Of a stretch of DNA of 64,000 nt, positions 1-64,000 are shown piece after piece. Numbering within the stretch: position 1 is the first letter of the stretch; each line of letters opens with the position of its first letter. Where the stretch lies: NCBI GenBank assembly GCA_017443235.1, contig JAFSOV010000016.1, positions 9,525-73,524 on the forward strand. Reading direction: 5' to 3'. The translations under genes were made by a program, and so were the position numbers. Below the pieces are notes generated by a model that was given only the letters and a program-made list of their open reading frames with translations, did no database searches and had not been told where the DNA came from. This DNA is from Alphaproteobacteria bacterium. GTDB taxonomy: Bacteria; Pseudomonadota; Alphaproteobacteria; Rs-D84.

Positions 1-1
1 T

Positions 2-481
2 TTCAGGTGTATCGAACGTGATTCACGTTTGTCCTATGCGGTGGCGGTGGCGATTATTGATACTTTGGCCGCGTACGGGATTGACGCAACAATTAAATGG
101 CCCAATGATATACTTATCGATGGGAAAAAGGTTGCCGGTGTGTTGATAGAATACGCGGGCCGATTCGTTATTGTGGGGATTGGGATAAATGTGCATTCAA
201 ATCCAACGGTGGATGAATATAAAACAACCAAGTTGGATAAATACGCCGATGTGGAATTGCCGGACCTGATGGCGCGATTGGCCAAGAAATTAGACAAATG
301 GATGGCGGCGGAATTCGATTCGGTGCGTCTGCGATGGATGGAATCGGCGGCGGGATTAAATGGTTTGGTAAAATATCGTGGCGAAATGGTCGAATTGATT
401 GGCATAAACGACAGCGGTGCATTGGTTGTTCGGCGCGGCGCGGAATATTTCTTGGTTCACGGCGATGAAATTTTGATGTGA
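2..481 (+). CDS. birA: biotin--[acetyl-CoA-carboxylase] ligase BirA, C-terminal part (5' end lies outside the window)
   Basis: The frame is open from position 2. The KWPNDIL...GKKVAGVL motif and the C-terminal domain are typical of BirA. Confidence 0.7.
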   Translation, partial: FRCIERDSRLSYAVAVAIIDTLAAYGIDATIKWPNDILIDGKKVAGVLIEYAGRFVIVGIGINVHSNPTVDEYKTTKLDKYADVELPDLMARLAKKLDKWMAAEFDSVRLRWMESAAGLNGLVKYRGEMVELIGINDSGALVVRRGAEYFLVHGDEILM

Positions 482-603
482 TGAACACCGCGGTTTTCTG
501 GTGTTTTTTATAAAATGCTTGACTTTTGATGCAATTTGTGATACCATGCTGGACGTCAAAAGAGAGATTTGTGTTCACACGTTGGTGTGAATTTTTTTTA
601 TGC

Positions 604-630
604 CGCACGTCTGTGCGGTTTTTTTCTTGG
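604..630 (+). terminator. hairpin gccgcacgtctgtgcggt followed by a T-run, downstream of birA
   Basis: A GC-stem inverted repeat followed by TTTTTTT. Confidence 0.4.
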
Positions 631-646
631 CACAAAAGGAAGGAAT

Positions 647-1057
647 ATGAATTTTAGCGTGAAAGAATCGCCCAGCAAAACTATGGCGTTGGCGTATCGC
701 ATTGCACGTGTTGTTTATGCGGAAACATATGCGCGTTCTTTGATTGTTGTCGAGGCATTGACATCTATGATTGCAAATTGTGCACGGAAAAATAATCGTG
801 ATATTTGTGATGTAATAACTGATGCGAATATATTCGAATCGCTGAATCCCGATTCGATGCGTCATATGGAGATGAATATCGATTCGAATCGACGCGAATT
901 TCAAATGTGTGTGCGAATCGCGGTGCGTATGTTGCACGGGCATTTGCCGGATATGTGCCGTGGCGCGACAATGTTTCATCGCGCAGAATTATTACCCGGT
1001 TGGGCAATCGCACGCGGATATATCGCAGACATAGATGGAATTTTATTTTACGCATAA
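647..1057 (+). CDS. cell wall hydrolase (SleB/CwlJ-like Hydrolase_2 family); probable phage endolysin
   Basis: The AGGAAGGAA RBS precedes the ATG at 647. The motifs ARVVYAE...ALTSMIANCARKN...DICDVI resemble SleB-type hydrolases. It is followed by a small membrane protein, which suggests a lysis cassette. Confidence 0.55.
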   Translation: MNFSVKESPSKTMALAYRIARVVYAETYARSLIVVEALTSMIANCARKNNRDICDVITDANIFESLNPDSMRHMEMNIDSNRREFQMCVRIAVRMLHGHLPDMCRGATMFHRAELLPGWAIARGYIADIDGILFYA

Positions 1058-1069
1058 TCTTTTTAAGGT

Positions 1070-1264
1070 TTGAATATGAGCAAATTCATTAGTGGTGGTT
1101 TTTTTGCGAATCGCAAAACACAAATTATGACGGTTGTTGGTTTTATATCTGCATTGGCCGCGTATTTGGTTGGCGATTCCGATTTATTCGCGCTGATTCA
1201 GGCATTGATTGCGGTTGGCGGAGTATATATGTTGCATAAATCAAAACAAAACAAAGGAAAATAA
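1070..1264 (+). CDS. holin-like small membrane protein (two predicted TM segments)
   Basis: A 64-aa hydrophobic protein lies immediately downstream of the hydrolase, in the position of T7 gp17.5. Confidence 0.35.
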   Translation: MNMSKFISGGFFANRKTQIMTVVGFISALAAYLVGDSDLFALIQALIAVGGVYMLHKSKQNKGK

Positions 1265-1265
1265 T

Positions 1266-1922
1266 ATGGAAAATATACCAGAAAAATTTCGTAAAGACGA
1301 TGGAACATTAAATACAGATGCACTTATAAAATCTTATACGGAATTGGAAAAGAAAATTGGAACGATGATTTCTGTGCCCGATGAAAATGCAGACGAATCG
1401 GCGGTATGCCGCTTTCGCCGTGCGATTGGCGTGCCGGACAGTCCCGATGAATATCCGCAAAATGAAATGTTTGATGATGAAAATGTGCGACAAGAATTTC
1501 ATAAAATTGGTTTAACAAAAAACCAAGTTGAAAAAATTTATGACATCGCACAAAAATTTTTATCGCCTGTGGTTAATGAAATTTTATCTGTGAAACAAGA
1601 ATCAAATGCGATGTCTGAATTAAAAAAATTCTTTGGTGATGATGAAAAAATGTATGATGCGTTTGTTGCAATAAAATCGTTCGGTGAAAGATTTTTACCC
1701 GCCGATGCGTTTAATGAATTGTGCTCTACACCCCAGGGAATTCAAGGTGTGTACAAGATGATGCAATCAATGGAACCATCGGTGCAAACGGATTCGTCCG
1801 ATACGAAAATTTTATCTGATGAAGAATTGCGTCGTATGATGCGTGATCCAAAATATTGGCGTGATCATGATGCGGAATATGTTCGTAAAATTGAAAACGG
1901 TTTCAAAAAATTATATTCGTGA
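1266..1922 (+). CDS. podovirus scaffolding-like protein (gp9 position)
   Basis: AAAGGAAAA RBS. The protein is acidic and helical and begins MENIPEKFRKDDGTLNTDALIKSYTELEKK. It lies upstream of the capsid gene as in T7-like synteny. Confidence 0.4.
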   Translation: MENIPEKFRKDDGTLNTDALIKSYTELEKKIGTMISVPDENADESAVCRFRRAIGVPDSPDEYPQNEMFDDENVRQEFHKIGLTKNQVEKIYDIAQKFLSPVVNEILSVKQESNAMSELKKFFGDDEKMYDAFVAIKSFGERFLPADAFNELCSTPQGIQGVYKMMQSMEPSVQTDSSDTKILSDEELRRMMRDPKYWRDHDAEYVRKIENGFKKLYS

Positions 1923-2041
1923 TGCAATTTTTTTAATAAAAAATAACTTTTCTTCTTTACTAATTTTTTTCTTTAATATAAAATATAAAACAAGAACAAA
2001 AAGAATTTGTTCTATCCAAAAAAAATAAAAAGGAGAGAAGA

Positions 2042-2347
2042 ATGGCATTCACATTCTTGAAGACTGCGGCAAAGAAACCTGCTGCGAAAAAGCCTGCTGC
2101 CAAGAAACCGGCGGCAAAGAAACCAGCCGCGAAAAAACCGGCTGCGAAAAAACCTGCGGTTAAGAAAGTTGCTGCGAAAAAACCGGCTGCGAAAAAAGTA
2201 GCGGTTAAAAAAGTTGCTGCGAAAAAGCCGGCTGCGAAAAAAGTAGCGGTTAAAAAAGTCGCCGCAAAAAAACCGGTTGCAAAGAAAGTCGTTGCGAAAA
2301 AACCGGCTGCAAAAAAAACATGTGCAAAATGTGCCAAAAGAAAATAA
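2042..2347 (+). CDS. histone H1-like lysine/alanine-rich DNA-binding protein (tandem AAKKP repeats)
   Basis: AAAAGGAGAGAAG RBS. A 101-aa protein made of about 18 [10 protein letters not shown] pentapeptide repeats, reflected in a 15-nt DNA periodicity. Confidence 0.7.
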
Positions 2348-2369
2348 TGGTATTGCACTGAGTATATAA

Positions 2370-2397
2370 ATGCCCGCATGTCGGGCATTTTTGTTTT
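2370..2397 (+). terminator. rho-independent terminator after the H1-like gene
   Basis: atgcccgcatgtcgggcat followed by tttttgtttt. A second hairpin, tcagtcagattttttgtctgactga, follows at 2410-2440. Confidence 0.6.
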
Positions 2398-2573
2398 GTG
2401 AAAAATTTCAGTCAGATTTTTTGTCTGACTGAATTTTTTCCTTGGACAATCCACATTGTGGACCCGTTTGAATTTATTTTCGGCGCCGTACGCGGCATAA
2501 CCACAAATAAATTTTTGGTTGGGCGATAATGATTCGCCTGGATTTCAATTTTGATTAAACAAAAGGAATAATA

Positions 2574-3392
2574 ATGTCTGTTTCCATAGATCAAGTATTT
2601 GTGAAACAATTTGAAGCGGATGTTCACCTTGCGTACCAACAGATGGGGACAAAACTGCGTTCAACGATTCGCAGCAAATCGGGCGTTGTCGGTGCATCCA
2701 CAACTTTTCAAAAAATTGGTAAAGGCACGGCCAGTACCAAATCACGTCACGGCATCGTTCCGGTAATGAACCTTAATCACACTCCGGTGGAATGCACATT
2801 GCAAGATTACTATGCCGGCGATTGGGTTGATGCATTGGATGAATTGAAAATCAATATCGATGAACGTCGTGTGGTTGCATCGGCCGGTGCATATGCGTTG
2901 GGTCGCAAAACCGATGAATTGATTGTGAATGCAATGAACAGTGCAACCGGATATGTTGGTGATTATTCAACCGGTCTTACCAAAACATTGATTTTAACCG
3001 CATTGGAAAAACTGAATGAAAATGATGTCCCAGATGATGGCCGCAGATTCGCAGTCGTTGGTGTAAAACAATGGAATGAATTGTTGGGTATCACAGAATT
3101 TTCTTCGGCGGATTATGTCGGTGAAAATATGCCGTTTATCAATGGATGTGAAACAAGAAAGTGGCTTGGTATCACATGGGTTATGTACAACGATTTGCCG
3201 GTTCCGGCCGCTACACATCGTGATTGCTTTATCTATCATGCGTCCAGTGTTGGTCATGCGTGCGGTCAAGAAGTCAAAACGGATATTACATGGCACGGTG
3301 AACGTGCCGCACATTTCATCAGCAACAGTATGTCCCAAGGGGCGGTGCTGATTGATAATGACGGTATTGTTCGTGTCAAGTGCGGTGAATAA
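2574..3392 (+). CDS. T7 gp10-like major capsid protein (short form, 272 aa)
   Basis: The FVKQFEADVHLAYQQ...RSKSG...TFQKIGKGTAS pattern parallels T7 gp10 LKVFGGEVLTAF...RSISSGKSAQFPVLGRTQAA. Its position between the scaffold and tubular protein A matches T7 synteny. Confidence 0.6.
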   Translation: MSVSIDQVFVKQFEADVHLAYQQMGTKLRSTIRSKSGVVGASTTFQKIGKGTASTKSRHGIVPVMNLNHTPVECTLQDYYAGDWVDALDELKINIDERRVVASAGAYALGRKTDELIVNAMNSATGYVGDYSTGLTKTLILTALEKLNENDVPDDGRRFAVVGVKQWNELLGITEFSSADYVGENMPFINGCETRKWLGITWVMYNDLPVPAATHRDCFIYHASSVGHACGQEVKTDITWHGERAAHFISNSMSQGAVLIDNDGIVRVKCGE

Positions 3393-3416
3393 AACAAATA
3401 ATCCAAGGGGTAAAAA

Positions 3417-3647
3417 ATGGCTTTTCAAAATAAAAATTTATCTGTGATTGCGTATGCCAATGGGTTCACACTGTGGCATTATGCCGCCAATGAAACATTG
3501 GCAACGATTACGGCAAGTGGCTACTTTAACGCGGTTAAAACGTTGATGAACACCGGCGATATGGTTTTAATCAATGCATCCGATAAAACGTCAATCAAAA
3601 AAATTGCGGTTGGCGACAGCGCGGTGACCACTGCGGCATTGGATTAA
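3417..3647 (+). CDS. small phage protein between capsid and tail tubular A
   Basis: GGGGTAAAAAATGG RBS. A 76-aa ORF in the operon context. Confidence 0.3.
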   Translation: MAFQNKNLSVIAYANGFTLWHYAANETLATITASGYFNAVKTLMNTGDMVLINASDKTSIKKIAVGDSAVTTAALD

Positions 3648-3713
3648 TACCTTGTTTGTTTGTATGTTGATAAAGGGGTCGATTTCGGCCCCTTGTATTT
3701 TTCTTGGGGGGAA

Positions 3714-4235
3714 ATGATGCTAACAAAAATAGATTTATGTTCAATGGCGTTGTTAAAATTGGGTGAAAACCCGATTCAATCTTTGTCGGACGATACAACG
3801 GCCGCAAAATTGGGACGTACATTGATTGATTTTGTAATAGATACTTTATTGGCGATGCACCCGTGGCGTTTCGCGTGTCATACATACACGGTTGTCAAAG
3901 ACGAAAATGGTGATTTGAATATACCGGCGGATGTTTTGCGTATTCTTAAAACAAATGCGCGTGTTGTTGATAATAAGATTATATCGGATTCGTCTGCGGT
4001 GGATGTTACGGCAATTCGGCGTGTTTCGCCCGATAGTTTTCCAAGTTATTTTTCATCGTTGGTGGCAACAAAACTGGCCGTGGAATTTTGTATTCCGTTG
4101 ACATCAGATCAAACCGTATTTCGGACATTGGTTGCATTATATGAAACAGAATTACAAACGGCGAAATTCATAGACAGTACAACTTCGATAAATCCTGCGA
4201 TAGAAAACTTTTCGTTGTTGGACAGTCGCTTTTAA
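3714..4235 (+). CDS. tail tubular protein A (T7 gp11-like)
   Basis: The N-terminus LCSMALLKLGENPIQSLSDD..AAKLGRTLIDFVIDTLLAMHPWRF parallels T7 gp11 [55 protein letters not shown] RBS. Confidence 0.6.
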   Translation: MMLTKIDLCSMALLKLGENPIQSLSDDTTAAKLGRTLIDFVIDTLLAMHPWRFACHTYTVVKDENGDLNIPADVLRILKTNARVVDNKIISDSSAVDVTAIRRVSPDSFPSYFSSLVATKLAVEFCIPLTSDQTVFRTLVALYETELQTAKFIDSTTSINPAIENFSLLDSRF

Positions 4236-4252
4236 TACCAAGGGGTGTAAAT

Positions 4253-5959
4253 ATGGGAAACTTTATCAAAACGCAAACGTCGTTTGCCAACGGCGAAGTA
4301 TCACCAAATTTTTTTGCGAATTCCAATATCAACGGACTTTCGCGATTGGAAAATATGGACGTGATACCCGGGGGCGGCCTGCGTCGTCGGCCCGGATTAA
4401 AAAAGATTGCCAAATTGTCGGCAAATGCGCGATTGGTTCCGTTTTCAATTTCTGAAACGGAACATTATGTGTTGGCGATAATGAATGGCCTGGTTCGCAT
4501 TTTTTCGGGTGATTCGTTTGTCCAAGATGTATTTGCGCCGTGGTCGGGTGCGGATGTGGGACTGGTCCAATACGCACAACGTTTTGGAACGATGATTTTC
4601 GTTCATCCAGATTACAGTCCCAGAATTTTGTACCGTGATAACGGTATTTTTAAGTTTATGAATTTTTCGTTCTCGTCATCCGATGGTGGCGAAAATGTCG
4701 ATATGCCTTTTATGCGTTTTGAAGATTCGAATAACATAAGTATCACAATCACTATGGTGGGCAGTACGGCGCACCTGAATACGAATCAAGATTTTTGGAC
4801 GGCACAAAATGTTGACGGCCATTTATCCCTTTTGGGAAAAACTTGGTTGATAACATCATATATTGGACCGCGCGAGGTCACCGCGGCGTGTAATGGTATT
4901 TTTACAATACCAAATTCACCAATCATCGATTGGCAAGAAGCCGTATTCAGCCCACGTCGTGGATGGCCAACCAGTATAACTTTTCACCAGAATCGGTTAG
5001 TGTTTGGTGGTTCAAAATCTTGGCCGGGTGGTGTGTGGATGTCGCATGTTGGCGAACATAAAAATTTTAATACCGGCACAGGTTTGGATGACGAAGCGAT
5101 ATGTTTCACACTGTTGTCATCACGACGTCAACATATTTGCACATTGGTCAGCAGTGACAATTTGCAAATCCTTACATCCGAAGGTGAATGGGCGGTTTCA
5201 AATAAACCATTGACCCCGGAATCAGTGAACATAAAAATGCATACCACAATCGGGTGCATCGCGGACAGATATTTGCCGCCCCAAGAAATTGACGGTTCAA
5301 CAATATTTGTGTCGAACAATAAACACGATATACGACAAATGGTTTTGGACGATTTGGGTCAAAATTACCGGGCCGATAATTTGTGTGCATTGGCGGAACA
5401 TATAATGAACAATCCAATTGATATTGCATACAATAAAACAGATAAAAAACTGTTTGTTGTTATGTCAAATGGCGAAATGGCCGTGTTAAATCGAAATACT
5501 GAATTGGGAATTTCCGGATGGGGACACTATATAACCGCGGGTGAATTCAAATCTGTTGCGGTGTCCAATGGCAATACATACGTCGTGACGGAACGCGATT
5601 CGGAATTTATGTTTGAAAGATTCGATGATTCAAAAATGATTGATGCAGACGAATATCCATACACTTCACGTGCCTGTGGATTGCCGATAATGACGTCTGG
5701 ACATAACGCGAAATATACAAGGATTAAAAAGATTGTCGCACGTGTACACAATTCGAAAACTTTATTTATAAACAATTTTCGAACCGCATTTCCAAATGAA
5801 GTTTATGTTGATGGCGCATCCGGATTTTCGGGCGATATGTCAGTAAATGTTTTGGGAACACTGCGTGATATGGTGGACAGTCCATGGGAAATATCAACCA
5901 GTGATGAATTACCATTGACCGTATTATCGATAACAATATATGGCCGATATCAAATATAA
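4253..5959 (+). CDS. tail tubular protein B (T7 gp12-like)
   Basis: The N-terminal FANGEVSPNFF..GLSRLENMDVIPGGGLRRRPGL resembles gp12 GGISQQPDILRYPDQGSRQVNGWSSETEGLQKRPPL. It follows gp11 as in T7. Confidence 0.6.
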   Translation: MGNFIKTQTSFANGEVSPNFFANSNINGLSRLENMDVIPGGGLRRRPGLKKIAKLSANARLVPFSISETEHYVLAIMNGLVRIFSGDSFVQDVFAPWSGADVGLVQYAQRFGTMIFVHPDYSPRILYRDNGIFKFMNFSFSSSDGGENVDMPFMRFEDSNNISITITMVGSTAHLNTNQDFWTAQNVDGHLSLLGKTWLITSYIGPREVTAACNGIFTIPNSPIIDWQEAVFSPRRGWPTSITFHQNRLVFGGSKSWPGGVWMSHVGEHKNFNTGTGLDDEAICFTLLSSRRQHICTLVSSDNLQILTSEGEWAVSNKPLTPESVNIKMHTTIGCIADRYLPPQEIDGSTIFVSNNKHDIRQMVLDDLGQNYRADNLCALAEHIMNNPIDIAYNKTDKKLFVVMSNGEMAVLNRNTELGISGWGHYITAGEFKSVAVSNGNTYVVTERDSEFMFERFDDSKMIDADEYPYTSRACGLPIMTSGHNAKYTRIKKIVARVHNSKTLFINNFRTAFPNEVYVDGASGFSGDMSVNVLGTLRDMVDSPWEISTSDELPLTVLSITIYGRYQI

Positions 5960-5978
5960 AAAAACAAAAGGATAAAAA

Positions 5979-6326
5979 ATGGGACAAGTTATTTCAGATG
6001 TGAAAGATATTTTGAATTACCAAGAGGGCAAGAAAAAAACTGCATCGACCCGCAAAAAAATTTTAAGACAAATGGCCACGGACGAAAATACCAAACAAAA
6101 CCTTGTAAAAAAAGTCTTGGCAACCCAACGCGCAAAATATGGGGCGTCGGGGATGAAAACCCGTGGCCAAACCGAAGATGCGGTTTTGACACGGTTAAAA
6201 CAAGAAACAGAACAACCATATAATGAAAAAAAGCAATCCAATTTGAACAAATTAAAAAATACGCGTGCCAAGAAAAAGAATCTGTTATTGTCGGCATTGG
6301 AACATATGGAAAAATTGGTCGGGTAA
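5979..6326 (+). CDS. small basic protein (possible internal virion protein, gp13 position)
   Basis: A 115-aa lysine-rich protein following tubular B. Confidence 0.3.
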   Translation: MGQVISDVKDILNYQEGKKKTASTRKKILRQMATDENTKQNLVKKVLATQRAKYGASGMKTRGQTEDAVLTRLKQETEQPYNEKKQSNLNKLKNTRAKKKNLLLSALEHMEKLVG

Positions 6327-6327
6327 G

Positions 6328-6921
6328 ATGACGGAATATAACCAATTTTTGGATTCTTGGAATTCAGTATTGGGATTGGTCACGCCCGCGCATCACCATC
6401 GTATGACAAATTTTTTGACCGATGTGTTAGAAGGTGAAAATCATCGTGGTTTGTTGATGGCATTCCGGCATTCGGGAAAATCCACGATAGTCGGGATTTT
6501 TGCAACGTGCGTCCTGTTTCTGCGCCCCCAAACGCGTATTCTTATTTTGTCGGCCCAGACACACCAGGCCGCCCGAATGGTTATGCATATAAGAAACATT
6601 TTGGAAAATCATCCATGGTGCCAAGATATGATTCCAAAAAATCGTCGTGAATGGGCAGAAAATAAAATAACCATAAATCGCCCAATTGGCATTCGCGAAC
6701 CATCGGTACTGTGCCAAGGAATATACGGAAATATAACCGGTATGCGTGCAGATTTGATAATTTGTGATGATGTCGAGGTTCCAAATACATGCAACACCGC
6801 ACGAAAACGTGCGGCGTTGCGTGAAAGATTGCGTGAATTGGATTTCGTGCTGTCCCCAAATGGTACAATGATTTATATCGGGACACCGCACACATTGGAT
6901 ACCATATATCGTACGGTTTAG
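6328..6921 (+). CDS. terminase large subunit, N-terminal ATPase fragment (split gene)
   Basis: Walker A FRHSGKST and Walker B ADLIICDDVE. The fragment ends LDTIYRTV* after motif III, and no nuclease domain follows in this ORF. Confidence 0.7.
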   Translation: MTEYNQFLDSWNSVLGLVTPAHHHRMTNFLTDVLEGENHRGLLMAFRHSGKSTIVGIFATCVLFLRPQTRILILSAQTHQAARMVMHIRNILENHPWCQDMIPKNRREWAENKITINRPIGIREPSVLCQGIYGNITGMRADLIICDDVEVPNTCNTARKRAALRERLRELDFVLSPNGTMIYIGTPHTLDTIYRTV

Positions 6922-7583
6922 TCCGCAGAATCGGTATGTGGTAAAGAACTGGTAATCTTGTGCAATCGGCGCAGTAATTTTTGTCCTTCGTCACCGAACA
7001 TCGGCAGGTATGTTTCATAATCCAACATATCAACCTGAAGCTGTGCACGTGCGCGTTCGTTTATCGGTTTTGCCAAGATTTCGTTTGCATTGTCCCAAAG
7101 TTTATATGCCCTCTGGGTGCGGATAATCATATCAAATTTCTTCAATGCTTCGGGATTGTTATTCAATATGTTCTTGATGGAATTTGCCCAATCAGGACCA
7201 AATTTTTTAACAACCGGGTTTTGCATAAATTCATTCAATTTATCTTGGTCCGGTTCAAAATCATCAATTGCATTTATAAGTTCTGCCATATCCGCAAACG
7301 GCACATCGGTCGCATTTGCGCCTTCGTTCATCATACCACCATAGGGCAATAATTCGCGTGCAATTGAATTCATGGGCGTTTTGCCATCACGCAAATTTTT
7401 TATGTGTTGCGCCAACATTTTGCCGGTGGGTAAATCGGCCATTTCATTCAATACTTCATCGGTGGCCTCGTCAACAAAGACACGATTCACCGCGCCCCAC
7501 CCGCCGACAATAACGTGCGCCTGGCGATACAGATTCAGTAATTTTTGTGCGATTACGCTTGCTTTGGCTTTCATCTCGTTCAA
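6918..7583 (-). CDS. hypothetical protein (221 aa) inside the terminase-interrupting insert
   Basis: A clean ORF ending 4 bp inside the terminase-N stop. I recognise no family for it. Confidence 0.45.
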   Translation of the reverse strand: MNEMKAKASVIAQKLLNLYRQAHVIVGGWGAVNRVFVDEATDEVLNEMADLPTGKMLAQHIKNLRDGKTPMNSIARELLPYGGMMNEGANATDVPFADMAELINAIDDFEPDQDKLNEFMQNPVVKKFGPDWANSIKNILNNNPEALKKFDMIIRTQRAYKLWDNANEILAKPINERARAQLQVDMLDYETYLPMFGDEGQKLLRRLHKITSSLPHTDSAD

Positions 7584-7601
7584 TCCCTCCGTTGGATGGT
7601 G

Positions 7602-8612
7602 TTATTCTGTGGTGACCATAATAACCTTGTGCATAGTTTGCGCAGAAATTTTTTCTTCGGGCGACACTATTTGGCCATAAATTTTGCCTTTGGAATCTTG
7701 ACGTACTATGGCGATTTGTGCGACCAACGTTTTATCATCACTCAGCGTTTTGAAATCGGTATCAACAAACACCGCCAAATCACCAACCGCGGGCACCGAT
7801 TTAACATCTGCAAAAACATAGGAACGTGCCGGAATAAACCCGCCCAGACGTTTAGAATTTGGAATAAGGGCATATACGCCGCGGCGGCCTTCAAGATTTG
7901 CCGGCGCCGCAATCATTGTTGAATCAGATTTTTTGAATGCAATTCCTTTGCCTTCGGGTTTGCCGAAGACCGGAACCAATTTTTTGCGCGCATTATCATA
8001 CAATTTGGCACCATACAAATGTCCCTGCATATCGCCCAAATCGGCAGCGGAATCCCCAGGAACCAGAACGGCCCGTACGCGTTCTTTGACCTTGTTCATT
8101 TGTTTGGTCAGTTCGCCAGATTTATATAAATCTGCGATTTTATCGAACATACTGTCCACAGAATGCGCAAATGAGCGCGCCAATGGTTCAATTTCATTTT
8201 TATATACTTCGCGTTGGCCGACCTCTATCTTGTGATACACAGACAGTGTCATTCCCGCATCTTTGGCGGCCTGGGCAATGGTTTTGCCGGCCTGTTGACG
8301 TATTTTGCGCAGACCACTGCCGAATACTTTCAATCCGCTGTCTTCATTATCGTTCATACGGCGTTTGATTTCATTTTGCCATTTTGCGGCGACTTCGTCT
8401 GTGTCCTTGATGAATATATCGGACAATTTGCACCCCAATATATTGCATATATTTAACAATTGTTTTTGGTTCAGGCGGCGCACACCTTTTTCAATCTTGG
8501 AAACCGCCGACAACGACAATCCCGACCGGCGTGCCAGTTCTGTCATCTTCATACCCGCGGCCAGACGAATGTTGCGAATGTTATTTGGAAAAATGATTTC
8601 TTCTTGGGCCAT
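7602..8612 (-). CDS. XRE-family repressor with two N-terminal HTH domains and a C-terminal LexA/CI (S24)-like beta domain
   Basis: Two HTH_XRE-like segments: IRNIRLAAGMKMTELARRSGLSLSAVSKIEKG and LRKIRQQAGKTIAQAAKDAGMTLSVYHKIEVG. The C-terminal VGDLAVFV...KTLVAQIAIV resembles the LexA C-domain, but I do not see a GDSM catalytic Ser motif. Confidence 0.6.
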   Translation of the reverse strand: MAQEEIIFPNNIRNIRLAAGMKMTELARRSGLSLSAVSKIEKGVRRLNQKQLLNICNILGCKLSDIFIKDTDEVAAKWQNEIKRRMNDNEDSGLKVFGSGLRKIRQQAGKTIAQAAKDAGMTLSVYHKIEVGQREVYKNEIEPLARSFAHSVDSMFDKIADLYKSGELTKQMNKVKERVRAVLVPGDSAADLGDMQGHLYGAKLYDNARKKLVPVFGKPEGKGIAFKKSDSTMIAAPANLEGRRGVYALIPNSKRLGGFIPARSYVFADVKSVPAVGDLAVFVDTDFKTLSDDKTLVAQIAIVRQDSKGKIYGQIVSPEEKISAQTMHKVIMVTTE

Positions 8613-8683
8613 ATAAAACTCCTTGGGATAAATCTTGACAAAATCATAGTCAATTTTAGAAAACTTGGCAAGGAAAAAGTTTA

Positions 8684-8725
8684 ATGGTGGTTAGTGTTAG
8701 TGATTAGTGTAAGTGGTTAGTAACA
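8684..8725. repeat. TTAGTGG heptad repeat block (inverted partial copy of the 62521-62625 element)
   Basis: ggtggttagtgttagtgattagtgtaagtggttagtaacactaa. Its reverse complement contains actaaccacttacactaa, which is identical to 62608-62625. Confidence 0.6.
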
Positions 8726-10267
8726 CTAATTCATATCGTCGGGTATTTCGTTCAGGTCGATAGGCATTGCATCATTGGTTTGCGGTACGGGTGCGCCTTC
8801 TTCGGCAAATTGGATGCCACCACGGTTCGCCATATCGTTCAGGTTATCAAACAAACTGAATTCCGGCAAGAACGCCAATTTAATGGTATCTGTTTTTCCG
8901 TGGCGGTTTTTGCCGATAATGACATCGGCTTTGCCTTTGGATTTTTCCATACGATTTTGCCACGAATCAACAGACCTTTCATTCGGGGCACCCGAAAGAC
9001 GGTGCGACGGGTCGCGATTCGCCAAATAATATTCTTCACGATACGTGAACATAACAATGTCCGCGTCTTGTTCAATAGAACCGGATTCACGCAAATCCGA
9101 CAATTGCGGGCGTTTATCATCACGCATTTCAACACTGCGCGATAACTGCGACAGGGCGATAACCGGAACCTCAAATTCCTTGGCCAACATTTTAAGGGCG
9201 CGCGTTATTTCGGACAGTTCTTGGACACGATTATCTTTGTTTTTCCCGCCCGGCGAAGTCAATAATTGCAGGTAATCAATCACAATCAGCGCAATTCCGT
9301 TATATTTGCGCGCCAATCTCCGCACGCGCGTGCGAATCATTGGCACCGACATCCCCGGTGTATCGTCAATGAACAATGGAATACGACTTATCGCATCGGA
9401 AAATTGCGTCATTTTAAGAAAGTCTTCATCGGTCAATGAACCTTCGCGCATCGCACTGGACGGGATGCGTGATTGCGAAGACAAAACACGTGCCGCCAAT
9501 TCGGATGCACCCATTTCCAGGCTGAAAAACGCGACCGCGCCGGTATACTGCGGGTTGGCGCGGCCCGAAAATATCGCGTTTGCCGCATTGAATGCAATAT
9601 TCATGGCCAATGTCGTTTTACCCATACCCGGACGCCCCGCGATAATCAACAGGTTTGATTTGTGCATACCACTTATTGCGGAATCTAAATCGGTCAATCC
9701 CGTTGTCAATCCGGACAATTTGCCGTCCGCCTTGTATGCGATTTCGGCCTCAACCAGTGCGCTTTTTAACGCGTTGGCAATCGGTGTGACATCACGCCCG
9801 GAATCACCACTTGTCGCCATATTGAACAGCATTTGTTCCGCATTTTCGATTTGGGTCGTCACCGGTTTGTCCAAATCTTCGACAAATGCGTCATCGGTTA
9901 TATTTTGTCCAATTTGAATCAGTTCGCGGCGCATCGCATTTTCATGCACGATTCGTCCATATTGTTCAACGTTCACAACCGTTGCGCCCGCGCCCGCCAA
10001 TTGTGTCAAATAATCGATTCCGCCCACAGATTCCAATGTTCCCTGTTGGTCCAGATAGTTTTTAACGGTAATTATGTCGAACGGTATTCCGGCCGCAAAT
10101 TGGCGCATCGCCAAACGATATATTTCTTGGTGGGCGGGATGGGAAAAATCTTCGGCTTTCAAAAATTCGGAAATTTTTTCCAGTGCGCGGTTGTTGATAA
10201 GCACCGCCGCCAAGACGGCCTGTTCGGCCTCCATATTCGTTGGTAAAGTTTTGGGAGTAAAGTCCAT
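8726..10267 (-). CDS. dnaB: DnaB-family replicative DNA helicase
   Basis: A full DnaB N-domain plus the RecA-like domain with Walker A GRPGMGKTT and the SLEMGASELAARVL and IDYLQLL motifs. At 513-515 aa there is no room for an intein. Confidence 0.85.
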   Translation of the reverse strand: MDFTPKTLPTNMEAEQAVLAAVLINNRALEKISEFLKAEDFSHPAHQEIYRLAMRQFAAGIPFDIITVKNYLDQQGTLESVGGIDYLTQLAGAGATVVNVEQYGRIVHENAMRRELIQIGQNITDDAFVEDLDKPVTTQIENAEQMLFNMATSGDSGRDVTPIANALKSALVEAEIAYKADGKLSGLTTGLTDLDSAISGMHKSNLLIIAGRPGMGKTTLAMNIAFNAANAIFSGRANPQYTGAVAFFSLEMGASELAARVLSSQSRIPSSAMREGSLTDEDFLKMTQFSDAISRIPLFIDDTPGMSVPMIRTRVRRLARKYNGIALIVIDYLQLLTSPGGKNKDNRVQELSEITRALKMLAKEFEVPVIALSQLSRSVEMRDDKRPQLSDLRESGSIEQDADIVMFTYREEYYLANRDPSHRLSGAPNERSVDSWQNRMEKSKGKADVIIGKNRHGKTDTIKLAFLPEFSLFDNLNDMANRGGIQFAEEGAPVPQTNDAMPIDLNEIPDDMN

Positions 10268-11111
10268 GTCCAATATACTATATGAAAAAAATGTTTTTTC
10301 AACGCCTTTTTTATGCGGGTATGCCGAATTAAAAATTCCAATACTGGATTCAAGCGGAAATTCGGCATGGCCGGCGGTTTTTCCGCCTGAAAAAATTGCC
10401 CAAATCAGGGATACGGTCGGTGAAAGGCATTTTTCGGCGCAAATGATGCTGGATTATGTGTCGCCTGAAAAAATCCGCCTGGATCCCGGGACAATACATT
10501 TTTATGAAGACGAATTTGACCCACACACCGCCCGCATCGGGGACGATTTAATGTCGGGTGCGGCAATTTATTGGGACCCATCGGGTGGCCGCCGCGGCGC
10601 CGATAACAGTGTTTGTGCATTGATTTATCGTGACGATAAAAATCGCCGCGTCTTTATACACGATATTATCTATGTTGTTGTGCCAGATGAAATAGATTAT
10701 CCATTGGCATATCAATGTGACCGGATTATCGAATTTGTGCGTCACAGCAATATGCACCAAATTGCATTGGAAACAAATGGTCTTGGGGCGGCATTACCCG
10801 AAATTATGCGTGACATCATAAAGCGTAATGGTGGCGGAATAAATCTGCGCCCAATAACAAATTCGCGGCGCAAAGAAGACCGTATATTGGACGCATTGGA
10901 ACCATTAATGTCAACGGGTCGATTGTTCGCCCATCGGCGAATCACCCAAACCCCATTTATTACAGAAATGTTGGCATGGTCGCCATTAGGCGGATGCGAA
11001 CACGATGACGGTTTGGATGCGGTTGCCGGTGCAATTACGTGTCCGCCGGTACCTGTGCGCCCAACCTTTGGTGGTGCGCGGTATATGGCAAACACAGATT
11101 TCAAAATTTAA
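10266..11111 (+). CDS. terminase large subunit, C-terminal nuclease fragment (split gene)
   Basis: It starts exactly at the dnaB start on the other strand. The AIYWDPSGGRRGADNSVCAL...HDIIYVV...ETNGLG...DDGLDA pattern is the RNaseH-like nuclease domain of large terminases. Confidence 0.65.
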   Translation: MSNILYEKNVFSTPFLCGYAELKIPILDSSGNSAWPAVFPPEKIAQIRDTVGERHFSAQMMLDYVSPEKIRLDPGTIHFYEDEFDPHTARIGDDLMSGAAIYWDPSGGRRGADNSVCALIYRDDKNRRVFIHDIIYVVVPDEIDYPLAYQCDRIIEFVRHSNMHQIALETNGLGAALPEIMRDIIKRNGGGINLRPITNSRRKEDRILDALEPLMSTGRLFAHRRITQTPFITEMLAWSPLGGCEHDDGLDAVAGAITCPPVPVRPTFGGARYMANTDFKI

Positions 11112-11132
11112 TACATAACAAAAGGAAAAAAT

Positions 11133-12359
11133 ATGAAATATGATTTACAACAAATGTACAATCGCGCGATAAATATGCGTGAACCTTGGTTGCGTCGTTG
11201 GGCGGATGCGCGCCGTTATACCATGCCATCAACCGATGAAGATTTGGCGACACTGTTTGATGCGACCGCATCGGACGCGGCCGACAATTTGGCGGCGTGT
11301 ATGTATTCGCTGTTGACGCCCCCAGAATCTTTGTGGTTAAACCTTGTTCGTGAAAGCGATGATTCGCCCGACCCAGAAATCGCAACCGCGGCATTGCGTG
11401 CGAATTTGAATGATTCGAATTTTTACACAACGATTCATCAATGCTATATGGATTTAGTGACATTGGGGACGGCGTGCCTGTTTATGGCGGAATCGCCCAT
11501 TGGCACGGCCAGTGCGTTTTCATTTACGGCAATTCCAATTTCTGATATTGCAATTTTACCGGATGCGATATTTCATACAACAACGCTTTCGGCGGCGGAA
11601 ATTTCGCGCCGTTATCCTGAATGGACACCGCCACGCGATATAATGAAAAAAATGCAGCAAGATGCGGAATACAGACTTCGCCTGGTCCAATCTTTGGTGG
11701 GTACTGAATTTACCGCGTGGATTGACGTTGGCGGCGACTTTGAAAACAACATAGTGTCGCGTGGGACATTCGAAACGAATCCTTATTTGATTTTCCGTTG
11801 GTCGGTGGCCAGTGGTGAATTATACGGTCGTGGCCCGATTTTGCGCGCTTTGCCGGACATCAAAACCGCAAACAAAGTTGTCGAATTGGTTTTGAAAAAT
11901 GCAACAATCGCGGTCAGTGGCATATGGCAGGCCGATGATGACGGCGTCATAAACCTTGGCAATATCAATTTAACACCGGGTGCGATAATACCAAAAGCCG
12001 TGGGCAGTTCGGGCCTGACGCCACTTGCGTCGGGTGCAAATTTTGATGTGTCGCAAATTATTTTGAAAGATTTGCGCGAACGTATCCGGCACACTTTATT
12101 GGCGGACAGAATCGGTTTGTTATCTGAAAAAGAAATGACCGCAACAGAAATCTTGGCGCGCAATGCGGATATGCTGCGCATTTTGGGTGCGACATATGGG
12201 CGTCTGTTGCATGAATTTATACGGCCACTGTGCGACCGCGGATTGCAAATATTGGCACGGCGGGGCGTGATTGACAAGATATCATTGCACGGTGATGCAG
12301 AATTGAAATACATCGCGCCCATCGCGCAAATGGTTGCAGAAAATAATACAATAATTTAG
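11133..12359 (+). CDS. head-tail connector (portal) protein, T7 gp8-like
   Basis: ELYGRGPILRALPDIK and TATEILARNADMLRILGATYGRLLHEFIRPLCDRGLQILARRG parallel the T7 gp8 central and C-terminal regions. Confidence 0.6.
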   Translation: MKYDLQQMYNRAINMREPWLRRWADARRYTMPSTDEDLATLFDATASDAADNLAACMYSLLTPPESLWLNLVRESDDSPDPEIATAALRANLNDSNFYTTIHQCYMDLVTLGTACLFMAESPIGTASAFSFTAIPISDIAILPDAIFHTTTLSAAEISRRYPEWTPPRDIMKKMQQDAEYRLRLVQSLVGTEFTAWIDVGGDFENNIVSRGTFETNPYLIFRWSVASGELYGRGPILRALPDIKTANKVVELVLKNATIAVSGIWQADDDGVINLGNINLTPGAIIPKAVGSSGLTPLASGANFDVSQIILKDLRERIRHTLLADRIGLLSEKEMTATEILARNADMLRILGATYGRLLHEFIRPLCDRGLQILARRGVIDKISLHGDAELKYIAPIAQMVAENNTII

Positions 12360-12370
12360 TGGTGATAAAT

Positions 12371-12577
12371 ATGGAACGTATAGAAATCGCATATGCGCGC
12401 ACGTTCGGCGGCGCATCGGGTGCGGTCGTTTTGGAACATCTGCGCAAGATTACGATTGAACGGTCGTTGGGACCAAATGCGTCTGAATCAGAACTGCGCA
12501 GTATCGAAGCCCAACGTGCATTGGTTCATAAAATAGAACAATTGGTATTACGGGGGCGTGAAAATGCAAAAACATAA
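12371..12577 (+). CDS. small phage-associated protein
   Basis: A 68-aa ORF overlapping the next ORF. It belongs to the module by context. Confidence 0.3.
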   Translation: MERIEIAYARTFGGASGAVVLEHLRKITIERSLGPNASESELRSIEAQRALVHKIEQLVLRGRENAKT

Positions 12578-12821
12578 TGGACTGGCAAATATAATTGATA
12601 CACTGCGCAGTGGATGGTTTTTAATTGCGTTTATTGGTGGTATGATTTATTGGGTCGCGCGCCAAGATAATGCATTGGTGGAACTGGACCGATTGACGGT
12701 TCGTATGACAACACTGGAAAATCGCACAACGGTGTTGGAAACCGGAATAGGCCAATTACAATTAAAAATAGACGGCATCAAAGAAGACGTCACTTTGATA
12801 AAAACTGCGGTTATAAAGTAA
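12558..12821 (+). CDS. small membrane/coiled-coil protein (phage module end)
   Basis: An 87-aa protein with an N-terminal TM helix and a coiled coil. It is followed by a strong terminator. Confidence 0.3.
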   Translation: MKMQKHNGLANIIDTLRSGWFLIAFIGGMIYWVARQDNALVELDRLTVRMTTLENRTTVLETGIGQLQLKIDGIKEDVTLIKTAVIK

Positions 12822-12827
12822 AAGAAA

Positions 12828-12866
12828 ATCCCGCGCATTTATGTGTGCGGGATAATTTTTGTTTTT
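12828..12866. terminator. bidirectional rho-independent terminator
   Basis: atcccgcgcatttatgtgtgcgggat followed by aatttttgttttt. Confidence 0.65.
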
Positions 12867-13014
12867 AGCAACCACCGGTCGCGGCGCCAATCCATTTAGA
12901 AACAGAAATATCTTTGTGTAACAAGAAATGATATTCGCAATTTCCAGATTTATATGCACCTGTGCAGGCGGCCAAAGTCAAAACAGCAAACAATGCCAAG
13001 ATAACTTTTTTCAT
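12865..13014 (-). CDS. small cysteine-containing lipoprotein (49 aa; entericidin-like architecture)
   Basis: Not in the ORF track because it is under 60 aa. It translates as MKKVILALFAVLTLAACTGAYKSGNCEYHFLLHKDISVSKWIGAATGGC, with a lipobox LAAC and an AAAGGAGAA RBS. Confidence 0.4.
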   Translation of the reverse strand: MKKVILALFAVLTLAACTGAYKSGNCEYHFLLHKDISVSKWIGAATGGC

Positions 13015-13092
13015 TTGTTCTCCTTTTATGCTTTTAACGCATTTATGATTATATTCATATATTGGGATTTTACAAGTATTTTTTATTGGTTG

Positions 13093-13434
13093 CTAAAATG
13101 CCTGTTTAATCCATTTGATATGAAATCCGTGGATTATTATTACGTCGAAACGTGCATCGCCCATCCACCGTTTTTGCAACAGGTATGTTTCCGCCGCCGC
13201 GCGCAGACGCTTTATTTGTGTCCATGTAATTGCATCAAATCCCGCCGATATGGTTTTGCGTTTTTTGACCTCAACAAAAATAATTAAATTTCCGCGTTTG
13301 GCAATTATATCTATCTCGGCGCGGCCCGTGTGGCGCCCCGTTGTGTATCGCCGCCGGACAATTCGAAACCCGTGCAGCATTAAATATGCGCACGCAACGA
13401 TTTCTGCAAAAATCCCGATTTTATAAGAATCCAT
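13093..13434 (-). CDS. yraN: YraN-family (UPF0102) endonuclease
   Basis: KIGIFAEIVACAYLMLHGFRIV...EIDIIAKRGNLIIFVEVKKR are typical YraN motifs. Confidence 0.75.
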   Translation of the reverse strand: MDSYKIGIFAEIVACAYLMLHGFRIVRRRYTTGRHTGRAEIDIIAKRGNLIIFVEVKKRKTISAGFDAITWTQIKRLRAAAETYLLQKRWMGDARFDVIIIHGFHIKWIKQAF

Positions 13435-13440
13435 TTTTTA

Positions 13441-14262
13441 TCAAAACGCATAAGATTTTGCCGCAAAATTATCGGTCGCACTTTGCATATTTGCCGCGTT
13501 GTCTTCCGTCATACGTCCGCAATCAACCAATTCCAATTCGCCGTAATATGCGGTCATCATCGGGTCATATGCGTTGTCCGAACTGACCCATTTGTCGGTG
13601 CCTGAATTTGGATTCCCGTATTTGTCCAATACGTTTTGCCACCAAGACCAAATTTTCTTGTCGCGTTGGTTTGCAAATTTTTCTGCATCGCCTTCGATTT
13701 CATCAACATCGTTTTTATAAACAATTTTCCATACGACGTTGTCGGTGGCGTTGCTGGTAAAATAAACGTCAATTGTTTCACCGGTCACATTCCGTACCAA
13801 ATGCAATTCGGCCGCATACAAAACACCACGATTCCGCGCCAAAGAATTTATACACGCATTTAATTTTGCGGGTACATAAACCCCACTGCGCCGGCATTCA
13901 TAATCCAGGTTATATTTCCAATCTGGATGCATAGAATAAACAACACTGTCCTTTGGGCGATTTGTGTACAGCCCATTTTCGCGTGCGACCAATTGGGCCT
14001 CGTCAAAATTCATACCCAACATTATACCCGCGATATCAAACCCGGAAACCGCGGTGGGCCCATCGCCGGTGTTTATCGATACGGCGTCCATACGGCACGC
14101 GGCATCGGTATAATCATTTGTTTCAATCGCATATTCATCAAAATTGTCGTATTCATCTGTTTCGGGAAATTCTTCATAATTAAATACATCGTCATCCGGT
14201 GCAAACGCCGGATTTGCCAAGGCACAGCATATAACACACAATAATATCCACAAACGTTTCAT
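13441..14262 (-). CDS. secreted acidic hypothetical protein
   Basis: A signal peptide MKRLWILLCVICCALANPAFA. I see no recognisable domain. Confidence 0.5.
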   Translation of the reverse strand: MKRLWILLCVICCALANPAFAPDDDVFNYEEFPETDEYDNFDEYAIETNDYTDAACRMDAVSINTGDGPTAVSGFDIAGIMLGMNFDEAQLVARENGLYTNRPKDSVVYSMHPDWKYNLDYECRRSGVYVPAKLNACINSLARNRGVLYAAELHLVRNVTGETIDVYFTSNATDNVVWKIVYKNDVDEIEGDAEKFANQRDKKIWSWWQNVLDKYGNPNSGTDKWVSSDNAYDPMMTAYYGELELVDCGRMTEDNAANMQSATDNFAAKSYAF

Positions 14263-14267
14263 ATCAT

Positions 14268-14921
14268 CTATTCCCCATCAAACATTACATCGGTCACGTG
14301 AAATACGAACACCAGTGCCGGGTCAATACCACTTAACAGTGCCTTTTGAACCTCGTCAATGTTGCTGTACAATCGACCAACCGTGCCGGCATCTTGAATT
14401 TTTATGTACATTGTGCCGCGCGTGATTGTTGGGACCGCGTTCATATCATTTGGTTTATACCACGTTTTTAATTCATAATCAACATGCCAATAATTACTGT
14501 CCACCGGTTTGAAAATTTCATTAAAAACACGCACAGTCCTGCGTGCACCGTTCGATGCCAATTCCCGAATTTCCGGCACAAAGTCCCGTTCCCATCCGTT
14601 CATAACGTTTGAATTTGACATTTGTCTAATAATTGCGGTGTTTCCGCGTGTACGCTGGGCAACATTTTCAACGTCCGGGATAACATAGAAATATTCCGTG
14701 ACAAATTTTTGAATCAACCAATTGCGCATCTTGCTTTCACCCACCTCATATGTGGTGCGTGGCATTCCGGTTTGGTTGGTTGCACTTAAACCCGTGCGAA
14801 AGAAATATGGTTCAATGGTTTCTTGATTAATTGTATTATACATTACGCCCGCGATATATATCATCGCGAACACTGCGAATATCGTGGCCAATCCAATAAT
14901 GTATCCAACCAGTTTTTTCAT
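14268..14921 (-). CDS. membrane-anchored periplasmic protein, paralog A (possible NTF2-fold, VirB8/Tim44-like; speculative)
   Basis: One N-terminal TM segment followed by a soluble domain. It shares an ...W..Q.F.TE.F.V... pattern with the next gene. Confidence 0.45.
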   Translation of the reverse strand: MKKLVGYIIGLATIFAVFAMIYIAGVMYNTINQETIEPYFFRTGLSATNQTGMPRTTYEVGESKMRNWLIQKFVTEYFYVIPDVENVAQRTRGNTAIIRQMSNSNVMNGWERDFVPEIRELASNGARRTVRVFNEIFKPVDSNYWHVDYELKTWYKPNDMNAVPTITRGTMYIKIQDAGTVGRLYSNIDEVQKALLSGIDPALVFVFHVTDVMFDGE

Positions 14922-14922
14922 A

Positions 14923-15657
14923 TTATTCCCTGTATGCATTGAACCCCGCTATATAGTATCCCAAGGTTTGCGGATAACGTGATGCGTCATATGCAACCTT
15001 GACATACGCAATGATATCAAAATTTCCGTTTGTGTTGGAATAAACCCGCCCCCGTGCAACCCACGTGCCGCCGTTTTGCGTTATCGTGCCACCGGGAAAT
15101 ACGGTGATTTTATTTGGGTCAATATACAACCGCTCGCCGGCCGATTCGTATGCACGGTATTGCGGTAATACATCTGTCACAAACTTTTGATACATACTTT
15201 CCCCAGAAACGCAATATATATCACACCCGCCAACACTTGCAAAAGTATTCGGTACGCGCCGCGTGCATTCAGTTTCACGGTTGCAACGTTCCCAATTTCG
15301 CGCATTTTTTTCTGTATTGCCGGTCACGGTGAACCATTTTTCGGTAAATATGCCAACCAATGCACGCTGCACAGATTGATAATACGGAATATTTTTTTCA
15401 CCCCTTGGCCGACCAATCAATTGCCATTCGCCGCGCGCACTGTCCACATAAATCACAAAAGGATTAATTGTTTGATTGCGCCGCATCCACGGCAACGCAA
15501 CACAGGCACAAATAATAACAATGAATGCGATAGCAGACCATATTCCCATCGTCCGGGAAACGGCAACCCGCTTTCCCGCCGGAAAGGCCGACGTGTCAAA
15601 ATCGTCTGGGTAATCCAATGCTCTCTCCTTGGGCGTGTATGGTGCGCCGTTATGCAC
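14923..15657 (-). CDS. membrane-anchored periplasmic protein, paralog B
   Basis: A TM segment IWSAIAFIVIICACVALPW followed by a soluble domain. It is co-oriented and tightly packed downstream of bamA. Confidence 0.45.
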   Translation of the reverse strand: MHNGAPYTPKERALDYPDDFDTSAFPAGKRVAVSRTMGIWSAIAFIVIICACVALPWMRRNQTINPFVIYVDSARGEWQLIGRPRGEKNIPYYQSVQRALVGIFTEKWFTVTGNTEKNARNWERCNRETECTRRVPNTFASVGGCDIYCVSGESMYQKFVTDVLPQYRAYESAGERLYIDPNKITVFPGGTITQNGGTWVARGRVYSNTNGNFDIIAYVKVAYDASRYPQTLGYYIAGFNAYRE

Positions 15658-15796
15658 GATATACCATAATGCATGCGCACGGACTAAGTTTTAATTCATT
15701 TGTGTCGTAACCAACACCAACCGGTTCGCGGTCGTAAATCTGGCCACAACCCGCCAATGCCAATCCAACAAACAATCCAATAATAATTTTTTTCAT
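15650..15796 (-). CDS. small lipoprotein (48 aa)
   Basis: MKKIIIGLFVGLALAGCGQ lipobox with a GGGGGAAAGGA RBS. It lies directly downstream of bamA. Confidence 0.4.
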   Translation of the reverse strand: MKKIIIGLFVGLALAGCGQIYDREPVGVGYDTNELKLSPCACIMVYRA

Positions 15797-15864
15797 ATCC
15801 TTTCCCCCATGTTTATTTCGATTATAAGAAAATTTTGCACAACGGGTCAAGTGCAAATAATACA

Positions 15865-18123
15865 CTAAAACTGGGTTTCAAATGATAACAGGAAACGCCG
15901 TTCACGGTCATGTTTGCCCATCTTTAATGGCCAACCCCAACTGAAATTCATTGGGCCCATTGGCGTGTTCCAATAAATACCGAACCCGGCGGATGTGCGA
16001 ATACCGCTGTCGATATAATTGGGTCGCCCAAGGTACGTGTCTTCACGGGATGGCGGTTTGCCCAAAACACCATAGTCCGCAAACACAAAACCCTTTATCT
16101 GGTATTCATCGGGAATAAATATCGGGAAATTTAATTGGGTTGAACCGTTGACCTTCCACATACCACCAAGTGCATAGGAATTATAGTACCAATTACGACT
16201 GCCTATGCCGGCAATTTCAAACCCGCGCATTGATTCGCCGCCCAAGAAATACCGATACACACGCGGGACATAATCATCACCAATCGATTGAATATATCCA
16301 AAATCCAGTGATGTTTTTAATTGCCACCGGTCATCCAAGAATTTCACCATTGCGGTTGCATCCGCACTGTATCGCATAAATGTTTCGGTGCCACCGAATC
16401 CAGTGTACGCCACACCCAAATTCCCGACCAAACCGGTATGGGTATTTTGTTCAAAATTCGTATCCAGGTTATAGTACTTCAAATATGTTCCCAATGTGTA
16501 CAGGCGCGCATTTTGCCATCCACCAATTTGTAAATCATAGTTTTGATCAAAAGATGCCGACAAACGCAGGGTCTGGGACCAATGGTCGGTCAATTGCCAC
16601 CCAAGCCGCCCCGCAATGGTAAGTGAATCGCGGTCATAACCAAATCCACCCAAATGTTTATAGTTATACATTGTGTATGAAACATCAAACCCGGCGGACA
16701 ACGCACGCCCAAACAGGAACGGTTCGGTAAAACTGAATAATGCCTGTTTTTGATATTGTGCGATGGAACCACGCAATTGCACCGTTTGGCCACGTCCCAT
16801 AAAATTATTTTCTGTGATACCGGCATCCAACATAAATCCGTTTATATTTGACCAACCAAAACCGCCCGACAATTCGCCGGTGGGTTGTTCTTCAACCTTG
16901 ATATCCAAATTCATCATATTGGCATCGGCGATGCGACTTGGTACCATTTGCACATCTTTGAAATAACGTGTCCGCATCAAACGTTGGCGTCCCTGTTCAA
17001 TTGTTTGTAAAGAAAATGGGTCGCCCGCGCGCATAGGAATCAATTGATTTATCACCGAATCAAACGTCCGTACATTTCCCAAAATGTTTATAGAATTCAA
17101 ATAAATTCTGTTTGTTTTTTGAATTTTGAAATCTAAATCTATGGTGCGCGCATCATCATTTTTTGTTGGCACTGGTTCAACATTTATAAACGCGTACCCA
17201 TAATCTGCAACCGCACCACGCAGGGCCGAAATACTGGATTCCACTTTATCAACATTATATGTATCGCCATTGGAAATGGTCAACGCATCATATAAAACAT
17301 CATCCGGCACATCGTCAAACGGATTATCAATACTCAATTTTCCAATTTTGTATTTTGGGCCTTCTTCAACATTAAATACCACAGAATAATACTCGCGGTC
17401 GGGTGTAAAAGTTCCCTTGGCATTTTTTACCTGGAAATCGACATAACCATTACGCAGGTAAAATTGGCGCAACATTTGTTGGTCGTATAATATACGATCT
17501 TCATCGTACACGTCAAATTGTGACATAAAACGCCACCATGCGTGTTCGCGTGACAATATTTCACCGCGCAGTGTTCGTGAACTGAATTTTTCATTGCCTT
17601 CGAAATCAATGTCACGAATATATGTCGGGTGACCTTCGGTAATTTCATAAACAACATTCACACGATTATCATCCAACGATATTTTCTTGGGTTCGATTTT
17701 CGTCCCGAAAAAGCCCTTGCGTTGATATACGGTCAACATCCGTCCAACATCAGCGCCAATCACAGATTGATCAAATGCAGAACGCTCTTTTAATTTTATC
17801 TCTTTTTTCAAATCATCGGTTGAAACCTCGTCATTACCTTCGACCGTCACCATATTCACAATTGGTGCCTCGGTAATATTTATTTTCATTACGTTTCCAT
17901 TCATTTGAACCGAAACATTTGAAAAATATCCGCTTTCTTGTAATTGCTTGGCAATTTTGTTTGTGCGTTCGGTCGTGATGTTTTCGCCAATTTTGACATC
18001 GGCCAATATTCGCACAGATTCCGCATCCATACGATTGTTGCCCACCACATCAACGCGCGAAAGCGTCGCCGCGCCCGCGGGCAATGCAAAAATCATCAAA
18101 AACAGGAACAAATATTTCTTCAT
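15865..18123 (-). CDS. bamA: outer membrane protein assembly factor BamA (Omp85)
   Basis: A signal peptide, POTRA repeats, and a C-terminal barrel ending ...LLSFETQF. Confidence 0.9.
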   Translation of the reverse strand: MKKYLFLFLMIFALPAGAATLSRVDVVGNNRMDAESVRILADVKIGENITTERTNKIAKQLQESGYFSNVSVQMNGNVMKINITEAPIVNMVTVEGNDEVSTDDLKKEIKLKERSAFDQSVIGADVGRMLTVYQRKGFFGTKIEPKKISLDDNRVNVVYEITEGHPTYIRDIDFEGNEKFSSRTLRGEILSREHAWWRFMSQFDVYDEDRILYDQQMLRQFYLRNGYVDFQVKNAKGTFTPDREYYSVVFNVEEGPKYKIGKLSIDNPFDDVPDDVLYDALTISNGDTYNVDKVESSISALRGAVADYGYAFINVEPVPTKNDDARTIDLDFKIQKTNRIYLNSINILGNVRTFDSVINQLIPMRAGDPFSLQTIEQGRQRLMRTRYFKDVQMVPSRIADANMMNLDIKVEEQPTGELSGGFGWSNINGFMLDAGITENNFMGRGQTVQLRGSIAQYQKQALFSFTEPFLFGRALSAGFDVSYTMYNYKHLGGFGYDRDSLTIAGRLGWQLTDHWSQTLRLSASFDQNYDLQIGGWQNARLYTLGTYLKYYNLDTNFEQNTHTGLVGNLGVAYTGFGGTETFMRYSADATAMVKFLDDRWQLKTSLDFGYIQSIGDDYVPRVYRYFLGGESMRGFEIAGIGSRNWYYNSYALGGMWKVNGSTQLNFPIFIPDEYQIKGFVFADYGVLGKPPSREDTYLGRPNYIDSGIRTSAGFGIYWNTPMGPMNFSWGWPLKMGKHDRERRFLLSFETQF

Positions 18124-19175
18124 AATCCAAATACCCGTACCAAATCATTCCACATTGTCAATGCGAATACAAATGCCAAGAACACCCATCCGCAAATGAT
18201 AACAATTTCCATTCCTTTGCCACCCAATTTTTTGCGGGTTATGCCTTCTATTATCAAAATCAGTAAATATCCACCATCCAACACCGGTAACGGCAACAGG
18301 TTTATAACACCCAAATTCACCGACAGCAATGCGATAATTGCCATCAATGCAAAGAACCCGTTGGCCATGGCCTGGCCGGAAACCTGGGCAATGGTGATGA
18401 ATGAACCCAATTGCCGCGAAGAACGGTCACCGGTAATAATCTGCTTTAATACGGTCAGTAATGTCTTAGATTGATAATATGTTTCGCGTGCACCGGAATA
18501 CAACGCGCCAAAGAATCCTTTTTTGCGGAATTCGGTCTTGCTGCCATCTGCGACCAGGCCCCAACGTTCTGCGGGTGCCAATGCAACCTCGACAATTTTA
18601 CCCTGGCGGGCGACCGTTACGCGCGCCGGCCGCGAACCCGCCAATTCTTTGGCAATGACCAATTCACCCCAATTTGTGATTTTCGCGCCATCAATTTGAA
18701 CGATTACATCGCCCGAACGCACGCCGGCATTGAACGCGACACTTTCACGAATAACTTGGCCCACCACAGGCAATTGAACGGTGCGCGGTTTGAACATAAA
18801 AATGCTGGAATAAATCGACCATGCCAAAATAAAATTCATAACCACACCGGCGGCAATAATAATAAATTGCTTCCACGCGGGCGCAGAAAGATAGTGCCCA
18901 ACCTTTTTATCCGCAGGCAATTCATTGTATTTTTTGCGGTTGAACATATCTTCTTGGCCATAAATGGAAACATAACCACCCAACGGCAAACAGGAAATTT
19001 TCCAAACGGTTCCGCGCCGGTCGGTCCATTTTACAATTGCGGGTCCAAACCCAATAGAAAACGCATCAACACGAACGCCCGCCCAACGCGCCGCCAAAAA
19101 ATGTCCCAATTCATGTATAAAAACCACCACACCCAAAACAATCAACAGTGCAATAATGGTCGTTATCGTATGCAT
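18120..19175 (-). CDS. rseP: RIP metalloprotease RseP (site-2 protease)
   Basis: HELGHFLAARWAG HExxH motif in a TM region, a PDZ domain, and a C-terminal LDGG motif. Confidence 0.85.
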   Translation of the reverse strand: MHTITTIIALLIVLGVVVFIHELGHFLAARWAGVRVDAFSIGFGPAIVKWTDRRGTVWKISCLPLGGYVSIYGQEDMFNRKKYNELPADKKVGHYLSAPAWKQFIIIAAGVVMNFILAWSIYSSIFMFKPRTVQLPVVGQVIRESVAFNAGVRSGDVIVQIDGAKITNWGELVIAKELAGSRPARVTVARQGKIVEVALAPAERWGLVADGSKTEFRKKGFFGALYSGARETYYQSKTLLTVLKQIITGDRSSRQLGSFITIAQVSGQAMANGFFALMAIIALLSVNLGVINLLPLPVLDGGYLLILIIEGITRKKLGGKGMEIVIICGWVFLAFVFALTMWNDLVRVFGL

Positions 19176-19194
19176 TTCCTTCCGTCCTTTCTTT

Positions 19195-19845
19195 TTATGC
19201 CAAAACCGCCCAGATTATGGGCAACACGTAAATCCAACCGTCAAATCGGTCAATAATTCCACCGTGGCCACCCAAAATATGGCTGTAATCTTTGATATGC
19301 AATTTGCGCTTTACAAAACTTGCGGTCAAATCGCCATATTGCGACAACAACGCAATTCCAATTCCAATCCAAACCAATTGCGAAACAAAAGTTCCCAATA
19401 CCCAATGACCGTATGCAATTGCCGCAGCGGTTCCGCCAATTATGCCAAAAATCTGTCCCGCCCATGTTTTGTGTTCTGAAATTCTTTCCCACATTTTATC
19501 GCCACCAATTTGTCCGCCAAAGAACCACGCGCAAATATCGGTCGCGCATACAATTACCAAAATCATCAAAATCAACATAGGCCGCCGCGCCAATGTCAAC
19601 AAAGACACAAAATCAAATCCCAACAGGCCCAAGAATAACAAAAATATCGCGATGTTTGTGCCATTAAACATCACATCGCGTGGTGCACGCCAAAGGCAAG
19701 CCAAAAATTCCACAATCATCGCCAACGCAATGCCGATGCAAAGCCAATAAACGCCCGGGATGCCGATGCGTTCCAATAACGCCGCAATGACGATAACCGC
19801 AAAAATTCCACCCGCCACTAAAATCCTGTTCATTGTTTCTGACAT
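19195..19845 (-). CDS. cdsA: phosphatidate cytidylyltransferase CdsA
   Basis: The C-terminal signature KRKLHIKDYSHILGGHGGIIDRFD. The start chosen is the MSETMNRIL Met immediately after the uppS stop. Confidence 0.8.
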   Translation of the reverse strand: MSETMNRILVAGGIFAVIVIAALLERIGIPGVYWLCIGIALAMIVEFLACLWRAPRDVMFNGTNIAIFLLFLGLLGFDFVSLLTLARRPMLILMILVIVCATDICAWFFGGQIGGDKMWERISEHKTWAGQIFGIIGGTAAAIAYGHWVLGTFVSQLVWIGIGIALLSQYGDLTASFVKRKLHIKDYSHILGGHGGIIDRFDGWIYVLPIIWAVLA

Positions 19846-19855
19846 TTTGATTCCT

Positions 19856-20623
19856 CTATTTTTTACGTCCAGAATAATTTGCCTTCTTCCCGCCCCCGAA
19901 ACGGCGATTGCGTTTGGCATATTCATCCAAAACAAATTGCCACAGTTTTGTGGATTTTACCAATTCCGGCCAATGCTCTGGCACAAACAGTAATTCCGCA
20001 TACGCCAATTTCCACAGCAAGAAGTTTGAAATTCTAAATTCATTGCTTGTTCGCACCATAAGGTCAATAGGTAATAAATCCCCGGTATCCAAAAACGTTT
20101 CAAATGTTTCGCGTGTGACGGATTCGCCCGCGGCAATTGCGGCATTGGCGGCATTCACAATTTCGTCTTGTCCGCCATAATTCAATGCAAAAACAACCGT
20201 TCCACCGGTGTTTTCCGCGGATTCAGCCTCTAACCGGTCGCACATATCGGCCAATTTTTTTGGCAACCGTTCGCGGGTTCCAATTACGCGATAACGCAGA
20301 TTTTTTTCAATCGCGTGTTTCAAATTCTTTTTCAATTCCGAATAGAACAAATCCATCAAGAAATCGACTTCTTCTTTGGAACGATTCCAATTTTCGGTTG
20401 AAAATATAAAGAAAGTAATTGTCGTGACACCGCGCGCAATAAACCAATCAACCAAGTTTTCAAAATTCGATATACCCGCGCGATGCCCCATCAGTGGCGG
20501 CAAACCGCGCGATTCTGCCCAACGGCGGTTGCCATCGCAAATGAACGCGATATGCTTTGGAACCTTGACCGGTGTGGCCGACACAGACTTTTTCTTGAAT
20601 AATCTTAACATTTTTATACCCAA
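19856..20623 (-). CDS. uppS: undecaprenyl-diphosphate synthase UppS
   Basis: HIAFICDGNRRWA...FSTENW...RLPKK motifs. Confidence 0.85.
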   Translation of the reverse strand: MGIKMLRLFKKKSVSATPVKVPKHIAFICDGNRRWAESRGLPPLMGHRAGISNFENLVDWFIARGVTTITFFIFSTENWNRSKEEVDFLMDLFYSELKKNLKHAIEKNLRYRVIGTRERLPKKLADMCDRLEAESAENTGGTVVFALNYGGQDEIVNAANAAIAAGESVTRETFETFLDTGDLLPIDLMVRTSNEFRISNFLLWKLAYAELLFVPEHWPELVKSTKLWQFVLDEYAKRNRRFGGGKKANYSGRKK

Positions 20624-20653
20624 TGTTTAATATTAAATGATGCGCCACAAATA

Positions 20654-21214
20654 CTACACAGACATAATATCTGCTTCTTTTTGTTTTGCAATAGAATCAA
20701 CCTCGGCCCCGCGGGTATCGAATACTTTTTGCAAATCGGTTTCATATTTGCGTTGGTCGTCTTCGGAAATTTCTTTGTCGGTGACGGCGCGTTTGATTTT
20801 TCCCATCGCATCTTGGCGAATGTTGCGCATAGAAATCTTGGCTTCTTCGGCGTATTTACCGGCAACCTTGGTAAGCTCGCGCCGACGTTCTTCGGTCAGT
20901 GGCGGCATATTCAGGCGAATAACCGCACCCGCGCTCATTGGGTTTAATCCCAATCCAGAATCACGAATCGCCTTTTCAACGGCGCCAACATTCGACATAT
21001 CCCACACGGTCACGGCCAACGTTTGATTGTCGGGCGTTGAAACGGTCGCCAATTGATTCAACGGCATATCAGAACCGTACGTATTCACACGCACCCCGTC
21101 CAGCAGGTGTACAGATGCGCGTCCGGTACGCAAACCGGCGTATTCGCCCCGCAAAACTTCGATTGTCTGGGCGGTTTTTTGTTCGACTTCGGCCTTTAAA
21201 GATTGATAATCCAT
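20654..21214 (-). CDS. frr: ribosome recycling factor
   Basis: A 186-aa protein that is clearly Frr. It lies upstream of uppS-cdsA as in the conserved cluster. Confidence 0.9.
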   Translation of the reverse strand: MDYQSLKAEVEQKTAQTIEVLRGEYAGLRTGRASVHLLDGVRVNTYGSDMPLNQLATVSTPDNQTLAVTVWDMSNVGAVEKAIRDSGLGLNPMSAGAVIRLNMPPLTEERRRELTKVAGKYAEEAKISMRNIRQDAMGKIKRAVTDKEISEDDQRKYETDLQKVFDTRGAEVDSIAKQKEADIMSV

Positions 21215-21256
21215 ATATAAAACTCCTTATGCTTAAGTTTAGGTTAGCAAATCTAT

Positions 21257-21285
21257 TTGACATTTGGCAAGAAGAAATATAGAAT
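21257..21285 (+). promoter_or_regulatory. sigma70-like promoter for tRNA-Ala
   Basis: TTGACA, a 17-nt spacer, then TAGAAT. The tRNA 5' end lies 13 nt downstream. Confidence 0.45.
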
Positions 21286-21298
21286 ATCTTTCCGTTAT

Positions 21299-21374
21299 GG
21301 GGTTGTAGCTCAGTTGGTAGAGCACTTGCATGGCATGCAAGGGGTCGTCGGTTCGAGTCCGATCAGCTCCACCA
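21299..21374 (+). tRNA. tRNA-Ala (anticodon GGC)
   Basis: A cloverleaf with a G3:U70 identity pair, the anticodon loop ATGGCAT, a GGTTCGAGTCC T-arm and encoded CCA. Confidence 0.9.
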
Positions 21375-21520
21375 CGAAATTTTGTTAGCCTGCGCGAAAA
21401 AGCGCAGGCTTAAAAAATTTCAGTGTCTCGCCGTAGCATTGTTCGGAATGCAACCGAATATTTCCGTATTTATCGGCGAAGGCGGACAGAATTCTAGAGA
21501 GTTTATTTCGTTAGCAAAAA

Positions 21521-21547
21521 TCCGCCACTCGGCGGATTTTTGGTTAA
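21521..21547 (+). terminator. hairpin with T-run (aaaatccgccactcggcggattttt)
   Basis: A perfect 9-bp stem followed by TTTTT. It is one of two hairpin-containing tandem units downstream of the tRNA. Confidence 0.4.
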
Positions 21548-21709
21548 GAAAATTGAGTGTCTCGCCGTTCCGCTTACGCTATCGCCCCGGCAAGATTTGG
21601 CATAATTGGCGCTTGCGCCACGAAGCCTTGGCGAAGTGGCGGAGGCGGACCAAATATATAATGTGCTATAAAATTTGACATCTATCTTATTTTATCCTAT
21701 ACTGCCCGT

Positions 21710-22330
21710 ATGCTTTACATCGTACGCCATGGACAAACCGATTGGAACCTTGAAGACAAAATTCAGGGTGTTGCCGATGTGCCATTAAACGCAACCGGAC
21801 GGGCCCATGCATATAAAGTCGCGGAAAAATTGAACATTTTCCAAATTCAAAACATTGTTTCATCTAACCTGGGGCGGGCGCGTGAAACGGCGCAAATAAT
21901 CGGCGATAGATTGCACATTACGGTTGATTATGATGCGCGCCTGCGTGAATATGATTTTGGAAAATTGACGGGGTTAAAACGCGCGGAAATTGACCCATTG
22001 GCCGTGCAAATGTTCTTTACCAACCCGGCCAAATTTGACGCAGAAAGATTGGAAGATGCCTTTGCACGTGTTGCGGGTTTTATGAAAGAAAATGATTATA
22101 ATAAAAATACTTTGGTTGTCACGCATGGTGGGGTTATAAACTTTATAATGTGTTATTTGGAAAATCGGGACACTTTCCACGCGCATTCATACCTTGATAA
22201 ATGTCTGAATGTGAAAATCGATAATGCGGCCGTGTTGCGCATCAAAGATTATAAATCTGGTATGACAATACTTAAAAACACAAGGTTTTTCAAATTGCCC
22301 CAGTTTTATAAATTACCAAAATCACGCTAA
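21710..22330 (+). CDS. histidine phosphatase family protein (phosphoglycerate mutase-like)
   Basis: N-terminal LYIVRHGQTDWN catalytic motif and an internal TLVVTHGGVI motif. Confidence 0.6.
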   Translation: MLYIVRHGQTDWNLEDKIQGVADVPLNATGRAHAYKVAEKLNIFQIQNIVSSNLGRARETAQIIGDRLHITVDYDARLREYDFGKLTGLKRAEIDPLAVQMFFTNPAKFDAERLEDAFARVAGFMKENDYNKNTLVVTHGGVINFIMCYLENRDTFHAHSYLDKCLNVKIDNAAVLRIKDYKSGMTILKNTRFFKLPQFYKLPKSR

Positions 22331-23097
22331 TTCCCGGCCGGCAGATATATTTTATACGGCACATATTCATGGGGCGTTGCCGATATTTCTACCATAGGCT
22401 CGACTATGTCATTAGGTGAAAACCTGGCAGTTTGTGCCCATAGCCCTCGAACATATCCATCCGTCCCTATTCTAAATTGATATCCCACATGATCACCAAC
22501 GGTTATCTGGGTTCCTGTCTGTCGCTTTACAAACGCGTTTTCTGTGGGTGCGCTATACAGGAATGAAGCACTATGAACTGGTGGAGTGCCACTTTTAGAT
22601 GTTATATTTATAATATCGCCACTTTTTACATGAATATAATCAAAATAGCAACGATTGCCAGCCGTCTCTACCTTTCCGTCTACCCCACGAATTGTTCCCT
22701 GATGAATGTTTGATTTATTTAAAATATTTTTCGGACGTTGCGACATTAATTCCATTAGCAAACAATCTTTGGTCGGGTCATCATCAACCCAAGATATACA
22801 TTGAAACTCACTGTCTATTGCGTTTTGAACCCCTGTGTTCATTGTTTGTGCGTCAATCAGAGCGTTGCTTTGTTCGACGTATGCGCCAGCGGAATCATAG
22901 ATTTCTTTTGTACCAACTTCACCCTCCGTGCCGGTGTTGGTAAGGACCTGAGATGCGCCCGTCGTGCGTTCAATTGTGTCTTGTTTTTGCGTTAGTGCCG
23001 AATCGACATATGATTTTGTTGTTGGTACAGTTTCCCCCGCCGCACCCGCAGAAAACACCGCCAATGCACCGATTATTGATATAAAAAAACGCCGCAT
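22327..23097 (-). CDS. secreted hypothetical protein
   Basis: A signal peptide MRRFFISIIGALAVFSAGAAG. The N-terminal TKSYVDSAL motif is shared with the 36466 protein. Confidence 0.45.
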   Translation of the reverse strand: MRRFFISIIGALAVFSAGAAGETVPTTKSYVDSALTQKQDTIERTTGASQVLTNTGTEGEVGTKEIYDSAGAYVEQSNALIDAQTMNTGVQNAIDSEFQCISWVDDDPTKDCLLMELMSQRPKNILNKSNIHQGTIRGVDGKVETAGNRCYFDYIHVKSGDIINITSKSGTPPVHSASFLYSAPTENAFVKRQTGTQITVGDHVGYQFRIGTDGYVRGLWAQTARFSPNDIVEPMVEISATPHEYVPYKIYLPAGN

Positions 23098-23126
23098 ATT
23101 CCCACCCCTTTTCATGGAAACAGTCT

Positions 23127-23322
23127 ACAAAAAAGGTACGTTTTTTGTGGCCACCCATAAGGTTTTAAAAAATCAAGTAATTTCAATGCTCGAATTTTCG
23201 GGAAAAAAGCCTGGACAAAAACGTACGTTTATGTCCATCACTTTTTTTAGAAATTGCGATTCAGTAAAATCAATTACTTACAAAACGTGACCCCTGGTCA
23301 CAAAAAACGTACCTTTTTTATG
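23127..23322. repeat. palindrome-flanked non-coding repeat element, copy 1
   Basis: ACAAAAAAGGTACGTTTTTTGT at 23127 and its reverse complement at 23297, plus a central palindrome GGACAAAAACGTACGTTTATGTCC. The core TTTTTTTAGAAATTGCGATTCAGTAAAATCAA is shared with 36133-36175. Confidence 0.6.
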
Positions 23323-23355
23323 GCCAGGTCAGGCAGAAAAACTGCGGAATATCTA

Positions 23356-24276
23356 CTAAATCAAATACCAAACATACGCCACATAGGAAACCAAGAATAT
23401 TATTCCGCCCACGCGGGTCAGTTTTGCGCCACGCGCCGTGAACATCATCAACATTACAACCGCCATCATCGCAATTGCACCGTCGAATATAAACGCCGGA
23501 TTAAATGGCAACGGGTGTATCGCCGCCGCCGTTCCCAAAACAAACAGTATGTTAAATATATTCGACCCAACAATATTACCAACCGCCATATCATATTCGC
23601 GCTTTAACGCGGCGGCAACGCAAACCGCCAATTCGGGCAAACTGGTGCCCAACGCGACCAATGTCAATCCAATAACGCGATCGGACACACCCACGCGTGT
23701 CGCGATATCCATTGCGGAATCTACGGTCAAATTGCTGCCCAGAACAATGGCGGAAATACCCACAATTATCATCAATATTGTCATCGGTATGGAAAATTGT
23801 TTGATTTCAGGTTCCGGTTCATTTGAACGTCGCGCCATAATAACAGTATAGGTAATAAACCCGGCGAACATTGCCAAGAATATAAATGCGGCAATTCGCG
23901 ATACAGACCCAAACCATATCCCAAACCCAACCAGCAATAATGTTATCAGTCCAACAAACGGTAATTCATACTTCTTGGTGTTTTTATGTATCGGCAATGC
24001 GCCAATCAACGCCGTTATGCCCAGTATCAGGAAAATGTTCGTAATATTACTGCCTATGACATTACCAATTGAAACGCCGTCTGAGCCCTTTAATGCGGCG
24101 GCGATACTGATTGCGGCCTCGGGCGCACTGGTACCAATGGCGACAAGCGTTGTTCCAATTATGATTGCCGGAATATGGAACCTGCGCGCAACGCCTGCGG
24201 CGGCATCTACAAACGCGTCCGCCCCGCGCACCAATAACACAAACCCGATAATCAACAAAATCAAAGATTCAATCAT
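23356..24276 (-). CDS. CaCA-family Na+/Ca2+ antiporter (YrbG-like)
   Basis: Two alpha-repeats with GTSAPE/GTSLPE motifs and about 10 TM segments. Confidence 0.75.
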   Translation of the reverse strand: MIESLILLIIGFVLLVRGADAFVDAAAGVARRFHIPAIIIGTTLVAIGTSAPEAAISIAAALKGSDGVSIGNVIGSNITNIFLILGITALIGALPIHKNTKKYELPFVGLITLLLVGFGIWFGSVSRIAAFIFLAMFAGFITYTVIMARRSNEPEPEIKQFSIPMTILMIIVGISAIVLGSNLTVDSAMDIATRVGVSDRVIGLTLVALGTSLPELAVCVAAALKREYDMAVGNIVGSNIFNILFVLGTAAAIHPLPFNPAFIFDGAIAMMAVVMLMMFTARGAKLTRVGGIIFLVSYVAYVWYLI

Positions 24277-24369
24277 ACCAAATAATGTATCATAAATTCA
24301 CTTTGTTTGAAAGACTTTTTGTGATAGAATATATGTCGATAAATTAAAACTTTGGGGGAGATAAAAATT

Positions 24370-27300
24370 ATGCCAGAAAATAATGTTCGTGATAACAATG
24401 CCCGTCGTACGACCGATGATAACTTGATTGCGTTGGCCAAGAATATAGCACGCGCATATCGTGAAATTGGTATTTTGACTGAACGTGAATATAACGTGGT
24501 TCGGCGCACAAACAATCTTGATGCAATAAACGATATTATTGGCGATATTCCCAATATGGAATCGGAACAAAAATTGCAATTCTGCAAAAGCTTTGTCGCC
24601 GATGATACAGAAAACTTTAATGGCGCAACCCCGGCAATATTGGCATATGCGTATATGGCGACGCGTAATGAAAATACGCCGATGGCACGTGCATTGGCCG
24701 CGCGCATTGATGATATGTCCGCAGATTTTGCAAATTCCGGTGGTATGGTTTTGGAAACCGGAACAAAATGGCCGTTGGTTGATATTACGAACATTGCCGA
24801 TGTATACGAAGGTTTTTCTGATGCGTTAAATGCGCGTATTGCGGATTTAGATGCGGGGGCGGATGCCGAAAAAATTGCCCAGATGAAATCTAACCTGGCG
24901 CAAATGGAAACGGTGATTGCCGATTACGACCGTGCGTGGGGATTGGACAAAGTTCATGATACCGAAGCCCTGGAATATGGTAAACGTTGGGATAAATTGA
25001 ACGATGCGTTAAATCGTGCCGGATTGTTCGCGGCGACCAAGGATGCCGTAAAGAAATATAATTTTACAGATGAACACGGTGATGTTATTCCACAAATCTT
25101 GGAAAACGGTGAATTGGACCAAGAAGGTCGTGCGGCGGCGATTTTGGATTTGGCGCGCGGTGATATTGCGCGTCGCCGCATTAGTACCGCAAACAAAAAA
25201 CTTGATGCGAACGAAATTGAACAAGAATTAAACGATGAATTTTTGTTCAAATTGTACGAAACGGCAAATGCCGACAAAATCGTCAAAATGGCCCAAGAAA
25301 ATCCAGAGGTCTTTACAGACCAGCAAAGGCGGAATGATTTTGTTCGTGAAATGATGTCCCAAGGTGGCGATATTTCAAATACGGCGTACAATGCGGCGTT
25401 GGATTCGAATGCAAATGCCGTTGCCGGTTGGGCGCCGCGGTTAAAGGCAAAATTGGGCACGGCCGCAGACAATGTTGGTGGATTATGGAATAAGATTTTT
25501 AACAAGAATCACGATGTTGATAGATTAAACAATGTTCGCATTGCGCCCCAAACCATTGATAAACGTCAAAAACGCATTGAATTGTTCAAACGTGTGTTAA
25601 AGGGATTCGCCAGTGGTTTTGTCGCCAGTATGATTATTACAACAATCGCGACTGCGGCGGCGGCAACGGCCGGAATATCGATGGCGGCATCTATGGCGGC
25701 AATTGGGATTGTGACCGCGATTGGTATGGGCGTTGTCCAGGTTAATCGTTGGCGTCGTCGTCAACAAGATGCGGGTTTGCCAACCGATATTCACGCATTT
25801 TTGGCGGATAAACGTCTTGTTACATCGCTTGGTGTGTCGGCAATCGCCGTTGTTGCGATGTGCTTTGGTGCCGGCGGGATGGCGGATGCCGCAATGGCAT
25901 TGGGTTACGGCGCGTTGGCGGCGGGTGGCGCCAAGAACGCAATCGAATCATATCGTGATGCGCGTGATTCGCGTATGTCGGTTGCGGAATCTGTTGCGTG
26001 GGCAATCGCAAATGCGGGCGCGGTTGTTGCCGGTGGTTTAACGGGTCGATATACTGCAAACGCGGCAATAAATGCATACAATAATGCAAACCCAGAAAAC
26101 ACAATTTTCCAAAACCAGGAAACGCGAACAATTGAACATACGAATACTACAACCGAAACGCGGACTGAATATACCCAAGATGCATTGGATAACGCAGAAA
26201 AAATCGCACGTATGTGGTATCGTGATAACCCGGATATATTGCAACAACGTGTTGATGCAATAAATGCGTATAACGCGGAACACGGGACAAGCATTGATCC
26301 GTATCGTGCAATTATGATAAATGGCGATGCGGGCGGTCAAACATTTGATAATATGCGTCTGCATGTGAACAACAGTCATCTGGATGCAAATATCAATGAT
26401 GTGTACAGTCACGGTCACCATCGTGTCTTGACCGATGCATGGGGGCGCGCACATGGTTTTACCGGCGAAGAATTGAATGCGGCGGCACGTCTGTTTAATG
26501 CCGATGGTTCGGTTAACGCAAACGGTATGGATGTGGTGTCGCGTCTTGATGGCGTGGTAAGTGAAACCAACACGGTGGGTGCTGTCCCGGGACGCCCGGT
26601 TCAAACAGATGGTTATTTCAAACCAAATGACCCAGAGGGATGGACAACATATACCGATGGTCGTCCGGCAACGGTTGAAAATATATATGATACAACCGAA
26701 ACCACATATGAAAATCTAACAGATTATACGCGTGCGCGCGGTGACGGTATGGCGGCGTTTGGAAATTATAATCCGCGTGAACGCAAAACCACACTGCGTG
26801 ACCGTATCGGTGCGTTCTGGGATAAAATAAATCAAGACAAAAAAGAGAATCCGGTCATAGAACCCGTCTTGACCGATGAACCAAAGGACGAATCACGGGA
26901 TGATAATCCATTTATTCCTGTTGTATCGTTTGTTAACGATAAAGACAAAGATAAAGCAGAAACACCGGTCATAGAACCCGTCTTGACCGATGAACCCAAA
27001 GATGAAAAGGTCGATTTTGACGATGTGTTTCCTGGGCCGGGTGATGTGGTTGATACAGAAACGGTTTATACATTGGACCCGGAAAATACCCCGGTCATTG
27101 AACCTGTGATTGAAAACGTGGAACAACCGGTTGCCCCGGTGGCGGACGACAAAATATTGGCAATCACTCGGTCCCAGGCGAAATCTTGGCATGATTTACA
27201 TGCGCGTTTAGAAAAAAATCAAAAGAAATTAAGCAAGAGTCCACACGGTTCCAAGGCGGACAAACTGCACGCCGAAGAATCAAAATTGCAGTATCTTATC

Positions 27301-28614
27301 AATAAACTGCGCAATGAATTGGGACATTATGATGATGATACAATAGAACGCGCTGCGCGCGAGGCTTTGCTGCGTGAAGACCTGAATGCAAAACAGGCGT
27401 TGGTTGCCGCGGGTCCGGGTGCGGGCGCGACCAAGTGGGACGAATTGGATTGGCGCGGTGAAATTGCAAAACTGGACCATAAAATAAATAAAAAGATAGA
27501 ACAATGGGGCGATGACATAGAATCTGGCGCGCGTGCGGATAAATCCAAATTGCGTTTCCCGACACCGGTTCCGGGCGTGCAACGCCAAAAGAAAGATGCA
27601 CGCGGGTATGTGAAATTGCCGACCGAAAATGAATTGCATCCACGCGCGGATGAAATTGTTGTTGAACCACGCAATGAAAAACCGATTCAGGTCAAAGATG
27701 CGGAACCTAAGCCGACACGTGCAGAACGCAGGGCGGCCCGCCGTGAACAAAAAATGGAACAAAAGGCCAAACGGCGCGCGGAACACGAAAGAATTGCCGC
27801 ATCTTTACCGCAAAAGGTCGAACGGTTCAATTTGTTTGGTGCATTAAAGCGCGCATTGGGCAAAGTTTCAAAAAATGACAAGCCTGAACGCGAATACTTT
27901 GTCCCGGAATCGTTGGAACAATTGGTGTATGATGCGAACCTTATCGCGGAACCCATTACAACGATTCGTGGTGTGCCGGTGCGACTGATTGATTTGGGTG
28001 GCAATGACAATCCAATCACACAAAATTACGAGAGGCCGATTGTTGTTGTTGAAATTAAACAAAATGTCGTTCGTGACGGTATGCCCCAGACGGATTTAGT
28101 GCGTGTGCCGTTCTATCTTGCAACCGGGACGGAATATCATTCTTATCGTCCAACCGGACATTGGTATCCGTTGTCCATGCTTCGTTCCGATAAAAGTACC
28201 AGAATTGAACAGGATTACAATGCCCCGGAATTAGAGCATATTGCCAAAGCGTTGGATAAAAAAATTGGCGACGTACGTAACTGGCGTGATAATACGTTGA
28301 CGCAAAAACGCGAATCGGCGGGTCGGGTCGGCTTTGTCGGTGGTGCAGACGCAATGCAACATGTTAACCCAGAATTGGTAAATAAAATTGTCGCAGAATC
28401 TGTGTGTGGTACCAGGTCGCTGTATAATTACAGTCCGGAATACGTTGCGGTTGCACGCGATTGGATGTTGGACGCATTGGCGGACATTGAATCGCCGGAT
28501 TGGGCGGAACGCAAACGCAAGTTTGGCGGTGGTATCAAAAACATTGCCCATCGTGCATTAAATCGTTTTGGGTTTGGACGTGACGATTACGAAGATGACG
28601 AATACGAACATTAA
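24370..28614 (+). CDS. giant hypothetical protein (about 1415 aa), candidate secreted effector
   Basis: GGGGGAG RBS. A central cluster of hydrophobic/TM segments, C-terminal tandem PVIEPVLTDEPKDE repeats, and an acidic tail. Confidence 0.6.
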   Translation: MPENNVRDNNARRTTDDNLIALAKNIARAYREIGILTEREYNVVRRTNNLDAINDIIGDIPNMESEQKLQFCKSFVADDTENFNGATPAILAYAYMATRNENTPMARALAARIDDMSADFANSGGMVLETGTKWPLVDITNIADVYEGFSDALNARIADLDAGADAEKIAQMKSNLAQMETVIADYDRAWGLDKVHDTEALEYGKRWDKLNDALNRAGLFAATKDAVKKYNFTDEHGDVIPQILENGELDQEGRAAAILDLARGDIARRRISTANKKLDANEIEQELNDEFLFKLYETANADKIVKMAQENPEVFTDQQRRNDFVREMMSQGGDISNTAYNAALDSNANAVAGWAPRLKAKLGTAADNVGGLWNKIFNKNHDVDRLNNVRIAPQTIDKRQKRIELFKRVLKGFASGFVASMIITTIATAAAATAGISMAASMAAIGIVTAIGMGVVQVNRWRRRQQDAGLPTDIHAFLADKRLVTSLGVSAIAVVAMCFGAGGMADAAMALGYGALAAGGAKNAIESYRDARDSRMSVAESVAWAIANAGAVVAGGLTGRYTANAAINAYNNANPENTIFQNQETRTIEHTNTTTETRTEYTQDALDNAEKIARMWYRDNPDILQQRVDAINAYNAEHGTSIDPYRAIMINGDAGGQTFDNMRLHVNNSHLDANINDVYSHGHHRVLTDAWGRAHGFTGEELNAAARLFNADGSVNANGMDVVSRLDGVVSETNTVGAVPGRPVQTDGYFKPNDPEGWTTYTDGRPATVENIYDTTETTYENLTDYTRARGDGMAAFGNYNPRERKTTLRDRIGAFWDKINQDKKENPVIEPVLTDEPKDESRDDNPFIPVVSFVNDKDKDKAETPVIEPVLTDEPKDEKVDFDDVFPGPGDVVDTETVYTLDPENTPVIEPVIENVEQPVAPVADDKILAITRSQAKSWHDLHARLEKNQKKLSKSPHGSKADKLHAEESKLQYLINKLRNELGHYDDDTIERAAREALLREDLNAKQALVAAGPGAGATKWDELDWRGEIAKLDHKINKKIEQWGDDIESGARADKSKLRFPTPVPGVQRQKKDARGYVKLPTENELHPRADEIVVEPRNEKPIQVKDAEPKPTRAERRAARREQKMEQKAKRRAEHERIAASLPQKVERFNLFGALKRALGKVSKNDKPEREYFVPESLEQLVYDANLIAEPITTIRGVPVRLIDLGGNDNPITQNYERPIVVVEIKQNVVRDGMPQTDLVRVPFYLATGTEYHSYRPTGHWYPLSMLRSDKSTRIEQDYNAPELEHIAKALDKKIGDVRNWRDNTLTQKRESAGRVGFVGGADAMQHVNPELVNKIVAESVCGTRSLYNYSPEYVAVARDWMLDALADIESPDWAERKRKFGGGIKNIAHRALNRFGFGRDDYEDDEYEH

Positions 28615-28666
28615 AAATCACGGGTACATACCCGTGATTTTTTTAGAATAAAATCTGTTTTATCTT

Positions 28667-29641
28667 ATGAAGATTTGTGATATAATGTCCAGTATGAAAA
28701 GAGGGATTTTAAGTTTTTTGATTGCGTCTGTTGTGCTGAATGCCGCGCCCGCGGTGGCGAATTGGCAATATTCCGGTGAATATACGTATGATATGAATTC
28801 GTACGACAATGGCGGCCGCGCAAGTGTTTCTGTTCGTGGCGGTATGACGTACGCAATGTCAAAAATGCATAATGATGTTGGATCTGTGGTTTATTCATAT
28901 TGTGTGGATCCCGCAACCGGTGAATTATCCGCAACGGAATCTGATGGTTCGTGTGCATCGGGATTGGAATACGCCGGCACGGGCAGTTTGGGCTCGCTAG
29001 GTATGGGCAAATTGGATGAAATCGCGTTCAGTGGCGGGGCCAGTATCGGTTGGATTTTGCCCGAACATCCACAATGGCGTATGGAATTGGGTTGGGACCA
29101 TTTTGCCGAGGTTGATTATAACGAAACCCCGCTGTTTCATGGTGATATGAAGGTAAGCAATGGTTCGGTCGATCGTGGGTTTGCCGCCGGGTCTGTGCAA
29201 TCGACCATGTCCACAGATTTGATAAGTGTGATGGCGTTCTATGATTTCTTTGATGGGTATGTCAAACCGTTGCGAACGATGATTCCGTACGTTGGAATCG
29301 GGTTTGGTTATGCCGATACAAAAACCGTTATGAATTTTGCCGATTTGTATGGAAACCTGTCGGATTTTGAAGATTTGACCAACTTTGGCGAATTGGATGG
29401 TGGCGTTATTCATTTCTATAAATCAACAACCAATACGTCAAATATCGCAGGTGTTGCGGCGTTGGGATTTTCATATGGACTGATTGATAATTTGTTCTTG
29501 GATTTTGGCGCGCGCGTTTCTTATATTCCGCGGGTTAAATACCGTCTGGTCAATTCAGACGACAGTCGCCATATGGATTGGTTCAGCGCCAAAAATCTAA
29601 TCTATGCCAATGTTATGATTGGTGTGCGTTTGGAATTCTAA
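28667..29641 (+). CDS. outer-membrane beta-barrel protein
   Basis: A signal peptide, alternating amphipathic strands, and a C-terminal ...GVRLEF aromatic terminus. Confidence 0.5.
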   Translation: MKICDIMSSMKRGILSFLIASVVLNAAPAVANWQYSGEYTYDMNSYDNGGRASVSVRGGMTYAMSKMHNDVGSVVYSYCVDPATGELSATESDGSCASGLEYAGTGSLGSLGMGKLDEIAFSGGASIGWILPEHPQWRMELGWDHFAEVDYNETPLFHGDMKVSNGSVDRGFAAGSVQSTMSTDLISVMAFYDFFDGYVKPLRTMIPYVGIGFGYADTKTVMNFADLYGNLSDFEDLTNFGELDGGVIHFYKSTTNTSNIAGVAALGFSYGLIDNLFLDFGARVSYIPRVKYRLVNSDDSRHMDWFSAKNLIYANVMIGVRLEF

Positions 29642-29647
29642 TCGTTT

Positions 29648-31177
29648 TTATTTTACGCCGTATTTGCCACGATTGATGGGACGGTATGATAATGCTTCGG
29701 CCAAATCGGGCATTTCGATATTGGGCGCCCCGCGCAGGTCGGCAATCGTGCGCGCAATGCGTTTGATGCGGTTATACCCACGTGCAGACATCCCCATCTT
29801 TTCCGCCGCGGTATTAAGAAAGTTTGTCATTTCGTTAGAAAGCGCGGCGTATTTTTCCAAATCTGCCCCGTCCAGGCGTGCGTTCACATAACCTTGACGT
29901 GAAATCTGGGCGGCGCGTGCACGCGCGACACGTTCGCGTATTGTTGCACTGGATTCCGCCGGTGTGGAATCACCCGTTTTCATTTCCCATGGATTTACCG
30001 CATCAACATCAACGTGCAAATCAATTCTGTCCAACAACGGCCCGGAAATCTTGTTTTGATACGCCTCGGCACAACGGGGCGCGCGGGAACAAGACAATGC
30101 GGCATTGCCCAAATGCCCGCACGGACATGGATTCATTGCTGCAATCAATTGAAATTGGGCCGGGTATGTGGCATTGCGGCGCGCACGTGAAATCATAATC
30201 TTGCCAGATTCCATTGGTTGCCGCAGTATTTCCAACGTCGCGCGATTAAATTCCGGCAATTCGTCCAAAAACAAAACGCCATTGTGTGCCAAAGATATTT
30301 CGCCCGGTCGCGCATCGGACCCGCCACCCGCCAATGCGACGGGACTTGCCGTGTGATGGACACTGCGGAACGGACGATGCGACATCAATGTCTTGCTGTC
30401 CAATCCGCCGGCAATAGAATAAATAATCGATGTTTCCAACATTTCGTCTGCGGTCGGCTTTGGCATAATTGTCGCCAATCGCGATGCCAACATTGTTTTG
30501 CCCGACCCCGGGGGGCCAACCATCAACATTGCGTGTCCGCCCGCCGCGGCGATTTCCAATGCGCGTTTGGCGGCCGCCTGGCCATGAACTTCGGCCATAT
30601 CAATGTTGGTTTCGTTTGATTCGTTTATCTGGGGCATATCGGGCGCGCAAAGTGGGCATTTGCCATTAAAATGATTTATCAATTCCAACACATGATGCGG
30701 CGCCAAAATATTCTCGTGTCCGGCCAGGCGTGCTTCGCCGCCCTGGTCGCCGGGACATATAATTCCAAATTTATTCTTGCCGGCCCAAACACTGGCCGCC
30801 AAGACGGCGTTTGTTTTAACGATTGCGCCGTTAAGGCCGACTTCGCCGATAATGATGTATTTAGACAATTCGTTTTGGGGCAATATATCAAACGCGCACA
30901 GAATTCCGCACAATATGGGTAAATCAAAATGTGCGCCACTTTTTTCCACGTCCGCCGGCGACAGGTTCACCGTCAAACGTTTGGGCGGCAATTGCAACCC
31001 CAACGCAGAAAGAACGTTCACAATGCGTTCCGCGGATTCTTTGACCGCCCGATCGGCCAGACCGATAATCTTAAAATCTTGTTTCCCCAGGCCGGCGGAA
31101 ATCTGCACCTGGACATCGATTTTTGTCGCGTCCATTCCGTTAAAGATAATAGAATTCAAAGAAATCATGATTTTCAC
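29648..31177 (-). CDS. comM: YifB/ComM-family Mg-chelatase-like AAA+ ATPase
   Basis: Walker A GPPGSGKT, Walker B VLFLDELPEF, and a C-terminal ChlI-like domain. Confidence 0.85.
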   Translation of the reverse strand: MKIMISLNSIIFNGMDATKIDVQVQISAGLGKQDFKIIGLADRAVKESAERIVNVLSALGLQLPPKRLTVNLSPADVEKSGAHFDLPILCGILCAFDILPQNELSKYIIIGEVGLNGAIVKTNAVLAASVWAGKNKFGIICPGDQGGEARLAGHENILAPHHVLELINHFNGKCPLCAPDMPQINESNETNIDMAEVHGQAAAKRALEIAAAGGHAMLMVGPPGSGKTMLASRLATIMPKPTADEMLETSIIYSIAGGLDSKTLMSHRPFRSVHHTASPVALAGGGSDARPGEISLAHNGVLFLDELPEFNRATLEILRQPMESGKIMISRARRNATYPAQFQLIAAMNPCPCGHLGNAALSCSRAPRCAEAYQNKISGPLLDRIDLHVDVDAVNPWEMKTGDSTPAESSATIRERVARARAAQISRQGYVNARLDGADLEKYAALSNEMTNFLNTAAEKMGMSARGYNRIKRIARTIADLRGAPNIEMPDLAEALSYRPINRGKYGVK

Positions 31178-31251
31178 ATTATAGACTTGCCATAATTGAA
31201 TTCAAGTTCTAAAATGCGAAACGTAAAATTTTTGAAAAGAAAGGAAAGATT

Positions 31252-32130
31252 ATGCCAACTAAACCTAAAAATCGTGCACGTGAATGGTTTGATACACTGT
31301 TTTACGGTATTCTTATTGCCGTTGTATTTCGCAGTTTGTTTTTGGAACCGTTTAATATTCCATCGGGTTCAATGATACCGTCTTTGCACATTGGGGACCA
31401 TATTTTTGTGACCAAATGGTCGTATGGATATTCGCGTTATTCTTTCCCGTTTGGTTCGTGGCGGCTTTGGAATGGCCGCGTATTCAAGAAAATGCCCAAG
31501 GTTGGCGATGTTATTGTCTTTCGTAATCCAAAAAATGAATCTGTGGATTTTGTAAAAAGATTGGTTGGATTGCCGGGTGACCGCGTTCAGGTCAAAAATG
31601 GCCGCCTGCACATAAATGGGCAAATTTTGGAACGCAAAAATCCGCGGCCGTATATCGTTGCGGTTTTGCCACGTTCTTTGCGCCGTGTTGGATATTTCCG
31701 CGATAATATGACGGTGCGTGGCAACAAGATTTTGGTTGATAATAAACCGGTGGATTTTAATTACACCATTGAATACAAAGATGACCGGGTATGTCGTGCA
31801 AATGAACGTTTGTGCGGTGTTTTCCCCGCCACCGAATATACCGAGGTTTTACCAAACGGTGTCGAACACAGTATCATAGAATTTTCGGACAGCGAGTATA
31901 TGGATAACACCGCAGAATACACCGTTCCAGAAAATCATTTGTTCTTTATGGGCGATAACCGCGATAACAGCAATGACAGTCGCGCCGATGTTGGCTTTGT
32001 ACCAATGGAAAACGTGTTGGGACGCGTGTGGTTTATTTGGTATTCGCACAATTATGCGTCACCAATGATTGCATTTTGGAATTGGGATGCTAAGATGCGT
32101 TTTGACCGGTTCGGCCAAGGTGTACATTAA
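31252..32130 (+). CDS. lepB: signal peptidase I
   Basis: IPSGSMIPSL catalytic Ser box and a GDNRDNSNDSR box. Confidence 0.85.
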   Translation: MPTKPKNRAREWFDTLFYGILIAVVFRSLFLEPFNIPSGSMIPSLHIGDHIFVTKWSYGYSRYSFPFGSWRLWNGRVFKKMPKVGDVIVFRNPKNESVDFVKRLVGLPGDRVQVKNGRLHINGQILERKNPRPYIVAVLPRSLRRVGYFRDNMTVRGNKILVDNKPVDFNYTIEYKDDRVCRANERLCGVFPATEYTEVLPNGVEHSIIEFSDSEYMDNTAEYTVPENHLFFMGDNRDNSNDSRADVGFVPMENVLGRVWFIWYSHNYASPMIAFWNWDAKMRFDRFGQGVH

Positions 32131-32141
32131 AAGGACAAAAA

Positions 32142-32774
32142 ATGAAGTTAAAATATAAATTCAAAGATGATGCATTACTGGATTTGGCAATGACCCAAAG
32201 TGGTGCAAATATCGGTCATAATAACGAAAAATTGGAATTTGTTGGCGACCGCGTGTTGGGCCTTTCGGTGGCGACATTGCTGTATAAAATGTTCCCAACG
32301 GAAACCGAAGGTGAATTGGCGCGTCGCTTTGCGGTTTTGGTTTCGACCGATACATTGGCGGCCGTCGCGATGAAGATGGAATTGGATAAATCTTTGCGCC
32401 ACGGTCATTTCACGGGCGGCCGCAAACGTCACCTGATTGCGAATGCGATGGAGGCGGTCCTTGGCGCCATGTATTTCGACAGTGGCTTTGAAGAAACATC
32501 CAAATTTATCGCGGAAATTTGGCGCCCATTGGCCGCGGCCGAGGCCGAAGCCCCCAAAGATTCAAAAACTAAATTGCAAGAATATGTGCAAAAACACGAC
32601 AATGGCGCATTGCCGGTATACGAATTTCTGGATGTCACTGGTCCGGCGCACAGCCCGATTTTCACCGCAAATGTGACGGCAATGGGGCAAAGTGCGACCG
32701 GTTCAGGCACATCAAAAAAGGCGGCCAGTATCGCGGCCGCGGCGGGATTGTTCAAAAAACTTGCAATTTCGTAA
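32142..32774 (+). CDS. rnc: ribonuclease III
   Basis: EKLEFVGDRVLGL signature plus a C-terminal dsRBD. It is adjacent to lepB. Confidence 0.85.
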   Translation: MKLKYKFKDDALLDLAMTQSGANIGHNNEKLEFVGDRVLGLSVATLLYKMFPTETEGELARRFAVLVSTDTLAAVAMKMELDKSLRHGHFTGGRKRHLIANAMEAVLGAMYFDSGFEETSKFIAEIWRPLAAAEAEAPKDSKTKLQEYVQKHDNGALPVYEFLDVTGPAHSPIFTANVTAMGQSATGSGTSKKAASIAAAAGLFKKLAIS

Positions 32775-32816
32775 TTTGGTAATTACAATCGAACGGACAT
32801 AAACAAAGGAATAAAG

Positions 32817-33176
32817 ATGTTTTCAATTTTATTGGTTTTATTGATTATTGTGGCTGTATTTATGACGGGTATTATCCTGTTGCAAAAATCTGAGGGCAGT
32901 GGTATGTCCGGTTCGGCCGCGGCGTCTATGTTTGGCGGGGCGTTGACCGGTGCGGCGGCGGGAAATTTCCTGACGAAACTGACCACTTGGTTGGCGGTTT
33001 TGTTCTTTGTTTTGTGCGCGGCGTTGGCGATTGTTTCGGCCAAATCCGGAATCGGTGATGTGCAAAGCGGTCTGCGTGAAGAATTGGCGGCGGATGAATT
33101 GGCGGGTGAACCGACACCGGCACCGCAATCAAACGTTCCGGCCACGCCGGCCGAACCTGTATCGGTTGATAAATAA
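32817..33176 (+). CDS. secG: preprotein translocase subunit SecG
   Basis: Two TM helices, an LLQKSEGSGM motif, and a Pro/Ala-rich tail. Confidence 0.7.
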   Translation: MFSILLVLLIIVAVFMTGIILLQKSEGSGMSGSAAASMFGGALTGAAAGNFLTKLTTWLAVLFFVLCAALAIVSAKSGIGDVQSGLREELAADELAGEPTPAPQSNVPATPAEPVSVDK

Positions 33177-33191
33177 CAATTTTACGGTTAA

Positions 33192-33217
33192 AAAAACGCC
33201 CAATCGGGCGTTTTTTT
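33192..33217. terminator. bidirectional terminator aaaaaacgcccaatcgggcgttttttt
   Basis: A perfect hairpin flanked by an A-run and a T-run, between convergent genes. Confidence 0.65.
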
Positions 33218-34382
33218 ATATCGAGACACGACCCTGTTCCATATTGTTTTTAAGTTTTTGTATCTGTTCCAATATATCTTTGCGAATATTTACCACACCA
33301 CCGTTTGCACGTGTTTCGGCATCCATAATAAATGTGTTAACGGTCGCGCGCAGTGTATTGTTCTTGGATTTTTCGGTGTCCAATCTGCTTTCTAATTTTG
33401 CAATTTTATCTTCTAATTCACGAATCTGGCGCAATTGTTCATCATATGCGCTGCGCATTTCGCGTTGCGATTTTTCTGCCGCGCCTAAATCGCGTTCCAT
33501 TTTTTCATATTGTTGTTCCATTTTCGCCAACCTCAAAGATGCCGCATCTTCAAATTGCTGGGTATAGTTTCTAAATTCAAGGTTTAAGATTTTTTCCATA
33601 GAATATTTTTGTTTTAACGCCCGTTCAACTTCAAACAATTGTTCTACGTCTTGGGCGGTTATGCCGGAACCCGGGCGCGCAGACAAATTCCGGGCAATGT
33701 CACACATTATGTGCGCGATTTCCGGCAAAGTTGCTGCCCCAGATTTTTGTATGTTTTCGATATTTGGAAAATCTTTTGACATTTCGGCATCAATTGCTGA
33801 ATCGACGCGCACCATTTGGTCATTTAGCATTTTCATCAATTCCGTTGGGGCATCTTGATAGTATTTTGATTGTTTGTTATCGCCAATGATACGTGCAAAT
33901 GTGTACACGTCAACCGGTTTTGCCGCGGGATTTGTCGCAATCATATAATTTATATCTGTTCTAAGCGAACTATCGCCTTGCATTTGTGATTCAATGCATT
34001 TAAGTAACCGCAAAGCAAATGTCGGATTTTTTATCTTGCCATTCTGGCACAGCATCATAATATTTTGGCAATAATTTTTTAAGTTCTGGCGGCCATAACT
34101 ATCTGCATACCAAACGGTAATGGTTTTGACCATATTCAAGAAATCGACCGCCGCCGGCGAATTATCATTCCGTGCATCCCAATATTGTTTAAATAATTTT
34201 CTACTGTTGGGGCCCATGCTCTGGGCAATGTGCGAAATTTGTTGTTGCAAATTCTGGACGTTCAAATCGTCTTTCACCATATTTGGGAAATAACCGACAT
34301 GGTCTTCACGATTATCTTGGGCCGTAAAGAATGTTTGCAAAAATTCGTTCAGGTCCATATATTTTGCTTGTTCGTTTGGCAT
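33216..34382 (-). CDS. hypothetical protein with C-terminal coiled coil (effector-like)
   Basis: A 388-aa protein with no recognised domain and a long C-terminal heptad region. Confidence 0.5.
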   Translation of the reverse strand: MPNEQAKYMDLNEFLQTFFTAQDNREDHVGYFPNMVKDDLNVQNLQQQISHIAQSMGPNSRKLFKQYWDARNDNSPAAVDFLNMVKTITVWYADSYGRQNLKNYCQNIMMLCQNGKIKNPTFALRLLKCIESQMQGDSSLRTDINYMIATNPAAKPVDVYTFARIIGDNKQSKYYQDAPTELMKMLNDQMVRVDSAIDAEMSKDFPNIENIQKSGAATLPEIAHIMCDIARNLSARPGSGITAQDVEQLFEVERALKQKYSMEKILNLEFRNYTQQFEDAASLRLAKMEQQYEKMERDLGAAEKSQREMRSAYDEQLRQIRELEDKIAKLESRLDTEKSKNNTLRATVNTFIMDAETRANGGVVNIRKDILEQIQKLKNNMEQGRVSI

Positions 34383-34403
34383 TAAACCCTCCTGTTTATC
34401 TAA

Positions 34404-34769
34404 TTATTTCACTTTTCTACCAAACATACGCGCGAACAGTCCGGCCTTCTTGGGCAATTTAACCCATTCGCCTTTGTCGTTCCTGAAATAATGATTATCA
34501 CGATACCCATAACAGTTATTTTTTATCGTGTGCAATGCCCTGAAATTTTTAGAATACACATCGTTAAAAGTTGCTTCTTTGCCATTCGCGTTCACATAGA
34601 TTTTATTTTTATCAAATACAATTTTGAAATCGCCTGCATTAGATTTTCCCATGATTGTTTCCAATTGGTTTTGCCCGACCGGTTGAATGTCAACATCAAA
34701 ATTGCGTCCTTCCATAACAGACCGAACGGTTGCGACAATAAATTTTTCAAATTTTTCTTGTGCGTTCAT
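34404..34769 (-). CDS. hypothetical protein (121 aa)
   Basis: A clean ORF with an RBS. No family assigned. Confidence 0.4.
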   Translation of the reverse strand: MNAQEKFEKFIVATVRSVMEGRNFDVDIQPVGQNQLETIMGKSNAGDFKIVFDKNKIYVNANGKEATFNDVYSKNFRALHTIKNNCYGYRDNHYFRNDKGEWVKLPKKAGLFARMFGRKVK

Positions 34770-35191
34770 TTTGTATGACTCCTTTTTTTCAACGATATTG
34801 TATCACAAAGTGGCAAAAAGTTCAATTAAAATGGCGTATGTGCATTTTTTCTGGCGCACCCAAACATTGCCTTGATAAACAATAAATAAAATCAAAAAAA
34901 TCTCCATCTGTCGATTTTTTAAGATTTTCTTAATTGTTCATCTGCGTATTGTGTGCTGCGCCGATACCGGGCTCGCACACATCCTTCTGGGTGCGCGTGC
35001 AACAGAAATTAAAAACCGACCACAAATGGTCGGTTTTGAATTTCTGGCGCGCCCTAGTGGACGATTTCCGAATTTTACATTATGAAAAACTGCGGAATTT
35101 GGCGGTAAATTGGAATTGGGCGTTGCCAATGGCGGCATAGTTTGTCTATACAAGTATTAAAAAAATCGTTATAAAAAATATTATATTTTTC

Positions 35192-35220
35192 TTGACAAAG
35201 TGTATACAATCGTATACAAT
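35192..35220 (+). promoter_or_regulatory. sigma70 promoter with direct-repeat operator (GTATACAAT x2) for the TA operon
   Basis: TTGACA, a 17-nt spacer, then TACAAT. The spacer and the -10 contain tgtatacaatcgtatacaat. Confidence 0.5.
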
Positions 35221-35244
35221 ACAAACATATAAAGAAGGTAAACT

Positions 35245-35529
35245 ATGATATTGCAACAACATGAAGTGTTCAGTAAATGGTTAAAGAAACAAACTGTTGA
35301 TGTTCGAACAGCGGTTTTTATGAGATTGACCCGTGTTGCAGAAGGTAATATCGGTGATAGTAAATCTGTTGGTGATGGTGTCTTTGAGTTAAGGATATTT
35401 CATCGTCCTGGATACAGAATTTATTATGTAACACGCGGTGAAGAAATAATCATACTTTTATGTGCTGGTGATAAATCATCACAAAAAAGTGATATAGCAA
35501 AAGCAAAACAATTAGCAAAGGAGGTATAG
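35245..35529 (+). CDS. addiction-module killer protein (HigB/RelE-ParE superfamily toxin)
   Basis: A 94-aa protein. VFELRIFHRPGYRIYYVTRGEEIIILLCAGDKSSQKSDIAKAKQLAK is typical of the TIGR02683-type toxin. It lies upstream of an HTH antitoxin and overlaps it by spacing. Confidence 0.65.
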   Translation: MILQQHEVFSKWLKKQTVDVRTAVFMRLTRVAEGNIGDSKSVGDGVFELRIFHRPGYRIYYVTRGEEIIILLCAGDKSSQKSDIAKAKQLAKEV

Positions 35530-35531
35530 AT

Positions 35532-35843
35532 ATGGCAAAAGCAAATGTAACTAATTTTGATGTTGCTGAATATTTGGACAGCGAAGAAGCGATCGCAGCA
35601 TATCTTTCTGCCGAATTAGCCGAAGGTGACCCAAAGTATATTAAAATTGCATTGGCAAACATTGCGCGTGCGCGCAACATGTCTGCTTTGGCAAAAAAAG
35701 CGGGGTTGAGTCGTGCCGGGCTGTATCGGGCATTGGAACCAGATAGTCGTGCTGAATATGCAACAATTCAGAAAATAATGAATGCGTTAGATGTTCAATT
35801 GGTTGTTAAACCGCGTTCAAATCCTATGCGCTTAGCGGCGTAA
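35532..35843 (+). CDS. addiction-module antidote protein (HigA-family HTH antitoxin)
   Basis: A 103-aa protein. The AEYLDSEEAIAAYL...IARARNMSALAKKAGLSRAGLYRAL HTH matches TIGR02684-like antitoxins. Confidence 0.65.
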   Translation: MAKANVTNFDVAEYLDSEEAIAAYLSAELAEGDPKYIKIALANIARARNMSALAKKAGLSRAGLYRALEPDSRAEYATIQKIMNALDVQLVVKPRSNPMRLAA

Positions 35844-35873
35844 TTTGTCTATACAACGTCAAACTTCCGAACT

Positions 35874-35900
35874 AAAAAGCCCCGGATTTTCGGGGCTTTT
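35874..35900. terminator. bidirectional terminator aaaaagccccggattttcggggctttt
   Basis: A perfect GC hairpin flanked by A-runs and T-runs, between higA and tRNA-Arg. Confidence 0.6.
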
Positions 35901-35918
35901 ATGTGTTCTAAAAATAGA

Positions 35919-35995
35919 TGGCGCACCCAGAAGGATTCGAACCCTCAGTCTTCTGATCCGTAGTCAGACGCTTTATCCAGTTGAGCTATGGGTGC
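35919..35995 (-). tRNA. tRNA-Arg (anticodon ACG)
   Basis: The reverse complement folds as a cloverleaf with acceptor GCACCCA/TGGGTGC, anticodon loop CTACGGA, T-arm GGTTCGAATCC, and CCA. Confidence 0.85.
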
Positions 35996-36103
35996 AACGC
36001 ACATTATTTTATATCAAAATATTACGATTGCAAGAAAAAATTTATTTTCTGGCTTTTTCATCATTGTTCGGGATAACCAGCCTGTGAATTTGGTCAAATT
36101 TTT

Positions 36104-36220
36104 TTATGCGAACTGGTCAAAAAAAACGAACGTTTTTGTCCAGTGTTTTTTTAGAAAAAATTATTCAGTAAAATCAACAAATCTAAAACCCGCAAAATGG
36201 GGGGACAAAAACGTTCGTTT
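36104..36220. repeat. palindrome-flanked non-coding repeat element, copy 2 (next to tRNA-Arg)
   Basis: CTGGTCAAAAAAAACGAACGTTTTTGTCCAG, then TTTTTTTAGAAAAAATTATTCAGTAAAATCAA, then GGGACAAAAACGTTCGTTTTTTGT. The architecture matches 23211-23322. Confidence 0.6.
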
Positions 36221-36465
36221 TTTGTTATCATTATAAACATAAAACAACACCGTCAGGCACGACAAGAGAGTCGTCATCCCGCGGAAAAAAGCCGTCATCC
36301 CGTTGTAAAACGGGATCTGGTGGTTCACGACGAGACTGACAAGATCCCGGCCTGGACCACCCAAAAAATGCATTCGCATTTTTCGGGGCCCGGTGCGCCG
36401 GGATGACGAGAGAAAGGCGGTATGACGGTGGAGAGATTAACAAGCAAGCAAAAAGGAAGGGAAAT

Positions 36466-36978
36466 ATGAGGATTTCAATTCTTACCATTGGTGCGGTTGC
36501 ATCAATTATCGCAATCAATTCAGTTTCGGCGGATACAACATCAACCGTTACATCACGGGGATATGTTGATGCCGAAGTCGCAAAAAAGCAAAACATTATC
36601 CCAGAAGCATATATGAATTACGAAGAAAATGGCACTGGTGAAACCGTTGTCACATATACCAATAATGCCGGCGTACTTGGTGAACGTGAAATTATGAATA
36701 GTATTTACGATTATGATTATACTATGCCCAAACATAGTGACTGGTTGGTTAGCGCCGGCGCACTGGATGAAGCAATAAAACGGAACAAGTACGGGGTGTA
36801 CAATGTGGCGCAGAAGATTTGCACAGAATGGGTTGCCGGTCAGGCACAAACAGATGCAAATTGTCTACTTTGGGATTTGGTGCCGGTTAATATCAATTAT
36901 GAAAAATGTTACAGTAATCATGACTGCGCAATTAACGCGTGTTGTAGAAATAATGTTTGTGGTGATTGTCCAACTTAA
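36466..36978 (+). CDS. secreted cysteine-rich hypothetical protein
   Basis: AAGGAAGGG RBS. A signal peptide MRISILTIGAVASIIAINSVSA and a C-terminal Cys cluster CYSNHDCAINACCRNNVCGDC. Confidence 0.5.
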   Translation: MRISILTIGAVASIIAINSVSADTTSTVTSRGYVDAEVAKKQNIIPEAYMNYEENGTGETVVTYTNNAGVLGEREIMNSIYDYDYTMPKHSDWLVSAGALDEAIKRNKYGVYNVAQKICTEWVAGQAQTDANCLLWDLVPVNINYEKCYSNHDCAINACCRNNVCGDCPT

Positions 36979-36979
36979 T

Positions 36980-37546
36980 TTACCGCCCGCGATAGAGTTT
37001 GTTAAAATGCATTCTGCATACGGATTTATAATTTGAATCACCCAGGGCGAATTGTTCGCCGGCGCGCACAACGCGGCCGTTTGCATCGAACCGCAAATGG
37101 TGCGTTGCCATATGCAAACACCCCGGCATTTGACAGTTGGATTTCAGCAGGTGTAATTTCGCGCCCACTTCTACCAATCGTTTTGATGCCGGGAACATTT
37201 GTTCGTTGCTGTCCACCATTAAACCATAGCACATAACAATTTTACCCTTGGCATCGGCAATATATACCAACCTGTCGATGTCGGCGGGCGTAAAGAATTG
37301 AACTTCGTCCACCAATAACACCTGGGTTTCCGGTTTTATTGTGTATTCATCCAGTCCCCTTAACGCCAATGCGTCCACGTTCAATCCAATTCGCGATGTT
37401 ATCTTGGTTGCGCCGAAACGCGTGTCCATTGCGGGTTTTATAACCTCGGTCGCGATGCCGTTTTGCTTATAGTTATATGCGTTTATAATCAGTGCCGCCG
37501 ATTTTGAACTGCTCATCACGCCATAATGAAAATGCAGGTTTGCCAT
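36980..37546 (-). CDS. tdk: thymidine kinase
   Basis: P-loop GVMSSSKS, a DEVQFF motif, and C-terminal zinc-ribbon cysteines. Confidence 0.85.
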   Translation of the reverse strand: MANLHFHYGVMSSSKSAALIINAYNYKQNGIATEVIKPAMDTRFGATKITSRIGLNVDALALRGLDEYTIKPETQVLLVDEVQFFTPADIDRLVYIADAKGKIVMCYGLMVDSNEQMFPASKRLVEVGAKLHLLKSNCQMPGCLHMATHHLRFDANGRVVRAGEQFALGDSNYKSVCRMHFNKLYRGR

Positions 37547-37572
37547 TTCTTTTTCTCCTTTCATAAAACCCG

Positions 37573-38505
37573 TTAGATAACCATAGATTCCAATTTTTTA
37601 ATTCTTTTATCCACGGGCGGGTGTGTCGCCAATATTTCGCCCAGGAACGCCCGCCGGCCCAACGGGTTCGCAATGCAAACCGATGCCATCGCGCTTTGCC
37701 CCGCCAAAGATTTTACATTTGAATTGCCCGATATCTTTCGCAATGCGTTTGCCAATGCAATCGGGTTGCGCGTTATATAGGCGCCGGTCGCATCCGCCGC
37801 ATATTCGCGCCGACGTGAAATTGCCATGCGCAATATGGGCGTGATAATTACATTAAATACAGTAAACGCCAACCAAACCATCATTATAACCGCGGCACTG
37901 TTATTTTTTTCATCACTGCGCGGGGTGTGATATGTTATGCCGCGCAGAATCGCGTCTGCGATAAACACCGTGACACCAATACCCGTTATTATAAACATAT
38001 CCAATCGTATATCGCGATTGCCAATATGTGCCATTTCGTGTGCAATTACACCCTCCAGTTCCGTGCGGTCCAACTTTTGAATAATTCCGCGGGTCAGTGC
38101 AACCGTTGCATCACGCGGGGTGCGCCCCGTTGCAAATGCGTTCAGGCCATTATCATTCATCACATACACACGTGGCGTGGGCAACCCGGCCGCCAACGCA
38201 ACATTTTCAACCGATTTATAGATATATTTATAATCTGGGTCGGTTTCGTTTATCTGTTTGGCACCGGCCATAGAAAGCATCATAGAATCGCCAAACGCCC
38301 ATGATATAAGTGTCCATATTATACACACCGCAAACGTAGGCACCGCAACCGCAATCGCGGTATTTGCCGCGTCATTCGCCGGTTGCACAATCCAAGTGAA
38401 CAAAAACACCAATGCGACAAATATAACCGGAAACAAAATCACCAAGATTGCGGTCTTGATATTGTTCGCGCGAATATGGTCATAAACTGTTTTGATTTTC
38501 TTCAT
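37573..38505 (-). CDS. htpX: protease HtpX (M48 family)
   Basis: HEMAHIGNRD zinc motif and N-terminal TM helices. Confidence 0.85.
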   Translation of the reverse strand: MKKIKTVYDHIRANNIKTAILVILFPVIFVALVFLFTWIVQPANDAANTAIAVAVPTFAVCIIWTLISWAFGDSMMLSMAGAKQINETDPDYKYIYKSVENVALAAGLPTPRVYVMNDNGLNAFATGRTPRDATVALTRGIIQKLDRTELEGVIAHEMAHIGNRDIRLDMFIITGIGVTVFIADAILRGITYHTPRSDEKNNSAAVIMMVWLAFTVFNVIITPILRMAISRRREYAADATGAYITRNPIALANALRKISGNSNVKSLAGQSAMASVCIANPLGRRAFLGEILATHPPVDKRIKKLESMVI

Positions 38506-38564
38506 AGTGAAAATGGTATTAAAAAAAATAATCTATATCAACACATTTATTTTTTTACAAAAAT

Positions 38565-39443
38565 ATGATAAAATGCAGTATGCGATTAAAAATGATGGCG
38601 TTTTTATCGGTCTGCCTTTTTTGCGCGGTGGTTGCGCATGCCGGTTTTTTGCAACCAACGGAATTCCCCAAGGTTGTTGATGATTTGTCTTTTGTTGACC
38701 GAATGATGTTAAGAAGCGCAGATTACGATACACTGGAAAGTGTGTATGATGCAAATGGAAATTGTGTGTCGGGATGCGCATACGTTATGCCAAAATGGGA
38801 AGACCAATTGGCCGCGACCGAACGTTGGAATCGTATGGTGCATCAAGAATTGATAGACGAACATGGATACACCGAAAATGACGATGGTTCGTTGACCCCG
38901 CCACCGACAGATTATGAATATTATGATGAACAACCAACGGTTGAATTTCCATCGGGTTCGCCCGATACATCATACGTCGTGGAAAATTCAAATTGTGCAA
39001 CCCGAAATTCGTCTTTTGCCGCGGTTGATATTCCACGCGGCAATCCGTTGGGGTATATCGCATGTATAACATCCCCATATGGCCCACGCAGTCTTTTTGG
39101 TCGCAGTTTTCATCATGGTATGGATTTTAATACAAGAAGGGGAACACCCGTCTATGCGCCGGCAAACGGTGTTGTGGAATGGGTGTGCCGCGGCAGTAAA
39201 TCATGTGGAAACGGTCTGCAAATCAAACACGCCAATGGTTATTCTACGCGATATTGTCATTTCGATTATGTGGCGGTAAAGCAGGGTGACACTGTGTCGG
39301 CGGGCTGTTTAATTGGAAAAAGTGGCAACACCGGCCAAAGTACCGGGCCGCACCTGCATTATGCGGTTTTGAAAAACGGGACCGCCGTCAATCCCATTGA
39401 TTATATCGAGGCCGGTCATAAAAGTTGTTATGCTAAGAATTGA
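38565..39443 (+). CDS. M23-family metallopeptidase
   Basis: HHGMDF...TPVYAPANG...GNTGQSTGPHLHYAV motifs and a signal peptide. Confidence 0.75.
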   Translation: MIKCSMRLKMMAFLSVCLFCAVVAHAGFLQPTEFPKVVDDLSFVDRMMLRSADYDTLESVYDANGNCVSGCAYVMPKWEDQLAATERWNRMVHQELIDEHGYTENDDGSLTPPPTDYEYYDEQPTVEFPSGSPDTSYVVENSNCATRNSSFAAVDIPRGNPLGYIACITSPYGPRSLFGRSFHHGMDFNTRRGTPVYAPANGVVEWVCRGSKSCGNGLQIKHANGYSTRYCHFDYVAVKQGDTVSAGCLIGKSGNTGQSTGPHLHYAVLKNGTAVNPIDYIEAGHKSCYAKN

Positions 39444-39801
39444 TTTGCCGGAATTTAACGGCGAAACTGCCATTATTTAACGGGGTACACGATATTATAT
39501 AAGGGCTAAGCACACTGTCGCGAACCCAATCTTGGAATTTTATTTTCAATATACCACTGGCGCCGGTAATAATGGTCGCGCTTTTAGTGCCGGAACGCGC
39601 AATTTCCATAATTTCACCCCATGCCTGTTCAATGGTGTGCATATGCAAATCCAATGTCGTATGCGATGGAATTTTGACCGGCTTTGGAATCCGCTGTGAC
39701 AGGTGCAATTCACCGCGCACACGCCGGCGTGTGTCGTTATCATCGGGCGCAAATGGCGCGCCAATCATATCAGCAATATCTTGATCGGTAAGTTTTCGCA
39801 T
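39433..39801 (-). CDS. Smr-domain protein
   Basis: LDLHMHTIEQAW (LDLHG-type) Smr motif. Confidence 0.7.
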   Translation of the reverse strand: MRKLTDQDIADMIGAPFAPDDNDTRRRVRGELHLSQRIPKPVKIPSHTTLDLHMHTIEQAWGEIMEIARSGTKSATIITGASGILKIKFQDWVRDSVLSPYIISCTPLNNGSFAVKFRQINS

Positions 39802-39802
39802 A

Positions 39803-40528
39803 TTATTTGTCTAACTTTTTGGCCCAATCGCTTTCGGGAAAGTTCAATTTCAACATTTCCGCATACCCATCCGCTTGCTGCGGCAGGCCGATTGCCGTAT
39901 ATGCCTCGGTCAGTCTGTACATTGCTTCGGCCGGCATAACGGTCTCTGGTGCATCGGTAATAATGGATTGGAATTTTGTAATCGCCGCGCCCCAATTTTC
40001 TTTCTTCATATCGTTGCGCGCAGAATACATAACTTTGCCGGCAATATAGTTCTTTAAGATATTGATTTTATTTTTTGCGTTTTGTGCATACGGCGAACGG
40101 GGAAACCGGTCAACCAATTGTTGAAATTGTTGCAACGCATATACCGACATTCCCGGTTCGCGGCGAACATCACTGACCTGGCGATAATAACACATTCCGC
40201 GCAGGTATAATACATATGGAACATCACTGTGCCCGGGGTGGAACCGCATAAACCGGTCGGTGGTAAGCAATGCGCCGGCAAAATCATCGTCCAGATATTG
40301 CGAATATGCCGCCATAACCAGGGCATCTGCGGCCCAGGGACTGGCCGGGTATTGGGTCTCGATGGTTAAGAATTTTTCCGCCGCGTCATCATAGTCTTTA
40401 TCTTCGAATTCCGCATACGCCGCGTCATACAGGTCTGCCAACGGTTCTTGGGGAACGATTTTTTGTGTGTCGCCGGCGCATCCCGCCAGAATTCCCCCCA
40501 CCAAAGTCGCAAAAAATATTTTTTTCAT
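39803..40528 (-). CDS. bamD: outer membrane assembly lipoprotein BamD (YfiO)
   Basis: Lipobox LAGCAG and TPR-like repeats. Confidence 0.75.
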   Translation of the reverse strand: MKKIFFATLVGGILAGCAGDTQKIVPQEPLADLYDAAYAEFEDKDYDDAAEKFLTIETQYPASPWAADALVMAAYSQYLDDDFAGALLTTDRFMRFHPGHSDVPYVLYLRGMCYYRQVSDVRREPGMSVYALQQFQQLVDRFPRSPYAQNAKNKINILKNYIAGKVMYSARNDMKKENWGAAITKFQSIITDAPETVMPAEAMYRLTEAYTAIGLPQQADGYAEMLKLNFPESDWAKKLDK

Positions 40529-40563
40529 TTCTTTTAATCCTGTCTTGATTTTGTTATACCCGG

Positions 40564-42045
40564 ATGAGTATAATCCAAACTATGAAACTTGGCAAACATA
40601 TTTTCGGGGTCGGCGTTATGACCGGGATAAGTCGCGTATTTGGGTTCGTCCGCGATATGCTGATTGCGCGCGTGTTGGGGGCGGGGCGGCTGTCTGATAT
40701 ATTTTTGGCGGCGTTCAAATTGCCGAACCTTTTTCGCGATTTATTGGGCGAAGGCGCATTGTCCGCGATATTTATTCCTATGTACGCCGATTCACGGCAC
40801 GACGAATCGTTTGCGAAAAATGTGTTTTCTTGGTTGGCGGTTGTGTTGCTTGGCATAACCATCATATTTGAAATGTTTATGCCGATTGTGGTTTGGATTT
40901 TGGCGCCGGGCTTTGCAGACGTGCCGGGTAAAATGGAATTGACGGTCGTTATATCGCGCATAATGTTTTTCTATGTGATATTTATTTGCAGTGCGGCATT
41001 TTTGTCCGCGGTATTAAACGCATTCTCGCGGTTTATGTTGGCGGCATTTATGCCGGTAATGTTAAATATAATGTTGATTGGGGCGTTATTGGTGTCTATG
41101 CACATCGGCGCTTCAAATACTGTTTTGTATATAATGGCGGGAACGGTCGTTGCATCCGGGATAATCCAATGTTTGGTATTGTTGGCGCGCATACGGCATA
41201 AACACTTTGGATTGCATTTGGTTGTGCCGCGTATGACGCCGGGAATCAAGACGATGTTCAAACGATTCGGGGTCAGTATTATTGGCAATGGTTTTTATCA
41301 AATAACAATTATTCTGGGGACATTGGTGGCAAGTTTCGAAAGCGGCGCGGTTTCGTGGCTTTATTATTCTGACCGTATTGTTCAATTGCCGTTCGCAATG
41401 ATTGGTTTGGCGGTTGGAACGGTTTTGATGTCTTCGATTTCAAACGCGTTGGCGGATAAAAATATGCGCAGTGTTTATATTCAACAGAATTCGTCTATGC
41501 GGCAATCTATGATGTTGATAATGCCGTGCGTGGCGGGATTGTTCGTGTTGGCGGAACCAATTATAAAATACCTGTTTGAATATGGGGTGTGGACACCGGA
41601 ATCAACCCACGCGGTCGCCATTGCAATAATGATTCAGGTTTTTGTTTTGCCGGCCATGTTGATAAGCCAAATTTACAGTAAAACCCTGTACGCATCCCAA
41701 GATGTCAAAACACCGGTTAAAACCAGTATAACGTCATTGGCGGTTGCGTCTGTGATATATGTTGCGCTGTTCTGGTTTGTTGGATATTTGGCGATACCAA
41801 TTGGCGTGGTGGCCAGTGGTTATGTTAAAAACTATTTATTGGGACGTGCGTGTCGTCGGCGTGGCCTGACGCGGATGGATTCGCGGACCGTACGTGCGAT
41901 AGTATTGTTTGGGGGACTGTCGGCGGTGCTGGGGGTGGCGTTGTGGTTTGTGCCGATAACCGGGATTATTTCATTGGGATTGGCGATTGTGGGCTTTGGT
42001 GTTATTTATTTGCCAATTGCATTTTTGATGAACAGAAAAATATAA
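40564..42045 (+). CDS. murJ: lipid II flippase MurJ
   Basis: The N-terminus GVMTGISRVFGFVRDMLIARVLGAG...FLAAFKLPNLFR is canonical MurJ/MviN. Confidence 0.85.
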   Translation: MSIIQTMKLGKHIFGVGVMTGISRVFGFVRDMLIARVLGAGRLSDIFLAAFKLPNLFRDLLGEGALSAIFIPMYADSRHDESFAKNVFSWLAVVLLGITIIFEMFMPIVVWILAPGFADVPGKMELTVVISRIMFFYVIFICSAAFLSAVLNAFSRFMLAAFMPVMLNIMLIGALLVSMHIGASNTVLYIMAGTVVASGIIQCLVLLARIRHKHFGLHLVVPRMTPGIKTMFKRFGVSIIGNGFYQITIILGTLVASFESGAVSWLYYSDRIVQLPFAMIGLAVGTVLMSSISNALADKNMRSVYIQQNSSMRQSMMLIMPCVAGLFVLAEPIIKYLFEYGVWTPESTHAVAIAIMIQVFVLPAMLISQIYSKTLYASQDVKTPVKTSITSLAVASVIYVALFWFVGYLAIPIGVVASGYVKNYLLGRACRRRGLTRMDSRTVRAIVLFGGLSAVLGVALWFVPITGIISLGLAIVGFGVIYLPIAFLMNRKI

Positions 42046-42114
42046 CAAAATAAAGTTGAAACTTCGCTTTTTATATGATAGAATACATTGCATAAGAATG
42101 TAAGGAGTCCCATA

Positions 42115-42969
42115 ATGAAAAAATTGGTATCATTGGCGGTATTGACCGCTTTGCTTGCGGCATGTGCCGAAACGACTAAACCGGCCGAATATGGAACGGA
42201 TGGGTTTGGTGAAGAAACACTTGCCACAGAATCTTTTAATGACACATATTTGATGGCGGCCGCGCCCCGTTACTATATCGGTAATGCGTACAAGGTTGAA
42301 GATATTCAATATATTCCAACCGAAGATTATGCATATAATCAAACCGGTATGGCGGGTATAATTCCAACCGAATTAAACGGCACCAAGACCAGTAATGGCG
42401 AAACATACGATATGAATCAAATGGTCGCAACAAGTAAGACTTTGCCATTGCCAACAATTGCCAAGGTCACGAATTTAGAAAATGGTCAATCGGTTACGGT
42501 TCGTGTGAACAATCGTGGGCCATTTGTGAATACACGTATTATGGACTTGTCGCCGGCGGCGGCGGGTAAAATTGGGCTGACCAATCAATCCAAGGTCCAA
42601 GTTCAGGTTTTGCCGGAACAATCCATTGCGGTTAAAAATGCAACAATTGGTGACAAGGTGACAACCGCGGTCGAAGAAGAAACAACAACAACCGTTACCG
42701 CGCAACCGGCACCGGTCGCAAGCGCTTCCGGCGATTACAGTGTCCAAGTCGCGGCATTCTATGCCGAAGACAGTGCCAACGCATTGGTTCAAAAAATGCG
42801 TGCATATGGTGACGCAACCGTCGTCAAAGAAGGCGATATGTTCAAGGTTCGCATTGTGAACCTGGATGCGCCGTCTGCCCGTCGTGTTATCGATACATTA
42901 CGCAGCAACGAAGGTATGGCACCGGGTCTGTTAAAGAACGGTCGTTGGATAAATGCGGACAGCATTTAA
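42115..42969 (+). CDS. rlpA: septal ring lytic transglycosylase RlpA-like lipoprotein (DPBB + SPOR domains)
   Basis: AAGGAG RBS and a lipobox LLAAC. The DPBB region is TSNGETYDMNQMVATSKTLPLPTIAKVTNLENGQSVTVRVNNRGPF, and there is a C-terminal SPOR-like domain. Confidence 0.75.
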   Translation: MKKLVSLAVLTALLAACAETTKPAEYGTDGFGEETLATESFNDTYLMAAAPRYYIGNAYKVEDIQYIPTEDYAYNQTGMAGIIPTELNGTKTSNGETYDMNQMVATSKTLPLPTIAKVTNLENGQSVTVRVNNRGPFVNTRIMDLSPAAAGKIGLTNQSKVQVQVLPEQSIAVKNATIGDKVTTAVEEETTTTVTAQPAPVASASGDYSVQVAAFYAEDSANALVQKMRAYGDATVVKEGDMFKVRIVNLDAPSARRVIDTLRSNEGMAPGLLKNGRWINADSI

Positions 42970-43017
42970 CCCATAAAATTTTGGTTATTCAATCCCCATC
43001 ACGCGATGGGGATTTTT

Positions 43018-43536
43018 TTAACGCGAATTTTCGCCCATTTGATGTAATTTTGCAATGCTTTGCATCATATCTTGGGCGGTGCCAAGTGATTTGTATTTTA
43101 CACCGGCCTCGTCAAACATTTGAAACGATATACTAAGTGAATCGCGCCATCCCGGAATCTGCCTGTCGGGGTCGGGATCCAAATAAATTATTTCCCGAAT
43201 CCCACTTTGAATTATGGAACCCGCACAACGTGTGCATGGTGCCATTGTTGCATATAAAATTCCCCCGTCCAATCTGGTCCCATTTCGGCCCGCATTTAGC
43301 AGTGCGTTTTCTTCGGCATGAACAACAAAGTCATATTTTGTTGGGCGCGTCCATCTGGTTGGAACGTTATCTTTGATGCCACGCGGAAATCCGTTATACC
43401 CCATGGACAGTATCGTTTTATTTGGGCCAACAATTACACAACCAACCTTGGTACTGTTATCTTTGGACCATGTGGCGATAAGTTGCGCCATCTGCATAAA
43501 TCTGTAATTCCATTTATCATTGAACGTAAATTCCAT
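43018..43536 (-). CDS. dCMP deaminase (ComEB-type cytidine/deoxycytidylate deaminase)
   Basis: HAEENAL...PCTRCA zinc-binding motifs. Confidence 0.8.
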   Translation of the reverse strand: MEFTFNDKWNYRFMQMAQLIATWSKDNSTKVGCVIVGPNKTILSMGYNGFPRGIKDNVPTRWTRPTKYDFVVHAEENALLNAGRNGTRLDGGILYATMAPCTRCAGSIIQSGIREIIYLDPDPDRQIPGWRDSLSISFQMFDEAGVKYKSLGTAQDMMQSIAKLHQMGENSR

Positions 43537-43647
43537 AATGGTGCCTTTTTATGTTACGTTCTCTCTCTAATGATACAACTTACAATAACTCGGCGAATTT
43601 TCAAGTTTTTTGTTCACTTTTGAAATTTGTGTGTTATGCTTGTCGCT

Positions 43648-44541
43648 ATGACAAAGACATATTCTGGATTTATCGCAATTATTGGCCCGACAAATGCCGG
43701 GAAAAGTACCCTTATGAACCAAATTATGGGGCGCAAGGTGTCGATTGTTTCGCACAAGGTTCAAACCACGCGAACAAACCTGCGTGCCATTAAAATGGTG
43801 GGCGCGCGGCAATTGATATTTGTGGATACCCCGGGTATTTTTCGCCCCAATCGGCGACTGGACCGGGCGATGGTGGGTGCGGCGATGGACGCGTTGTCGG
43901 ATGCCGATGCGGTATTGCTGATTATCGATGCGACCAAGGGATTGACCGATACGGTGTGCGGTTTAATTGAAAAAATTCGCGAACATAAAAACCTGTTTGT
44001 GGCATTGAACAAGACGGACCGGGTGAAAAAGCCTGAATTGTTGCCGATTGCCGCAGAATTAAATAAAATGGCGCAATTTCGTGAAATATTTATGATTTCT
44101 GCCTTAAAGAACGATGGGGTCGCGGAAATGTTAAAATCTTTGGCATCCGTTATGCCGGAATCCCCATATTTGTTTGATGCGGTGGACAGTGTCGATGTGC
44201 CGGATAACCTGTATCTGGCGGAATTGACGCGGGAAAAGATATATCGATTTATTCACCAAGAATTGCCGTATCACATAAATGTTGTGACTGAACGCGTTGA
44301 TGTCGATGATGATGGCGTTTTGGACATATACCAAAAAATAGTGGTGGCCAGTGATACCCACAAAAAGATTGTTGTCGGGCGCGGCGGCGCGCAATTAAAG
44401 CAAATTGGAACGGCCGCCCGTCACGATATCCAAAACCAATGGGGGGTAAATGCACGTCTGCATTTGTTTGTGCGGGTCGAGGAAAATTGGGAAGACACGG
44501 CGGAAAATTACACCGACCAAGGTCTGGAATTCAAAAAATAA
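43648..44541 (+). CDS. era: GTPase Era
   Basis: GPTNAGKSTL G1 motif, a DTPG motif, and a C-terminal KH domain. Confidence 0.85.
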   Translation: MTKTYSGFIAIIGPTNAGKSTLMNQIMGRKVSIVSHKVQTTRTNLRAIKMVGARQLIFVDTPGIFRPNRRLDRAMVGAAMDALSDADAVLLIIDATKGLTDTVCGLIEKIREHKNLFVALNKTDRVKKPELLPIAAELNKMAQFREIFMISALKNDGVAEMLKSLASVMPESPYLFDAVDSVDVPDNLYLAELTREKIYRFIHQELPYHINVVTERVDVDDDGVLDIYQKIVVASDTHKKIVVGRGGAQLKQIGTAARHDIQNQWGVNARLHLFVRVEENWEDTAENYTDQGLEFKK

Positions 44542-44552
44542 AGGAATAAAAA

Positions 44553-44948
44553 ATGAAAAAAAATGTAAAAAATTTAACTTTGTTGTCGCTGTTGGCGTTG
44601 ATGGGTTGTGCAAACAACAAAAATATTGTGACCGATGCAACAATGAAACGTGCGGTTTTGCGCGATGTTAAAACGGGTCGCGAACGTGTGTATGATGCAT
44701 CCAATGATGATGCGATGAAGATGGTTTTAATATGGTTGGCACCGGGCGATACGGTGACATTAAGGTCACACGATTATGCGCGTGGTACGTTCTTTACACC
44801 GGAAAATTCGCAACTGTTATACAATGATGCCGAATTGGCCCGCAGAAAAGATTTGTTCGAACGTGAAAAAATCAGACAAATGGTTAAAATTGAATTTGCA
44901 AAACAAGAAGAAATGAGACGCCAAATACGGAATAACAATCAAAAATAA
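44553..44948 (+). CDS. lipoprotein, hypothetical
   Basis: Lipobox LALMGCAN. Confidence 0.45.
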   Translation: MKKNVKNLTLLSLLALMGCANNKNIVTDATMKRAVLRDVKTGRERVYDASNDDAMKMVLIWLAPGDTVTLRSHDYARGTFFTPENSQLLYNDAELARRKDLFEREKIRQMVKIEFAKQEEMRRQIRNNNQK

Positions 44949-46597
44949 TGCTGCATACATCGGATTTTGATTTTGAATTGCCAACGGAATTGATAGCATC
45001 GCATCCATTGGAACGGCGCGATGCTTCGCGTATGTTGGTGGTCGTGCCAAATTCCCCTCTGACCAGAGGGGTGGTGGGTGAAACCCACCGGGGTGTCGCA
45101 CTAGAAGATAAACACATCCGGGATTTTTTGGATTACATTCAACCCGGCGATGTTGTTGTGTTTAATAATTCGCGTGTTATACCGGCGCGCTTTGATGCGG
45201 ATGGTCACGAAATCACGTTGCACACCGCGGTCGATGATAAAAATTGGTGGGGGCTGTGCAAGAAATTTAATAAAATACATATCGGCGACACATTGACTAT
45301 GTGTGACGGTACGACAATAACCGTTATGGATAAAGACGATGAAAGTGGCCTGTTGCTGCGCTTTAATTGTGACAATGTTTTTGATGTGTTGGGGCGGGTT
45401 GGAAAAATGCCGTTGCCACCATATATGAAACGCGAAGCCGAAATCGCGGACAGCGCACGTTATCAAACCGTCTATGCCGACCCGTTGGGGTCAATGGCGG
45501 CGCCAACCGCGGGTTTGCACTTTACCGATGAATTGATGCGCGAAATAGAATCGCGTGGCGCGAAAATTGTAAAGATAACTTTACATGTTGGTGCGGGCAC
45601 ATGGATGCCGGTCAAGACGGAAAATTTAAATGAACATAAAATGCACAGTGAATGGTGCTGTATCACGCCGGCCCAGGCGGAAATTATAAACAACGCCACG
45701 CGTGTAATCGCGGTCGGCACAACAACACTTCGCACCTTGGAATCCGCCGCCAAAGTTCCCCTCCCCGGAGGGGTGGCGGGTAGCACCCGCCGGGGAGGGG
45801 GTAAAAAGGATATTTGTATGAATTTGCCTGCAAACCACAAATTAAAATCTCGTGCGCGCGAATTACGCAAGGCCGGCAGTTTGCCCGAGGCATTATTGTG
45901 GAATGAAATAAAGGGCAAGCGCATATGCGGATTAGATTTTGATAGACAACATGTAATTGGTAACTATATCGTAGATTTCTTTTGTTCAGCCACAGGTTTC
46001 ATTATTGAAATTGATGATAAAACACACGAACTGAAAGGCGAATACGATGAGAAACGTGACGCATATCTTAAAAGTCTTGGGTTAACGATTATGCATATCC
46101 CGGCCTCGGATGTTTTGCAAAATCCTGCGGCGGTGGCCCATTGGATAGAAAATACTGTATCAAATACCCCCACCCCGTCGCCGTTCGGCGCCACCCCTCC
46201 GCCGGAGGGGAACTTGCCACATATGGAAAAAAATAAATTTTCAATCGCCTGTGGGTCATTGCAGACCGGGATGTGTGCGGAATTTGCAGAAACCAAAGTT
46301 CCCCTCCCCGGAGGGGTGGCGGGTGAAACCCGCCGGGGTGGGGCGCGTGTTGCACCGATTTGCCAAACCACCGATATTTTTATCACACCGGGATATAAAT
46401 TCCGTGCGGTTGATGTGTTGTTGACCAATTTTCACTTGCCAAAAAGTACACTGTTTATGTTGGTGTCGGCGTTTTCGGGGCTTAGTGAAATGAAGGCGGC
46501 GTACCGGCACGCCATCGCCGAAAAGTATCGTTTTTTCAGTTATGGCGATTGCTGTTTATTATTTAGAAAGGATTGCGAAAATGTCGTTAAAATTTAA
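44948..46597 (+). CDS. queA: S-adenosylmethionine:tRNA ribosyltransferase-isomerase QueA carrying in-frame insertions (549 aa against about 350)
   Basis: DFDFELP...VVFNNSRVIPAR...MAAPTAGLHFT...VIAVGTTTLRTLESAA | about 196 inserted aa | ICQTTDIFITPGYKFRAVDVLLTNFHLPKSTLFMLVSAF...KYRFFSYGD. Confidence 0.8.
   Translation: MLHTSDFDFELPTELIASHPLERRDASRMLVVVPNSPLTRGVVGETHRGVALEDKHIRDFLDYIQPGDVVVFNNSRVIPARFDADGHEITLHTAVDDKNWWGLCKKFNKIHIGDTLTMCDGTTITVMDKDDESGLLLRFNCDNVFDVLGRVGKMPLPPYMKREAEIADSARYQTVYADPLGSMAAPTAGLHFTDELMREIESRGAKIVKITLHVGAGTWMPVKTENLNEHKMHSEWCCITPAQAEIINNATRVIAVGTTTLRTLESAAKVPLPGGVAGSTRRGGGKKDICMNLPANHKLKSRARELRKAGSLPEALLWNEIKGKRICGLDFDRQHVIGNYIVDFFCSATGFIIEIDDKTHELKGEYDEKRDAYLKSLGLTIMHIPASDVLQNPAAVAHWIENTVSNTPTPSPFGATPPPEGNLPHMEKNKFSIACGSLQTGMCAEFAETKVPLPGGVAGETRRGGARVAPICQTTDIFITPGYKFRAVDVLLTNFHLPKSTLFMLVSAFSGLSEMKAAYRHAIAEKYRFFSYGDCCLLFRKDCENVVKI
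45054..45100. repeat. GC-rich palindromic element, diverged copy (in-frame in the queA N-terminal region)
   Basis: CCCCTCTGACCAGAGGGG TGGTGGGTGAAACCCACC GGGGTGTCGC encodes an extra SPLTRGVVGETHRGVA. Confidence 0.6.
45757..46342 (+). mobile_element. in-frame insertion in queA: a nested DUF559/Vsr-like endonuclease domain flanked by GC-rich palindromic elements
   Basis: Palindromic elements at 45757-45801 and 46300-46342 (CCCCTCCCCGGAGGGG TGGCGGGT-GAA/AGC-ACCCGCC GGGG...), with a partial copy at 46194-46210. An internal RBS AAAAAGGA and an ATG at 45818 start the DUF559-like sequence ARELRKAGSLPEALLWNEIKGKRICGLDFDRQHVIGNYIVDFFCSATGFIIEIDDKTHE...LGLTIMHIPASDV. Confidence 0.65.
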
Positions 46598-47693
46598 TTT
46601 GATTGCAACCGATGGAAATGCGCGGCGCGGATGCGTGGAGACCGCGCACGGAACATTTCAAACCCCAAGCTTTATGGCGGTTGGCACGGCGGCAACGGTC
46701 AAGGCACTTACCATGGACCAGGTTCGCGCGACCGGAACCGAAGTTATTTTGGGCAACACATATCATTTAATGATGCGCCCGGGCGGTGATTTGGTGGAAA
46801 GAATGGGCGGTCTGCACAAATTCGGTGGTTGGCACGGCCCGATTTTGACCGACAGTGGCGGGTTCCAGGTTATGTCGCTGTCTAATCTGGTCAAGATGAA
46901 AGAGCAGGGTGTAGAATTTACATCGCACATTGACGGCGGAATAAAACATTTCCTGCGCCCCGAAGATTCTGTGCATATTCAACATCAACTTGATTCAAAT
47001 ATCACAATGGTTTTGGATGAATGTTTACACCTGCCGACTACGCGGGAACGTGCGGAAAAAAATGTAGATATGGTGACGCGTTGGGCGGCGCGCAGTAAAA
47101 ACGCGTTCGTTGACCGACCGGGTTATGGAATTTTTGGCATTGTCCAAGGTGCAGATTTCCCAGACCTGCGCGAAAAATCTGCGCGGGAATTGACCGCAAT
47201 TGGTTTTGACGGATATGCGATTGGCGGCCTGGCCGTGGGTGAACCCCAGGAAGTCATGTTCAAAATGATTGAAACCGTTGCGCCAATGTTGCCAACCGAC
47301 AAACCGCGGTATTTAATGGGCGTTGGCACACCACTTGATATTTTGGGTGCGGTGGAACGCGGGGTTGATATGTTTGATTGTGTTATGCCAACACGCGCAG
47401 GCCGTACGGCAATGGCATTTACGCGCCATGGCACAATGAATATGCGCAACGCGAAATATCGTGATGACGCGTCTCCAATCGATGACAAATGTGGTTGTCC
47501 GGCGTGTAAACTTTCGCGCGCGTATTTGCATCACTTGATAAAGTGCAATGAAATTTTGGGCGCGACATTGTTGACACAACATAACCTTTGGTTCTATCAA
47601 GACCTGATGCGTGGCATCCGCGAAAGCATAGAGCAGGGGCGTTTCGCCGAATTTAAGGCGGAGTTTATAAAAAATTACACAGGGGAAAACTAA
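46581..47693 (+). CDS. tgt: queuine tRNA-ribosyltransferase
   Basis: ATDGNARRG...TPSFMAVGT... and a zinc site CGCPAC...H. It overlaps the queA end. Confidence 0.85.
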   Translation: MSLKFNLIATDGNARRGCVETAHGTFQTPSFMAVGTAATVKALTMDQVRATGTEVILGNTYHLMMRPGGDLVERMGGLHKFGGWHGPILTDSGGFQVMSLSNLVKMKEQGVEFTSHIDGGIKHFLRPEDSVHIQHQLDSNITMVLDECLHLPTTRERAEKNVDMVTRWAARSKNAFVDRPGYGIFGIVQGADFPDLREKSARELTAIGFDGYAIGGLAVGEPQEVMFKMIETVAPMLPTDKPRYLMGVGTPLDILGAVERGVDMFDCVMPTRAGRTAMAFTRHGTMNMRNAKYRDDASPIDDKCGCPACKLSRAYLHHLIKCNEILGATLLTQHNLWFYQDLMRGIRESIEQGRFAEFKAEFIKNYTGEN

Positions 47694-47752
47694 ATTGTTG
47701 ATTTAATTTTTCAAATGTTGAAATATTCTTTCATAAAACGAAAGGATTCAAC

Positions 47753-48736
47753 ATGGCAAAAAAAGAAATCGAAGTAATTGACCGCGGTGGCGCAAAAACC
47801 GTCGCGAAAAAAACATCTGTGGTGACGCATGCAAAACGTGTGTTTTTAATTGTTAGTGTTTTATGGCTGACATTCGTTGCGATATTCCCGTTATATGTAA
47901 AATCGCACTATGCGTCGCCGATAAAGAAATCGATTGTTGTGTCAATGTTCTTTGATTTGCAACGCAACATTGTCGAACAGTATGAAAAATTACTTGGCGG
48001 AATCAAGAATGCAATCAATTTGGAAAAACCGGTTGGCATCGCGATTCAAAAGGTAAAAATTGTTGAATCCCAGGTTGATAAAGTGACCGATACCACGGCA
48101 CGCGCCAAAGAACAAACCGCCAAGGTCAAAGAACAAACATCCGGCGTGCGCGCATTGACCGGTTTGGCAAATAAATTTGGCGTGAAAACCGACGCGGTTG
48201 ATAATGTTGTTGATAAAGCCGACGGCGCCGTTGACAAGGCGAATGCCGCGGTGGACAAGGTTGACAATGTCGCAAAAATGGTGAACGAAAAATTGGACAC
48301 CGTTGAAAAAGAATTGGTCAAAGTCACACAAATCGAAGTCGATAAAATGATTGATGAGGCCGTCAAGAAACAAATCGACAAAAACACCGGCGGATTGGGA
48401 ACGACATTATTGACCAATTATGGAATCAAACACGTGTATCCATGGCGTCCGTCATCGTGGCCGGTTGCGGTTAAAATCTATAACGATTTGGAAAAATCCA
48501 ATGTTGGCGTGGTGCAAATTTTGACCCGCACAGTGAACAAATATTTCGGCTATGTTGCGTGGGGATTGGTAATTGCGGCATGGGCATTGGGCCTTTATAT
48601 CTGGATGTTTATATACAAGAAATACAAGGCCACAATTGCACCGTTCATTGTTTGCCCACGTTGCGGTCACGCGTTTGCCGACCGTCGTACGGCAATGAGT
48701 ATGTTGAAAATGCTGCAACCGTGGAAATGGTTTTAG
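47753..48736 (+). CDS. membrane protein with repetitive VDKAxxAVDKV coiled-coil region
   Basis: N-terminal and C-terminal TM segments, central KEQT/VDKA repeats, and a C-terminal CPRCGH motif. Confidence 0.5.
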   Translation: MAKKEIEVIDRGGAKTVAKKTSVVTHAKRVFLIVSVLWLTFVAIFPLYVKSHYASPIKKSIVVSMFFDLQRNIVEQYEKLLGGIKNAINLEKPVGIAIQKVKIVESQVDKVTDTTARAKEQTAKVKEQTSGVRALTGLANKFGVKTDAVDNVVDKADGAVDKANAAVDKVDNVAKMVNEKLDTVEKELVKVTQIEVDKMIDEAVKKQIDKNTGGLGTTLLTNYGIKHVYPWRPSSWPVAVKIYNDLEKSNVGVVQILTRTVNKYFGYVAWGLVIAAWALGLYIWMFIYKKYKATIAPFIVCPRCGHAFADRRTAMSMLKMLQPWKWF

Positions 48737-48766
48737 TAAAACGCCCCACATGGGGCGTTTTTCGGA
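48737..48766 (+). terminator. rho-independent terminator aaaacgccccacatggggcgttttt
   Basis: A perfect hairpin plus a T-run. Confidence 0.65.
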
Positions 48767-48822
48767 ATATTTATTTTTTACTTGCAAAAAAGAAATTTGT
48801 ATGTAAAAATATCCCACGCAAT

Positions 48823-48899
48823 GCGAGCGTAGCTCAGTTGGCTAGAGCGCAACCTTGCCAAGGTTGAGGTCGAGGGTTCGAGCCCCTTTGCTCGCACCA
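48823..48899 (+). tRNA. tRNA-Gly (anticodon GCC)
   Basis: A cloverleaf with acceptor GCGAGCG/TGCTCGC, anticodon loop TTGCCAA, T-arm GGGTTCGAGCCCC, and CCA. Confidence 0.9.
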
Positions 48900-49104
48900 G
48901 ATATTTTGGAACCACCCGAAAGGGTGGTTTCTTAAATATCTCGTGCAAAGGGGCGAGAACCCGCAGGGTTGCGAGGCGAGGTGGCGACGCCACCGAAGTA
49001 CTTTGCTCGCACCAAAATTTTAAAAACCACCGTTAGGTCGGTTTTTTATTTTATGGCAATGGTGGGATTTTTATTCTAAGATTTGATTATCTAAAGGGGT
49101 TTTT

Positions 49105-50214
49105 ATGACACAGATATTATCAGAAGTTAATTTGGATTACAGCGATATTTTAATTCGACCAAAAATGGGTATAAACCTGAATTCGCGACGCGATGTGAAC
49201 CTGACGCGGGTTTTCAAATTCAAACACGGACAAACGCGCACCGGCCTGGGGGTGTTCAATGCCAATATGGCGACGGTTGGGAACTTTGTTATTGCCAAGA
49301 AATTGTTGGCGCGCGGTATGTTCGCAACGCTGCATAAACATTATGGTGTTGATGAAATTGGTGCGTTTCTTGAATCTTGCCGGGCAGACAATGTTTCGTG
49401 TGATAATCTGTTTGTAACAATTGGACTTAAAAATGCCGACTTGGAAATTCAAAAACTGAAAGATTTGGAATCAAAATATAAATGGGGTGCGCCACGTAAT
49501 ATTTGTATTGATGCGCCGAATTTCTATATTCCAAATGCGTTGGATGTTTTGGCACGTGTGCGCTACGAATTTCCGGACAGTGTTATTATGGCGGGTAATA
49601 TCGCCAGTGGTGATATATGCCTGAAACTGCTGGATTATGCGGACATTATTAAATGCGGTATTGGGTCTGGGTCTGCGTGTTTGACGCGCCGGCAAACGGG
49701 TTGCGGAACACCGATGGTATCACTGATTTTGGAATGTGCCGATATTGCGCATTCTGTGAACGGGCATATTTGTGCAGATGGTGGCATTGTTGATGTCGGT
49801 GATATATGCAAGGCATTTTGCCTTAATGCAGATTTTGTTATGGCGGGCGGAATGTTTGCCGGCACGGACGAGGCCGCGGGCGACATCATTGAAAAACACT
49901 TTGAAACGAACGAAATAATTGATGGCGCGCGCGCCGTTCAAACAAAATATTTCAAGGCGTACTATGGTATGTCATCTGAATATGCGAACAATAAATTCGC
50001 CGGTGGCATGGCGGACTATAAAACATCCGAAGGGCGCGAATTATTGATACCATACACCGGCCCAATTGATAAAATCTTGCAAGATATTACCGGCGGAATC
50101 GCATCGTGTTGCACGTATGTCGGCGCGACATCGGTTAAACACCTGTCAAAGTGCGCCACAATTATTCAGGTTCACAATCAATTAAATCGCGTATTTGAAA
50201 AATATTCTGTATAA
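49105..50214 (+). CDS. guaC: GMP reductase (IMPDH/GuaC family)
   Basis: DILIRPK...ANMATVGNF...GIGSGSACLTR...GMSSE parallels E. coli GuaC throughout. Confidence 0.8.
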   Translation: MTQILSEVNLDYSDILIRPKMGINLNSRRDVNLTRVFKFKHGQTRTGLGVFNANMATVGNFVIAKKLLARGMFATLHKHYGVDEIGAFLESCRADNVSCDNLFVTIGLKNADLEIQKLKDLESKYKWGAPRNICIDAPNFYIPNALDVLARVRYEFPDSVIMAGNIASGDICLKLLDYADIIKCGIGSGSACLTRRQTGCGTPMVSLILECADIAHSVNGHICADGGIVDVGDICKAFCLNADFVMAGGMFAGTDEAAGDIIEKHFETNEIIDGARAVQTKYFKAYYGMSSEYANNKFAGGMADYKTSEGRELLIPYTGPIDKILQDITGGIASCCTYVGATSVKHLSKCATIIQVHNQLNRVFEKYSV

Positions 50215-50286
50215 CACTGGGCAATATTTATAATTGTCAAATTTGATTTTTTGTGATAAAATACGCCATAGAAATAGGGGCGTATT

Positions 50287-51796
50287 ATGAAACAGGCACG
50301 GAAAACAAAACTTACGAAATCTGCGTTGGGGATTGCAACGGCCGCATTGGTTGCGGGCGGGGTCGCGGTGCACGGTGGCAAACAAAAAGCACGCGCCAAA
50401 TCAACCGTGCCGAATGAACAAGACGCTACGCCCAATCGGGGGGAAATACAGAAAAATTTGACATTTGGTGAATACAAAGAAATGTTGGCACCGGTCACGC
50501 CTTATATTATGTTGGAATTGATTTTGAATGAAGGAATAAAATTGGATAAATCCGGCAAATACTGCATCCCATATAAAGATTCACGCGGTGTTTGGACAAT
50601 TGCGTTTGGCGTCACCACAACACGTGACGGTAAAAAGGTCACCAAGAAAACAAAACCGATTCCAATTGAACGTGCGTGGGATGAATCTATACACTTTTTG
50701 GAATCGCGCGAGACATATTTTTTTAATGTATTGCTATGATGTCGGGTGTGAAAATTTGCATTTGGATAATGCGGCGCGTGCGTGCGCGTTTGCGTCGGTG
50801 TTCTATAATTCCGGAACAAAACTTATGGAAGAACCAAGTGATAAAAATCACCGTGAACGCAATGAAACCCTGCGCAATTTATACAAAGAATACGGCGATA
50901 ATATCACCGCGGATATGGTACGCGAATGCTTTTCTAAATATCCAATTGTTGCGCCACGTTCATTTGGCGCGCGCGCAATTGCCGGTGCGTCGGACAAAGA
51001 ATTGGCGGACATCCTTGGAATCTATACGGTTGGTGGTCGTGGCCTGTGGTCGCGGCGTTGGCTAGAAGGTCAAATCTTGATGGGAAATATTACGCCCGAA
51101 GACTTTTTGAATTTGCCCGAACAAAGTCTTTATGAATTCTTTCGGTTGATGGGCGAAACACGTGAAGTGTTTTGGATTGGTAAAGACCAAGATACAAAAA
51201 TAAATATGCAAACTTTGCCTGCATTTAAGCAATGGATAAAAAATCCGGTCACGCACGATGGCAAAACAAAGTTTTCCGGTAAAACAATTGGGCAGATGTT
51301 GGAACGTATGAACCCAACCATATTGGCCCAGTTTGATGACGGCAAATATGAATTGGGCGATATCAAACAATTTGATGGACGCCCGAATGTGAAATCAATG
51401 ATGGATTCGTTATATTTCTTGGCAAATGCGGATTTCTTGGCGGGTGATTATGAATCCGCCGCGGAAAAGTTCGAAACTTTGGCGGAAAAAAATCCAAACA
51501 ATGCGCAAATCTTTAATGATTTGGCCGCGACATATAACAATATGGGTGAACACGAACGCGCATTGGCCGCGGTAAATCATATTATCAAAGAAATCAAAGA
51601 CAAATCCGCATTTGCGGCGGCATATTATAATGCCGGTGTTGCGCGCGAATCATTGGGTGAATTGGACAAGGCATTGATAAATTATAATAAAGCAATCGAA
51701 AACGGAAATAAATCGCCACGCGTTCCCGATGCAATTAAACGTGTTGAATTGAATAAAAACCTGGCAAGGCGAAATACCGGTCAAATCCACGTTTAA
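50287..51796 (+). pseudogene. lysozyme (GH24, phage-type) with C-terminal TPR domain, reading frame broken at a T7 homopolymer
   Basis: Frame 1 reads LNEGIKLDKSGKYCIPYKDSRGVWTIAFGVT up to a stop at 50739. The +1 frame continues LMYCYDVGCENL...AFASVFYNSG followed by TPR repeats. The T-run is at 50718-50724. Confidence 0.55.
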
Positions 51797-51903
51797 TCAA
51801 TAAGATGTTAACGGTTTTTATGTTTGCAGTACATTGCATAATATGATACAATATACATCATAGATTTTATACAACAAGCAACAAATTAAAATGGAGGAAT
51901 AAA

Positions 51904-53502
51904 ATGAGAAAACTAACAATCTTAACATCTATATTGGCATTGGCCGCATGCAGCAGTGGCGGCGGCGGTGGACATAACCCTGGATATGCCCACGGCGCAG
52001 CCAGCACCCCAGTGACAGGGCCAACATTTACGGATGGTATTTATACAAATACTGAAAATAATGACAATGTCACGCAAATGAAAACCCAGGTTATAGTCGA
52101 TTCTAATGGGCATTCCGTTGCCCCGACATTGTCACGTGGTGGCAGTATTCGTTCAGGATCTATTCAAGACACAAACGGAAATTCATACAATGTCTATGAT
52201 TTGGAAGATGTAAAATTAAATGTTGCAGATGAAAATGCTGGTTGGTTAAAGATTGGATTGGCGGATGATGGGGCCATCAAAGATATCACTTTGTCCAGTG
52301 GCGGTGTAGAATCGCAATTGGCGCGTGAAGGCACAACAAATCAATTCCGTGGACCAATTTTTGAATATGTTCCAAACGATGACGACAGAGCGTCGTATCG
52401 CATAGTCGATGGTACAGATTTTGGGGAATTTGTAAATATAGAAGGTTTTGCTGATACATTGGATGACAACGGTCACGCAACAATGGCTACATTGGAATTG
52501 ATTGCGTCCAACAAGAATTTAACCGGTGGCCATTGGAATTATATTGATGAAAGAATGGATGTCACAACAAATAAACATATTACCGCAGGTAATTCAAACG
52601 CCGTGGCATTGCAATATTCTGATTTTGGACATTTTAACCCAGTGTACAGAAGTAAACATACGGAATTGGATGCAGATGTCTTGGCGGCCATACGTGAATA
52701 TGGTGCGGATATCGAGGCGGCATTATTGGCGGGTAATACGACCGAGTTTAATAATTTATTAGAAACATCTGGGCTTGACCGGGATGGCAAAGACAAATAC
52801 CGTGATAATGACGAATTTGCCGCGAAATTGGGTCAGGCAAATTATCAACTGTTCGCCGGTGGATACGCAATTGGCGCCGATGGTCAATTGATAGAAGGCG
52901 GATCATTTGATGCGCCGGTTGGTGCAACGTTTACCGGAACAGGCGTTGGGCGTGTTTATACCAGTATTCATGCAAATGCCGATGGAACCGAAGATGAATA
53001 TAAAAATGCCGTGTTGGCGCAATATGGCATCACCGGTGATGGTCATGATATAGTGAAAAGTTTCACGACCAGTTCGGCACAATTAGAAATTGATGCAAAC
53101 GGAAACCAGACTTTGGAAATGGTGTTTCCAGATTTTTATACCGTAACTGCAACCCAAACCGCCGGTGGAGTTTCAAATGTGACATTAACGGCCGATAATG
53201 ACAAACTTGCGCAGATAGAAAAACAATACAGAAAAACAAGTGATGTTGCGTTGCCGGATTATGGTGAAACGCCCCCGACACACCAGGTCACCAGTAATGG
53301 CACCACAGACGCGCCAGAAACGGCATTTATTCCCGGATACTATGGCGTTGGATCTGTATCCGAAGCGGCCGGTTTGGTGCGATATGCTGAAGAAACAAAT
53401 GATATCGAGGTCACAAACACAACTGACCCGGATAACCCGGAAATCAAAACCTTTACGCGTGAATTTGAATTCCAAGGCGCGTACGGTATGAAGAAAGACT
53501 AG
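51904..53502 (+). CDS. surface lipoprotein (SLP-type; Slam substrate candidate)
   Basis: Lipobox LAACSSGGGGGHNPG, a poly-Gly linker as in TbpB/fHbp, and a beta-rich protein ending FEFQGAYGMKKD. Confidence 0.5.
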   Translation: MRKLTILTSILALAACSSGGGGGHNPGYAHGAASTPVTGPTFTDGIYTNTENNDNVTQMKTQVIVDSNGHSVAPTLSRGGSIRSGSIQDTNGNSYNVYDLEDVKLNVADENAGWLKIGLADDGAIKDITLSSGGVESQLAREGTTNQFRGPIFEYVPNDDDRASYRIVDGTDFGEFVNIEGFADTLDDNGHATMATLELIASNKNLTGGHWNYIDERMDVTTNKHITAGNSNAVALQYSDFGHFNPVYRSKHTELDADVLAAIREYGADIEAALLAGNTTEFNNLLETSGLDRDGKDKYRDNDEFAAKLGQANYQLFAGGYAIGADGQLIEGGSFDAPVGATFTGTGVGRVYTSIHANADGTEDEYKNAVLAQYGITGDGHDIVKSFTTSSAQLEIDANGNQTLEMVFPDFYTVTATQTAGGVSNVTLTADNDKLAQIEKQYRKTSDVALPDYGETPPTHQVTSNGTTDAPETAFIPGYYGVGSVSEAAGLVRYAEETNDIEVTNTTDPDNPEIKTFTREFEFQGAYGMKKD

Positions 53503-53519
53503 GTGTTGTTTGGTTCTGT

Positions 53520-54896
53520 ATGGTAAAAAAACTTATTGTTTTATTGATGTTGATTCAGCCCATGTTTGCGTGGGCTGAATCGCATAATGATGGTGCGATT
53601 GATGATTCGGACGAACAAAAATCCATTATGGAAATCACGATGTCGCCAGTTGATGCTGTAAAAATTGCCGGAAATTTGGTTTATGAAGGCAAATACAATA
53701 GCGCTTTACAGATTTTGACTAAAATGCCACAAACCGGTCAAAACGCGGTGGAAATTGAACGGTGGTATTTGATTGCGCAAATCGAGCAACGGCGTGGCAA
53801 TATTGATGAAGCAATTAAAATCTATCGCAAATTGTTGGACGAGCAACCCGATTTGGTCAAGATTCGTTATGAATTGGCTCAGTGCTATATGTTGCAAGAA
53901 AAATGGTATCGTGCCGATTATCATTTGCGCCTTGCGATGGCGGGAAACGATATTCCCGATGGTGTAAAACGCAGTATGATGTATTATCGATATGTTATTC
54001 GGCAAAATAAAAATTGGAATGTGTGGTTTAACTTTGGCGCCGCCCCCGATAATAATATAAACCAGGTTGCCGGTGGTGAAGAATGTATCACTAACGAATG
54101 GGGCGTGTTTTGCCGCCAATTACCCGAACCGATTTCTGCGGTTGGATACAATATGACTTTGGGTGGCGATTATGAATTTAAATTAAGCGATCATTGGCGC
54201 TGGAAAAACGACGCGAATTTATACGCAAACGTTTATAATAAACACGAATACGATGATTTATACTTTGGGGTATCGTCTGGCCCGCGCTATGTGTGGCAAA
54301 ACGGCGATATTTGGTTGGCGGGAATCGGTTTGCGGCGACTTTATGGTTGGGATGGGTACAATTGGTCATATGGTGGCAAGATAGATTTTAATTACGATTT
54401 ATCACGCCGTTGGGCAACGGGATTAAACCTTAGTTTTACGAATAATGTGTATGATGAATTTGCAGATTATATGAACGGTCAAACATATTCTGCAAATCAA
54501 AGAATTTCTTATTCGTTTGATGCATCAAAATATTTAATTCTGCGCGGCGGGGTTGCACGTGAAAATGCGGCCAGTGATATATATAAAAATTGGCGATATA
54601 TGGCGTCTTTGGGTTTCGGCGCAGAATTGCCGTGGGGATTTCACGTATATCTGGAACCGTCCGTTTCGTGGACAAATTATGATGGGGCGCGTTGGGCGGT
54701 TAAGAAAAATCATTTTACACAAATTACCGAACACGATGTAACGCAAAGATATACGATATCATTGTCAAACAATAAATTCGATATATGGGGATTTGTGCCG
54801 ACAATAACATTCGGCTATACGCGGCGCGATTCAAATATTAAAAATCGTGGGTACGACAAAATGGTGGTGGAATTTACTATGCGCCAAAGATTTTAG
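53520..54896 (+). CDS. Slam-family (surface lipoprotein assembly modulator) outer membrane protein: TPR plus a DUF560-like barrel
   Basis: A signal peptide, N-terminal TPR repeats (IERWYLIAQIEQRRGNIDEAIKIYRKLL...), and a C-terminal barrel ending ...VVEFTMRQRF. It lies immediately downstream of the lipoprotein. Confidence 0.6.
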   Translation: MVKKLIVLLMLIQPMFAWAESHNDGAIDDSDEQKSIMEITMSPVDAVKIAGNLVYEGKYNSALQILTKMPQTGQNAVEIERWYLIAQIEQRRGNIDEAIKIYRKLLDEQPDLVKIRYELAQCYMLQEKWYRADYHLRLAMAGNDIPDGVKRSMMYYRYVIRQNKNWNVWFNFGAAPDNNINQVAGGEECITNEWGVFCRQLPEPISAVGYNMTLGGDYEFKLSDHWRWKNDANLYANVYNKHEYDDLYFGVSSGPRYVWQNGDIWLAGIGLRRLYGWDGYNWSYGGKIDFNYDLSRRWATGLNLSFTNNVYDEFADYMNGQTYSANQRISYSFDASKYLILRGGVARENAASDIYKNWRYMASLGFGAELPWGFHVYLEPSVSWTNYDGARWAVKKNHFTQITEHDVTQRYTISLSNNKFDIWGFVPTITFGYTRRDSNIKNRGYDKMVVEFTMRQRF

Positions 54897-55060
54897 CGCG
54901 ATTGTTGTGATATGAATTTCTTGAATTCGATTAGGTAATTTTCCAGTGCAATTTTTTCATCGGCCAACACATTTTGCACGTTGCCACCGGTGGTCACATA
55001 TTGTAATAACCATTTACCATTTTTATCGTCCCATCTTATTGGATAGATGTTTTTAACCAT
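54893..55060 (-). CDS. small hypothetical protein (55 aa)
   Basis: Not in the ORF track. It translates as MVKNIYPIRWDDKNGKWLLQYVTTGGNVQNVLADEKIALENYLIEFKKFISQQSR, with an AAAGGAAAAAAG RBS. Confidence 0.25.
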   Translation of the reverse strand: MVKNIYPIRWDDKNGKWLLQYVTTGGNVQNVLADEKIALENYLIEFKKFISQQSR

Positions 55061-55081
55061 TTCTTTTTTCCTTTCATTTTT

Positions 55082-55645
55082 TTATTCTTGGATGATGCCG
55101 CGCCGGGCCAATGCCGTGACCAAATCCGGATAATGTTCCACGCGCCCCCTCAGGTGATGATTATACGGCGTATCCGGATTAGAAATCATCGCAACATCGA
55201 TACCGTTTGCCAAGCAATCCGCAACCACAATCGGTGAATCATCAAAGCATAAATCAATTCCGTAATTGCGCAGGGCATCAATCTTGGGTTTATAATTCAC
55301 GACCTGATTTCTGGCGCATTTGATACCGGCGCAGTTTAATTGACCAATATCCATATCCGCCGTGGCAATCGGGCGTTCGGTGATAAAATATACATCTGTA
55401 TCGGGCCGCGCCATTATCATATTTAGCATTTTTGGCAATTCCTTGTTCAACACCGGCATATCGCGTAATTCCACGGAATCAAATGCCGCCATTATTTCAT
55501 CTGCGACATGTTCAGGGACACATTGGTATGGGTCATATGATGTCAATAAATTAAAATCGACCCCGCTGCGCGCGCATATATTGCGTATCATAATTGCTGT
55601 ATTGAAAACCGTGTTATCTAAATCGATTGCGATTTTTAATATCAT
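55082..55645 (-). CDS. HAD-superfamily 5'(3')-deoxyribonucleotidase-like protein (NT5C family)
   Basis: The N-terminal KIAIDLDNTV DxD motif, which is typical of NT5C. Confidence 0.5.
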   Translation of the reverse strand: MILKIAIDLDNTVFNTAIMIRNICARSGVDFNLLTSYDPYQCVPEHVADEIMAAFDSVELRDMPVLNKELPKMLNMIMARPDTDVYFITERPIATADMDIGQLNCAGIKCARNQVVNYKPKIDALRNYGIDLCFDDSPIVVADCLANGIDVAMISNPDTPYNHHLRGRVEHYPDLVTALARRGIIQE

Positions 55646-55889
55646 ATCGCTTCCTTGGTTTGCGCCATTATACATACGGAACAGGGCGCCGCCAAGTAAA
55701 ATTTAAGGTTTTTTTAATAATTACTTTGACAATTGAAATAAAAACATGCATAATGGGCGCGTGCAACGTGGAACAGATATGAAAATGAACGGCAAGAAAT
55801 TTTTGTAACGGCGGTGCGACCATAAAGTAATTTACGGGCGCACCTTTTCGGTGCCCCGTTTTTTTAAGAAAAACAAAAAGGAAAAACGT

Positions 55890-57359
55890 ATGTCAGAAAA
55901 TGCAACAACAATGTCCACAAACGAATTGACGGCCCGTCTGCAAAAGGCTGAAAACATCCGCGCCCGTGATGGCGTTGTATGGAAAGATAAATTTGACCGT
56001 ACGCATACAATTGCGGAATCACGCGAATTGGCGGATGGTACGGCGGTAAAACTTTGTGGACGTGTAACGGCGTTGCGGTGGCTTGGTAAATTAATGTTTG
56101 GGCGCATTTATGACATAAATGGTGAAATTCAGTTTTCTATGTCGCGCGAAGAACTGGGTGAAGAAAACTATAAATTTATGAAGGCCAATGTTGATATGGG
56201 CGACTTTATCGGCATTACCGGTGAATTGTACCATACAACCGCCGGTGAATTGACGGTGCGTGTGTCGCAATATGAAATCTTGGCCAAGGCGTTGCGTCCG
56301 TTGCCGGAAAAATTCCACGGTTTAACCGATATGGAAACGCGTTATCGCCAACGTTATTTGGATATTATTTCGAATCCGGAATCGCGCGCGGCACTGCTGG
56401 GGCGGTTCAAAATGACGCAACATCTGCGTGACTTTATGAACGACCATGGATTTTTAGAAATTGAAACTCCGATTATGCAAAATATCGCGTCCGGTGCGGC
56501 GGCGCGCCCATTTACAACACACCACAATGCGTTGGATGCGGATTTCCAATTACGTATTTCGCCGGAATTATTCTTAAAGATGGCGATTGGTGCGGGATTT
56601 GACCGTGTCTATGAAGTGGCCAAGGATTTCCGTAACGAAGGCATGGATGCGATGCACCTGCAAGAATTCACTATGATTGAATGGTATGCCGCATATTGGG
56701 ATTACAAACGTAATATTGAATTTACCTGGGCATTGGTTCAAGATTTGATTATGCGCGCACGTGGCACATTGCAAATTGAATACCAAGGAACCAAACTGGA
56801 CTTTTCAAAATATGAAATGATAGATTACACCGCAAAAATGAACGAATTTTTCGGGTGCAACATTTTGGACTTTGACGATGTGGACGTTTTGCGTCAAAAA
56901 TTGGTTGATGAAGGCATGTTCCCAATGGATGAATTGGAAGACTTAAAGTCATTGGCGACATTGGTTGACTATGTGTATAAACGCAAAATCCGCGACAAAA
57001 TTGTTCAGCCAACAATCCTGTACAATTATCCAACGTATATGGTACCATTGGCGCGGCACAACAATGATGACGACCGCCGTTTGGATATGTATCAATTATT
57101 GGTTGCCGGCGGCGAATTGTGCAAGGGTTATTCAGAGTTGGTGAATCCAATTCAGCAAGCCAAGGCATTTGAAGACCAGGCAAAAAGTATCGAAGGGGGC
57201 GAACAGGAAGCATTTAATCCCGACAACGACTTTGTTCGTGCGATGGAACATGGTTTCCCGCCGATTTCCGGTGTGGGTATGGGAATTGACCGACTGGCCG
57301 CGATTGTTTTTGACCAACCAACACTGCGCGATGTCATATTGTTCCCGATTATGAAATAA
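55890..57359 (+). CDS. lysS: lysine--tRNA ligase (class II)
   Basis: An N-terminal OB fold, then class II motifs ...FLEIETPIM..., ...EFTMIEWY... and ...GGELCKGYSEL...GMGIDRL. Confidence 0.9.
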   Translation: MSENATTMSTNELTARLQKAENIRARDGVVWKDKFDRTHTIAESRELADGTAVKLCGRVTALRWLGKLMFGRIYDINGEIQFSMSREELGEENYKFMKANVDMGDFIGITGELYHTTAGELTVRVSQYEILAKALRPLPEKFHGLTDMETRYRQRYLDIISNPESRAALLGRFKMTQHLRDFMNDHGFLEIETPIMQNIASGAAARPFTTHHNALDADFQLRISPELFLKMAIGAGFDRVYEVAKDFRNEGMDAMHLQEFTMIEWYAAYWDYKRNIEFTWALVQDLIMRARGTLQIEYQGTKLDFSKYEMIDYTAKMNEFFGCNILDFDDVDVLRQKLVDEGMFPMDELEDLKSLATLVDYVYKRKIRDKIVQPTILYNYPTYMVPLARHNNDDDRRLDMYQLLVAGGELCKGYSELVNPIQQAKAFEDQAKSIEGGEQEAFNPDNDFVRAMEHGFPPISGVGMGIDRLAAIVFDQPTLRDVILFPIMK

Positions 57360-57363
57360 GAAA

Positions 57364-58746
57364 ATGAAACCAGATATAAATCTTTTGACCGCAGACCACG
57401 ACCGACATAATATTGCCTTTATTGACAAGGCGCGCGCCGTGGGTCGTATAAATGACGAGGCGGCGGAATATATGACGCGACTTTACAGTGACGGTATGCG
57501 TTCCTATCGCGAGGTTTTTCATGTCTTGGGCAAATGTTTCGGCGCGCCCAAGGCGGCGGTGACGGAATACGACCCCGTGACGGATTTGCCCGTTGATAAA
57601 CCGATTAAGATTGCGGACATAAACCCACTGTCATCGTATTTGGTGAATCACCGTTTGGACGCAGACCCAATGCGAAACCAATTCTTTACGTCGGGTGCAT
57701 CGCATAAAATTGATTTGTCTGTGTCATCAATTGTGACGGTCATTGTCGCCGCCCAGAAAGACGTCGAACGTGCGATGGACAAGGTCACCGGTAAATATTA
57801 TCGTTTCTTTACCGAAGATGTTATCGATTCTGTGTGGCATGTTTTGTCGGGCGCGCGTGGTGAAAAATATGCGGGTGCGGTAATCGAAAGAATTCGTAAA
57901 TATTTTGCCACGCGGTATGTGACAGACGCGTCTGAGGCGGTTTTGTCCATCGTAGATGACGCAGATAAAAAATTGATTGCAAACCTGGTGCGCGAATTGG
58001 ACCAGATTAAAAAACCGCATCACCACTTAAACGATGTTTGGCGCGTAAAATGTTTATTTGATTTGATACCCCAGGCACGCACCTTTATCGAACGGTTGAA
58101 TGTTATGATGCCGGAACGGGTGCTGACGGTGCGTGACAAATTCTATGACATTGGCAATCCGCGCAATTATCGTGATTCCAAGGTTATCGTGAACATCGGC
58201 ACACCGGATTGTGTTATCCCCATGGAGATTATATGCCAGGTTCGCACGTTCTTTGAATTTGAACGCAAAACGCACGAATATTATGCACTGATTCGCGAAA
58301 ACCCAAATATGGAAAATGCCAAAATTGAAAAAGAATTGGCGGAATTTATGGAAAACGGAATCCGTGAATACAACCTTATGATATGTAATTGCTTGGACGA
58401 TTTGTTTGACCGCGTTGGGTGGAATATTTTATACAGTCGCGCCGGCGATGTCACATTGTTCGAAGGTTTCCCGCGCGAATGCAAGTTATATTACCCCGCA
58501 AATATGTTGGAAACTATATTCAGCAAATTGGACCGTGCGGTCAAGAATGAGATTTTTCATATCACCAATTCATCATCAAAATTGGATTTGACCCAACAAA
58601 TTGCCATTTTCCGTTTTATGGCGCGTTTTATCTTGGTTTCGGCACTGCCGCGTGCGCGTGCGGGTGCGAATATTCCGGGCGACGGTTTGGCGGCCCGTCT
58701 GTTTAATTTTGTTATGAACGAAGTTTATCGGTATTACAAGAAGTAG
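57364..58746 (+). CDS. hypothetical protein (460 aa), effector-like
   Basis: A clean ORF with no recognised domain. It is co-oriented immediately after lysS. Confidence 0.45.
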   Translation: MKPDINLLTADHDRHNIAFIDKARAVGRINDEAAEYMTRLYSDGMRSYREVFHVLGKCFGAPKAAVTEYDPVTDLPVDKPIKIADINPLSSYLVNHRLDADPMRNQFFTSGASHKIDLSVSSIVTVIVAAQKDVERAMDKVTGKYYRFFTEDVIDSVWHVLSGARGEKYAGAVIERIRKYFATRYVTDASEAVLSIVDDADKKLIANLVRELDQIKKPHHHLNDVWRVKCLFDLIPQARTFIERLNVMMPERVLTVRDKFYDIGNPRNYRDSKVIVNIGTPDCVIPMEIICQVRTFFEFERKTHEYYALIRENPNMENAKIEKELAEFMENGIREYNLMICNCLDDLFDRVGWNILYSRAGDVTLFEGFPRECKLYYPANMLETIFSKLDRAVKNEIFHITNSSSKLDLTQQIAIFRFMARFILVSALPRARAGANIPGDGLAARLFNFVMNEVYRYYKK

Positions 58747-58878
58747 GGCGGGCCGGGGACAAATATCCTTTTGGTCACATATGATATTTTCTTGATTTTA
58801 CATTTTTATTGTGACAAGATTTAACCAGATGCAACTGGGCTCGGTTGAATCATAACAAAGGTAGCAAAGGAAAAAAAG

Positions 58879-59223
58879 ATGCGCCAAGGTAAAGTAAAAT
58901 GGTATAACGGCAAAAAATGTTTCGGCTTTATTGCGCCGGACACGCCAAATGAAGACGGCAATACAGATGATGTTTTTGTTCATTCCAGTTCTTTGAAAAA
59001 TGCAGATTTGCGTTTCCTGAACGAAGGCGATATTGTTGAATTTGAAGAAGAAGTTCGTAATGGCAAATTGTCTGTGACAACAATTAAATTGATTCAACGC
59101 GATGAAGAATCTGCAAAAAGATTCCAAGAACGTCGCGCCGAACGCAGACGCGCCCGCGAAGAAAGAAAAAGTCGCGAAGAACACAAAGAAAAAAAATCCG
59201 GCTTTGCGTTTTGGAAAAAATAA
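58879..59223 (+). CDS. cold-shock domain protein with basic C-terminal tail
   Basis: GKVKWYNGKKCFGFI...DVFVHSSSL CSD motifs and an Arg/Glu/Lys-rich tail. Confidence 0.8.
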   Translation: MRQGKVKWYNGKKCFGFIAPDTPNEDGNTDDVFVHSSSLKNADLRFLNEGDIVEFEEEVRNGKLSVTTIKLIQRDEESAKRFQERRAERRRAREERKSREEHKEKKSGFAFWKK

Positions 59224-59230
59224 AAATTTT

Positions 59231-59258
59231 AATCCCGCCTATGCGGGATTTTTTTACG
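59231..59258 (+). terminator. rho-independent terminator aatcccgcctatgcgggattttttt
   Basis: A perfect hairpin plus T7. Confidence 0.65.
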
Positions 59259-59280
59259 GACATCCCCGCCCACCAATAAC

Positions 59281-59370
59281 ACCCGTCGCGGCCGCGGCAT
59301 ATCTCGCTGTGGCGCAAGCGTAAGCGGATGCCGGGACGGACCGACCACTAACACTAACCACTATTTATTT
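59281..59370. repeat. dispersed element copy: CCCGTCGCGGCCGCGGCA...GCCGGGACGG hairpin plus a CCACTAACACTAACCACTATTT heptad tail
   Basis: It shares its 5' 19 nt, GCCGGGACGGAC and the CACTAACCACTATTT tail with 62627-62680. Confidence 0.6.
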
Positions 59371-59422
59371 GATTTTATAACATCTTGGTGTAAAATATGC
59401 TTATACAACAAAGGAGTTTTAT

Positions 59423-59968
59423 ATGTGGACGGCAATTGGTATTGTGGCGGTTTTGGTTTTGTATATTATCGCGGTTTATAATGGTCTTGTTTCCCGCCGG
59501 AACCAGGCGCGCGAGGCATGGGCAACAATCGACACGCAATTAAAACGGCGGTATGATTTGATACCGAATTTGGTGGAAACGGTACGTGGCGCGGCGGCAC
59601 ATGAAAAAGATACTTTATCTGCGGTAATTGCGGCCCGCAACAGCGCGATGTCCACAAATCCATTGGATGGTGCGTCGGCCGAACGTGGATTGACCGGTGC
59701 ATTGAATAAGTTGTTCGCGTTGGGGGAAGCATACCCGACACTGCGTGCAAATGAAAATTTCTTGGAATTGCAACGCGAATTGACGGATACAGAAACCAAG
59801 ATTCAATCGGCACGTCAATTTTATAATACGGTGGTAATGGCACTGAATACCCAAATTCAACAGTTCCCATCAAACATTGTTGCGCGTATGTTTGGTATCA
59901 CGCCGGAAAAACTATTTGAAATGGATGAAACCGAACGTCACGCCCCAAAGGTCAGTTTTAATAAATAA
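59423..59968 (+). CDS. lemA: LemA family protein
   Basis: An N-terminal TM segment plus a conserved LemA core (YNGLVSRRNQAREAWATIDTQLKRRYDLIPNLV). Confidence 0.8.
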   Translation: MWTAIGIVAVLVLYIIAVYNGLVSRRNQAREAWATIDTQLKRRYDLIPNLVETVRGAAAHEKDTLSAVIAARNSAMSTNPLDGASAERGLTGALNKLFALGEAYPTLRANENFLELQRELTDTETKIQSARQFYNTVVMALNTQIQQFPSNIVARMFGITPEKLFEMDETERHAPKVSFNK

Positions 59969-59991
59969 CTTTTTATTAAGCAAAAATAAAA

Positions 59992-60017
59992 ACACCCGCA
60001 ATTGCGGATGTTTTTTT
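59992..60017. terminator. bidirectional terminator acacccgcaattgcggatgttttttt
   Basis: A hairpin with a T-run. It lies between convergent genes. Confidence 0.6.
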
Positions 60018-60033
60018 ATCGTAACATCTTGGA

Positions 60034-60423
60034 TTAAAATTCGGGACGTTCGCGCATATCACGGCGCATCGCACGTTTCACCGCGCGGAATTCTTGTTCG
60101 GTCACGCATCCATTTGCATCAGCGTCCGCAACCGCCAATGCTTCCTGCATTTTTGGACATTTAACAGACGTCGTATCCAAACACCCATTCACAAATACCG
60201 AATGCATATGCGGCATTTTTGGACCGTGTTTGTGACATGGGCACACAAAAAAGAATGCGACCAAGAATCCCAATATAAACATTCCGCCCAAATAGAACGC
60301 CTTTTTCATTGGGGTGCATTTGCAACCGCAATGCATTTCATGCAGTTCTGGTGCCGGCGCGACGGCGGGTTTTACGACCCGTTTTGTCGTGGTGCGTTTA
60401 GTTGTTTTTGTTGTCTTTGGCAT
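60034..60423 (-). CDS. Cys/His-rich membrane protein with C-terminal EF-hand-like loop
   Basis: AAAGGAAGGA RBS. It has a TM helix, HCGCKC and CPCHKHGPKMPHMH motifs, and a DADANGCVTEQEF motif that fits the EF-hand loop consensus. Confidence 0.4.
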   Translation of the reverse strand: MPKTTKTTKRTTTKRVVKPAVAPAPELHEMHCGCKCTPMKKAFYLGGMFILGFLVAFFFVCPCHKHGPKMPHMHSVFVNGCLDTTSVKCPKMQEALAVADADANGCVTEQEFRAVKRAMRRDMRERPEF

Positions 60424-60488
60424 ATTTCCTTCCTTTGGTTTTGACGAATTCATTCTATAAAAATTAAATTTTAATGTCCAGAATTTTT

Positions 60489-60510
60489 TTGAAAAATCAA
60501 ACGCCCCAAA
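60489..60510 (-). terminator. terminator hairpin aacgccccgtttggggcgtt downstream of rnj
   Basis: A perfect hairpin with a T-rich tract on the minus strand. Confidence 0.5.
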
Positions 60511-60521
60511 CGGGGCGTTAA

Positions 60522-62354
60522 CTATTTTTGAACGAAATGCACACTGTATTGTGGCTTCTTATCCGCCCCCAGTGATGCCCGCACAACCTTGTTCGCGGCG
60601 GCCTGAACCGCCCGGGCCAGGTTATCTTGTGATTTCCTTTCGGCCTTGGACAATGCGTCAATTGCCCGTGTTATTTCAATCTGGATTTGACGTTTCATAA
60701 ACCCGGTTGTGTCGGATTCGAATATACCGGCACTGGAAACCTCAGGCGTGCCCTTTAGAAATCCGCGCTTATCAACCGGCAAAGTCACGAATATCGCGCC
60801 GTTCGAAGCAATTTTCTTGCGGTTTTTATAGACTTGGTCATTGGCACTGCGCTCGGTTTCGCCCTCCATAACAACGAATCCGGTTTCTATTGTTTCGCAA
60901 ACATATGGTTCTGCGCCGTCCGCCAACGCGACCATTTCGCCGTTGCGAACCAACATCATATGTTTCGCGCCGCCACGTTCCATTGCCATTTTCCCGTTCA
61001 GCATTTCATTGATATAATCGCCATGCATCGGGATTGAAACCTGGGGATGAACCATATCATAGAACCGTTCGAATTCTGGGCGTCCGGCATGGCCACTGGC
61101 GTGGACGTGGTCGGTATCGTAAATCGTGTGTGTGCGAATTCCCATCCGTGCCAATTTGTTATACAGGAACGATACATCCTGTTCGCGGCCCGGAATAATA
61201 ATAGAACTGAACACCACCGTATCGGTCGGCATAAGTTTCATTTCCTTTACCTGGCCACGGCACAGACGTGTCAGCATTGCAAACTTTTCACCCTGGGACC
61301 CGGTCAAGAATATCGCCTGTTTTTCGGCCGGCAAATCTTTGATTTCCGAAAATTGATACACATCGTCTTCGTTCAGGTATTTGAATTCGATTCCAATTTC
61401 GCGGAATTCGGGCAGGCCGACATATGGGACGGGACTTGGGTTGCTGCGTTCTTTGATTGCGGCAACGCGGCCCGCGGCATGTGCGGCATCGGCAAACATT
61501 TTCATCCGGGCCAGGCTTCGCGAATAACCGGTGACAATAACACGCCCCGGGGCATTCCGCATAATTTCGGTCAATGTGTCGCGAACCTGAATCTCGGTCG
61601 TTTGAACGGTTTGTCGCGCAGACGAAGTAGAATCGCACACGCACGCCAACAATTTCGGGTCGGCCCCAATTTCACGCAAACGCGCATAGTCGGTTCCCGG
61701 CTCAATCGGGTTGTCATCGTTGAACGTCCAATCGCCGGTATGCAGAATTTTCCCGGCACCGGTTTTGATAATCAACATTTGCGCCTCGGGCACAGAATGG
61801 CTAACGTGGAAAGTTTCAATTGTAAAAGGTTTCAAATCCAACGTTGCGCCGGCGGCATCAAATTCCACAATGTCGCGCTTTGGGTCAAATTCCAATTCAA
61901 TTCCGCGGAACGTGCGGCGCAGAATTTCCGCCGGGAATCGCGTGCAGTAAATTGGTTTCTTGAACTTTGGCCAAATGTACTTCAATGCACCAATATGGTC
62001 TTCGTGGCCGTGGGTCACAACAAATGCAACCACGTCTTTCTTGCGTTTTTCAAGCCAAGTTGTGTCGCAATATTGCACGTCGCCGGCACCGATTTCTTCT
62101 TCCAGAAATCCCATACCGCAATCGATGACCAAGAATTTACCCTTATATTTATACAGGTACATATTTTGCCCGACGTGTTCCAATCCGCCCAGCGCCATAA
62201 AATAAACCTTGTCATCGTTTTCGTCTGATTCCGGGTTAGTGTGTTTTTTTGAATCATTCGCCCGGTCGGCGGAAACATGAACCGTCAAATCTTCGTCCGC
62301 GGTATCAATATCTTCGACCACTTCTGGTTCAATATGTTTATGTAATTTAACCAT
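60522..62354 (-). CDS. rnj: ribonuclease J (beta-CASP metallo-beta-lactamase RNase)
   Basis: VVTHGHEDHIGAL motif and beta-CASP motifs, with an N-terminal acidic extension. Confidence 0.85.
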   Translation of the reverse strand: MVKLHKHIEPEVVEDIDTADEDLTVHVSADRANDSKKHTNPESDENDDKVYFMALGGLEHVGQNMYLYKYKGKFLVIDCGMGFLEEEIGAGDVQYCDTTWLEKRKKDVVAFVVTHGHEDHIGALKYIWPKFKKPIYCTRFPAEILRRTFRGIELEFDPKRDIVEFDAAGATLDLKPFTIETFHVSHSVPEAQMLIIKTGAGKILHTGDWTFNDDNPIEPGTDYARLREIGADPKLLACVCDSTSSARQTVQTTEIQVRDTLTEIMRNAPGRVIVTGYSRSLARMKMFADAAHAAGRVAAIKERSNPSPVPYVGLPEFREIGIEFKYLNEDDVYQFSEIKDLPAEKQAIFLTGSQGEKFAMLTRLCRGQVKEMKLMPTDTVVFSSIIIPGREQDVSFLYNKLARMGIRTHTIYDTDHVHASGHAGRPEFERFYDMVHPQVSIPMHGDYINEMLNGKMAMERGGAKHMMLVRNGEMVALADGAEPYVCETIETGFVVMEGETERSANDQVYKNRKKIASNGAIFVTLPVDKRGFLKGTPEVSSAGIFESDTTGFMKRQIQIEITRAIDALSKAERKSQDNLARAVQAAANKVVRASLGADKKPQYSVHFVQK

Positions 62355-62520
62355 TTAATAAAATCCTTTATTTATAGTTTAACATTTCCGCAATCACGCG
62401 AATTCATTACCAATAGAGCAGGCGCTTTATTTGCAGTGAATCTGTGATTGCGGGGCTGTGCGGTGCTATATCAACCGCACCACGCGACAAATAATACACG
62501 GTTTTTATCAAAAACACAAG

Positions 62521-62680
62521 GAAAATAGTGATTAGTGGATAGTGTTAGTGGCTAGTGATTTCTGGAATAAGTTCATAATTACAAACTAATTCTAAAACCA
62601 ACTAACCACTAACCACTTACACTAAAACCCGTCGCGGCCGCGGCACCAATGGTGCCGGGACGGACTAACCACTATTTCTG
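62521..62680. repeat. dispersed element, full copy: TTAGTGG heptad palindrome plus CCCGTCGCGGCCGCGGCACCAATGGTGCCGGGACGG hairpin plus a CTAACCACTATTT tail
   Basis: The left arm GTGATTAGTGGATAGTGTTAGTGGCTAGTGATT and the right arm AACCAACTAACCACTAACCACTTACACTAA are inverted heptad arrays. A GC hairpin follows. The element abuts the ackA stop. Confidence 0.65.
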
Positions 62681-63931
62681 CTTTTCGTTCATTTTGGCAA
62701 ACGAATATTGCATTTTCAAATGGTTGGCATCGTATGTTTTGTTCATAATGCCAATTGTGTCTTCCACAATAACAATTTCTTCGTTTGTTGGAATCATAAA
62801 GATTTTTACGCGGCTGTCGGGCGCGGAAATTTCGCATTCGCCGGCATCCAAACGCGCCAGTGCCTTGTCGTTCTTGGCCGGGTCAATTTTGATGCCCAAT
62901 TCTTCCAATCCTTCACAATATTTTGCACGCAGGTAATTATCGTTTTCACCAACGCCCGCGGTAAAGACCAACGCGTCAACATGTCCCAGTTCTGCCATAA
63001 ACGCACCGATATATTTTTTGACATTATGAACTTCGATTTCCAACGCCAATTTACAGTCCGGATTTGTTTCGCGGTTGCTTTCGACATCGCGGCGGTCGGC
63101 AAAGCATTTTGTAATCCCCATCAAACCGGAATCTTTGTTCATATGTTTGGTCATTTGTTCCGGGGTCAGTTTCAATTTCTCCATAACATACAGCAACGCG
63201 CCCGCATCAACGTCACCTGGCCGTGTGCCCATAACCAAACCCGCGGTCGGTGTCATCCCCAGTGTTGTATCAACCGCAATACCGTTTTTAATTGCAACGC
63301 CCGATGCGCCCGAACCAATATGCATAGTAATCAGGTTGCATTTGTCCGCCGGCTTGCCCAGCATTGCCGCCGCGCGTTTAGAAACGTACAGGTGGCTGGT
63401 CCCGTGGAAACCATAGCGTCGCACCCCAAGGTTTTTATACCATGCCTCGGGTATTGCATATCTGTATGAACTTTCCGGCATAGTTTGCAGGAACGCGGTA
63501 TCAAACACGGCGACCTGGGTCGCATTTGGCAACATTTGGCGCGCACTTTCGATTCCCATCAGTGACGCCGGAATATGCAGCGGCATCAAATCGCGCCAGT
63601 TTTGAATTTCACGCATAACTTCGTCGGTAATTTCAACGGAAGACGCAAATTTAGAACCGCCCATAACCACGCGGTGTCCAACACCGCGAATTTCGTTCAT
63701 ATCAACCGATGCATCGCGCAACATGCCCATAACAACACCCAATGCATCGTTATGATTTTTCATAGGTACTTCTTTTTTTTGTTTTGTCCCATCGGGATAT
63801 TTTTGTGTGATAAAAGAATCTGGCGAACCAATTTTTTCGACATTACCGCCGACAACTTGTTTTTTAGAATCCGCATCAAAGATTTGATATTTCAAACTGG
63901 ACGAACCACAGTTCAAGGCCATAATATACAT
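62672..63931 (-). CDS. ackA: acetate kinase
   Basis: MALNCGSSSLKYQIFD, ...HLGNG-like and ...VFTAGVGEN motifs. A C-terminal extension of about 25 aa runs into the repeat element. Confidence 0.85.
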   Translation of the reverse strand: MYIMALNCGSSSLKYQIFDADSKKQVVGGNVEKIGSPDSFITQKYPDGTKQKKEVPMKNHNDALGVVMGMLRDASVDMNEIRGVGHRVVMGGSKFASSVEITDEVMREIQNWRDLMPLHIPASLMGIESARQMLPNATQVAVFDTAFLQTMPESSYRYAIPEAWYKNLGVRRYGFHGTSHLYVSKRAAAMLGKPADKCNLITMHIGSGASGVAIKNGIAVDTTLGMTPTAGLVMGTRPGDVDAGALLYVMEKLKLTPEQMTKHMNKDSGLMGITKCFADRRDVESNRETNPDCKLALEIEVHNVKKYIGAFMAELGHVDALVFTAGVGENDNYLRAKYCEGLEELGIKIDPAKNDKALARLDAGECEISAPDSRVKIFMIPTNEEIVIVEDTIGIMNKTYDANHLKMQYSFAKMNEKQK

Positions 63932-64000
63932 ATTCTTTCCTTTTGGTTGAAATTAAAATGAATTATTACGGGGGCCAGTTTAGCACCCACCCCCATGAAT

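Follow-up and report, generated by a model that had tools for sequence, protein, structure and literature searches.

Introduction

Elements inserted into genes limit the damage to their hosts by RNA splicing, protein splicing, ribosomal bypass (T4 gene 60), or gene fracturing. The queA gene of an alphaproteobacterium (GenBank assembly GCA_017443235.1, contig JAFSOV010000016.1) raises the question of how a gene can be read from end to end with an endonuclease in its middle. A first-pass annotation, made from the sequence alone, described queA as one open reading frame (ORF) across inserted DNA that holds a Vsr-like endonuclease of the DUF559 family, a widespread domain to which no function has been assigned. 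We analysed a window of 64,000 nt around this gene (contig positions 9,525 to 73,524, forward strand), together with its relatives; all coordinates refer to this window, and the sequence data throughout are metagenome assemblies. In the reading that we consider probable, queA hosts a non-splicing, in-frame selfish mobile endonuclease cassette with REP-like ends, which is translated within QueA.

Results

queA is an intact gene with inserts in two loops

The queA ORF (44948..46597, + strand, 549 aa) is continuous through inserts at two sites, A and B, and its 3' end overlaps the start of tgt (ATG 46581) by 17 nt. Queuosine_synth (PF02547), the profile of the tRNA-modifying enzyme S-adenosylmethionine:tRNA ribosyltransferase-isomerase, matched the ORF in two stretches (E 1.1e-110), and the frame is unbroken across the inserted DNA, as the annotation had it. 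When QueA is aligned to empty alleles and to PDB entries 1yy3 and 1vky, its N-terminal segment, until the strand ...SRMLVV, lies at 44948..45047 and the C-terminal segment (ARVAPICQTTDIFITPGY...) at 46344..46597. The middle segment (45099..45749) comprises the beta-barrel and some of the catalytic domain, and its last helix is TTTLRTLESAA; all three segments are on the + strand. An empty QueA ortholog matched solved QueA at 4.7e-80 (1yy3) and 2e-79 (1vky), and the same two entries were the top Foldseek matches of QueA.

Relative to the empty alleles L001 and L005, the net gain is 45 nt at site A (VV[RDSG]VEDKH to VV[VPNSPLTRGVVGETHRGVA]LEDKH) and 573 nt at site B (ESAA[RNATGG]ARVAPIC to ESAA-K[VPLPGG...RRGG]ARVAPIC). 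At site B, the foreign DNA covers about 45750-46343 and consists, in order, of E(+), DUF559, E(-), a 74-nt spacer, and E(+), where E is the repeat described below. The borders first proposed (45054-45100 and 45757-46342) were right to within a few bases. Sites A and B each lie in a loop where solved QueA structures naturally have indels (alignment gaps against 1yy3 and 1vky), and the repeat at site A falls in a beta-hairpin turn. This placement was made from the AlphaFold model of an empty ortholog (pLDDT 72, pTM 0.70) together with the alignment gaps, and in the structural check suggested by the annotation both inserts fall in loops. In the full-length AlphaFold model (mean pLDDT 60), the nuclease and the beta-barrel of QueA came out well and the QueA catalytic domain poorly; the linker regions around the nuclease had an AF2 pLDDT below 50.

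The dN/dS of the QueA core was about 0.05 (range 0.03-0.09) in insert-bearing and empty alleles alike; it was 0.036 between two empty queA alleles and 0.04-0.08 between the window and its relatives. All invariant QueA alignment columns are retained in the window. The annotation had considered that the insert might be part of a simple pseudogene; this is not so, as the core evolves at the rate of the empty alleles. Judging from these alignments, the window queA is under purifying selection and is probably a working gene that hosts the cassette.

The insert at site B encodes a conserved nuclease

The DUF559 (PF04480) domain lies at 45839..46153 on the + strand (aa 298-402) and is a Vsr-like PD-(D/E)xK domain without its own start or stop. 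Its Pfam match (E 4e-26; 91.5 bits vs. a cut-off of 20.6) covers profile positions 2-106 of 109, which agrees with the earlier description of a complete domain in frame with queA and lacking its own stop. No other Pfam domain was found in the nuclease module. The AF2 pLDDT was 87-96 across most of the domain. The domain matched PDB entry 3hrl by sequence (phmmer E 3.8e-15, 37% identity) and by structure (Foldseek TM 0.84, rmsd 2.1); 3hrl is NGO0050, a free-standing DUF559 protein with no assigned function. Foldseek also matched 3r3p_B, the homing endonuclease I-Bth0305I (TM 0.73, rmsd 2.8 A, E 6e-3); the phmmer search of PDB that recovered 3hrl gave no match to 3r3p at E up to 1. The nuclease thus has the fold of the catalytic domain of I-Bth0305I, as the proposed likeness to homing endonucleases had implied. 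VSR, DUF559, and 3r3p belong to one PD-(D/E)xK clade (PMC3424549).

Residues D55, E66, D68, H72, D79, and R82 were invariant in 21 diverse members and present in more than 90% of 107 modules, and the dN/dS of nested DUF559 modules was 0.05-0.1. We infer that selection keeps the nuclease active. A Shine-Dalgarno-like AAGGA (45806-45810) stands 7 nt 5' of an in-frame ATG (45818-45820, codon 291), a possible internal start, so that the separate ribosome-binding site and start codon ascribed to the nuclease do exist in the window. They are not a conserved feature: the internal Met is Leu or Val in relatives (e.g., TTA in L003), and a conserved internal translation start was rejected because of this replacement.

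A double-hairpin repeat, E, bounds the nuclease

Four copies of one GC-rich double-hairpin element of about 51 nt (E) were found in the window, all within queA. Site A holds a solo E (45048-45098, + strand) that encodes SPLTRGVVGETHRGV; its hairpins are CCCCTC-TGAC-CAGAGGGG and GGTGGGT-GAA-ACCCACC, and its DNA fold is -14.1 kcal/mol (z -3.0). At site B, the left end of the cassette is an E(+) (45750-45800, + strand; DNA fold z -4.8) that encodes VPLPGGVAGSTRRGG. An inverted copy, E(-) (46168-46218, - strand), adjoins the 3' side of DUF559 and encodes TPTPSPFGATPPPEGNL. The right end of the insert is a second E(+) (46293-46343, + strand), which is 92% identical to the left copy and spaced 543 nt (181 codons) from it. 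The unique spacer between the last two copies (46219..46292, + strand) encodes PHMEKNKFSIACGSLQTGMCAEFAET with an AF2 pLDDT below 50 and forms, with the flanking E(-) and E(+), an inverted doublet (46168-46343); the spacer at the equivalent position in L011 is unrelated in sequence. The annotation held that each insert is bounded by a palindromic element. This holds for site B, which has E at both ends and the inverted copy after DUF559; site A is one solo E.

The nuclease is enclosed by a perfect 12-nt terminal inverted repeat, AAGTTCCCCTCC (45753-45764) and GGAGGGGAACTT (46204-46215). The 27-nt core of E occurred twice, against 0 expected from 100 shuffles. Pattern searches and tblastn revealed no further E copies and no second DUF559 in the 64-kb window. 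E is 45-51 nt long and is found in several phyla; its consensus is (A)AGTTCCCCTCC-nnn-GGAGGGGTG-[variable GNA-loop hairpin]-GGGGTGGT. The cassette termini A(A/G)TTCCCCTCC...GGAGGGGAA(C/T)T are kept in about 70 cassettes. The compensatory changes in the variable stem and the GNA triloops point to recognition of a DNA hairpin.

E-flanked DUF559 occurs in many genes and phyla

A protein search with the insert alone returned 186 candidates; it missed full-length QueA hosts and yielded free-standing copies. Among 76 metagenomic DUF559 relatives, E(+) was upstream in 67 and E(-) downstream in 67, with both present in 61 and the relative orientation always the same; the background in 882 control windows was 1.7-1.8%. 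In 34 of the 76, the nuclease was nested in frame in a host gene. The hosts were HsdR, type ISP/IIG enzymes, DNA methylases, KsgA, a radical-SAM protein, and QueA. The free-standing copies adjoin the stop codon of the gene upstream or overlap it. At the roughly 70 cassette junctions inspected, neither a target-site duplication nor a shared target motif was seen beyond the terminal inverted repeat. Carriage by phages was rare, with 10 relatives of DUF559 and 8 matches to E in IMG/VR. No description of the arrangement was found in the literature searched, which comprised papers available without subscription, and an in-frame read-through endonuclease cassette seems to be undescribed so far.

These data bear on the alternative that survives best, in which E is a REP/MITE-like element moved by another enzyme and DUF559 is a cargo or hitch-hiker between two E copies, its activity serving, for example, repair, defence, or anti-restriction rather than its own spread. 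DUF559 lay within 300 nt of just 8 of 120 E-bearing genomic loci. The other 112 had no DUF559 nearby, so E may be spread by something else. Nuclease-free solo E was found in frame in MnmE, YchF, MutS, and HsdR; intragenic REPs and RPEs (Rickettsia palindromic elements) without a nuclease are known (PMC3733652), and many of the nested hosts are restriction-modification enzymes. The converse link is tight, however: the two flanking copies are each found at 67 of 76 nucleases over a background below 2%, the pattern is that of a repeat family with a dedicated enzyme, as in REP/RAYT, and no other candidate mobilising gene was found beside the cassettes examined. We therefore regard the cargo alternative as rather unlikely.

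Insert states vary among close relatives of the window QueA

More than 100 clusters of QueAs (90% identity) carried a nested DUF559, and about 20 close relatives of 337-351 aa were insert-free. The relatives include Ca. Enterousia, order Rs-D84. In a set of 120 QueAs, 33 had an insert at A only, 31 at B only, and seven at both; 18 combined A with a small B insert, 11 combined a small A insert with B, and 16 had none. QueA cores about 90% identical to that of the window formed a patchwork of insert states, including relatives with identical synteny and both sites empty. At least four DUF559 subtypes were distinguished, and each of the four major ones was present at both sites. Since relatives about 90% identical are empty and the subtypes at A and B vary, the inserts are mobile rather than fixed in the clade. 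The alignment with close relatives that had been proposed as a check therefore came out for mobility, and the insert is not conserved clade-wide.

Modules at the two sites can also be close relatives. The nearest relative was at the opposite site for 18 of 107 modules, and in P0004 the modules at sites A and B are 90% identical within one protein. L011 carries at site A an E-DUF559-E(-)-spacer-E cassette with exactly the solo E and host flanks of the window; by this comparison, the solo E of the window either was left behind by a deletion or is a landing pad. Footprints of E ends remained at nominally empty sites (AGAGGGGAACGT at L011 site B; GGKL in P0022 and P0023), and the L141 QueA has lost residues 37-259 between its two cassette sites. 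Within one module subtype, dS was 1-2, no lower than in the host cores (0.7-1.1), so no transfer is demonstrably recent; no module with a dS far below that of its host was found in pairs with DNA.

Nested DUF559 could alternatively be a domesticated QueA domain that forms a bifunctional enzyme kept for the benefit of the host. The purifying selection on the embedded nuclease (dN/dS 0.05-0.1), the age of the modules (high dS), and the wide occurrence of nested DUF559 in the clade would fit. We consider it improbable in view of the many QueAs of about 90% identity and the same synteny that have no nuclease, and of the use of two different loops by at least four subtypes that are interchangeable between sites. 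In addition, the same cassette with the same ends is found free-standing between genes and in unrelated enzymes, and decay products occur (solo E, footprints, and the L141 deletion).

The insert is most probably neither a switch nor removed

The inverted E copies that flank the nuclease might make the DUF559 segment an invertible, phase-variable on/off switch of queA, and 'DUF559 domain-containing protein' is enriched among predicted programmed-inversion targets, with an odds ratio of 14 (PMC9881135). We judge this very improbable. DUF559 similarity alone retrieved 10 queA-linked loci, and in every one of them the nuclease is co-oriented with queA. The inverted repeat is a short one, with 12 nt perfect and 28 nt at 75%, an unsystematic look at the neighbourhoods of the cassettes revealed no invertase, and an invertible switch leaves the two sites, the several subtypes, and the nesting in many genes unexplained.

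Candidate splicing elements were searched for directly. An intein has Hint blocks A, B, F, and G, a Cys/Ser/Thr N-junction, and a C-junction of His-Asn followed by Cys/Ser/Thr. No Hint/intein Pfam match was obtained, and the junctions are AA-K|VPLP and RRGG|ARVAP; the insert is thus not an intein, as the first-pass annotation had stated from the lack of splice-junction residues. An Rfam E-value scan of 44700-46800 for a group I/II intron or other structured RNA gave just chance-level miRNA/sRNA matches. GC-rich hairpins do flank the insert, and mobile elements in genes usually splice, but removal before the mature protein (intein, intron, or translational bypass), a pseudogene, or an assembly artefact is hardly credible given the K-V-P start and G-G|A-R end without a Hint domain, the lack of an Rfam intron family match, the roughly 196 codons open in more than 100 independently assembled clusters, the purifying selection on a nested frame in which no start codon is conserved, and the selection on the QueA core.

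Discussion

The non-splicing cassette reading suggests the following mechanism. The mobile unit is a nuclease gene of about 110 aa between inverted E copies, with no conserved start, stop, or promoter of its own. Two surface loops of QueA are colonised, and the nuclease would hang off as an extra domain of a 61-kDa fusion protein. The Gly/Pro/Arg-rich peptides encoded by E are consistent with flexible linkers, given their low-confidence AlphaFold prediction, and QueA could therefore fold around the nuclease. A working host gene would be left only by insertions whose length in nt is divisible by 3 and which are stop-free and co-oriented with the host. The nuclease probably works as a dimer and cuts or nicks a pseudopalindrome, for which the CCCCTCC-n-GGAGGGG hairpin of E or an unoccupied site is the most plausible candidate. 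Repair by recombination would then copy the cassette into E-bearing or empty sites in a homing-like manner. Loss would occur by recombination between direct E copies, leaving a solo E of the kind seen at site A in the window, or by imprecise deletion, leaving short footprints. An insertion that duplicates E leaves E intact, which speaks against the homing reading; in classical homing, insertion destroys the recognition site. Also counting against the proposed reading are the cassette junctions, which showed no target-site duplication or common motif, the high dS of the modules, the many E loci with no DUF559 near them, and the rarity of E in the window (four copies).

More tentatively, and with the balance slightly against it at present, E-flanked DUF559 cassettes could be a distinct and unrecognised class of mobile element, a "read-through" homing-type endonuclease gene found in several phyla and many hosts. 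Such a cassette may use none of the four known ways of limiting damage to the host gene; it may instead borrow the transcription and translation of its host, with the hairpin ends doubling as linkers.

If this is true, a selfish nuclease could survive in an essential gene because the host reads through it and gains an extra domain. A dedicated repeat in a RAYT/REP-like relation would be a lead on the role of the common DUF559 domain. It would also account for the odd DUF559 "fusions" annotated in restriction-modification enzymes, methylases, and tRNA- and rRNA-modification enzymes, and for the flagging of DUF559 genes as inversion targets. The cassettes mark natural domain-insertion sites, i.e., permissive loops, in QueA and other enzymes. 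The nuclease may be a new compact sequence-specific enzyme (about 110 aa) that recognises a 14-16-bp palindrome. For gut Alphaproteobacteria with genomes below 1 Mb, the cassettes are a clue to how mobile DNA persists with almost no non-coding DNA.

The closest solved relative of the nested DUF559, NGO0050 (3hrl), is free-standing, unlike the cassette nuclease, and to our knowledge neither nesting nor flanking repeats have been reported for it. The EDxHD homing endonucleases, such as I-Bth0305I, share with the cassette the catalytic fold with its conserved acidic and His residues and a residence inside housekeeping genes (PMC2677866, PMC3239194). I-Bth0305I forms dimers via its nuclease domain and recognises a pseudopalindrome of 14 bp, so that the palindrome of E is a natural candidate for the target. 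Unlike I-Bth0305I, the cassette has no N-terminal NUMOD/HTH DNA-binding region and consists of the nuclease of about 110 aa and E linkers. It also differs from EDxHD enzymes in lying outside any intron, intein, or fractured-gene gap, the host being read straight through, in having palindromic terminal inverted repeats, and in being chromosomal and rare in viral contigs. Inteins with homing endonucleases resemble the cassette in being in frame, translated with the host, patchy in distribution, and inserted at reused sites in conserved enzymes; unlike an intein, the cassette would stay in the mature protein.

RPEs and intragenic REPs resemble the solo E as short in-frame palindromes in conserved genes (PMC3733652); they occur in reduced genomes and are tolerated as an extra loop peptide (PMC3733652). 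They carry no gene, whereas E copies bracket a nuclease gene that is itself translated in frame. The E consensus has neither the GTAG nor the CGTC tag of REPs and is found in several phyla. Membership in the RPE-1 to RPE-8 families is unlikely because E is 45-51 nt long and present in many phyla. The likeness to Rickettsia elements that was first suggested therefore holds for the tolerance of in-frame palindromes (the solo E at site A), and E itself is a separate multi-phylum family.

MITE/IS-type elements have terminal inverted repeats like those of the cassette (12-nt perfect in the window); unlike them, the cassette has no consistent flanking direct repeat, and DUF559 is no known transposase family. 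A REPtron consists of the gene for a RAYT tyrosine transposase between inverted REPs. The cassette is similar in that one gene lies between inverted short GC-rich hairpins and the repeat far outnumbers the gene. It differs in that its protein is a PD-(D/E)xK Vsr-like nuclease rather than a Y1/HUH transposase, and in that its repeats and its gene alike are translated within host proteins.

Results

queA holds a nested nuclease between copies of a GC-rich element

queA is a single open reading frame of 549 aa (44948-46597, + strand). Its Queuosine_synth match (Pfam, E 1.1e-110) falls into two stretches, between which lies a complete DUF559 domain (aa 298-402; Pfam, E 4e-26). Four copies of a GC-rich double-hairpin element of about 51 nt, hereafter E, were located in the gene. 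At one insertion position, site A, a solo copy lies in the orientation of queA, E(+) (45048-45098). The other position, site B, reads E(+) (45750-45800), DUF559, an inverted copy, E(-) (46168-46218), a 74-nt spacer, and E(+) (46293-46343). The left E and the inverted E form a perfect 12-nt terminal inverted repeat around DUF559, AAGTTCCCCTCC/GGAGGGGAACTT; the direct E(+) pair is 92% identical and spaced by 543 nt (181 codons). The spacer (46219-46292) is unique sequence, unrelated to its equivalent in L011, a related locus. From queA without an insert (the empty allele) to the window, site A changes from VV[RDSG]VEDKH to VV[VPNSPLTRGVVGETHRGVA]LEDKH, and site B from ESAA[RNATGG]ARVAPIC to ESAA-K[...]ARVAPIC. 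The 27-nt core of E occurs twice in the window, against 0 expected by chance, and looser pattern searches and tblastn revealed no further E copies or second DUF559 within the 64 kb. When folded as single-stranded DNA, the solo E of site A and the inverted E each formed two adjacent hairpins, and both E(+) copies of site B formed one long hairpin; fold z-scores were -2.6 to -4.8 in three of the four copies. At the 3' end of queA (46575-46597), the stop codon of relatives is lost, and the six extra codons (CENVVKI) carry the gene 17 nt into the start of tgt (ATG 46581).

Insert state varies between close relatives

A protein search recovered more than 100 clusters (90% identity) in which a DUF559 is nested in QueA; these proteins, from uncultured Alphaproteobacteria, measure 480-718 aa. 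It also recovered about 20 insert-free QueAs of 337-351 aa. Alignment of 120 QueAs showed two insertion hot spots, after residues 35 (site A) and 256 (site B) of the insert-free core; the window's protein has just the 15-aa solo E at site A and 195 aa at site B. DUF559 was present at A only in 33 of the 120 proteins, at B only in 31, at A with a small insert at B in 18, at B with a small insert at A in 11, and at both sites in seven; neither site had an insert in 16. All combinations of insert states were seen among cores approximately 90% identical to that of the window. The nested nucleases (modules, n = 107) fell into about four major subtypes, and both sites host every subtype. The module closest to that of the window (82% identity) occupies site A of another QueA, and the two modules of a single protein, P0004, are 90% identical.

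Three related loci, L001, L003, and L005, share the gene order MurJ, DPBB/SPOR, dCMP deaminase, Era, small ORF, queA, tgt. At the DNA level, queA is empty in L001 and L005, and in L003 it carries a cassette (DUF559 with flanking E copies) at site A. Hence, close relatives with the same gene order differ in whether they carry the insert, and the scenario that the first-pass annotation had named as a refutation, an insert conserved across every ortholog of the clade, is excluded by the empty alleles and the varied insert states. The nested in-frame endonuclease insertion that it had proposed is confirmed by the single open frame, the Pfam domains, the E copies, and the empty alleles. A 134-aa ORF with no Pfam match lies downstream of queA in one of L003 (4530-4934) and L011 (1730-2134) and upstream in the other; the window lacks this ORF, which may also be a movable gene.

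Solo elements, footprints, and a deletion as probable traces of cassettes

The QueA core of L011 is 92% identical to that of the window, and its site A has the E(+)-DUF559-E(-)-spacer-E(+) architecture. Both E(+) copies and both host flanks of this site are nearly identical in base sequence to the window's solo E; therefore, site A of the window is what recombination between direct E copies would be expected to leave. Read in reverse, the solo E could be a landing pad for the cassette. Direct E repeats were found on both sides of 17 of the 107 modules. Nominally empty sites also carry E-end footprints: AGAGGGGAACGT (NRGER) at site B of L011, and GGKL at site A of P0022 and P0023. In L141, a metagenomic locus of 2178 nt, a single DUF559 cassette joins QueA residues 1-35 directly to 260-336, and the stretch separating the two cassette positions, residues 37-259, is lost. 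This locus looks like a queA pseudogene whose core was deleted when a site A cassette recombined with one at site B.

A 42-nt insertion is nested in the loop of the cassette's right-end palindrome (CCTCC-GAT...GAT-GGAGG) in L003 (approximately 3500-3560) and also in P0007, P0008, and P0016, which suggests that the palindrome centre is itself an insertion target. A third position, site C, after ...RFDA, holds a solo E (SPLARGVPGGTRRGVA) in L011 and L081; the L081 queA (651 aa) combines it with cassettes at sites A and B.

E is widespread and occurs in frame in unrelated genes

A genome scan with the core pattern GTTCCCCTCC-n(2-4)-GGAGGGGTG matched at least 120 loci. The matches listed include gut Alphaproteobacteria (Ca. 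Enterousia, Rickettsiales MAGs), Verrucomicrobiota including an Akkermansia MAG, Bacteroidales, Kiritimatiellia, and Binatia, among others, and DUF559 lies within 300 nt of E at only eight of 120 listed loci. E consists of a variable stem between conserved flanks. Among the 142 copies in the matches listed, 135 end in GGGGTGG and 84 distinct middle sequences occur; a stem of 4 bp or more without mismatch is formed by 54% of copies and by 14% of shuffles. Most hairpin loops are GAA, GCA, or GTA; very stable DNA mini-hairpins typically have such GNA triloops. A short form without the second hairpin (GGAGGGGTG-CA/TA/AA-GGGGTGGGT) accounts for 23 of these 142 copies and is repeated in Verrucomicrobiota and Bacteroidales genomes (L025, L027, L034, L046, L048, and others, including the Akkermansia MAG).

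Solo E copies were found in frame in MnmE (L045, approximately aa 320), YchF (L091, approximately aa 184), MutS (L096, reverse orientation), and other conserved genes (L084, L124), and an E(-)/E(+) doublet in HsdR (L127). In-frame solo copies in unrelated conserved genes resemble the behaviour of Rickettsia palindromic elements (RPEs), here in Alphaproteobacteria and other taxa.

E-flanked DUF559 cassettes occur in other genes

Metagenomes were scanned with the nuclease profile, and 76 relatives were analysable. E(+) lies upstream in 67, E(-) downstream in 67, and both in 61; the background frequency of E was 1.7-1.8% of 882 control windows. The cassette termini are conserved, A(A/G)TTCCCCTCC...GGAGGGGAA(C/T)T, and no target-site duplication was seen at them. 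In 34 of the 76, the nuclease is nested in frame within a long host ORF. Besides QueA, the hosts are type I HsdR at about a dozen loci (L143-L149, L153-L157, L161, L164, L169, L187), type ISP/IIG enzymes (L156, L194), N6/N4 DNA methylases (L150, L158, L195, L211), KsgA, with its domain split by the insert (L142), and a radical-SAM YgiQ-like protein (L210). Five of these six host kinds use SAM, perhaps by coincidence. Elsewhere the cassette stands free, with the same E ends, in tight gaps between genes, its start codon abutting or overlapping the stop of the gene upstream; in one case the start lies 3 nt past uvrB, and in another the copy and a small ORF overlap as TAATG. All 10 queA-linked cassettes from the profile scan are co-oriented with queA. 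Viral contigs rarely contain the system.

Expression, selection, and structure

Removal by splicing is very unlikely, as the queA region had no match to an intron or other family in Rfam, and the queA product had neither an intein/Hint domain by Pfam nor intein junction residues; the earlier statement that the insert is not an intein holds. The ribosome-binding site and ATG proposed at 45818 are present in frame, with AAGGA 7 nt upstream; this start is not conserved in relatives: codon 291 (Met) encodes Leu or Val there, with TTA in L003, and Met is also lacking at this position in other subtypes. With no splicing signature and no conserved internal Met, expression of the nuclease as part of QueA would thus be the most economical reading. 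The frame shared with the host is no independent proof of a fusion protein, because survivorship forces it, only the nuclease's own frame being open.

The dN/dS (Nei-Gojobori) of the QueA core was 0.03-0.09 and was no higher with an insert (window versus L001, 0.059; two empty alleles, 0.036). Nested modules gave 0.05-0.1, for instance 0.086 for the window versus L003 and 0.056, at a dS of 0.98, for the L081 site B module versus L061. Module dS was at least equal to host dS in the pairs compared, so no recent transfer event was caught. The nuclease keeps D, E-x-D, H, D, and R as invariant residues. Purifying selection on both indicates that QueA and the nested nuclease are probably functional.

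The nuclease matched PDB 3hrl in sequence (E 3.8e-15). In the AlphaFold model, pLDDT was 87-96 across most of the nuclease domain and below 50 for the E-encoded stretches and the spacer. Foldseek matched the QueA structures 1yy3 and 1vky, 3hrl (TM 0.84), and 3r3p, the catalytic domain of the homing endonuclease I-Bth0305I (TM 0.73). Vsr, DUF559, and 3r3p share one clade in a published classification (PMC3424549). In a model of an empty ortholog (pLDDT 72, pTM 0.70), site A is a turn joining two beta-strands (residues 33-36) and site B a loop from helix to strand (255-264); both fall at alignment gaps versus solved QueA structures.

Discussion

Two QueA loops gain and lose a compact cassette, E(+)-DUF559-E(-), which is tolerated in frame, with purifying selection on host and nuclease alike. 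These results support the first-pass interpretation of an in-frame selfish insertion. The nuclease domain of I-Bth0305I mediates its dimerization, and the enzyme recognizes a 14-bp pseudopalindrome (PMC3239194). By analogy, the DUF559 nuclease may cut or nick either the palindrome of E or a site not yet occupied, and the cassette would then be copied in by recombinational repair, with the E copies as homology. Later deletion via direct E repeats would yield a solo E. The cassette would need host transcription and translation, through in-frame fusion or translational coupling. Against homing, insertion duplicates E and does not destroy it. The main rival is that something else spreads E and DUF559 is cargo, which the absence of the nuclease near most listed E copies favours.

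The window's queA exemplifies a widespread type of nested endonuclease cassette that appears to be undescribed. No description of the E-flanked, in-frame DUF559 arrangement was found in the freely accessible literature searched. Its nearest trace there is the enrichment of "DUF559 domain-containing protein" (odds ratio 14) among predicted programmed-inversion targets (PMC9881135), probably because the gene is flanked by inverted E repeats. The relatives include Ca. Enterousia, order Rs-D84, gut bacteria with genomes of <1 Mb (PMC12306168), and such genomes offer little non-coding landing space.

REPtrons are already known, as are intragenic REPs and Rickettsia RPEs (PMC3733652) and Vsr-like homing endonucleases in introns, inteins, and fractured genes (PMC2677866, PMC3239194). 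The cassette draws on each of these groups, with the fold of a homing endonuclease, inverted ends resembling REPs, and in-frame read-through rather than splicing.

Follow-up and report, generated by a model that had tools for sequence, protein, structure and literature searches.

Vsr-like homing endonucleases of the EDxHD type, exemplified by I-Bth0305I (Taylor et al. 2011, PMC3239194) and by the "fractured genes" family (Dassa et al. 2009, PMC2677866), are among the systems closest to the insert described here, which lies in the queA gene of a 64-kb stretch of DNA (64,000 nucleotides, referred to as the window). The cassette in this insert has the same nuclease fold and motif, also resides inside conserved genes, and is traced by the same kind of evidence, namely allele-to-allele spread with short co-converted flanks. 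The EDxHD enzymes are housed by group I introns or inteins or lie between split-intein halves, whereas the cassette has none of these and is translated through, and it possesses conserved terminal inverted hairpins, which the EDxHD elements lack. Classical homing endonuclease genes likewise have no terminal inverted repeats and keep to one target gene, in contrast to the many unrelated genes in which the cassettes are found. Inteins with a homing endonuclease are, like the cassette, in-frame nuclease-carrying inserts in housekeeping genes, with presence/absence polymorphism among close relatives and reused insertion points, but they contain a Hint domain and junction nucleophiles and the cassette has neither.

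A second set of relevant systems comprises dispersed palindromes. Rickettsia palindromic elements (RPEs) are in-frame palindromic insertions of ~100–150 bp that are AT-richer and persist with no encoded or associated enzyme gene. Set against these general figures for length and base composition, the elements of the present family are shorter (~45–50 nt), GC-rich and form the ends of a nuclease cassette, and unlike RPEs they are not confined to one genus. The solo copies of the family do what RPEs do, inserting in frame into open reading frames without disrupting them (Ogata et al. 2000, 2002). REP sequences and REPtrons (RAYTs) also provide dispersed short palindromes as singletons, inverted pairs and clusters, and a single enzyme gene between two inverted copies as in the DUF559 cassette, but the REPtron enzyme is a Y1 (IS200/IS605-like) transposase, whereas that of the cassette is a predicted PD-(D/E)XK nuclease, with no Y1_Tnp domain found by Pfam in the open reading frame. 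The REP superfamilies have a GTAG/CGTC tetranucleotide head beside the palindrome (PMC3733652), which is absent from the AA(G/T)TT-CCCCTCC head of our elements, and REPs are extragenic by definition whereas the family elements are often intragenic and in frame. MITEs and small transposons with terminal inverted repeats resemble the family in those repeats and in their ends-only derivatives (as in L001, L020 and viral contigs), but the cassette lacks a transposase of the DDE, serine or tyrosine type, a search for target-site duplications found none, and many of its derivatives are single ends.

The evidence set out below largely establishes that the repeats in the window are the hairpin ends and solo copies of a compact cassette, the only gene of which encodes a DUF559 (Vsr-like) predicted nuclease. 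A search of the literature found no prior description of a hairpin-DUF559 in-frame cassette architecture. Two apparent mentions of DUF559 proved to concern DUF5591 and DUF5590.

The inserts in the queA gene of the window

The queA open reading frame encodes a protein of 549 residues, compared with 335–344 residues for the insert-free QueA of close relatives, and its translation shows two loops interrupted by inserts, a surface loop by the cassette with its extra element and another loop by the solo element, with the reading frame open from end to end. Pfam family PF02547 matches the protein in two stretches (E 1e-110), the NCBIfam QueA equivalog NF001140 scores 398.6 bits against a cut-off of 324, and the structures 1yy3 and 1vky align to residues 7–268 and 474–538; the only Pfam matches in the open reading frame are Queuosine_synth, DUF559 and a weak MTES_1575. 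The insertion sites were placed by alignment gaps relative to 1yy3/1vky and to insert-free relatives. Structure prediction of the full-length protein (45 close relatives) was poor (pLDDT 45), with low-confidence hairpin-encoded linkers and an independently folding DUF559 part, and therefore the sites were not placed from this model. The dN/dS of the QueA host core is 0.05–0.07, including between genomes with two cassettes, which indicates that QueA remains under purifying selection despite its inserts.

Table 1. Features of the queA locus, in window coordinates
Feature	Position	Strand	Evidence
queA, tRNA preQ1(34) S-adenosylmethionine ribosyltransferase-isomerase ORF, 549 aa	44948..46597	+	PF02547, QueA equivalog
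Solo double-hairpin element, queA site 1 (after RDASRMLVV)	45049..45098	+	Pattern match, repeat search, fold
Left terminal inverted repeat of DUF559 unit, queA site 2	45753..45803	+	Sequence, repeat search, architecture pattern
Shine-Dalgarno-like AAGGA, then in-frame ATG 7 nt later	45806..45820	+	Read from sequence
DUF559/Vsr-like PD-(D/E)XK nuclease domain (predicted), QueA residues ~292–402	45821..46153	+	PF04480, 3hrl
Right terminal inverted repeat of DUF559 unit	46165..46215	-	Complete element, hairpin 2 = CGCCGAACGGCG; fold
Spacer, 80 nt, right terminus to third direct copy	46216..46295	+	Translated in frame (LPHMEKNKFSIACGSLQTGMCAEFAET)
Extra direct copy adjoining resumption of QueA (ARVAPICQTTDIF)	46296..46343	+	92% identical to copy 2

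The GC-rich element reported in a preliminary description of this DNA is real. Its core, GGYGGGTNNNACCCRCC, has just three exact matches in the window (45073-45089, 45775-45791 and 46318-46334), against 0.00 matches expected (100 shuffles), and a repeat search of the window returned one 51-nt family (45048-45098, 45750-45800 and 46293-46343), in which the identity to copy 2 is 92% for copy 3 and 67% for copy 1. The three direct copies had been counted correctly, whereas a supposed partial fourth copy at 46194-46210 turned out to be hairpin 1 of a complete minus-strand copy, alike in architecture to the others but with another hairpin 2 (CGCCGAACGGCG), and matched at 46171-46210 by a regular expression for the generic architecture; the window holds three direct copies and one complete inverted copy, all within the QueA open reading frame. 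The central idea of terminal repeats of a mobile unit was sound, but the ends are the inverted pair listed in Table 1 and not direct copies 2 and 3, copy 3 being an additional element 80 nt beyond the right terminus and copy 1 a solo in a different QueA loop. The elements are indeed GC-rich outliers, although the surroundings, which had been called AT-rich, are only moderately so (~44% GC for the window). The "cloverleaf" likeness had to be abandoned: the family-wide structure is two adjacent hairpins and a G-rich tail, and folding allows one long stem only for window copies 2 and 3. The direct copies do translate in one common element frame, as SPLTRGVVGETHRGV, VPLPGGVAGSTRRGG and VPLPGGVAGETRRGG, but relatives read the element in at least three frames and in both orientations, and the proposed in-frame peptide (V)PLPGGVAG(E/S)TRRGG is therefore not one of its properties. 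Likewise, the location of all copies inside one coding sequence holds within the window but not in relatives, where copies are also intergenic or in other genes. The conserved feature of the inserts is an open host frame.

The site-1 solo adds a net 45 nt (15 codons), seen as a 45-nt gap in alignment with the pristine alleles L074 and L075, and its DNA folds into two hairpins (-14.5 kcal/mol, z -2.8). In L010 and L013, which have a full unit at site 1, the outer direct repeats of that unit share its flanks and its hairpin-2 variant (GGTGGGTGAAACCCACC). The left terminus at site 2 reads, in order, AAGTT, hairpin 1 (CCCCTCC-CC-GGAGGGG), TGG, hairpin 2 (CGGGT-AGC-ACCCG) and CCGGGGAGGGGGTA, an architecture common to L018, L023, L041, L042 and L044. 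The right ends of the relatives' units are the reverse complements of their left ends, the two ends being mutually reverse-complementary in the window, in the same five loci and in L072. Beyond the right terminus, the extra direct copy and the left terminus constitute a direct-repeat pair, and a solo element such as the site-1 copy is what recombination within a pair of this kind would leave behind. An extra direct copy of this kind is also present in P0002, P0003, L010, L013, L029, L033 and L026, and in the type B units of the last five it is accompanied by spacers of varying length comparable to that in the window, for which no homology was recognised.

We found no Hint or intein domain in the 549-aa open reading frame with Pfam, and nucleophile and HN residues are absent from the junctions, which read ...ESAA/KVPLPGG and ...TRRGG/ARVAP; therefore, the host protein must work with the insert in place. 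An Rfam scan of 44900-46650 at E≤1 returned only mir-320 and a Brucella sRNA, both at chance level and far below the gathering scores, and therefore no known RNA family or intron matches the insert region.

The embedded DUF559 domain and the element family

The domain between the two termini matches PF04480 with an E value of 4e-26 (91.5 bits against a 20.6-bit cut-off) and the structure 3hrl with an E value of 3e-15. An AF2 model of the domain (pLDDT 81.5) was compared with known structures by Foldseek, which gave 3hrl (TM 0.82), I-Bth0305I (3r3p, TM 0.70–0.73, probability 1.0) and Vsr (1vsr, TM 0.51); the sequence similarity to I-Bth0305I is low, at 18–19%. Residues D74, E85, D87, H91, D98 and R101 (insert numbering), which include an ExD..H..D motif, are invariant in 57 homologs. 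The model and the motif identify the embedded domain as a DUF559 (Vsr-like, EDxHD-type) predicted nuclease fold; the nuclease activity of the cassette DUF559 and its target are putative. The embedded domain has a dN/dS of 0.03–0.12, against 0.05–0.07 for the host core. Directly upstream of it lie the Shine-Dalgarno-like motif and ATG of Table 1, and free-standing homologs begin at the equivalent position with MR(D/N)T..YMxLP(F/Y)NP, so this is a possible internal start kept from a free-standing form. In NCBIfam the only match, to the DUF559 model of the E. coli YcjD type, fell below threshold, and the insert was matched by no defence-system model in PADLOC. The DUF559 family is large, with ~33,000 library representatives at E≤1e-3. 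In a plasmid collection we found only six distant matches (≤41% identity) and in a cultured phage collection none, and therefore no vector was identified.

The element that forms the ends is a double-hairpin DNA of ~45–50 nt with the layout AA(G/T)TT, hairpin 1 (stem CCCCTCC/GGAGGGG fixed, loop free), TG(G), hairpin 2 and GGGGTGG. The stem of hairpin 2 varies freely and its loop is usually a GNA triloop, a type of loop typical of stable single-stranded DNA hairpins. In a comparison of 102 distinct element sequences the hairpin 1 stem was fixed, more than 45 different hairpin 2 stems were present, and the mean perfect stem length of hairpin 2 was 5.08 as opposed to 3.00 in shuffles. It had been considered that the element might occur at this position only; the exact core is present at 40 loci in Enterousia/Rs-D84 MAGs (~13 related MAGs), so it belongs to a family. 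A shorter version of the terminus is found in 28 viral contigs, and one metagenomic viral contig (L072) has the full unit. In the Enterousia loci there are more solo copies than cassettes, and the solos also occur between genes and in other genes, many of them as single ends and not as pairs. Pairs of hairpins 10–100 nt apart, without DUF559, are present in L001, L020 and viral contigs, and tandem arrays of ends adjoin a Desulfonatronum gene.

The hairpin-DUF559-hairpin unit is found across phyla, either free-standing or in frame inside other proteins (fumarase, cysteine desulfurase-like, iPGM, HsdS and DNA methyltransferase proteins), with ~45-nt terminal inverted repeats whose conservation reaches from Alphaproteobacteria to Desulfobacterota. 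The same peptide tails, derived from the ends, are present on free-standing homologs from Desulfobacterota, Betaproteobacteria and Firmicutes. Among the best 150 library representatives, 47 have a length of 300 aa or more and contain the unit internally, and all 10 of those tested gave a recognisable host domain, the domains found being fumarase C, class-V aminotransferase, iPGM, QueA, HsdS, Type ISP and Eco57I/N6 methyltransferases. Within the Enterousia loci examined, which were picked by one exact hairpin pattern and do not exceed 8 kb, queA was the only gene in which DUF559 was seen, a restriction that may be due to sampling.

Occupancy of queA and spread between species

Sites 1 and 2 of queA are each empty, solo or full depending on the genome, and three genomes have two cassettes apiece. 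Of the 120 closest QueA clusters, 34 contain DUF559 and 64 have both sites empty, and DUF559 presence differs among QueA proteins that are 85–92% identical. This loop polymorphism is seen in Ca. Enterousia and in other Rs-D84 gut Alphaproteobacteria, and the frame is always open: the queA-embedded cassettes are in frame and stop-free in 14 of 14 cases, though their ends read in different frames, and the solo elements at queA sites 1, 2 and 3 have lengths that are multiples of 3 nt and contain no stops. In other relatives the same loop is taken by a second lineage of DUF559, which has different repeats on its flanks. Site 1 of L033, at first taken for an empty allele, was rejected as such, and comparison with pristine alleles identifies it as a scar.

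The site-2 cassette shows 6 differences in 473 positions between L018 and L025, and also between L024 and L025, whereas the rest of queA in these pairs shows 117–118 in ~851 (Fisher p≈5e-17). The near-identical block extends beyond the cassette by 24 nt on the left and by 12 nt on the right. These comparisons indicate that the cassette has spread recently between species of related gut bacteria. Such a block could in principle also arise by ordinary recombination after DNA uptake or by cross-assembly of a metagenomic repeat; its recurrence in four MAGs, apparently from different assembly series and host animals, counts against a cross-assembly artefact. One cassette subtype occupies site 1 of L029 and site 2 of L033 (90% identity), L033 also contains a mosaic unit, and site 1 of L025 retains a leftover left end beside a different cassette. 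Comparison of filled, solo and pristine queA sites gave no target-site duplication, at a resolution limited by loop divergence, and filled, solo and empty sites gave no clear target consensus, the only hint of a target being GGGGAAC at the right-end abutment of some unoccupied sites.

Mechanism, alternatives and implications

We consider it probable that the insert is a selfish cassette driven by its nuclease, that gene conversion spreads it and that, with no intein or intron, it is tolerated only when translated in frame. The predicted DUF559 nuclease would break DNA at or near an unoccupied site, whether an allele with no insert or a hairpin present as a solo or landing site, and homing-like repair of the break by gene conversion from an occupied copy would carry over the cassette with a few tens of bases of flank. 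The structured ends would be conserved cis-elements, probably recognised by the nuclease or the repair machinery, as well as portable homology, and recombination between ends in direct repeat would delete the nuclease gene to give solo hairpins or short in-frame scars. With no intein or intron the insert would be translated, so that the surviving insertions would be those that keep the frame open in a tolerant loop, and the nuclease would be made as part of the host protein and, in the window, perhaps also from the internal Shine-Dalgarno sequence and ATG. Against the homing model, hairpins are intact at occupied sites, which would not be immune if the hairpin is the target, and the model does not account for the arrival of solo hairpins at new sites. 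The likeness of the cassettes in many unrelated genes argues for an end-directed, transposon-like step and against plain homing.

A true transposon, in which DUF559 would treat its own hairpin ends as a transposase or a REP-associated enzyme treats its ends, the unit being excised or copied and then integrated at new sites with host help, the solos and pairs being MITE- or REP-like derivatives mobilised in trans, is the best of the alternatives but in our view unlikely. It would account for terminal inverted repeats conserved between phyla, for hairpin pairs that lack DUF559, for the tandem arrays in Desulfonatronum, for insertions in many unrelated genes and for the GNA triloops, but its enzyme would be a Vsr-like nuclease of ~110 aa without known strand-transfer activity, it is at odds with the lack of a detected target-site duplication and with the many single-ended solos, and same-site spread between species with co-converted flanks fits gene conversion better than de novo transposition. 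It is less probable again that the repeats are passive REP/RPE-like palindromes, spread by an unrelated or host mechanism, which bracket DUF559 (as terminators or insulators, for example) while it hitch-hikes by ordinary recombination. The same hairpin sequence accompanies DUF559 in distant phyla, the nuclease is under strong purifying selection even when embedded, and a sharp-edged, end-to-end near-identical block is unlikely without a site-specific break, even though solos, some of them intergenic or in other genes, outnumber cassettes in Enterousia, and RPEs persist in frame with no enzyme of their own.

We give very little credence to domestication, by which the insert would provide QueA and restriction-modification hosts with an added function such as nucleic-acid binding or Vsr-like mismatch repair with methyltransferases. 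The canonical Vsr does work with a methyltransferase (PMC3424549), many hosts are DNA methyltransferases or specificity subunits, and the insert is under strong purifying selection; yet its presence varies among QueA proteins 85–92% identical, it occupies two sites as several cassette subtypes, scars and solos, it has been transferred laterally between species, and other hosts (fumarase, iPGM and the cysteine desulfurase-like protein) have no DNA function. Equally improbable is a novel splicing, either of the RNA, whose inverted ends could form a long helix that draws the exon ends together before cutting and re-ligation, or of the protein by an unrecognised route, to yield a normal mature QueA, since splicing would need neither the open frame seen in every case nor its maintenance in various element frames, solos of either orientation are also in frame, and there is no Rfam intron or ribozyme match, Hint domain or nucleophile/HN junction residue.

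Returning to the nuclease-driven cassette, the wider proposal that hairpin-DUF559-hairpin units are unrecognised, pan-bacterial autonomous selfish elements, in effect intein-less homing cassettes that settle in coding genes as translated, unspliced in-frame inserts, is one that we advance tentatively, as somewhat short of probable. If true, it would provide the first biological role for the large DUF559 family and account for many of the architectures in which DUF559 appears "fused" to a housekeeping or restriction-modification protein. Taken together, hairpin ends, lateral spread and in-frame residence suggest for this domain of unknown function a role that can be tested, that of driving a selfish cassette. 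Residence in frame in a tolerant loop, translated with the host, would be a third way of occupying essential genes besides introns and inteins. QueA proteins of 550–640 aa and fumarase-, iPGM- or HsdS-DUF559 "fusions" would then be annotated as enzymes with a parasite and not as new multidomain enzymes. The nuclease and its structured ends are a possible source of sequence- or structure-specific DNA tools, and the cassette-occupied loops may mark permissive insertion sites for protein engineering. The annotation "DUF559 domain-containing protein" is also enriched among predicted targets of inversion (PMC9881135), which is what one would expect of genes lying between inverted repeats.

The host gene queA and the inverted ends of the DUF559 unit

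The element copies between 45054 and 46342 lie, as the preliminary description stated, within one coding sequence, a single plus-strand ORF of 549 aa (44948..46597). This ORF encodes QueA: it exceeds the cut-off of the NCBIfam QueA equivalog, Pfam PF02547 matches it over two separate stretches (1e-110), and residues 7-268 and 474-538 can be aligned with the solved QueA structures 1yy3 and 1vky. Close relatives free of inserts are 335-344 aa in length. When we aligned the window gene to two such pristine alleles, L074 (84% nucleotide identity) and L075, site 1 showed a clean gain of 45 nt, and a single large block marked site 2.

Elements and insertions in the window queA gene
Feature	Position	Strand	Details
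Repeat copy 1	45048-45098	+	51-nt family, 67% identity to copy 2
Repeat copy 2	45750-45800	+	51-nt family, 100%
Repeat copy 3	46293-46343	+	51-nt family, 92% identity to copy 2
Inverted end pair	45753-45803 / 46165-46215	+ / -	Reverse-complement ends
DUF559 domain	residues 298-402	+	PF04480, 4e-26
Site 1		+	Small insertion (copy 1) after RDASRMLVV
Site 2			~190-aa insertion after RTLESAA: copy 2, DUF559, inverted copy, 80-nt spacer, copy 3

A pattern search of the 64-kb window with GGYGGGTNNNACCCRCC gave matches at 45073, 45775 and 46318 only, with none expected from 100 shuffles, and no Rfam family was matched in the element region. The generic architecture CCCCTC-loop-GAGGGG-TG-variable-GGGG has a further match in the window on the minus strand (46171-46210); therefore, what had been taken for a partial copy is hairpin 1 of a complete inverted copy, the second hairpin of which differs in sequence. 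The proposal that the repeats terminate the DUF559 segment was borne out, although the true pair is inverted. The surroundings had been called AT-rich, which is overstated because the window averages ~44% GC, but the elements are indeed strongly GC-rich compositional outliers.

In each DUF559 insert, the right end of the DNA is the reverse complement of the left. The related locus L018, for example, has a left end of AAGTTCCCCTCCTTTGGAGGGGTGG-CGGGTAGCACCCG-CCGGGGTGGTTAGA and a right end that, reverse-complemented, reads GTTCCCCTCCGTTGGAGGGGTGG-CACGAAGTG-CCGGGGTGGTTAGA. The hairpins serve as inverted ends of the DUF559 cassette, and ends of this kind also bound units well beyond the Enterousia clade. 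The closest relative of the window DUF559 copy (L044, 69% identity by tblastn) is free-standing and flanked by the same ends, a Desulfonatronum locus (L042) has a free-standing DUF559 gene between ends of the same architecture, a metagenomic viral contig (L072) carries a unit flanked by this architecture, and in L041 a unit with the same ends lies within a DPPY DNA-methyltransferase ORF. Free-standing homologs from many phyla start MR(D/N)T..YMxLP(F/Y)NP right after the left end and terminate ...TPPxEGN within the right end. The Enterousia copies are this free-standing unit minus its start and stop codons, and the window copy retains AAGGA-N7-ATG (45806-45820).

Several of these loci have further features. 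In L042, three more tandem right-end copies follow the DUF559 gene and another precedes it (2926-3050, 2333-2358), a local array of ends reminiscent of REP/BIME clusters. The L044 unit (~3600-3960) is immediately upstream of an RNase P RNA-like sequence (gaggaaagtccgg…). In L041 (1-190), an in-frame TAA lies 33 nt upstream of the called start of the methyltransferase ORF (…ENMEVL*VLQKSYFGKVKMIYIDPPY…), and this host gene is possibly a pseudogene or phase-variable, or its sequence may contain an error.

A dispersed double-hairpin family with covarying stems

The suggestion that the repeat is an element family rather than a single-locus oddity is supported by a genome-wide search for its core pattern (exact scan, one genome per species), which found 40 loci, all in rumen or gut MAGs of Ca. 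Enterousia or unnamed Alphaproteobacteria, with several contigs matched per genome. Enterousia is a member of order Rs-D84; genomes there span 0.75-1.0 Mb and have a coding density of ~90% (PMC12306168). The fetched loci together hold 102 distinct element sequences. Hairpin 1 has a free loop and a fixed stem, either CCCCTCC/GGAGGGG or CCCCTCT/AGAGGGG with the seventh pair compensated. The stem of hairpin 2 takes more than 45 different forms, yet the hairpin is nearly always kept, its perfect stem averaging 5.08 pairs in length compared with 3.00 in shuffled sequences; its triloop is mostly GAA, GCA, GGA or AGC. GNA triloops are characteristic of DNA mini-hairpins of very high stability, and those here would probably form such structures. 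The elements occur in either orientation relative to ORFs and use at least three reading frames, which suggests that the constraint acts on the DNA and not on a peptide or a single RNA strand.

In Enterousia paralogues that are probable surface or secreted proteins (L005, L009, L019, L031, L035, L037, L038; also L003, L011), an N-terminal hairpin element directly precedes the hydrophobic signal-peptide core (…KFPSREGWRVAPAGVWFAALVAL…). It may be a source of the charged n-region or may have spread with gene duplication.

Occupancy and transfer at the queA sites

DUF559 was seen 14 times in the fetched loci, in all 14 cases in queA, and both sites are polymorphic in presence or absence. Site 1 is pristine or scarred, holds a solo element (window, L032) or a full cassette (L010, L013, L018, L023, L024, L025, L029); site 2 is empty (L013, L029), holds a reverse solo (L023) or is full (window, L008, L018, L024, L025, L026, L033). 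L018, L024 and L025 thus have two cassettes each, in QueA proteins of 626-643 aa, and a third queA site is occupied by a solo in L032. Of the 120 closest QueA clusters, which are 77-92% identical, 34 contain DUF559, 64 are empty at both sites, and several have solos or short scars such as VVRSSNGGELL. Both in flanks and in hairpin-2 variant, the solo at site 1 of the window exactly matches the outer direct repeats of the L010/L013 unit at that site. It is either what recombination left behind of such a unit or a landing pad for one.

Identity of the site-2 cassette among L008, L018, L024 and L025 is 99%, compared with 87.7-93.5% for their queA cores. On alignment of L018/L024 with L025, host identity of 70-93% rises to 97-100% across the cassette block and then falls to 70-80%, the near-identical block beginning 24 nt before the left end and finishing 12 nt after the right. 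Mismatches number 6/473 in the block and 117/851 elsewhere in queA (Fisher p≈5e-17). These data demonstrate a recent between-species transfer of one cassette with sharp edges. Divergence of the site-1 cassettes follows the host, as in vertical inheritance. One subtype occupies site 1 in L029 and site 2 in L033 (90% identical), the L033 unit being a mosaic, and at site 1 L025 retains an orphan left end next to a different cassette.

A second DUF559 lineage with other flanking repeats entered site 2 in other relatives, an independent invasion. This lineage (…FQFRRQ…EVDGSQH…; P0121-P0240, including QueA with AINPALAAGSQSAS..ARCGGG flanks) has its own repeat in the same site-2 loop, encoding NPALAAGSQSASxxDARCGGG, and solo forms of that repeat are found in other QueA relatives.

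The cassette in QueA is in frame, stop-free and under purifying selection: by the Nei-Gojobori method, pairs of embedded DUF559 domains gave dN/dS of 0.03-0.12 compared with 0.05-0.07 for the QueA core, two-cassette genomes included. The nuclease residues D74, E85, D87, H91, D98 and R101 (insert numbering) show no variation across 57 homologs, and both QueA and the embedded DUF559 probably remain functional. A structure model of the insert (pLDDT 81.5, with the hairpin-encoded tails of low confidence) best matches the DUF559 protein 3HRL (TM 0.82) and the catalytic domain of I-Bth0305I (TM 0.70-0.73), both outranking Vsr itself. Vsr, DUF559 and the I-Bth0305I homing endonuclease form one clade in a PD-(D/E)XK survey (PMC3424549).

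We suggest that the DUF559 nuclease drives the spread of the cassette in the manner of homing: it would cut the DNA, and an occupied copy would serve as the template for repair. The ends would be cis-recognition or homology elements of the nuclease, solos and scars would result from recombination between direct repeats, and the in-frame status would be a survivor filter in which the host enzyme is preserved and the nuclease translated. Its main competitor is a transposon-like mechanism directed by the ends. The conserved ends and diverse host genes favour this, but no target duplications were found and the transfers are allelic and co-converted. A passive repeat, domestication and splicing are each less likely.

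Other hosts, known systems and other repeats

A profile search of 1.84 billion representatives returned 32,982 proteins at E<=1e-3, of which 16,568 reach E<=1e-10. In 47 of the best 150 matches the unit is internal to a protein of at least 300 aa, flanked by the same end-derived peptides. All ten of those scanned have a recognisable host family beside the DUF559, in several cases with the host domain in two stretches: fumarase C, a class-V aminotransferase (cysteine desulfurase-like), iPGM and QueA of another lineage, and, among restriction-modification proteins, HsdS (two), Type ISP (two), an Eco57I/N6 methyltransferase and an N6_N4 methyltransferase. The hairpin-DUF559 cassette is present in numerous other genes and phyla. 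Its hosts are strikingly often restriction-modification genes (HsdS, Type ISP, Eco57I-like and N6 methyltransferases; P0250, P0258, P0260, P0287, P0308, P0323 and others), and a preference for these targets, their tolerance of the insert or a functional link, as of Vsr with Dcm, could account for this. Predicted targets of programmed inversion are 14-fold enriched in 'DUF559 domain-containing protein' (PMC9881135), as one would expect of a gene that lies between inverted repeats, and in Legionella repeated transposase/DUF559 segments act as recombination hotspots (PMC12308824).

Full-text literature searches gave no account that presents DUF559 as a mobile cassette bounded by hairpins or inserted in frame. 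Of the systems that come nearest, Vsr-like/EDxHD homing endonucleases differ in that an intron, an intein or a fractured gene always houses them, Rickettsia palindromic elements in lacking an enzyme, REPtrons in having a different enzyme and being extragenic, and inteins in carrying a splicing domain. There is a substantial chance that the cassette merits the rank of a new class of selfish element.

The window contains other repeats. An AT-rich palindrome, AAAAACG(WW)CGTTTTT, occurs five times (0.01 expected) in two clusters (23130-23318 and 36122-36222) with copies ~85 nt apart, and may represent another family of small repeats, operators or terminators, with no relation to the GC-rich element. 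A tandem repeat at 2064-2317, with periods of 15 and 45 nt and ~17 copies of the consensus CTGCTGCGAAAAAAC, looks like a coding 5-aa repeat, and a 59-nt direct repeat (26834-26892 and 26948-27006) is 85% identical between copies 114 nt apart.

What the first reader, a model, noticed from the sequence alone, without database searches (positions are those of the whole stretch)
51904..54896. Surface-lipoprotein and Slam translocator pair
A 532-aa lipoprotein carries the Cys-SSGGGGG flexible linker that is characteristic of TbpB/fHbp-type surface lipoproteins. It is immediately followed by a 458-aa outer-membrane protein with N-terminal TPR repeats and a C-terminal barrel ending in F, which is the Slam/DUF560 architecture. 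Slam systems flip lipoproteins to the cell surface and have mostly been described in Neisseria, Haemophilus and Moraxella. Finding one in an AT-rich genome that may be intracellular, with a substrate of unknown function, deserves a second look.
Basis: partly seen in the sequence, partly recalled or inferred. Interest (0 to 1): 0.6.

Follow-up and report, generated by a model that had tools for sequence, protein, structure and literature searches.

The report
Slam translocator with novel, swappable lipoprotein cargo
An uncultured gut alphaproteobacterium carries a two-gene unit, a known type of outer-membrane translocator (Slam, type XI secretion) and an unannotated lipoprotein it most likely puts on the cell surface, and the lipoprotein gene is exchanged between lineages while the translocator stays put.

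Summary
ORF 51904-53502 encodes a 532-aa lipoprotein (lipobox LAAC, Cys16, then SSGGGGG). ORF 53520-54896 encodes a 458-aa Slam: PF04575 at E=8.9e-34 over the full model, N-terminal TPRs, terminal Phe.

The pairing is not chance. In 25 of 26 loci from species-representative MAGs a Slam lies directly downstream of a homologue of this lipoprotein.

The lipoprotein belongs to a narrow family without annotation or Pfam hits (104 hits among 1.84 billion representatives), found in gut MAGs labelled Alphaproteobacteria or Ca. Enterousia. AlphaFold models are confident (pLDDT 89 and 93) and show a disordered linker, a beta-rich head and a C-terminal domain of about 8 strands. That domain matches none of the Pfam cargo-barrel families. 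Links to TbpB and HphA_C barrels are weak but point the same way.

The new result is evolutionary. The cargo diverges faster than the Slam (47% against 69% mean identity). In one relative a ~1.9-kb tract (cargo plus Slam 5' end) is 97-99% identical, while the flanks have dS of about 1. In another relative the same slot holds an unrelated head.

Verdict: a genuine type XI (Slam) module with a new cargo family. New member of a known kind, of moderate interest. Function of the head is unknown.

The parts
51823..51852 (+). Promoter-like site upstream of the lipoprotein gene (TTTGCA-18-TACAAT, TG before the second hexamer)
   Evidence: This is a consensus match only: 14 sites were found in the region against 12.2 expected, so it is not significant on its own. 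The left recombination breakpoint against L038 lies here, at about 51850-51865.
51893..51897 (+). Shine-Dalgarno GGAGG, 6 nt before the ATG of the lipoprotein gene
   Evidence: Sequence read directly.
51904..51951 (+). Lipoprotein signal peptide with lipobox L-A-A-C; Cys16 is the predicted lipidation site
   Evidence: Cys16 is invariant in 60 aligned homologues. It is the only Cys in the mature protein.
51952..52020 (+). Gly/Ser-rich disordered tether (residues 17 to about 39; SSGGGGGHNPGY...)
   Evidence: pLDDT is below 50 for residues 1-36. A Gly-rich linker follows the Cys in nearly all family members. It begins with the same residues as fHbp.
52021..52419 (+). N-terminal beta-rich domain of the cargo (residues 40-172), the 'head'
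   Evidence: AlphaFold2 secondary structure, about 9 strands, pLDDT mostly 80-95. Mean pairwise identity between species is 45%. At the orthologous slot in L035 the N-terminal ~400 residues are unalignable.
52420..52830 (+). Long conserved beta-hairpin (HWN...LQYSDFGHFNPVY; residues 193-256) followed by a variable helical insertion (257-309)
   Evidence: The hairpin is the most conserved cargo segment (55% mean identity) and the helical insertion the least (33%).
52831..53502 (+). C-terminal domain of about 8 strands (residues 310-532) ending in the family motif REFEFQGAYGMKKD, plus the stop codon; proposed Slam-recognition barrel
   Evidence: Domain-only AlphaFold2 model: pLDDT 92.6, pTM 0.88, 8 main strands. 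The best Foldseek hits are 8-stranded barrels, all at low TM-scores. The domain is shared with a wider lipoprotein superfamily (A4 against A2 hhalign 99.9%). Weak links to the TbpB C-lobe and to HphA_C.
53503..53519 (+). 17-nt spacer between cargo stop and Slam start; no terminator and no obvious SD
   Evidence: Consistent with co-transcription.
53520..53576 (+). Slam signal peptide (MVKKLIVLLMLIQPMFAWA, predicted cleavage after A19)
   Evidence: Sequence read directly.
53664..53939 (+). Slam periplasmic TPR domain (residues about 49-140)
   Evidence: PF24575 TPR_Slam, TPR_19, ANAPC3 and TPR_14. PDB TPR proteins match residues 49-140.
54015..54875 (+). Slam DUF560/SlipAM outer-membrane barrel domain (residues 166-452); the protein ends in Phe458 (stop codon at 54894-54896)
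   Evidence: PF04575 E=8.9e-34, profile positions 1-282 of 288.
51865..53745 (+). Tract recently exchanged with the lineage represented by L038/L039: whole cargo gene plus the first ~75 codons of the Slam gene
   Evidence: Only 6 mismatches in 51865-53000. 97.3% identity over 51860-53790, against 83% and 76% in the flanks. Cargo dS is 0.09, against 0.89-1.27 in neighbouring genes. The control, L040, is uniformly 70-90% identical.

Best explanation
This is a two-gene type XI secretion (Slam) module. SHOWN: (1) The first gene encodes a lipoprotein precursor with a lipobox, a Gly-rich disordered tether, a beta-rich head and a C-terminal domain of about 8 strands. (2) The second gene encodes a bona fide Slam: signal peptide, TPR domain, DUF560 barrel, terminal Phe. 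(3) The two genes are 17 nt apart and stay adjacent across at least 25 species-level lineages. (4) BamA and BamD are encoded in the same window, so the organism has an outer membrane and the machinery to assemble barrels in it. INFERRED by homology with Neisseria, Moraxella and Xenorhabdus systems: the precursor is exported by Sec, lipidated at Cys16 and carried by Lol to the inner leaflet of the outer membrane. The Slam then recognises the C-terminal barrel domain and moves the protein to the cell surface, where it hangs from its lipid anchor by the flexible linker. ALSO SHOWN: the cargo evolves much faster than the Slam, its history is decoupled from the Slam's, and whole cargo alleles (with the Slam 5' end) are exchanged by homologous recombination between lineages whose flanking genes are near synonymous saturation. 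At one orthologous slot the head is replaced by an unrelated one while only the barrel is kept. INFERRED from this: the barrel is the constant export tag and the head is a variable, surface-exposed effector. Its most likely job in these reduced-genome, partner-dependent gut bacteria is binding something outside the cell, either a partner or host surface or a scavenged nutrient. Which of these is not resolved.
For: Slam identity: PF04575 E=8.9e-34 over the full model, TPR_Slam and generic TPRs; GenBank name DUF560.
Lipoprotein features.
Synteny: Slam directly downstream in 25 of 26 loci, the exception being a truncated contig; also L035, L038-L041 and L026, which has two tandem lipoproteins before its Slam.
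Architecture: full model pLDDT 89.2, pTM 0.85, residues 1-36 disordered; C-domain model pLDDT 92.6 with 8 main strands; the nearest folds are 8-stranded barrels, all at low TM-scores.
Barrel links, all weak: TbpB C-lobe 5kkx_A found by Foldseek (prob 0.89) and independently by the A4 profile over the whole domain (E=0.014); HphA_C over profile positions 7-111 of 113 in superfamily member P0184 (E=8e-5, below cutoff).
The literature defines T11SS cargo as a variable N-terminal effector plus a C-terminal 8-stranded barrel that dictates secretor specificity (bioRxiv 10.1101/2023.03.15.532718; PMC5449769).
Rates: cargo 47% against Slam 69% mean pairwise identity.
Recombination. The window-L038 pair is an outlier at +0.15 against a mean of -0.21 (sd 0.07) over 231 pairs, and L011-L032 have Slams 90% but cargo 44% identical.
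Head replacement at a conserved slot.
BAM components.
Lifestyle context: PMC12306168.
Against: No experiment shows surface exposure or Slam dependence.
The C-terminal domain matches none of the Pfam cargo-barrel families (PF01298, PF08794, PF22829) in 60 members at E<=1.
hhalign against fHbp is negative.
Foldseek TM-scores to all solved structures are low (0.1-0.3), and TbpB is absent from the top 50 of the domain-only search.
Model coordinates could not be inspected, so closure of the barrel is not verified.
No TonB-dependent receptor or other uptake partner is nearby, unlike many characterised Slam loci (PMC8406197).
Gene-wide dN/dS is low (0.13-0.14), so there is no gene-wide signal of positive selection.
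Some superfamily paralogues have no Slam within 4 kb.
Cargo and Slam distances correlate only weakly (Spearman 0.24-0.36).
Confidence: 0.75

Rival explanations
1. The lipoprotein is not a substrate. It is a periplasm-facing structural or regulatory partner of the DUF560 barrel, in the way LptE partners LptD or the Bam lipoproteins partner BamA. It is co-transcribed because the two form a stable complex with some other job.
For: Tight, conserved adjacency is equally expected for a stable complex. Surface exposure has not been tested. The C-terminal domain is not recognisable as a known cargo barrel by Pfam.
Against: Obligate structural partners normally co-evolve and stay conserved. Here the lipoprotein is far more variable than the Slam (47% against 69%), its distances barely track the Slam's (Spearman 0.24-0.36), its head can be replaced by an unrelated one next to a 77%-identical Slam, and two different lipoproteins can precede one Slam. 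The long disordered Gly-rich tether is typical of displayed lipoproteins such as fHbp.
Confidence: 0.08
2. The cargo is translocated by the Slam but works mainly as a released, soluble scavenger (hemophore-like, as HphA, hemophilin and HrpC are) rather than as a tethered surface protein.
For: T11SS also secretes soluble cargo. The only sub-threshold Pfam link is to the hemophore barrel HphA_C. The lineage lacks standard transporters and must scavenge.
Against: The lipobox and Cys16 are invariant in the aligned family, whereas hemophores are described as unlipidated. No TonB-dependent receptor is nearby to take up a captured ligand. No haem-binding family matches the window protein; NEAT hits occur in only 3 of 60 members, the best at E=0.0027.
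Confidence: 0.07
3. The adjacency is incidental. The Slam serves other, unlinked lipoproteins, and this lipoprotein stays in the periplasm with an unrelated role.
For: Unlinked superfamily paralogues exist. In Neisseria, Slam1 serves unlinked cargo (PMC5449769).
Against: Adjacency in 25 of 25 informative loci across lineages whose Slams are only 58-81% identical to the window's, with variable surrounding genes, is very unlikely without functional coupling. Cargo and the Slam 5' end are transferred together.
Confidence: 0.05
4. The barrel protein is a PgaA/HmsH-like TPR-porin for exopolysaccharide export rather than a lipoprotein translocator.
For: PgaA-like proteins also combine TPRs with a barrel, and some sit in the PF04575 network (PMC8406197).
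Against: The Slam does not hit the NCBIfam PgaA model. At 458 aa it is far shorter than that model (about 800 positions). No pgaBCD-like genes are in the neighbourhood. PF24575 TPR_Slam matches.
Confidence: 0.01

Closest known systems
Neisseria meningitidis Slam1/Slam2 with TbpB, LbpB, fHbp and HpuA (type XI secretion, subcluster 1A)
   Same: The translocator has the same architecture: signal peptide, TPR N-domain, DUF560 barrel. The cargo is a lipoprotein with a CSSGGGG-type tether (identical start to fHbp), a variable N-terminal part and a C-terminal beta domain of about 8 strands. Gene adjacency is as for Slam2-HpuA (PMC5449769). The cargo is variable and recombining; that tbpB and fHbp alleles behave this way in Neisseria is from my own knowledge and was not tested here.
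   Different: The cargo barrel is not detected by PF01298 or PF08794 or by hhalign against fHbp. It has long strands and large insertions. No TonB-dependent receptor partner is nearby. The host is an uncultured, apparently non-pathogenic gut alphaproteobacterium from a lineage with reduced genomes.
Hemophilin / HphA / HrpC with their HrpB-type T11SS (soluble hemophore cargo)
   Same: A C-terminal 8-stranded barrel acts as the specificity-determining export tag and the N-terminal domain is a variable effector. One superfamily member, P0184, gives a near-full-length but sub-threshold HphA_C match.
   Different: [quoted passage not shown] Here the lipobox is invariant, and no haem-binding family or receptor is present.
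Xenorhabdus nematophila NilB/NilC and Pasteurella multocida PmSLP (Slam-adjacent lipoproteins with host-interaction roles)
   Same: A Slam-type OMP is encoded next to a lipoprotein whose role is host interaction rather than a classical receptor-coupled uptake system (NilB/NilC as host-range and colonisation factors; PmSLP: abstract listed). This is the closest functional analogy for a cargo without a TonB partner.
   Different: There is no detectable sequence relationship. Those proteins come from Gammaproteobacteria with ordinary genomes. The function of the present cargo has not been tested.

Membership tests
Slam / T11SS outer-membrane protein (DUF560, PF04575) | C-terminal DUF560/SlipAM barrel domain | tested here: met
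   PF04575 E=8.9e-34, 117.8 bits (cutoff 22), residues 166-452 covering profile positions 1-282 of 288.
Slam / T11SS outer-membrane protein (DUF560, PF04575) | Periplasmic N-terminal TPR domain | tested here: met
   PF24575 TPR_Slam at 35.1 bits (cutoff 35.2, marginal). TPR_19, ANAPC3 and TPR_14 are above their cutoffs. PDB TPR proteins match residues 49-140.
Slam / T11SS outer-membrane protein (DUF560, PF04575) | Sec signal peptide and terminal aromatic residue typical of BAM substrates | tested here: met
   MVKKLIVLLMLIQPMFAWA|ES at the N-terminus; the protein ends ...MRQRF. BamA and BamD are encoded in the window.
Slam / T11SS outer-membrane protein (DUF560, PF04575) | 14-stranded barrel | not tested
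No solved Slam barrel is detectable by sequence in the PDB.
Slam / T11SS outer-membrane protein (DUF560, PF04575) | Genomic linkage to a cargo gene | tested here: met
   17-nt spacing in the window. Adjacency in 25 of 26 loci from species-representative MAGs.
Slam / T11SS outer-membrane protein (DUF560, PF04575) | Necessary and sufficient for surface display or secretion of its cargo | not testable with these tools
   Needs the E. coli reconstitution assay of PMC5449769.
Slam-dependent surface lipoprotein (T11SS cargo) | Lipoprotein signal peptide with lipobox Cys | tested here: met
   LAAC, with Cys16 invariant in 60 homologues.
Slam-dependent surface lipoprotein (T11SS cargo) | [quoted passage not shown] | tested here: inconclusive
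Slam-dependent surface lipoprotein (T11SS cargo) | C-terminal barrel assignable to Pfam TbpB_B_D (PF01298), Lipoprot_C (PF08794) or HphA_C (PF22829) | tested here: not met
   None of these hits any of 60 family members at E<=1. hhalign against fHbp gives 0.4-0.8%. Only weak hints exist: the A4 profile against TbpB 5kkx_A at E=0.014 over the whole domain, and HphA_C at 23.4 bits against a cutoff of 31 in one distant member. Known SLPs are themselves reported to share no sequence similarity with one another (PMC5449769).
Slam-dependent surface lipoprotein (T11SS cargo) | Surface exposure that depends on the cognate Slam | not testable with these tools
   Experimental.
TbpB/HpuA-type bipartite receptor systems | Cognate TonB-dependent receptor encoded nearby | tested here: not met
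   Pfam lists for +/-10 kb and the ten largest other ORFs of the window show none. The neighbours are housekeeping genes.

The most novel reading that the evidence does not exclude
The cargo family is the main partner- or host-recognition device (or nutrient-piracy device) of obligately partner-dependent gut Alphaproteobacteria with genomes under 1 Mb (Rs-D84 / Enterousia-like). On this reading a type XI secretion module has been kept through genome reduction to display a cassette-like, horizontally exchangeable head on a constant export barrel, and that barrel is a previously unrecognised sequence class of T11SS targeting domain. That would extend the definition of T11SS cargo beyond the TbpBBD and lipoprotein C families and give a concrete molecular handle on how these uncultured bacteria attach to or feed from other cells.
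Probability: 0.25. Interest if true: 0.65.

Novelty: new member of a known kind. Interest (0 to 1): 0.4.

Why it matters
Slam/T11SS is a known and widespread system, so finding another one is not surprising in itself. Three things give this case some value.

1. Published surveys predict T11SS cargo largely through the TbpBBD or lipoprotein C barrel domains. Those criteria would miss this family, because no Pfam model sees its barrel. It marks a blind spot and provides about 100 sequences from which a new model could be built.

2. The module is conserved in a lineage described as having genomes under 1 Mb, no standard transporters and a probable partner-dependent lifestyle. Surface proteins are the obvious candidates for partner contact there, and none has been characterised.

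3. The locus is a clean natural example of a fixed translocator with an exchangeable cargo: a 1.9-kb allele transfer across flanks with dS of about 1, and replacement of the head at the same slot. This supports, from evolutionary data alone, the model in which the C-terminal barrel is the export tag and the N-terminal part is the effector.

Tried and rejected
1. Pfam and NCBIfam on the cargo and on 60 homologues: no relevant family.
2. Profiles A1, A2 and A3 against PDB sequences: nothing credible. The neurexin LNS hits with A3 and A4 are short repeated matches with per-domain E >= 0.011, judged spurious.
3. hhalign of A2 and A4 against the verified fHbp sequence: negative.
5. The search for homologous proteins with the distant-barrel profile A4 returned a single hit. 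With the bridge protein P0184 it returned 4 relatives without Pfam domains, so the HphA_C link could not be strengthened.
6. Within-strain variation: contigs L001-L006 are 100% identical to the window in this region, so there is nothing to analyse.
7. Upstream lysozyme-TPR gene as a third component: rejected. It is absent from L007-L032 and from L040, and it is frameshifted in the window.
8. Slam outside the Proteobacteria (loci labelled Elusimicrobia): rejected as evidence. Those loci cluster at 74-87% Slam identity with loci labelled Alphaproteobacteria or Enterousia, so the labels are inconsistent within one clade.
9. Phase-variation tracts in the cargo/Slam unit: only an unremarkable A7 run at Slam codons 2-4. 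Such runs occur about once per kb in this window.
10. Gene-wide positive selection: dN/dS is 0.13-0.14, so it is not supported at that resolution.
Full report

- ORF 51904-53502 (+) encodes 532 aa beginning MRKLTILTSILALAAC-SSGGGGG. This is a standard lipobox (L-A-A-C) with the acylated Cys at residue 16, followed by a Gly-rich stretch.
- ORF 53520-54896 (+) encodes 458 aa with a cleavable signal peptide (…FAWA|ES) and a C-terminal Phe.
- A GGAGG Shine-Dalgarno lies 6 nt before the first ATG.
- Only 17 nt separate the genes, with no terminator between them or after the second.
- The window averages about 44% GC, so "AT-rich" is an overstatement.

**The translocator.** The 458-aa protein is a Slam.

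- PF04575 (SlipAM/DUF560) matches at E=8.9e-34 across 282 of 288 profile positions (residues 166-452).
- The N-terminal region matches PF24575 TPR_Slam at 35.1 bits (cutoff 35.2) and several generic TPR families above their cutoffs. PDB TPR proteins align to residues 49-140.
- It does not match the PgaA model.
- The exact sequence is in GenBank as MBQ6736568.1, [quoted passage not shown], and the lipoprotein is MBQ6736567.1, "hypothetical protein IJQ90_03725".
- BamA (15865-18123, −) and BamD (39803-40528, −) are in the same window, so the organism has an outer membrane and a barrel-assembly machine.

**The lipoprotein family.**

- The protein has no Pfam or NCBIfam hit.
- It has more than 100 homologues, all unannotated.
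- Nearly all share the lipobox LALAAC, a Gly/Ser linker and a conserved C-terminal motif [WYF]E[FVL]Q[GA]A[YW]GMKKQ.
- A profile of the C-terminal domain finds only 104 proteins at E≤1e-3, and 32 at E≤1e-30, among 1.84 billion cluster representatives. The core family is narrow.
- The weaker hits are lipoproteins with the same lipobox, the same internal landmarks (YSDFG, FAGGY, WYDV, YYG..PSEA.G) and a terminal …AFG[GM]K[KR]. Their barrel profile (A4) aligns to the window family's (A2) at 99.9% hhalign probability and hits the window protein at E=1.6e-20.
- The window holds only one member.

**Linkage.** I searched one genome per GTDB species with the family alignment. This gave 26 loci, all from MAGs of animal guts labelled Alphaproteobacteria, proteobacterium, Ca. 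Enterousia or, in four cases, Elusimicrobia.

- In 25 loci a Slam 58-81% identical to the window's lies immediately downstream on the same strand. The 26th contig ends inside the lipoprotein gene.
- The same holds in further metagenome contigs (L035; L038-L041).
- In L026 two lipoproteins, one core-family and one distant-type, precede a single Slam.
- The surrounding genes are not conserved. The upstream lysozyme-like/TPR gene is missing from L007-L032 and from L040, so the unit is just cargo plus Slam.
- Some distant paralogues (P0162, P0208) have no Slam within 4 kb. In Neisseria too, Slam1 serves unlinked cargo (PMC5449769).
- The "Elusimicrobia" loci cluster at 74-87% Slam identity with loci labelled Alphaproteobacteria or Enterousia. 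I read this as inconsistent MAG labelling, not as Slam outside the Proteobacteria.

**Structure.**

- AlphaFold2 on a 60-sequence alignment gives a confident model (pLDDT 89.2, pTM 0.85). Residues 1-36 are disordered. Residues about 40-170 form a beta-rich domain. A long conserved hairpin (209-222 and 239-252) is followed by a variable helical insertion (257-309), then a C-terminal block of long strands.
- The C-terminal domain modelled alone (residues 310-532) reaches pLDDT 92.6 and pTM 0.88, with eight main strands.
- This matches the three-part description of T11SS cargo: variable N-terminal effector, mid beta-sheet, C-terminal 8-stranded barrel (bioRxiv 10.1101/2023.03.15.532718).
- Foldseek against the PDB returns only weak matches (TM 0.1-0.3). 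All are 8- to 10-stranded barrels: PsbO, OmpW, OprG, nitrobindin and, with the full model, the N. meningitidis TbpB C-lobe 5kkx_A at probability 0.89.

**Is the barrel a known cargo barrel?**

- By sequence, no. None of 60 members hits PF01298, PF08794 or PF22829 even at E≤1.
- hhalign against fHbp is negative.
- Two weak signals agree with the Foldseek hint. The broad barrel profile A4 aligns to TbpB 5kkx_A over the whole domain (profile positions 12-163 of 163 against chain residues 92-235 of 239) at E=0.014. One distant member, P0184, matches HphA_C over profile positions 7-111 of 113 at E=8e-5, at 23.4 bits against a cutoff of 31, on the same stretch that the window-family profile matched.
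- Attempts to strengthen this chain failed.
- Hooda et al. note that the solved SLPs "share no sequence similarity" with one another, so the negative results are not decisive.
- I record the Pfam-family criterion as not met and the fold criterion as inconclusive.

**Evolution of the slot.**

- Across 20 species-level loci the mean pairwise identity is 47% for the cargo and 69% for the Slam. The cargo's mid hairpin (55%) and C-domain (49%) are its most conserved parts and the helical insertion (33%) the least.
- Cargo and Slam distances correlate only weakly (Spearman 0.24-0.36).
- Three relatives with equally diverged flanks (IMPDH-like protein about 89-90% identical in each) show three different states:

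| Relative | Cargo vs window | Slam vs window |
|---|---|---|
| L040 | 78% aa, dS 0.95; nucleotide identity uniform at 70-90%, consistent with vertical descent | 87% |
| L035 | Unalignable by BLASTP beyond the signal peptide; only the barrel is faintly related (E=8e-4) | 77% |
| L038/L039 | 97.9% aa, dS 0.09, while neighbours have dS 0.89-1.27 | 83% |

- Fine mapping against L038 shows 6 mismatches between 51865 and 53000. There are mosaic patches at 53085-53100 and 53305-53340. The sequence is near-identical again from 53480 to 53745. The flanks are 83% and 76% identical.
- So a tract of about 1.9 kb, running from the promoter-proximal region through the cargo gene and about 75 codons into the Slam gene, was exchanged recently between diverged lineages.
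- This pair is an outlier: cargo minus Slam identity is +0.15, against a mean of −0.21 (sd 0.07) over 231 pairs. The converse also occurs: L011 and L032 have Slams 90% identical and cargo 44%.
- The P0001 allele is on 8 contigs and the window allele on 22, which argues against a single chimeric assembly.
- Gene-wide dN/dS is 0.13-0.14. Diversification is therefore driven by recombination, indels and relaxed constraint rather than by detectable gene-wide positive selection. Site-wise tests were not possible.

**Mechanism.**

- Shown: the sequence features of both proteins, their co-location, conserved linkage, predicted architecture, differential evolutionary rates and allele exchange.
- Inferred from characterised systems: Sec export, lipidation at Cys16 and Lol delivery (Ser at +2). 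The Slam then recognises the C-terminal barrel and translocates the cargo to the surface, where the acidic mature protein (net charge about −44, no other Cys) hangs on a disordered tether of about 20 residues.
- The head's function is unknown. There is no TonB-dependent receptor, TonB or haem/metal family nearby, which argues against a TbpB/HpuA-type bipartite receptor.
- Related MAGs (Rs-D84 / Ca. Enterousia) are reported to have genomes under 1 Mb, to lack biosynthetic pathways and standard transporters, and probably to live off partner cells (PMC12306168). A conserved but allele-shuffled surface lipoprotein is therefore a plausible contact or scavenging molecule. That is inference.
- The window's own MAG is labelled only "Alphaproteobacteria bacterium". 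Its placement in Rs-D84 is suggested by its relatives, not proven.

**Comparison and novelty.**

- The system works like Neisseria Slam2-HpuA or Slam1-fHbp, and like NilB/NilC, and the Slam is a clear family member.
- Slams are already known from all proteobacterial classes: 832 in 638 species, and 851 predicted secretor/cargo pairs. The gene is auto-annotated as DUF560. This is therefore a new member of a known kind.
- What is new is the cargo family, which no Pfam barrel model recognises, its restriction to an uncultured gut lineage, and the evidence for cassette-like exchange at a fixed translocator.
- Interest: moderate (0.4).

Noticed in passing
window 50287-51796 (T-run at 50718-50724): The 150-aa and 356-aa ORFs upstream of the cargo are two halves of one gene. 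That gene is intact in relatives (503 aa in L035, 500 aa in L038). It has an N-terminal membrane anchor, an endolysin-like stretch (phrog_7, E=1e-5) and C-terminal TPRs. The window has a run of seven T's where the intact copies have six, which gives a +1 frameshift. The same split is called on all metagenome contigs of this strain, so it is probably real, either a pseudogene or homopolymer phase variation.
   Followed up: partly
loci L014, L018, L021, L022 against L010, L019: MAGs labelled Elusimicrobia (including Ca. Avelusimicrobium) carry cargo-Slam loci 74-87% identical at the Slam level to those of MAGs labelled Alphaproteobacteria or Ca. Enterousia. So the phylum-level labels in public records disagree within one tight clade. 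The cause could be mislabelling or mis-binning.
   Followed up: partly
L026 7668-8789: A second, smaller lipoprotein of the distant superfamily type (MKHLLILTSLLSLSAC…, ending …AAFGVSK) sits between the core-family cargo and the Slam. This gives two different cargo candidates ahead of one translocator.
   Followed up: no
window 11133-12359: This ORF is a strong match to the bacteriophage head-to-tail connecting (portal) protein family PF12236 (E=2.9e-78). It lies next to DnaB (8726-10273, −) in what is otherwise housekeeping context. It may be a prophage or a phage-derived remnant.
   Followed up: no
window 24352-28614: A 1420-aa ORF (TTG start as listed) with no Pfam family at E≤1e-5. A very large unannotated protein is notable in a lineage described as having small genomes.
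   Followed up: no
window 55082-55645 (− strand): The small convergent gene downstream of the Slam (187 aa, no Pfam hit) is only 49% identical to its L038 counterpart, while neighbouring genes are 83-93% identical. It is a second fast-evolving gene beside the cargo slot. Its N-terminus contains a DLDNT motif that reminds me of HAD-type phosphatases; that is from memory and untested.
   Followed up: no
L040 89-3017: In the relative that lacks the TPR gene, a YadA-anchor trimeric autotransporter adhesin (668 aa) and a resolvase lie just upstream of the IMPDH-like gene. So another surface-protein gene and a recombinase sit next to the cargo-Slam slot.
   Followed up: no
L033 634-2620: The unlinked superfamily paralogue P0162 lies downstream of a MacB_PCD/FtsX permease and an ABC ATPase (LolCDE-like in domain content) and two small unknown genes. 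This might reflect a link with lipoprotein trafficking.
   Followed up: no
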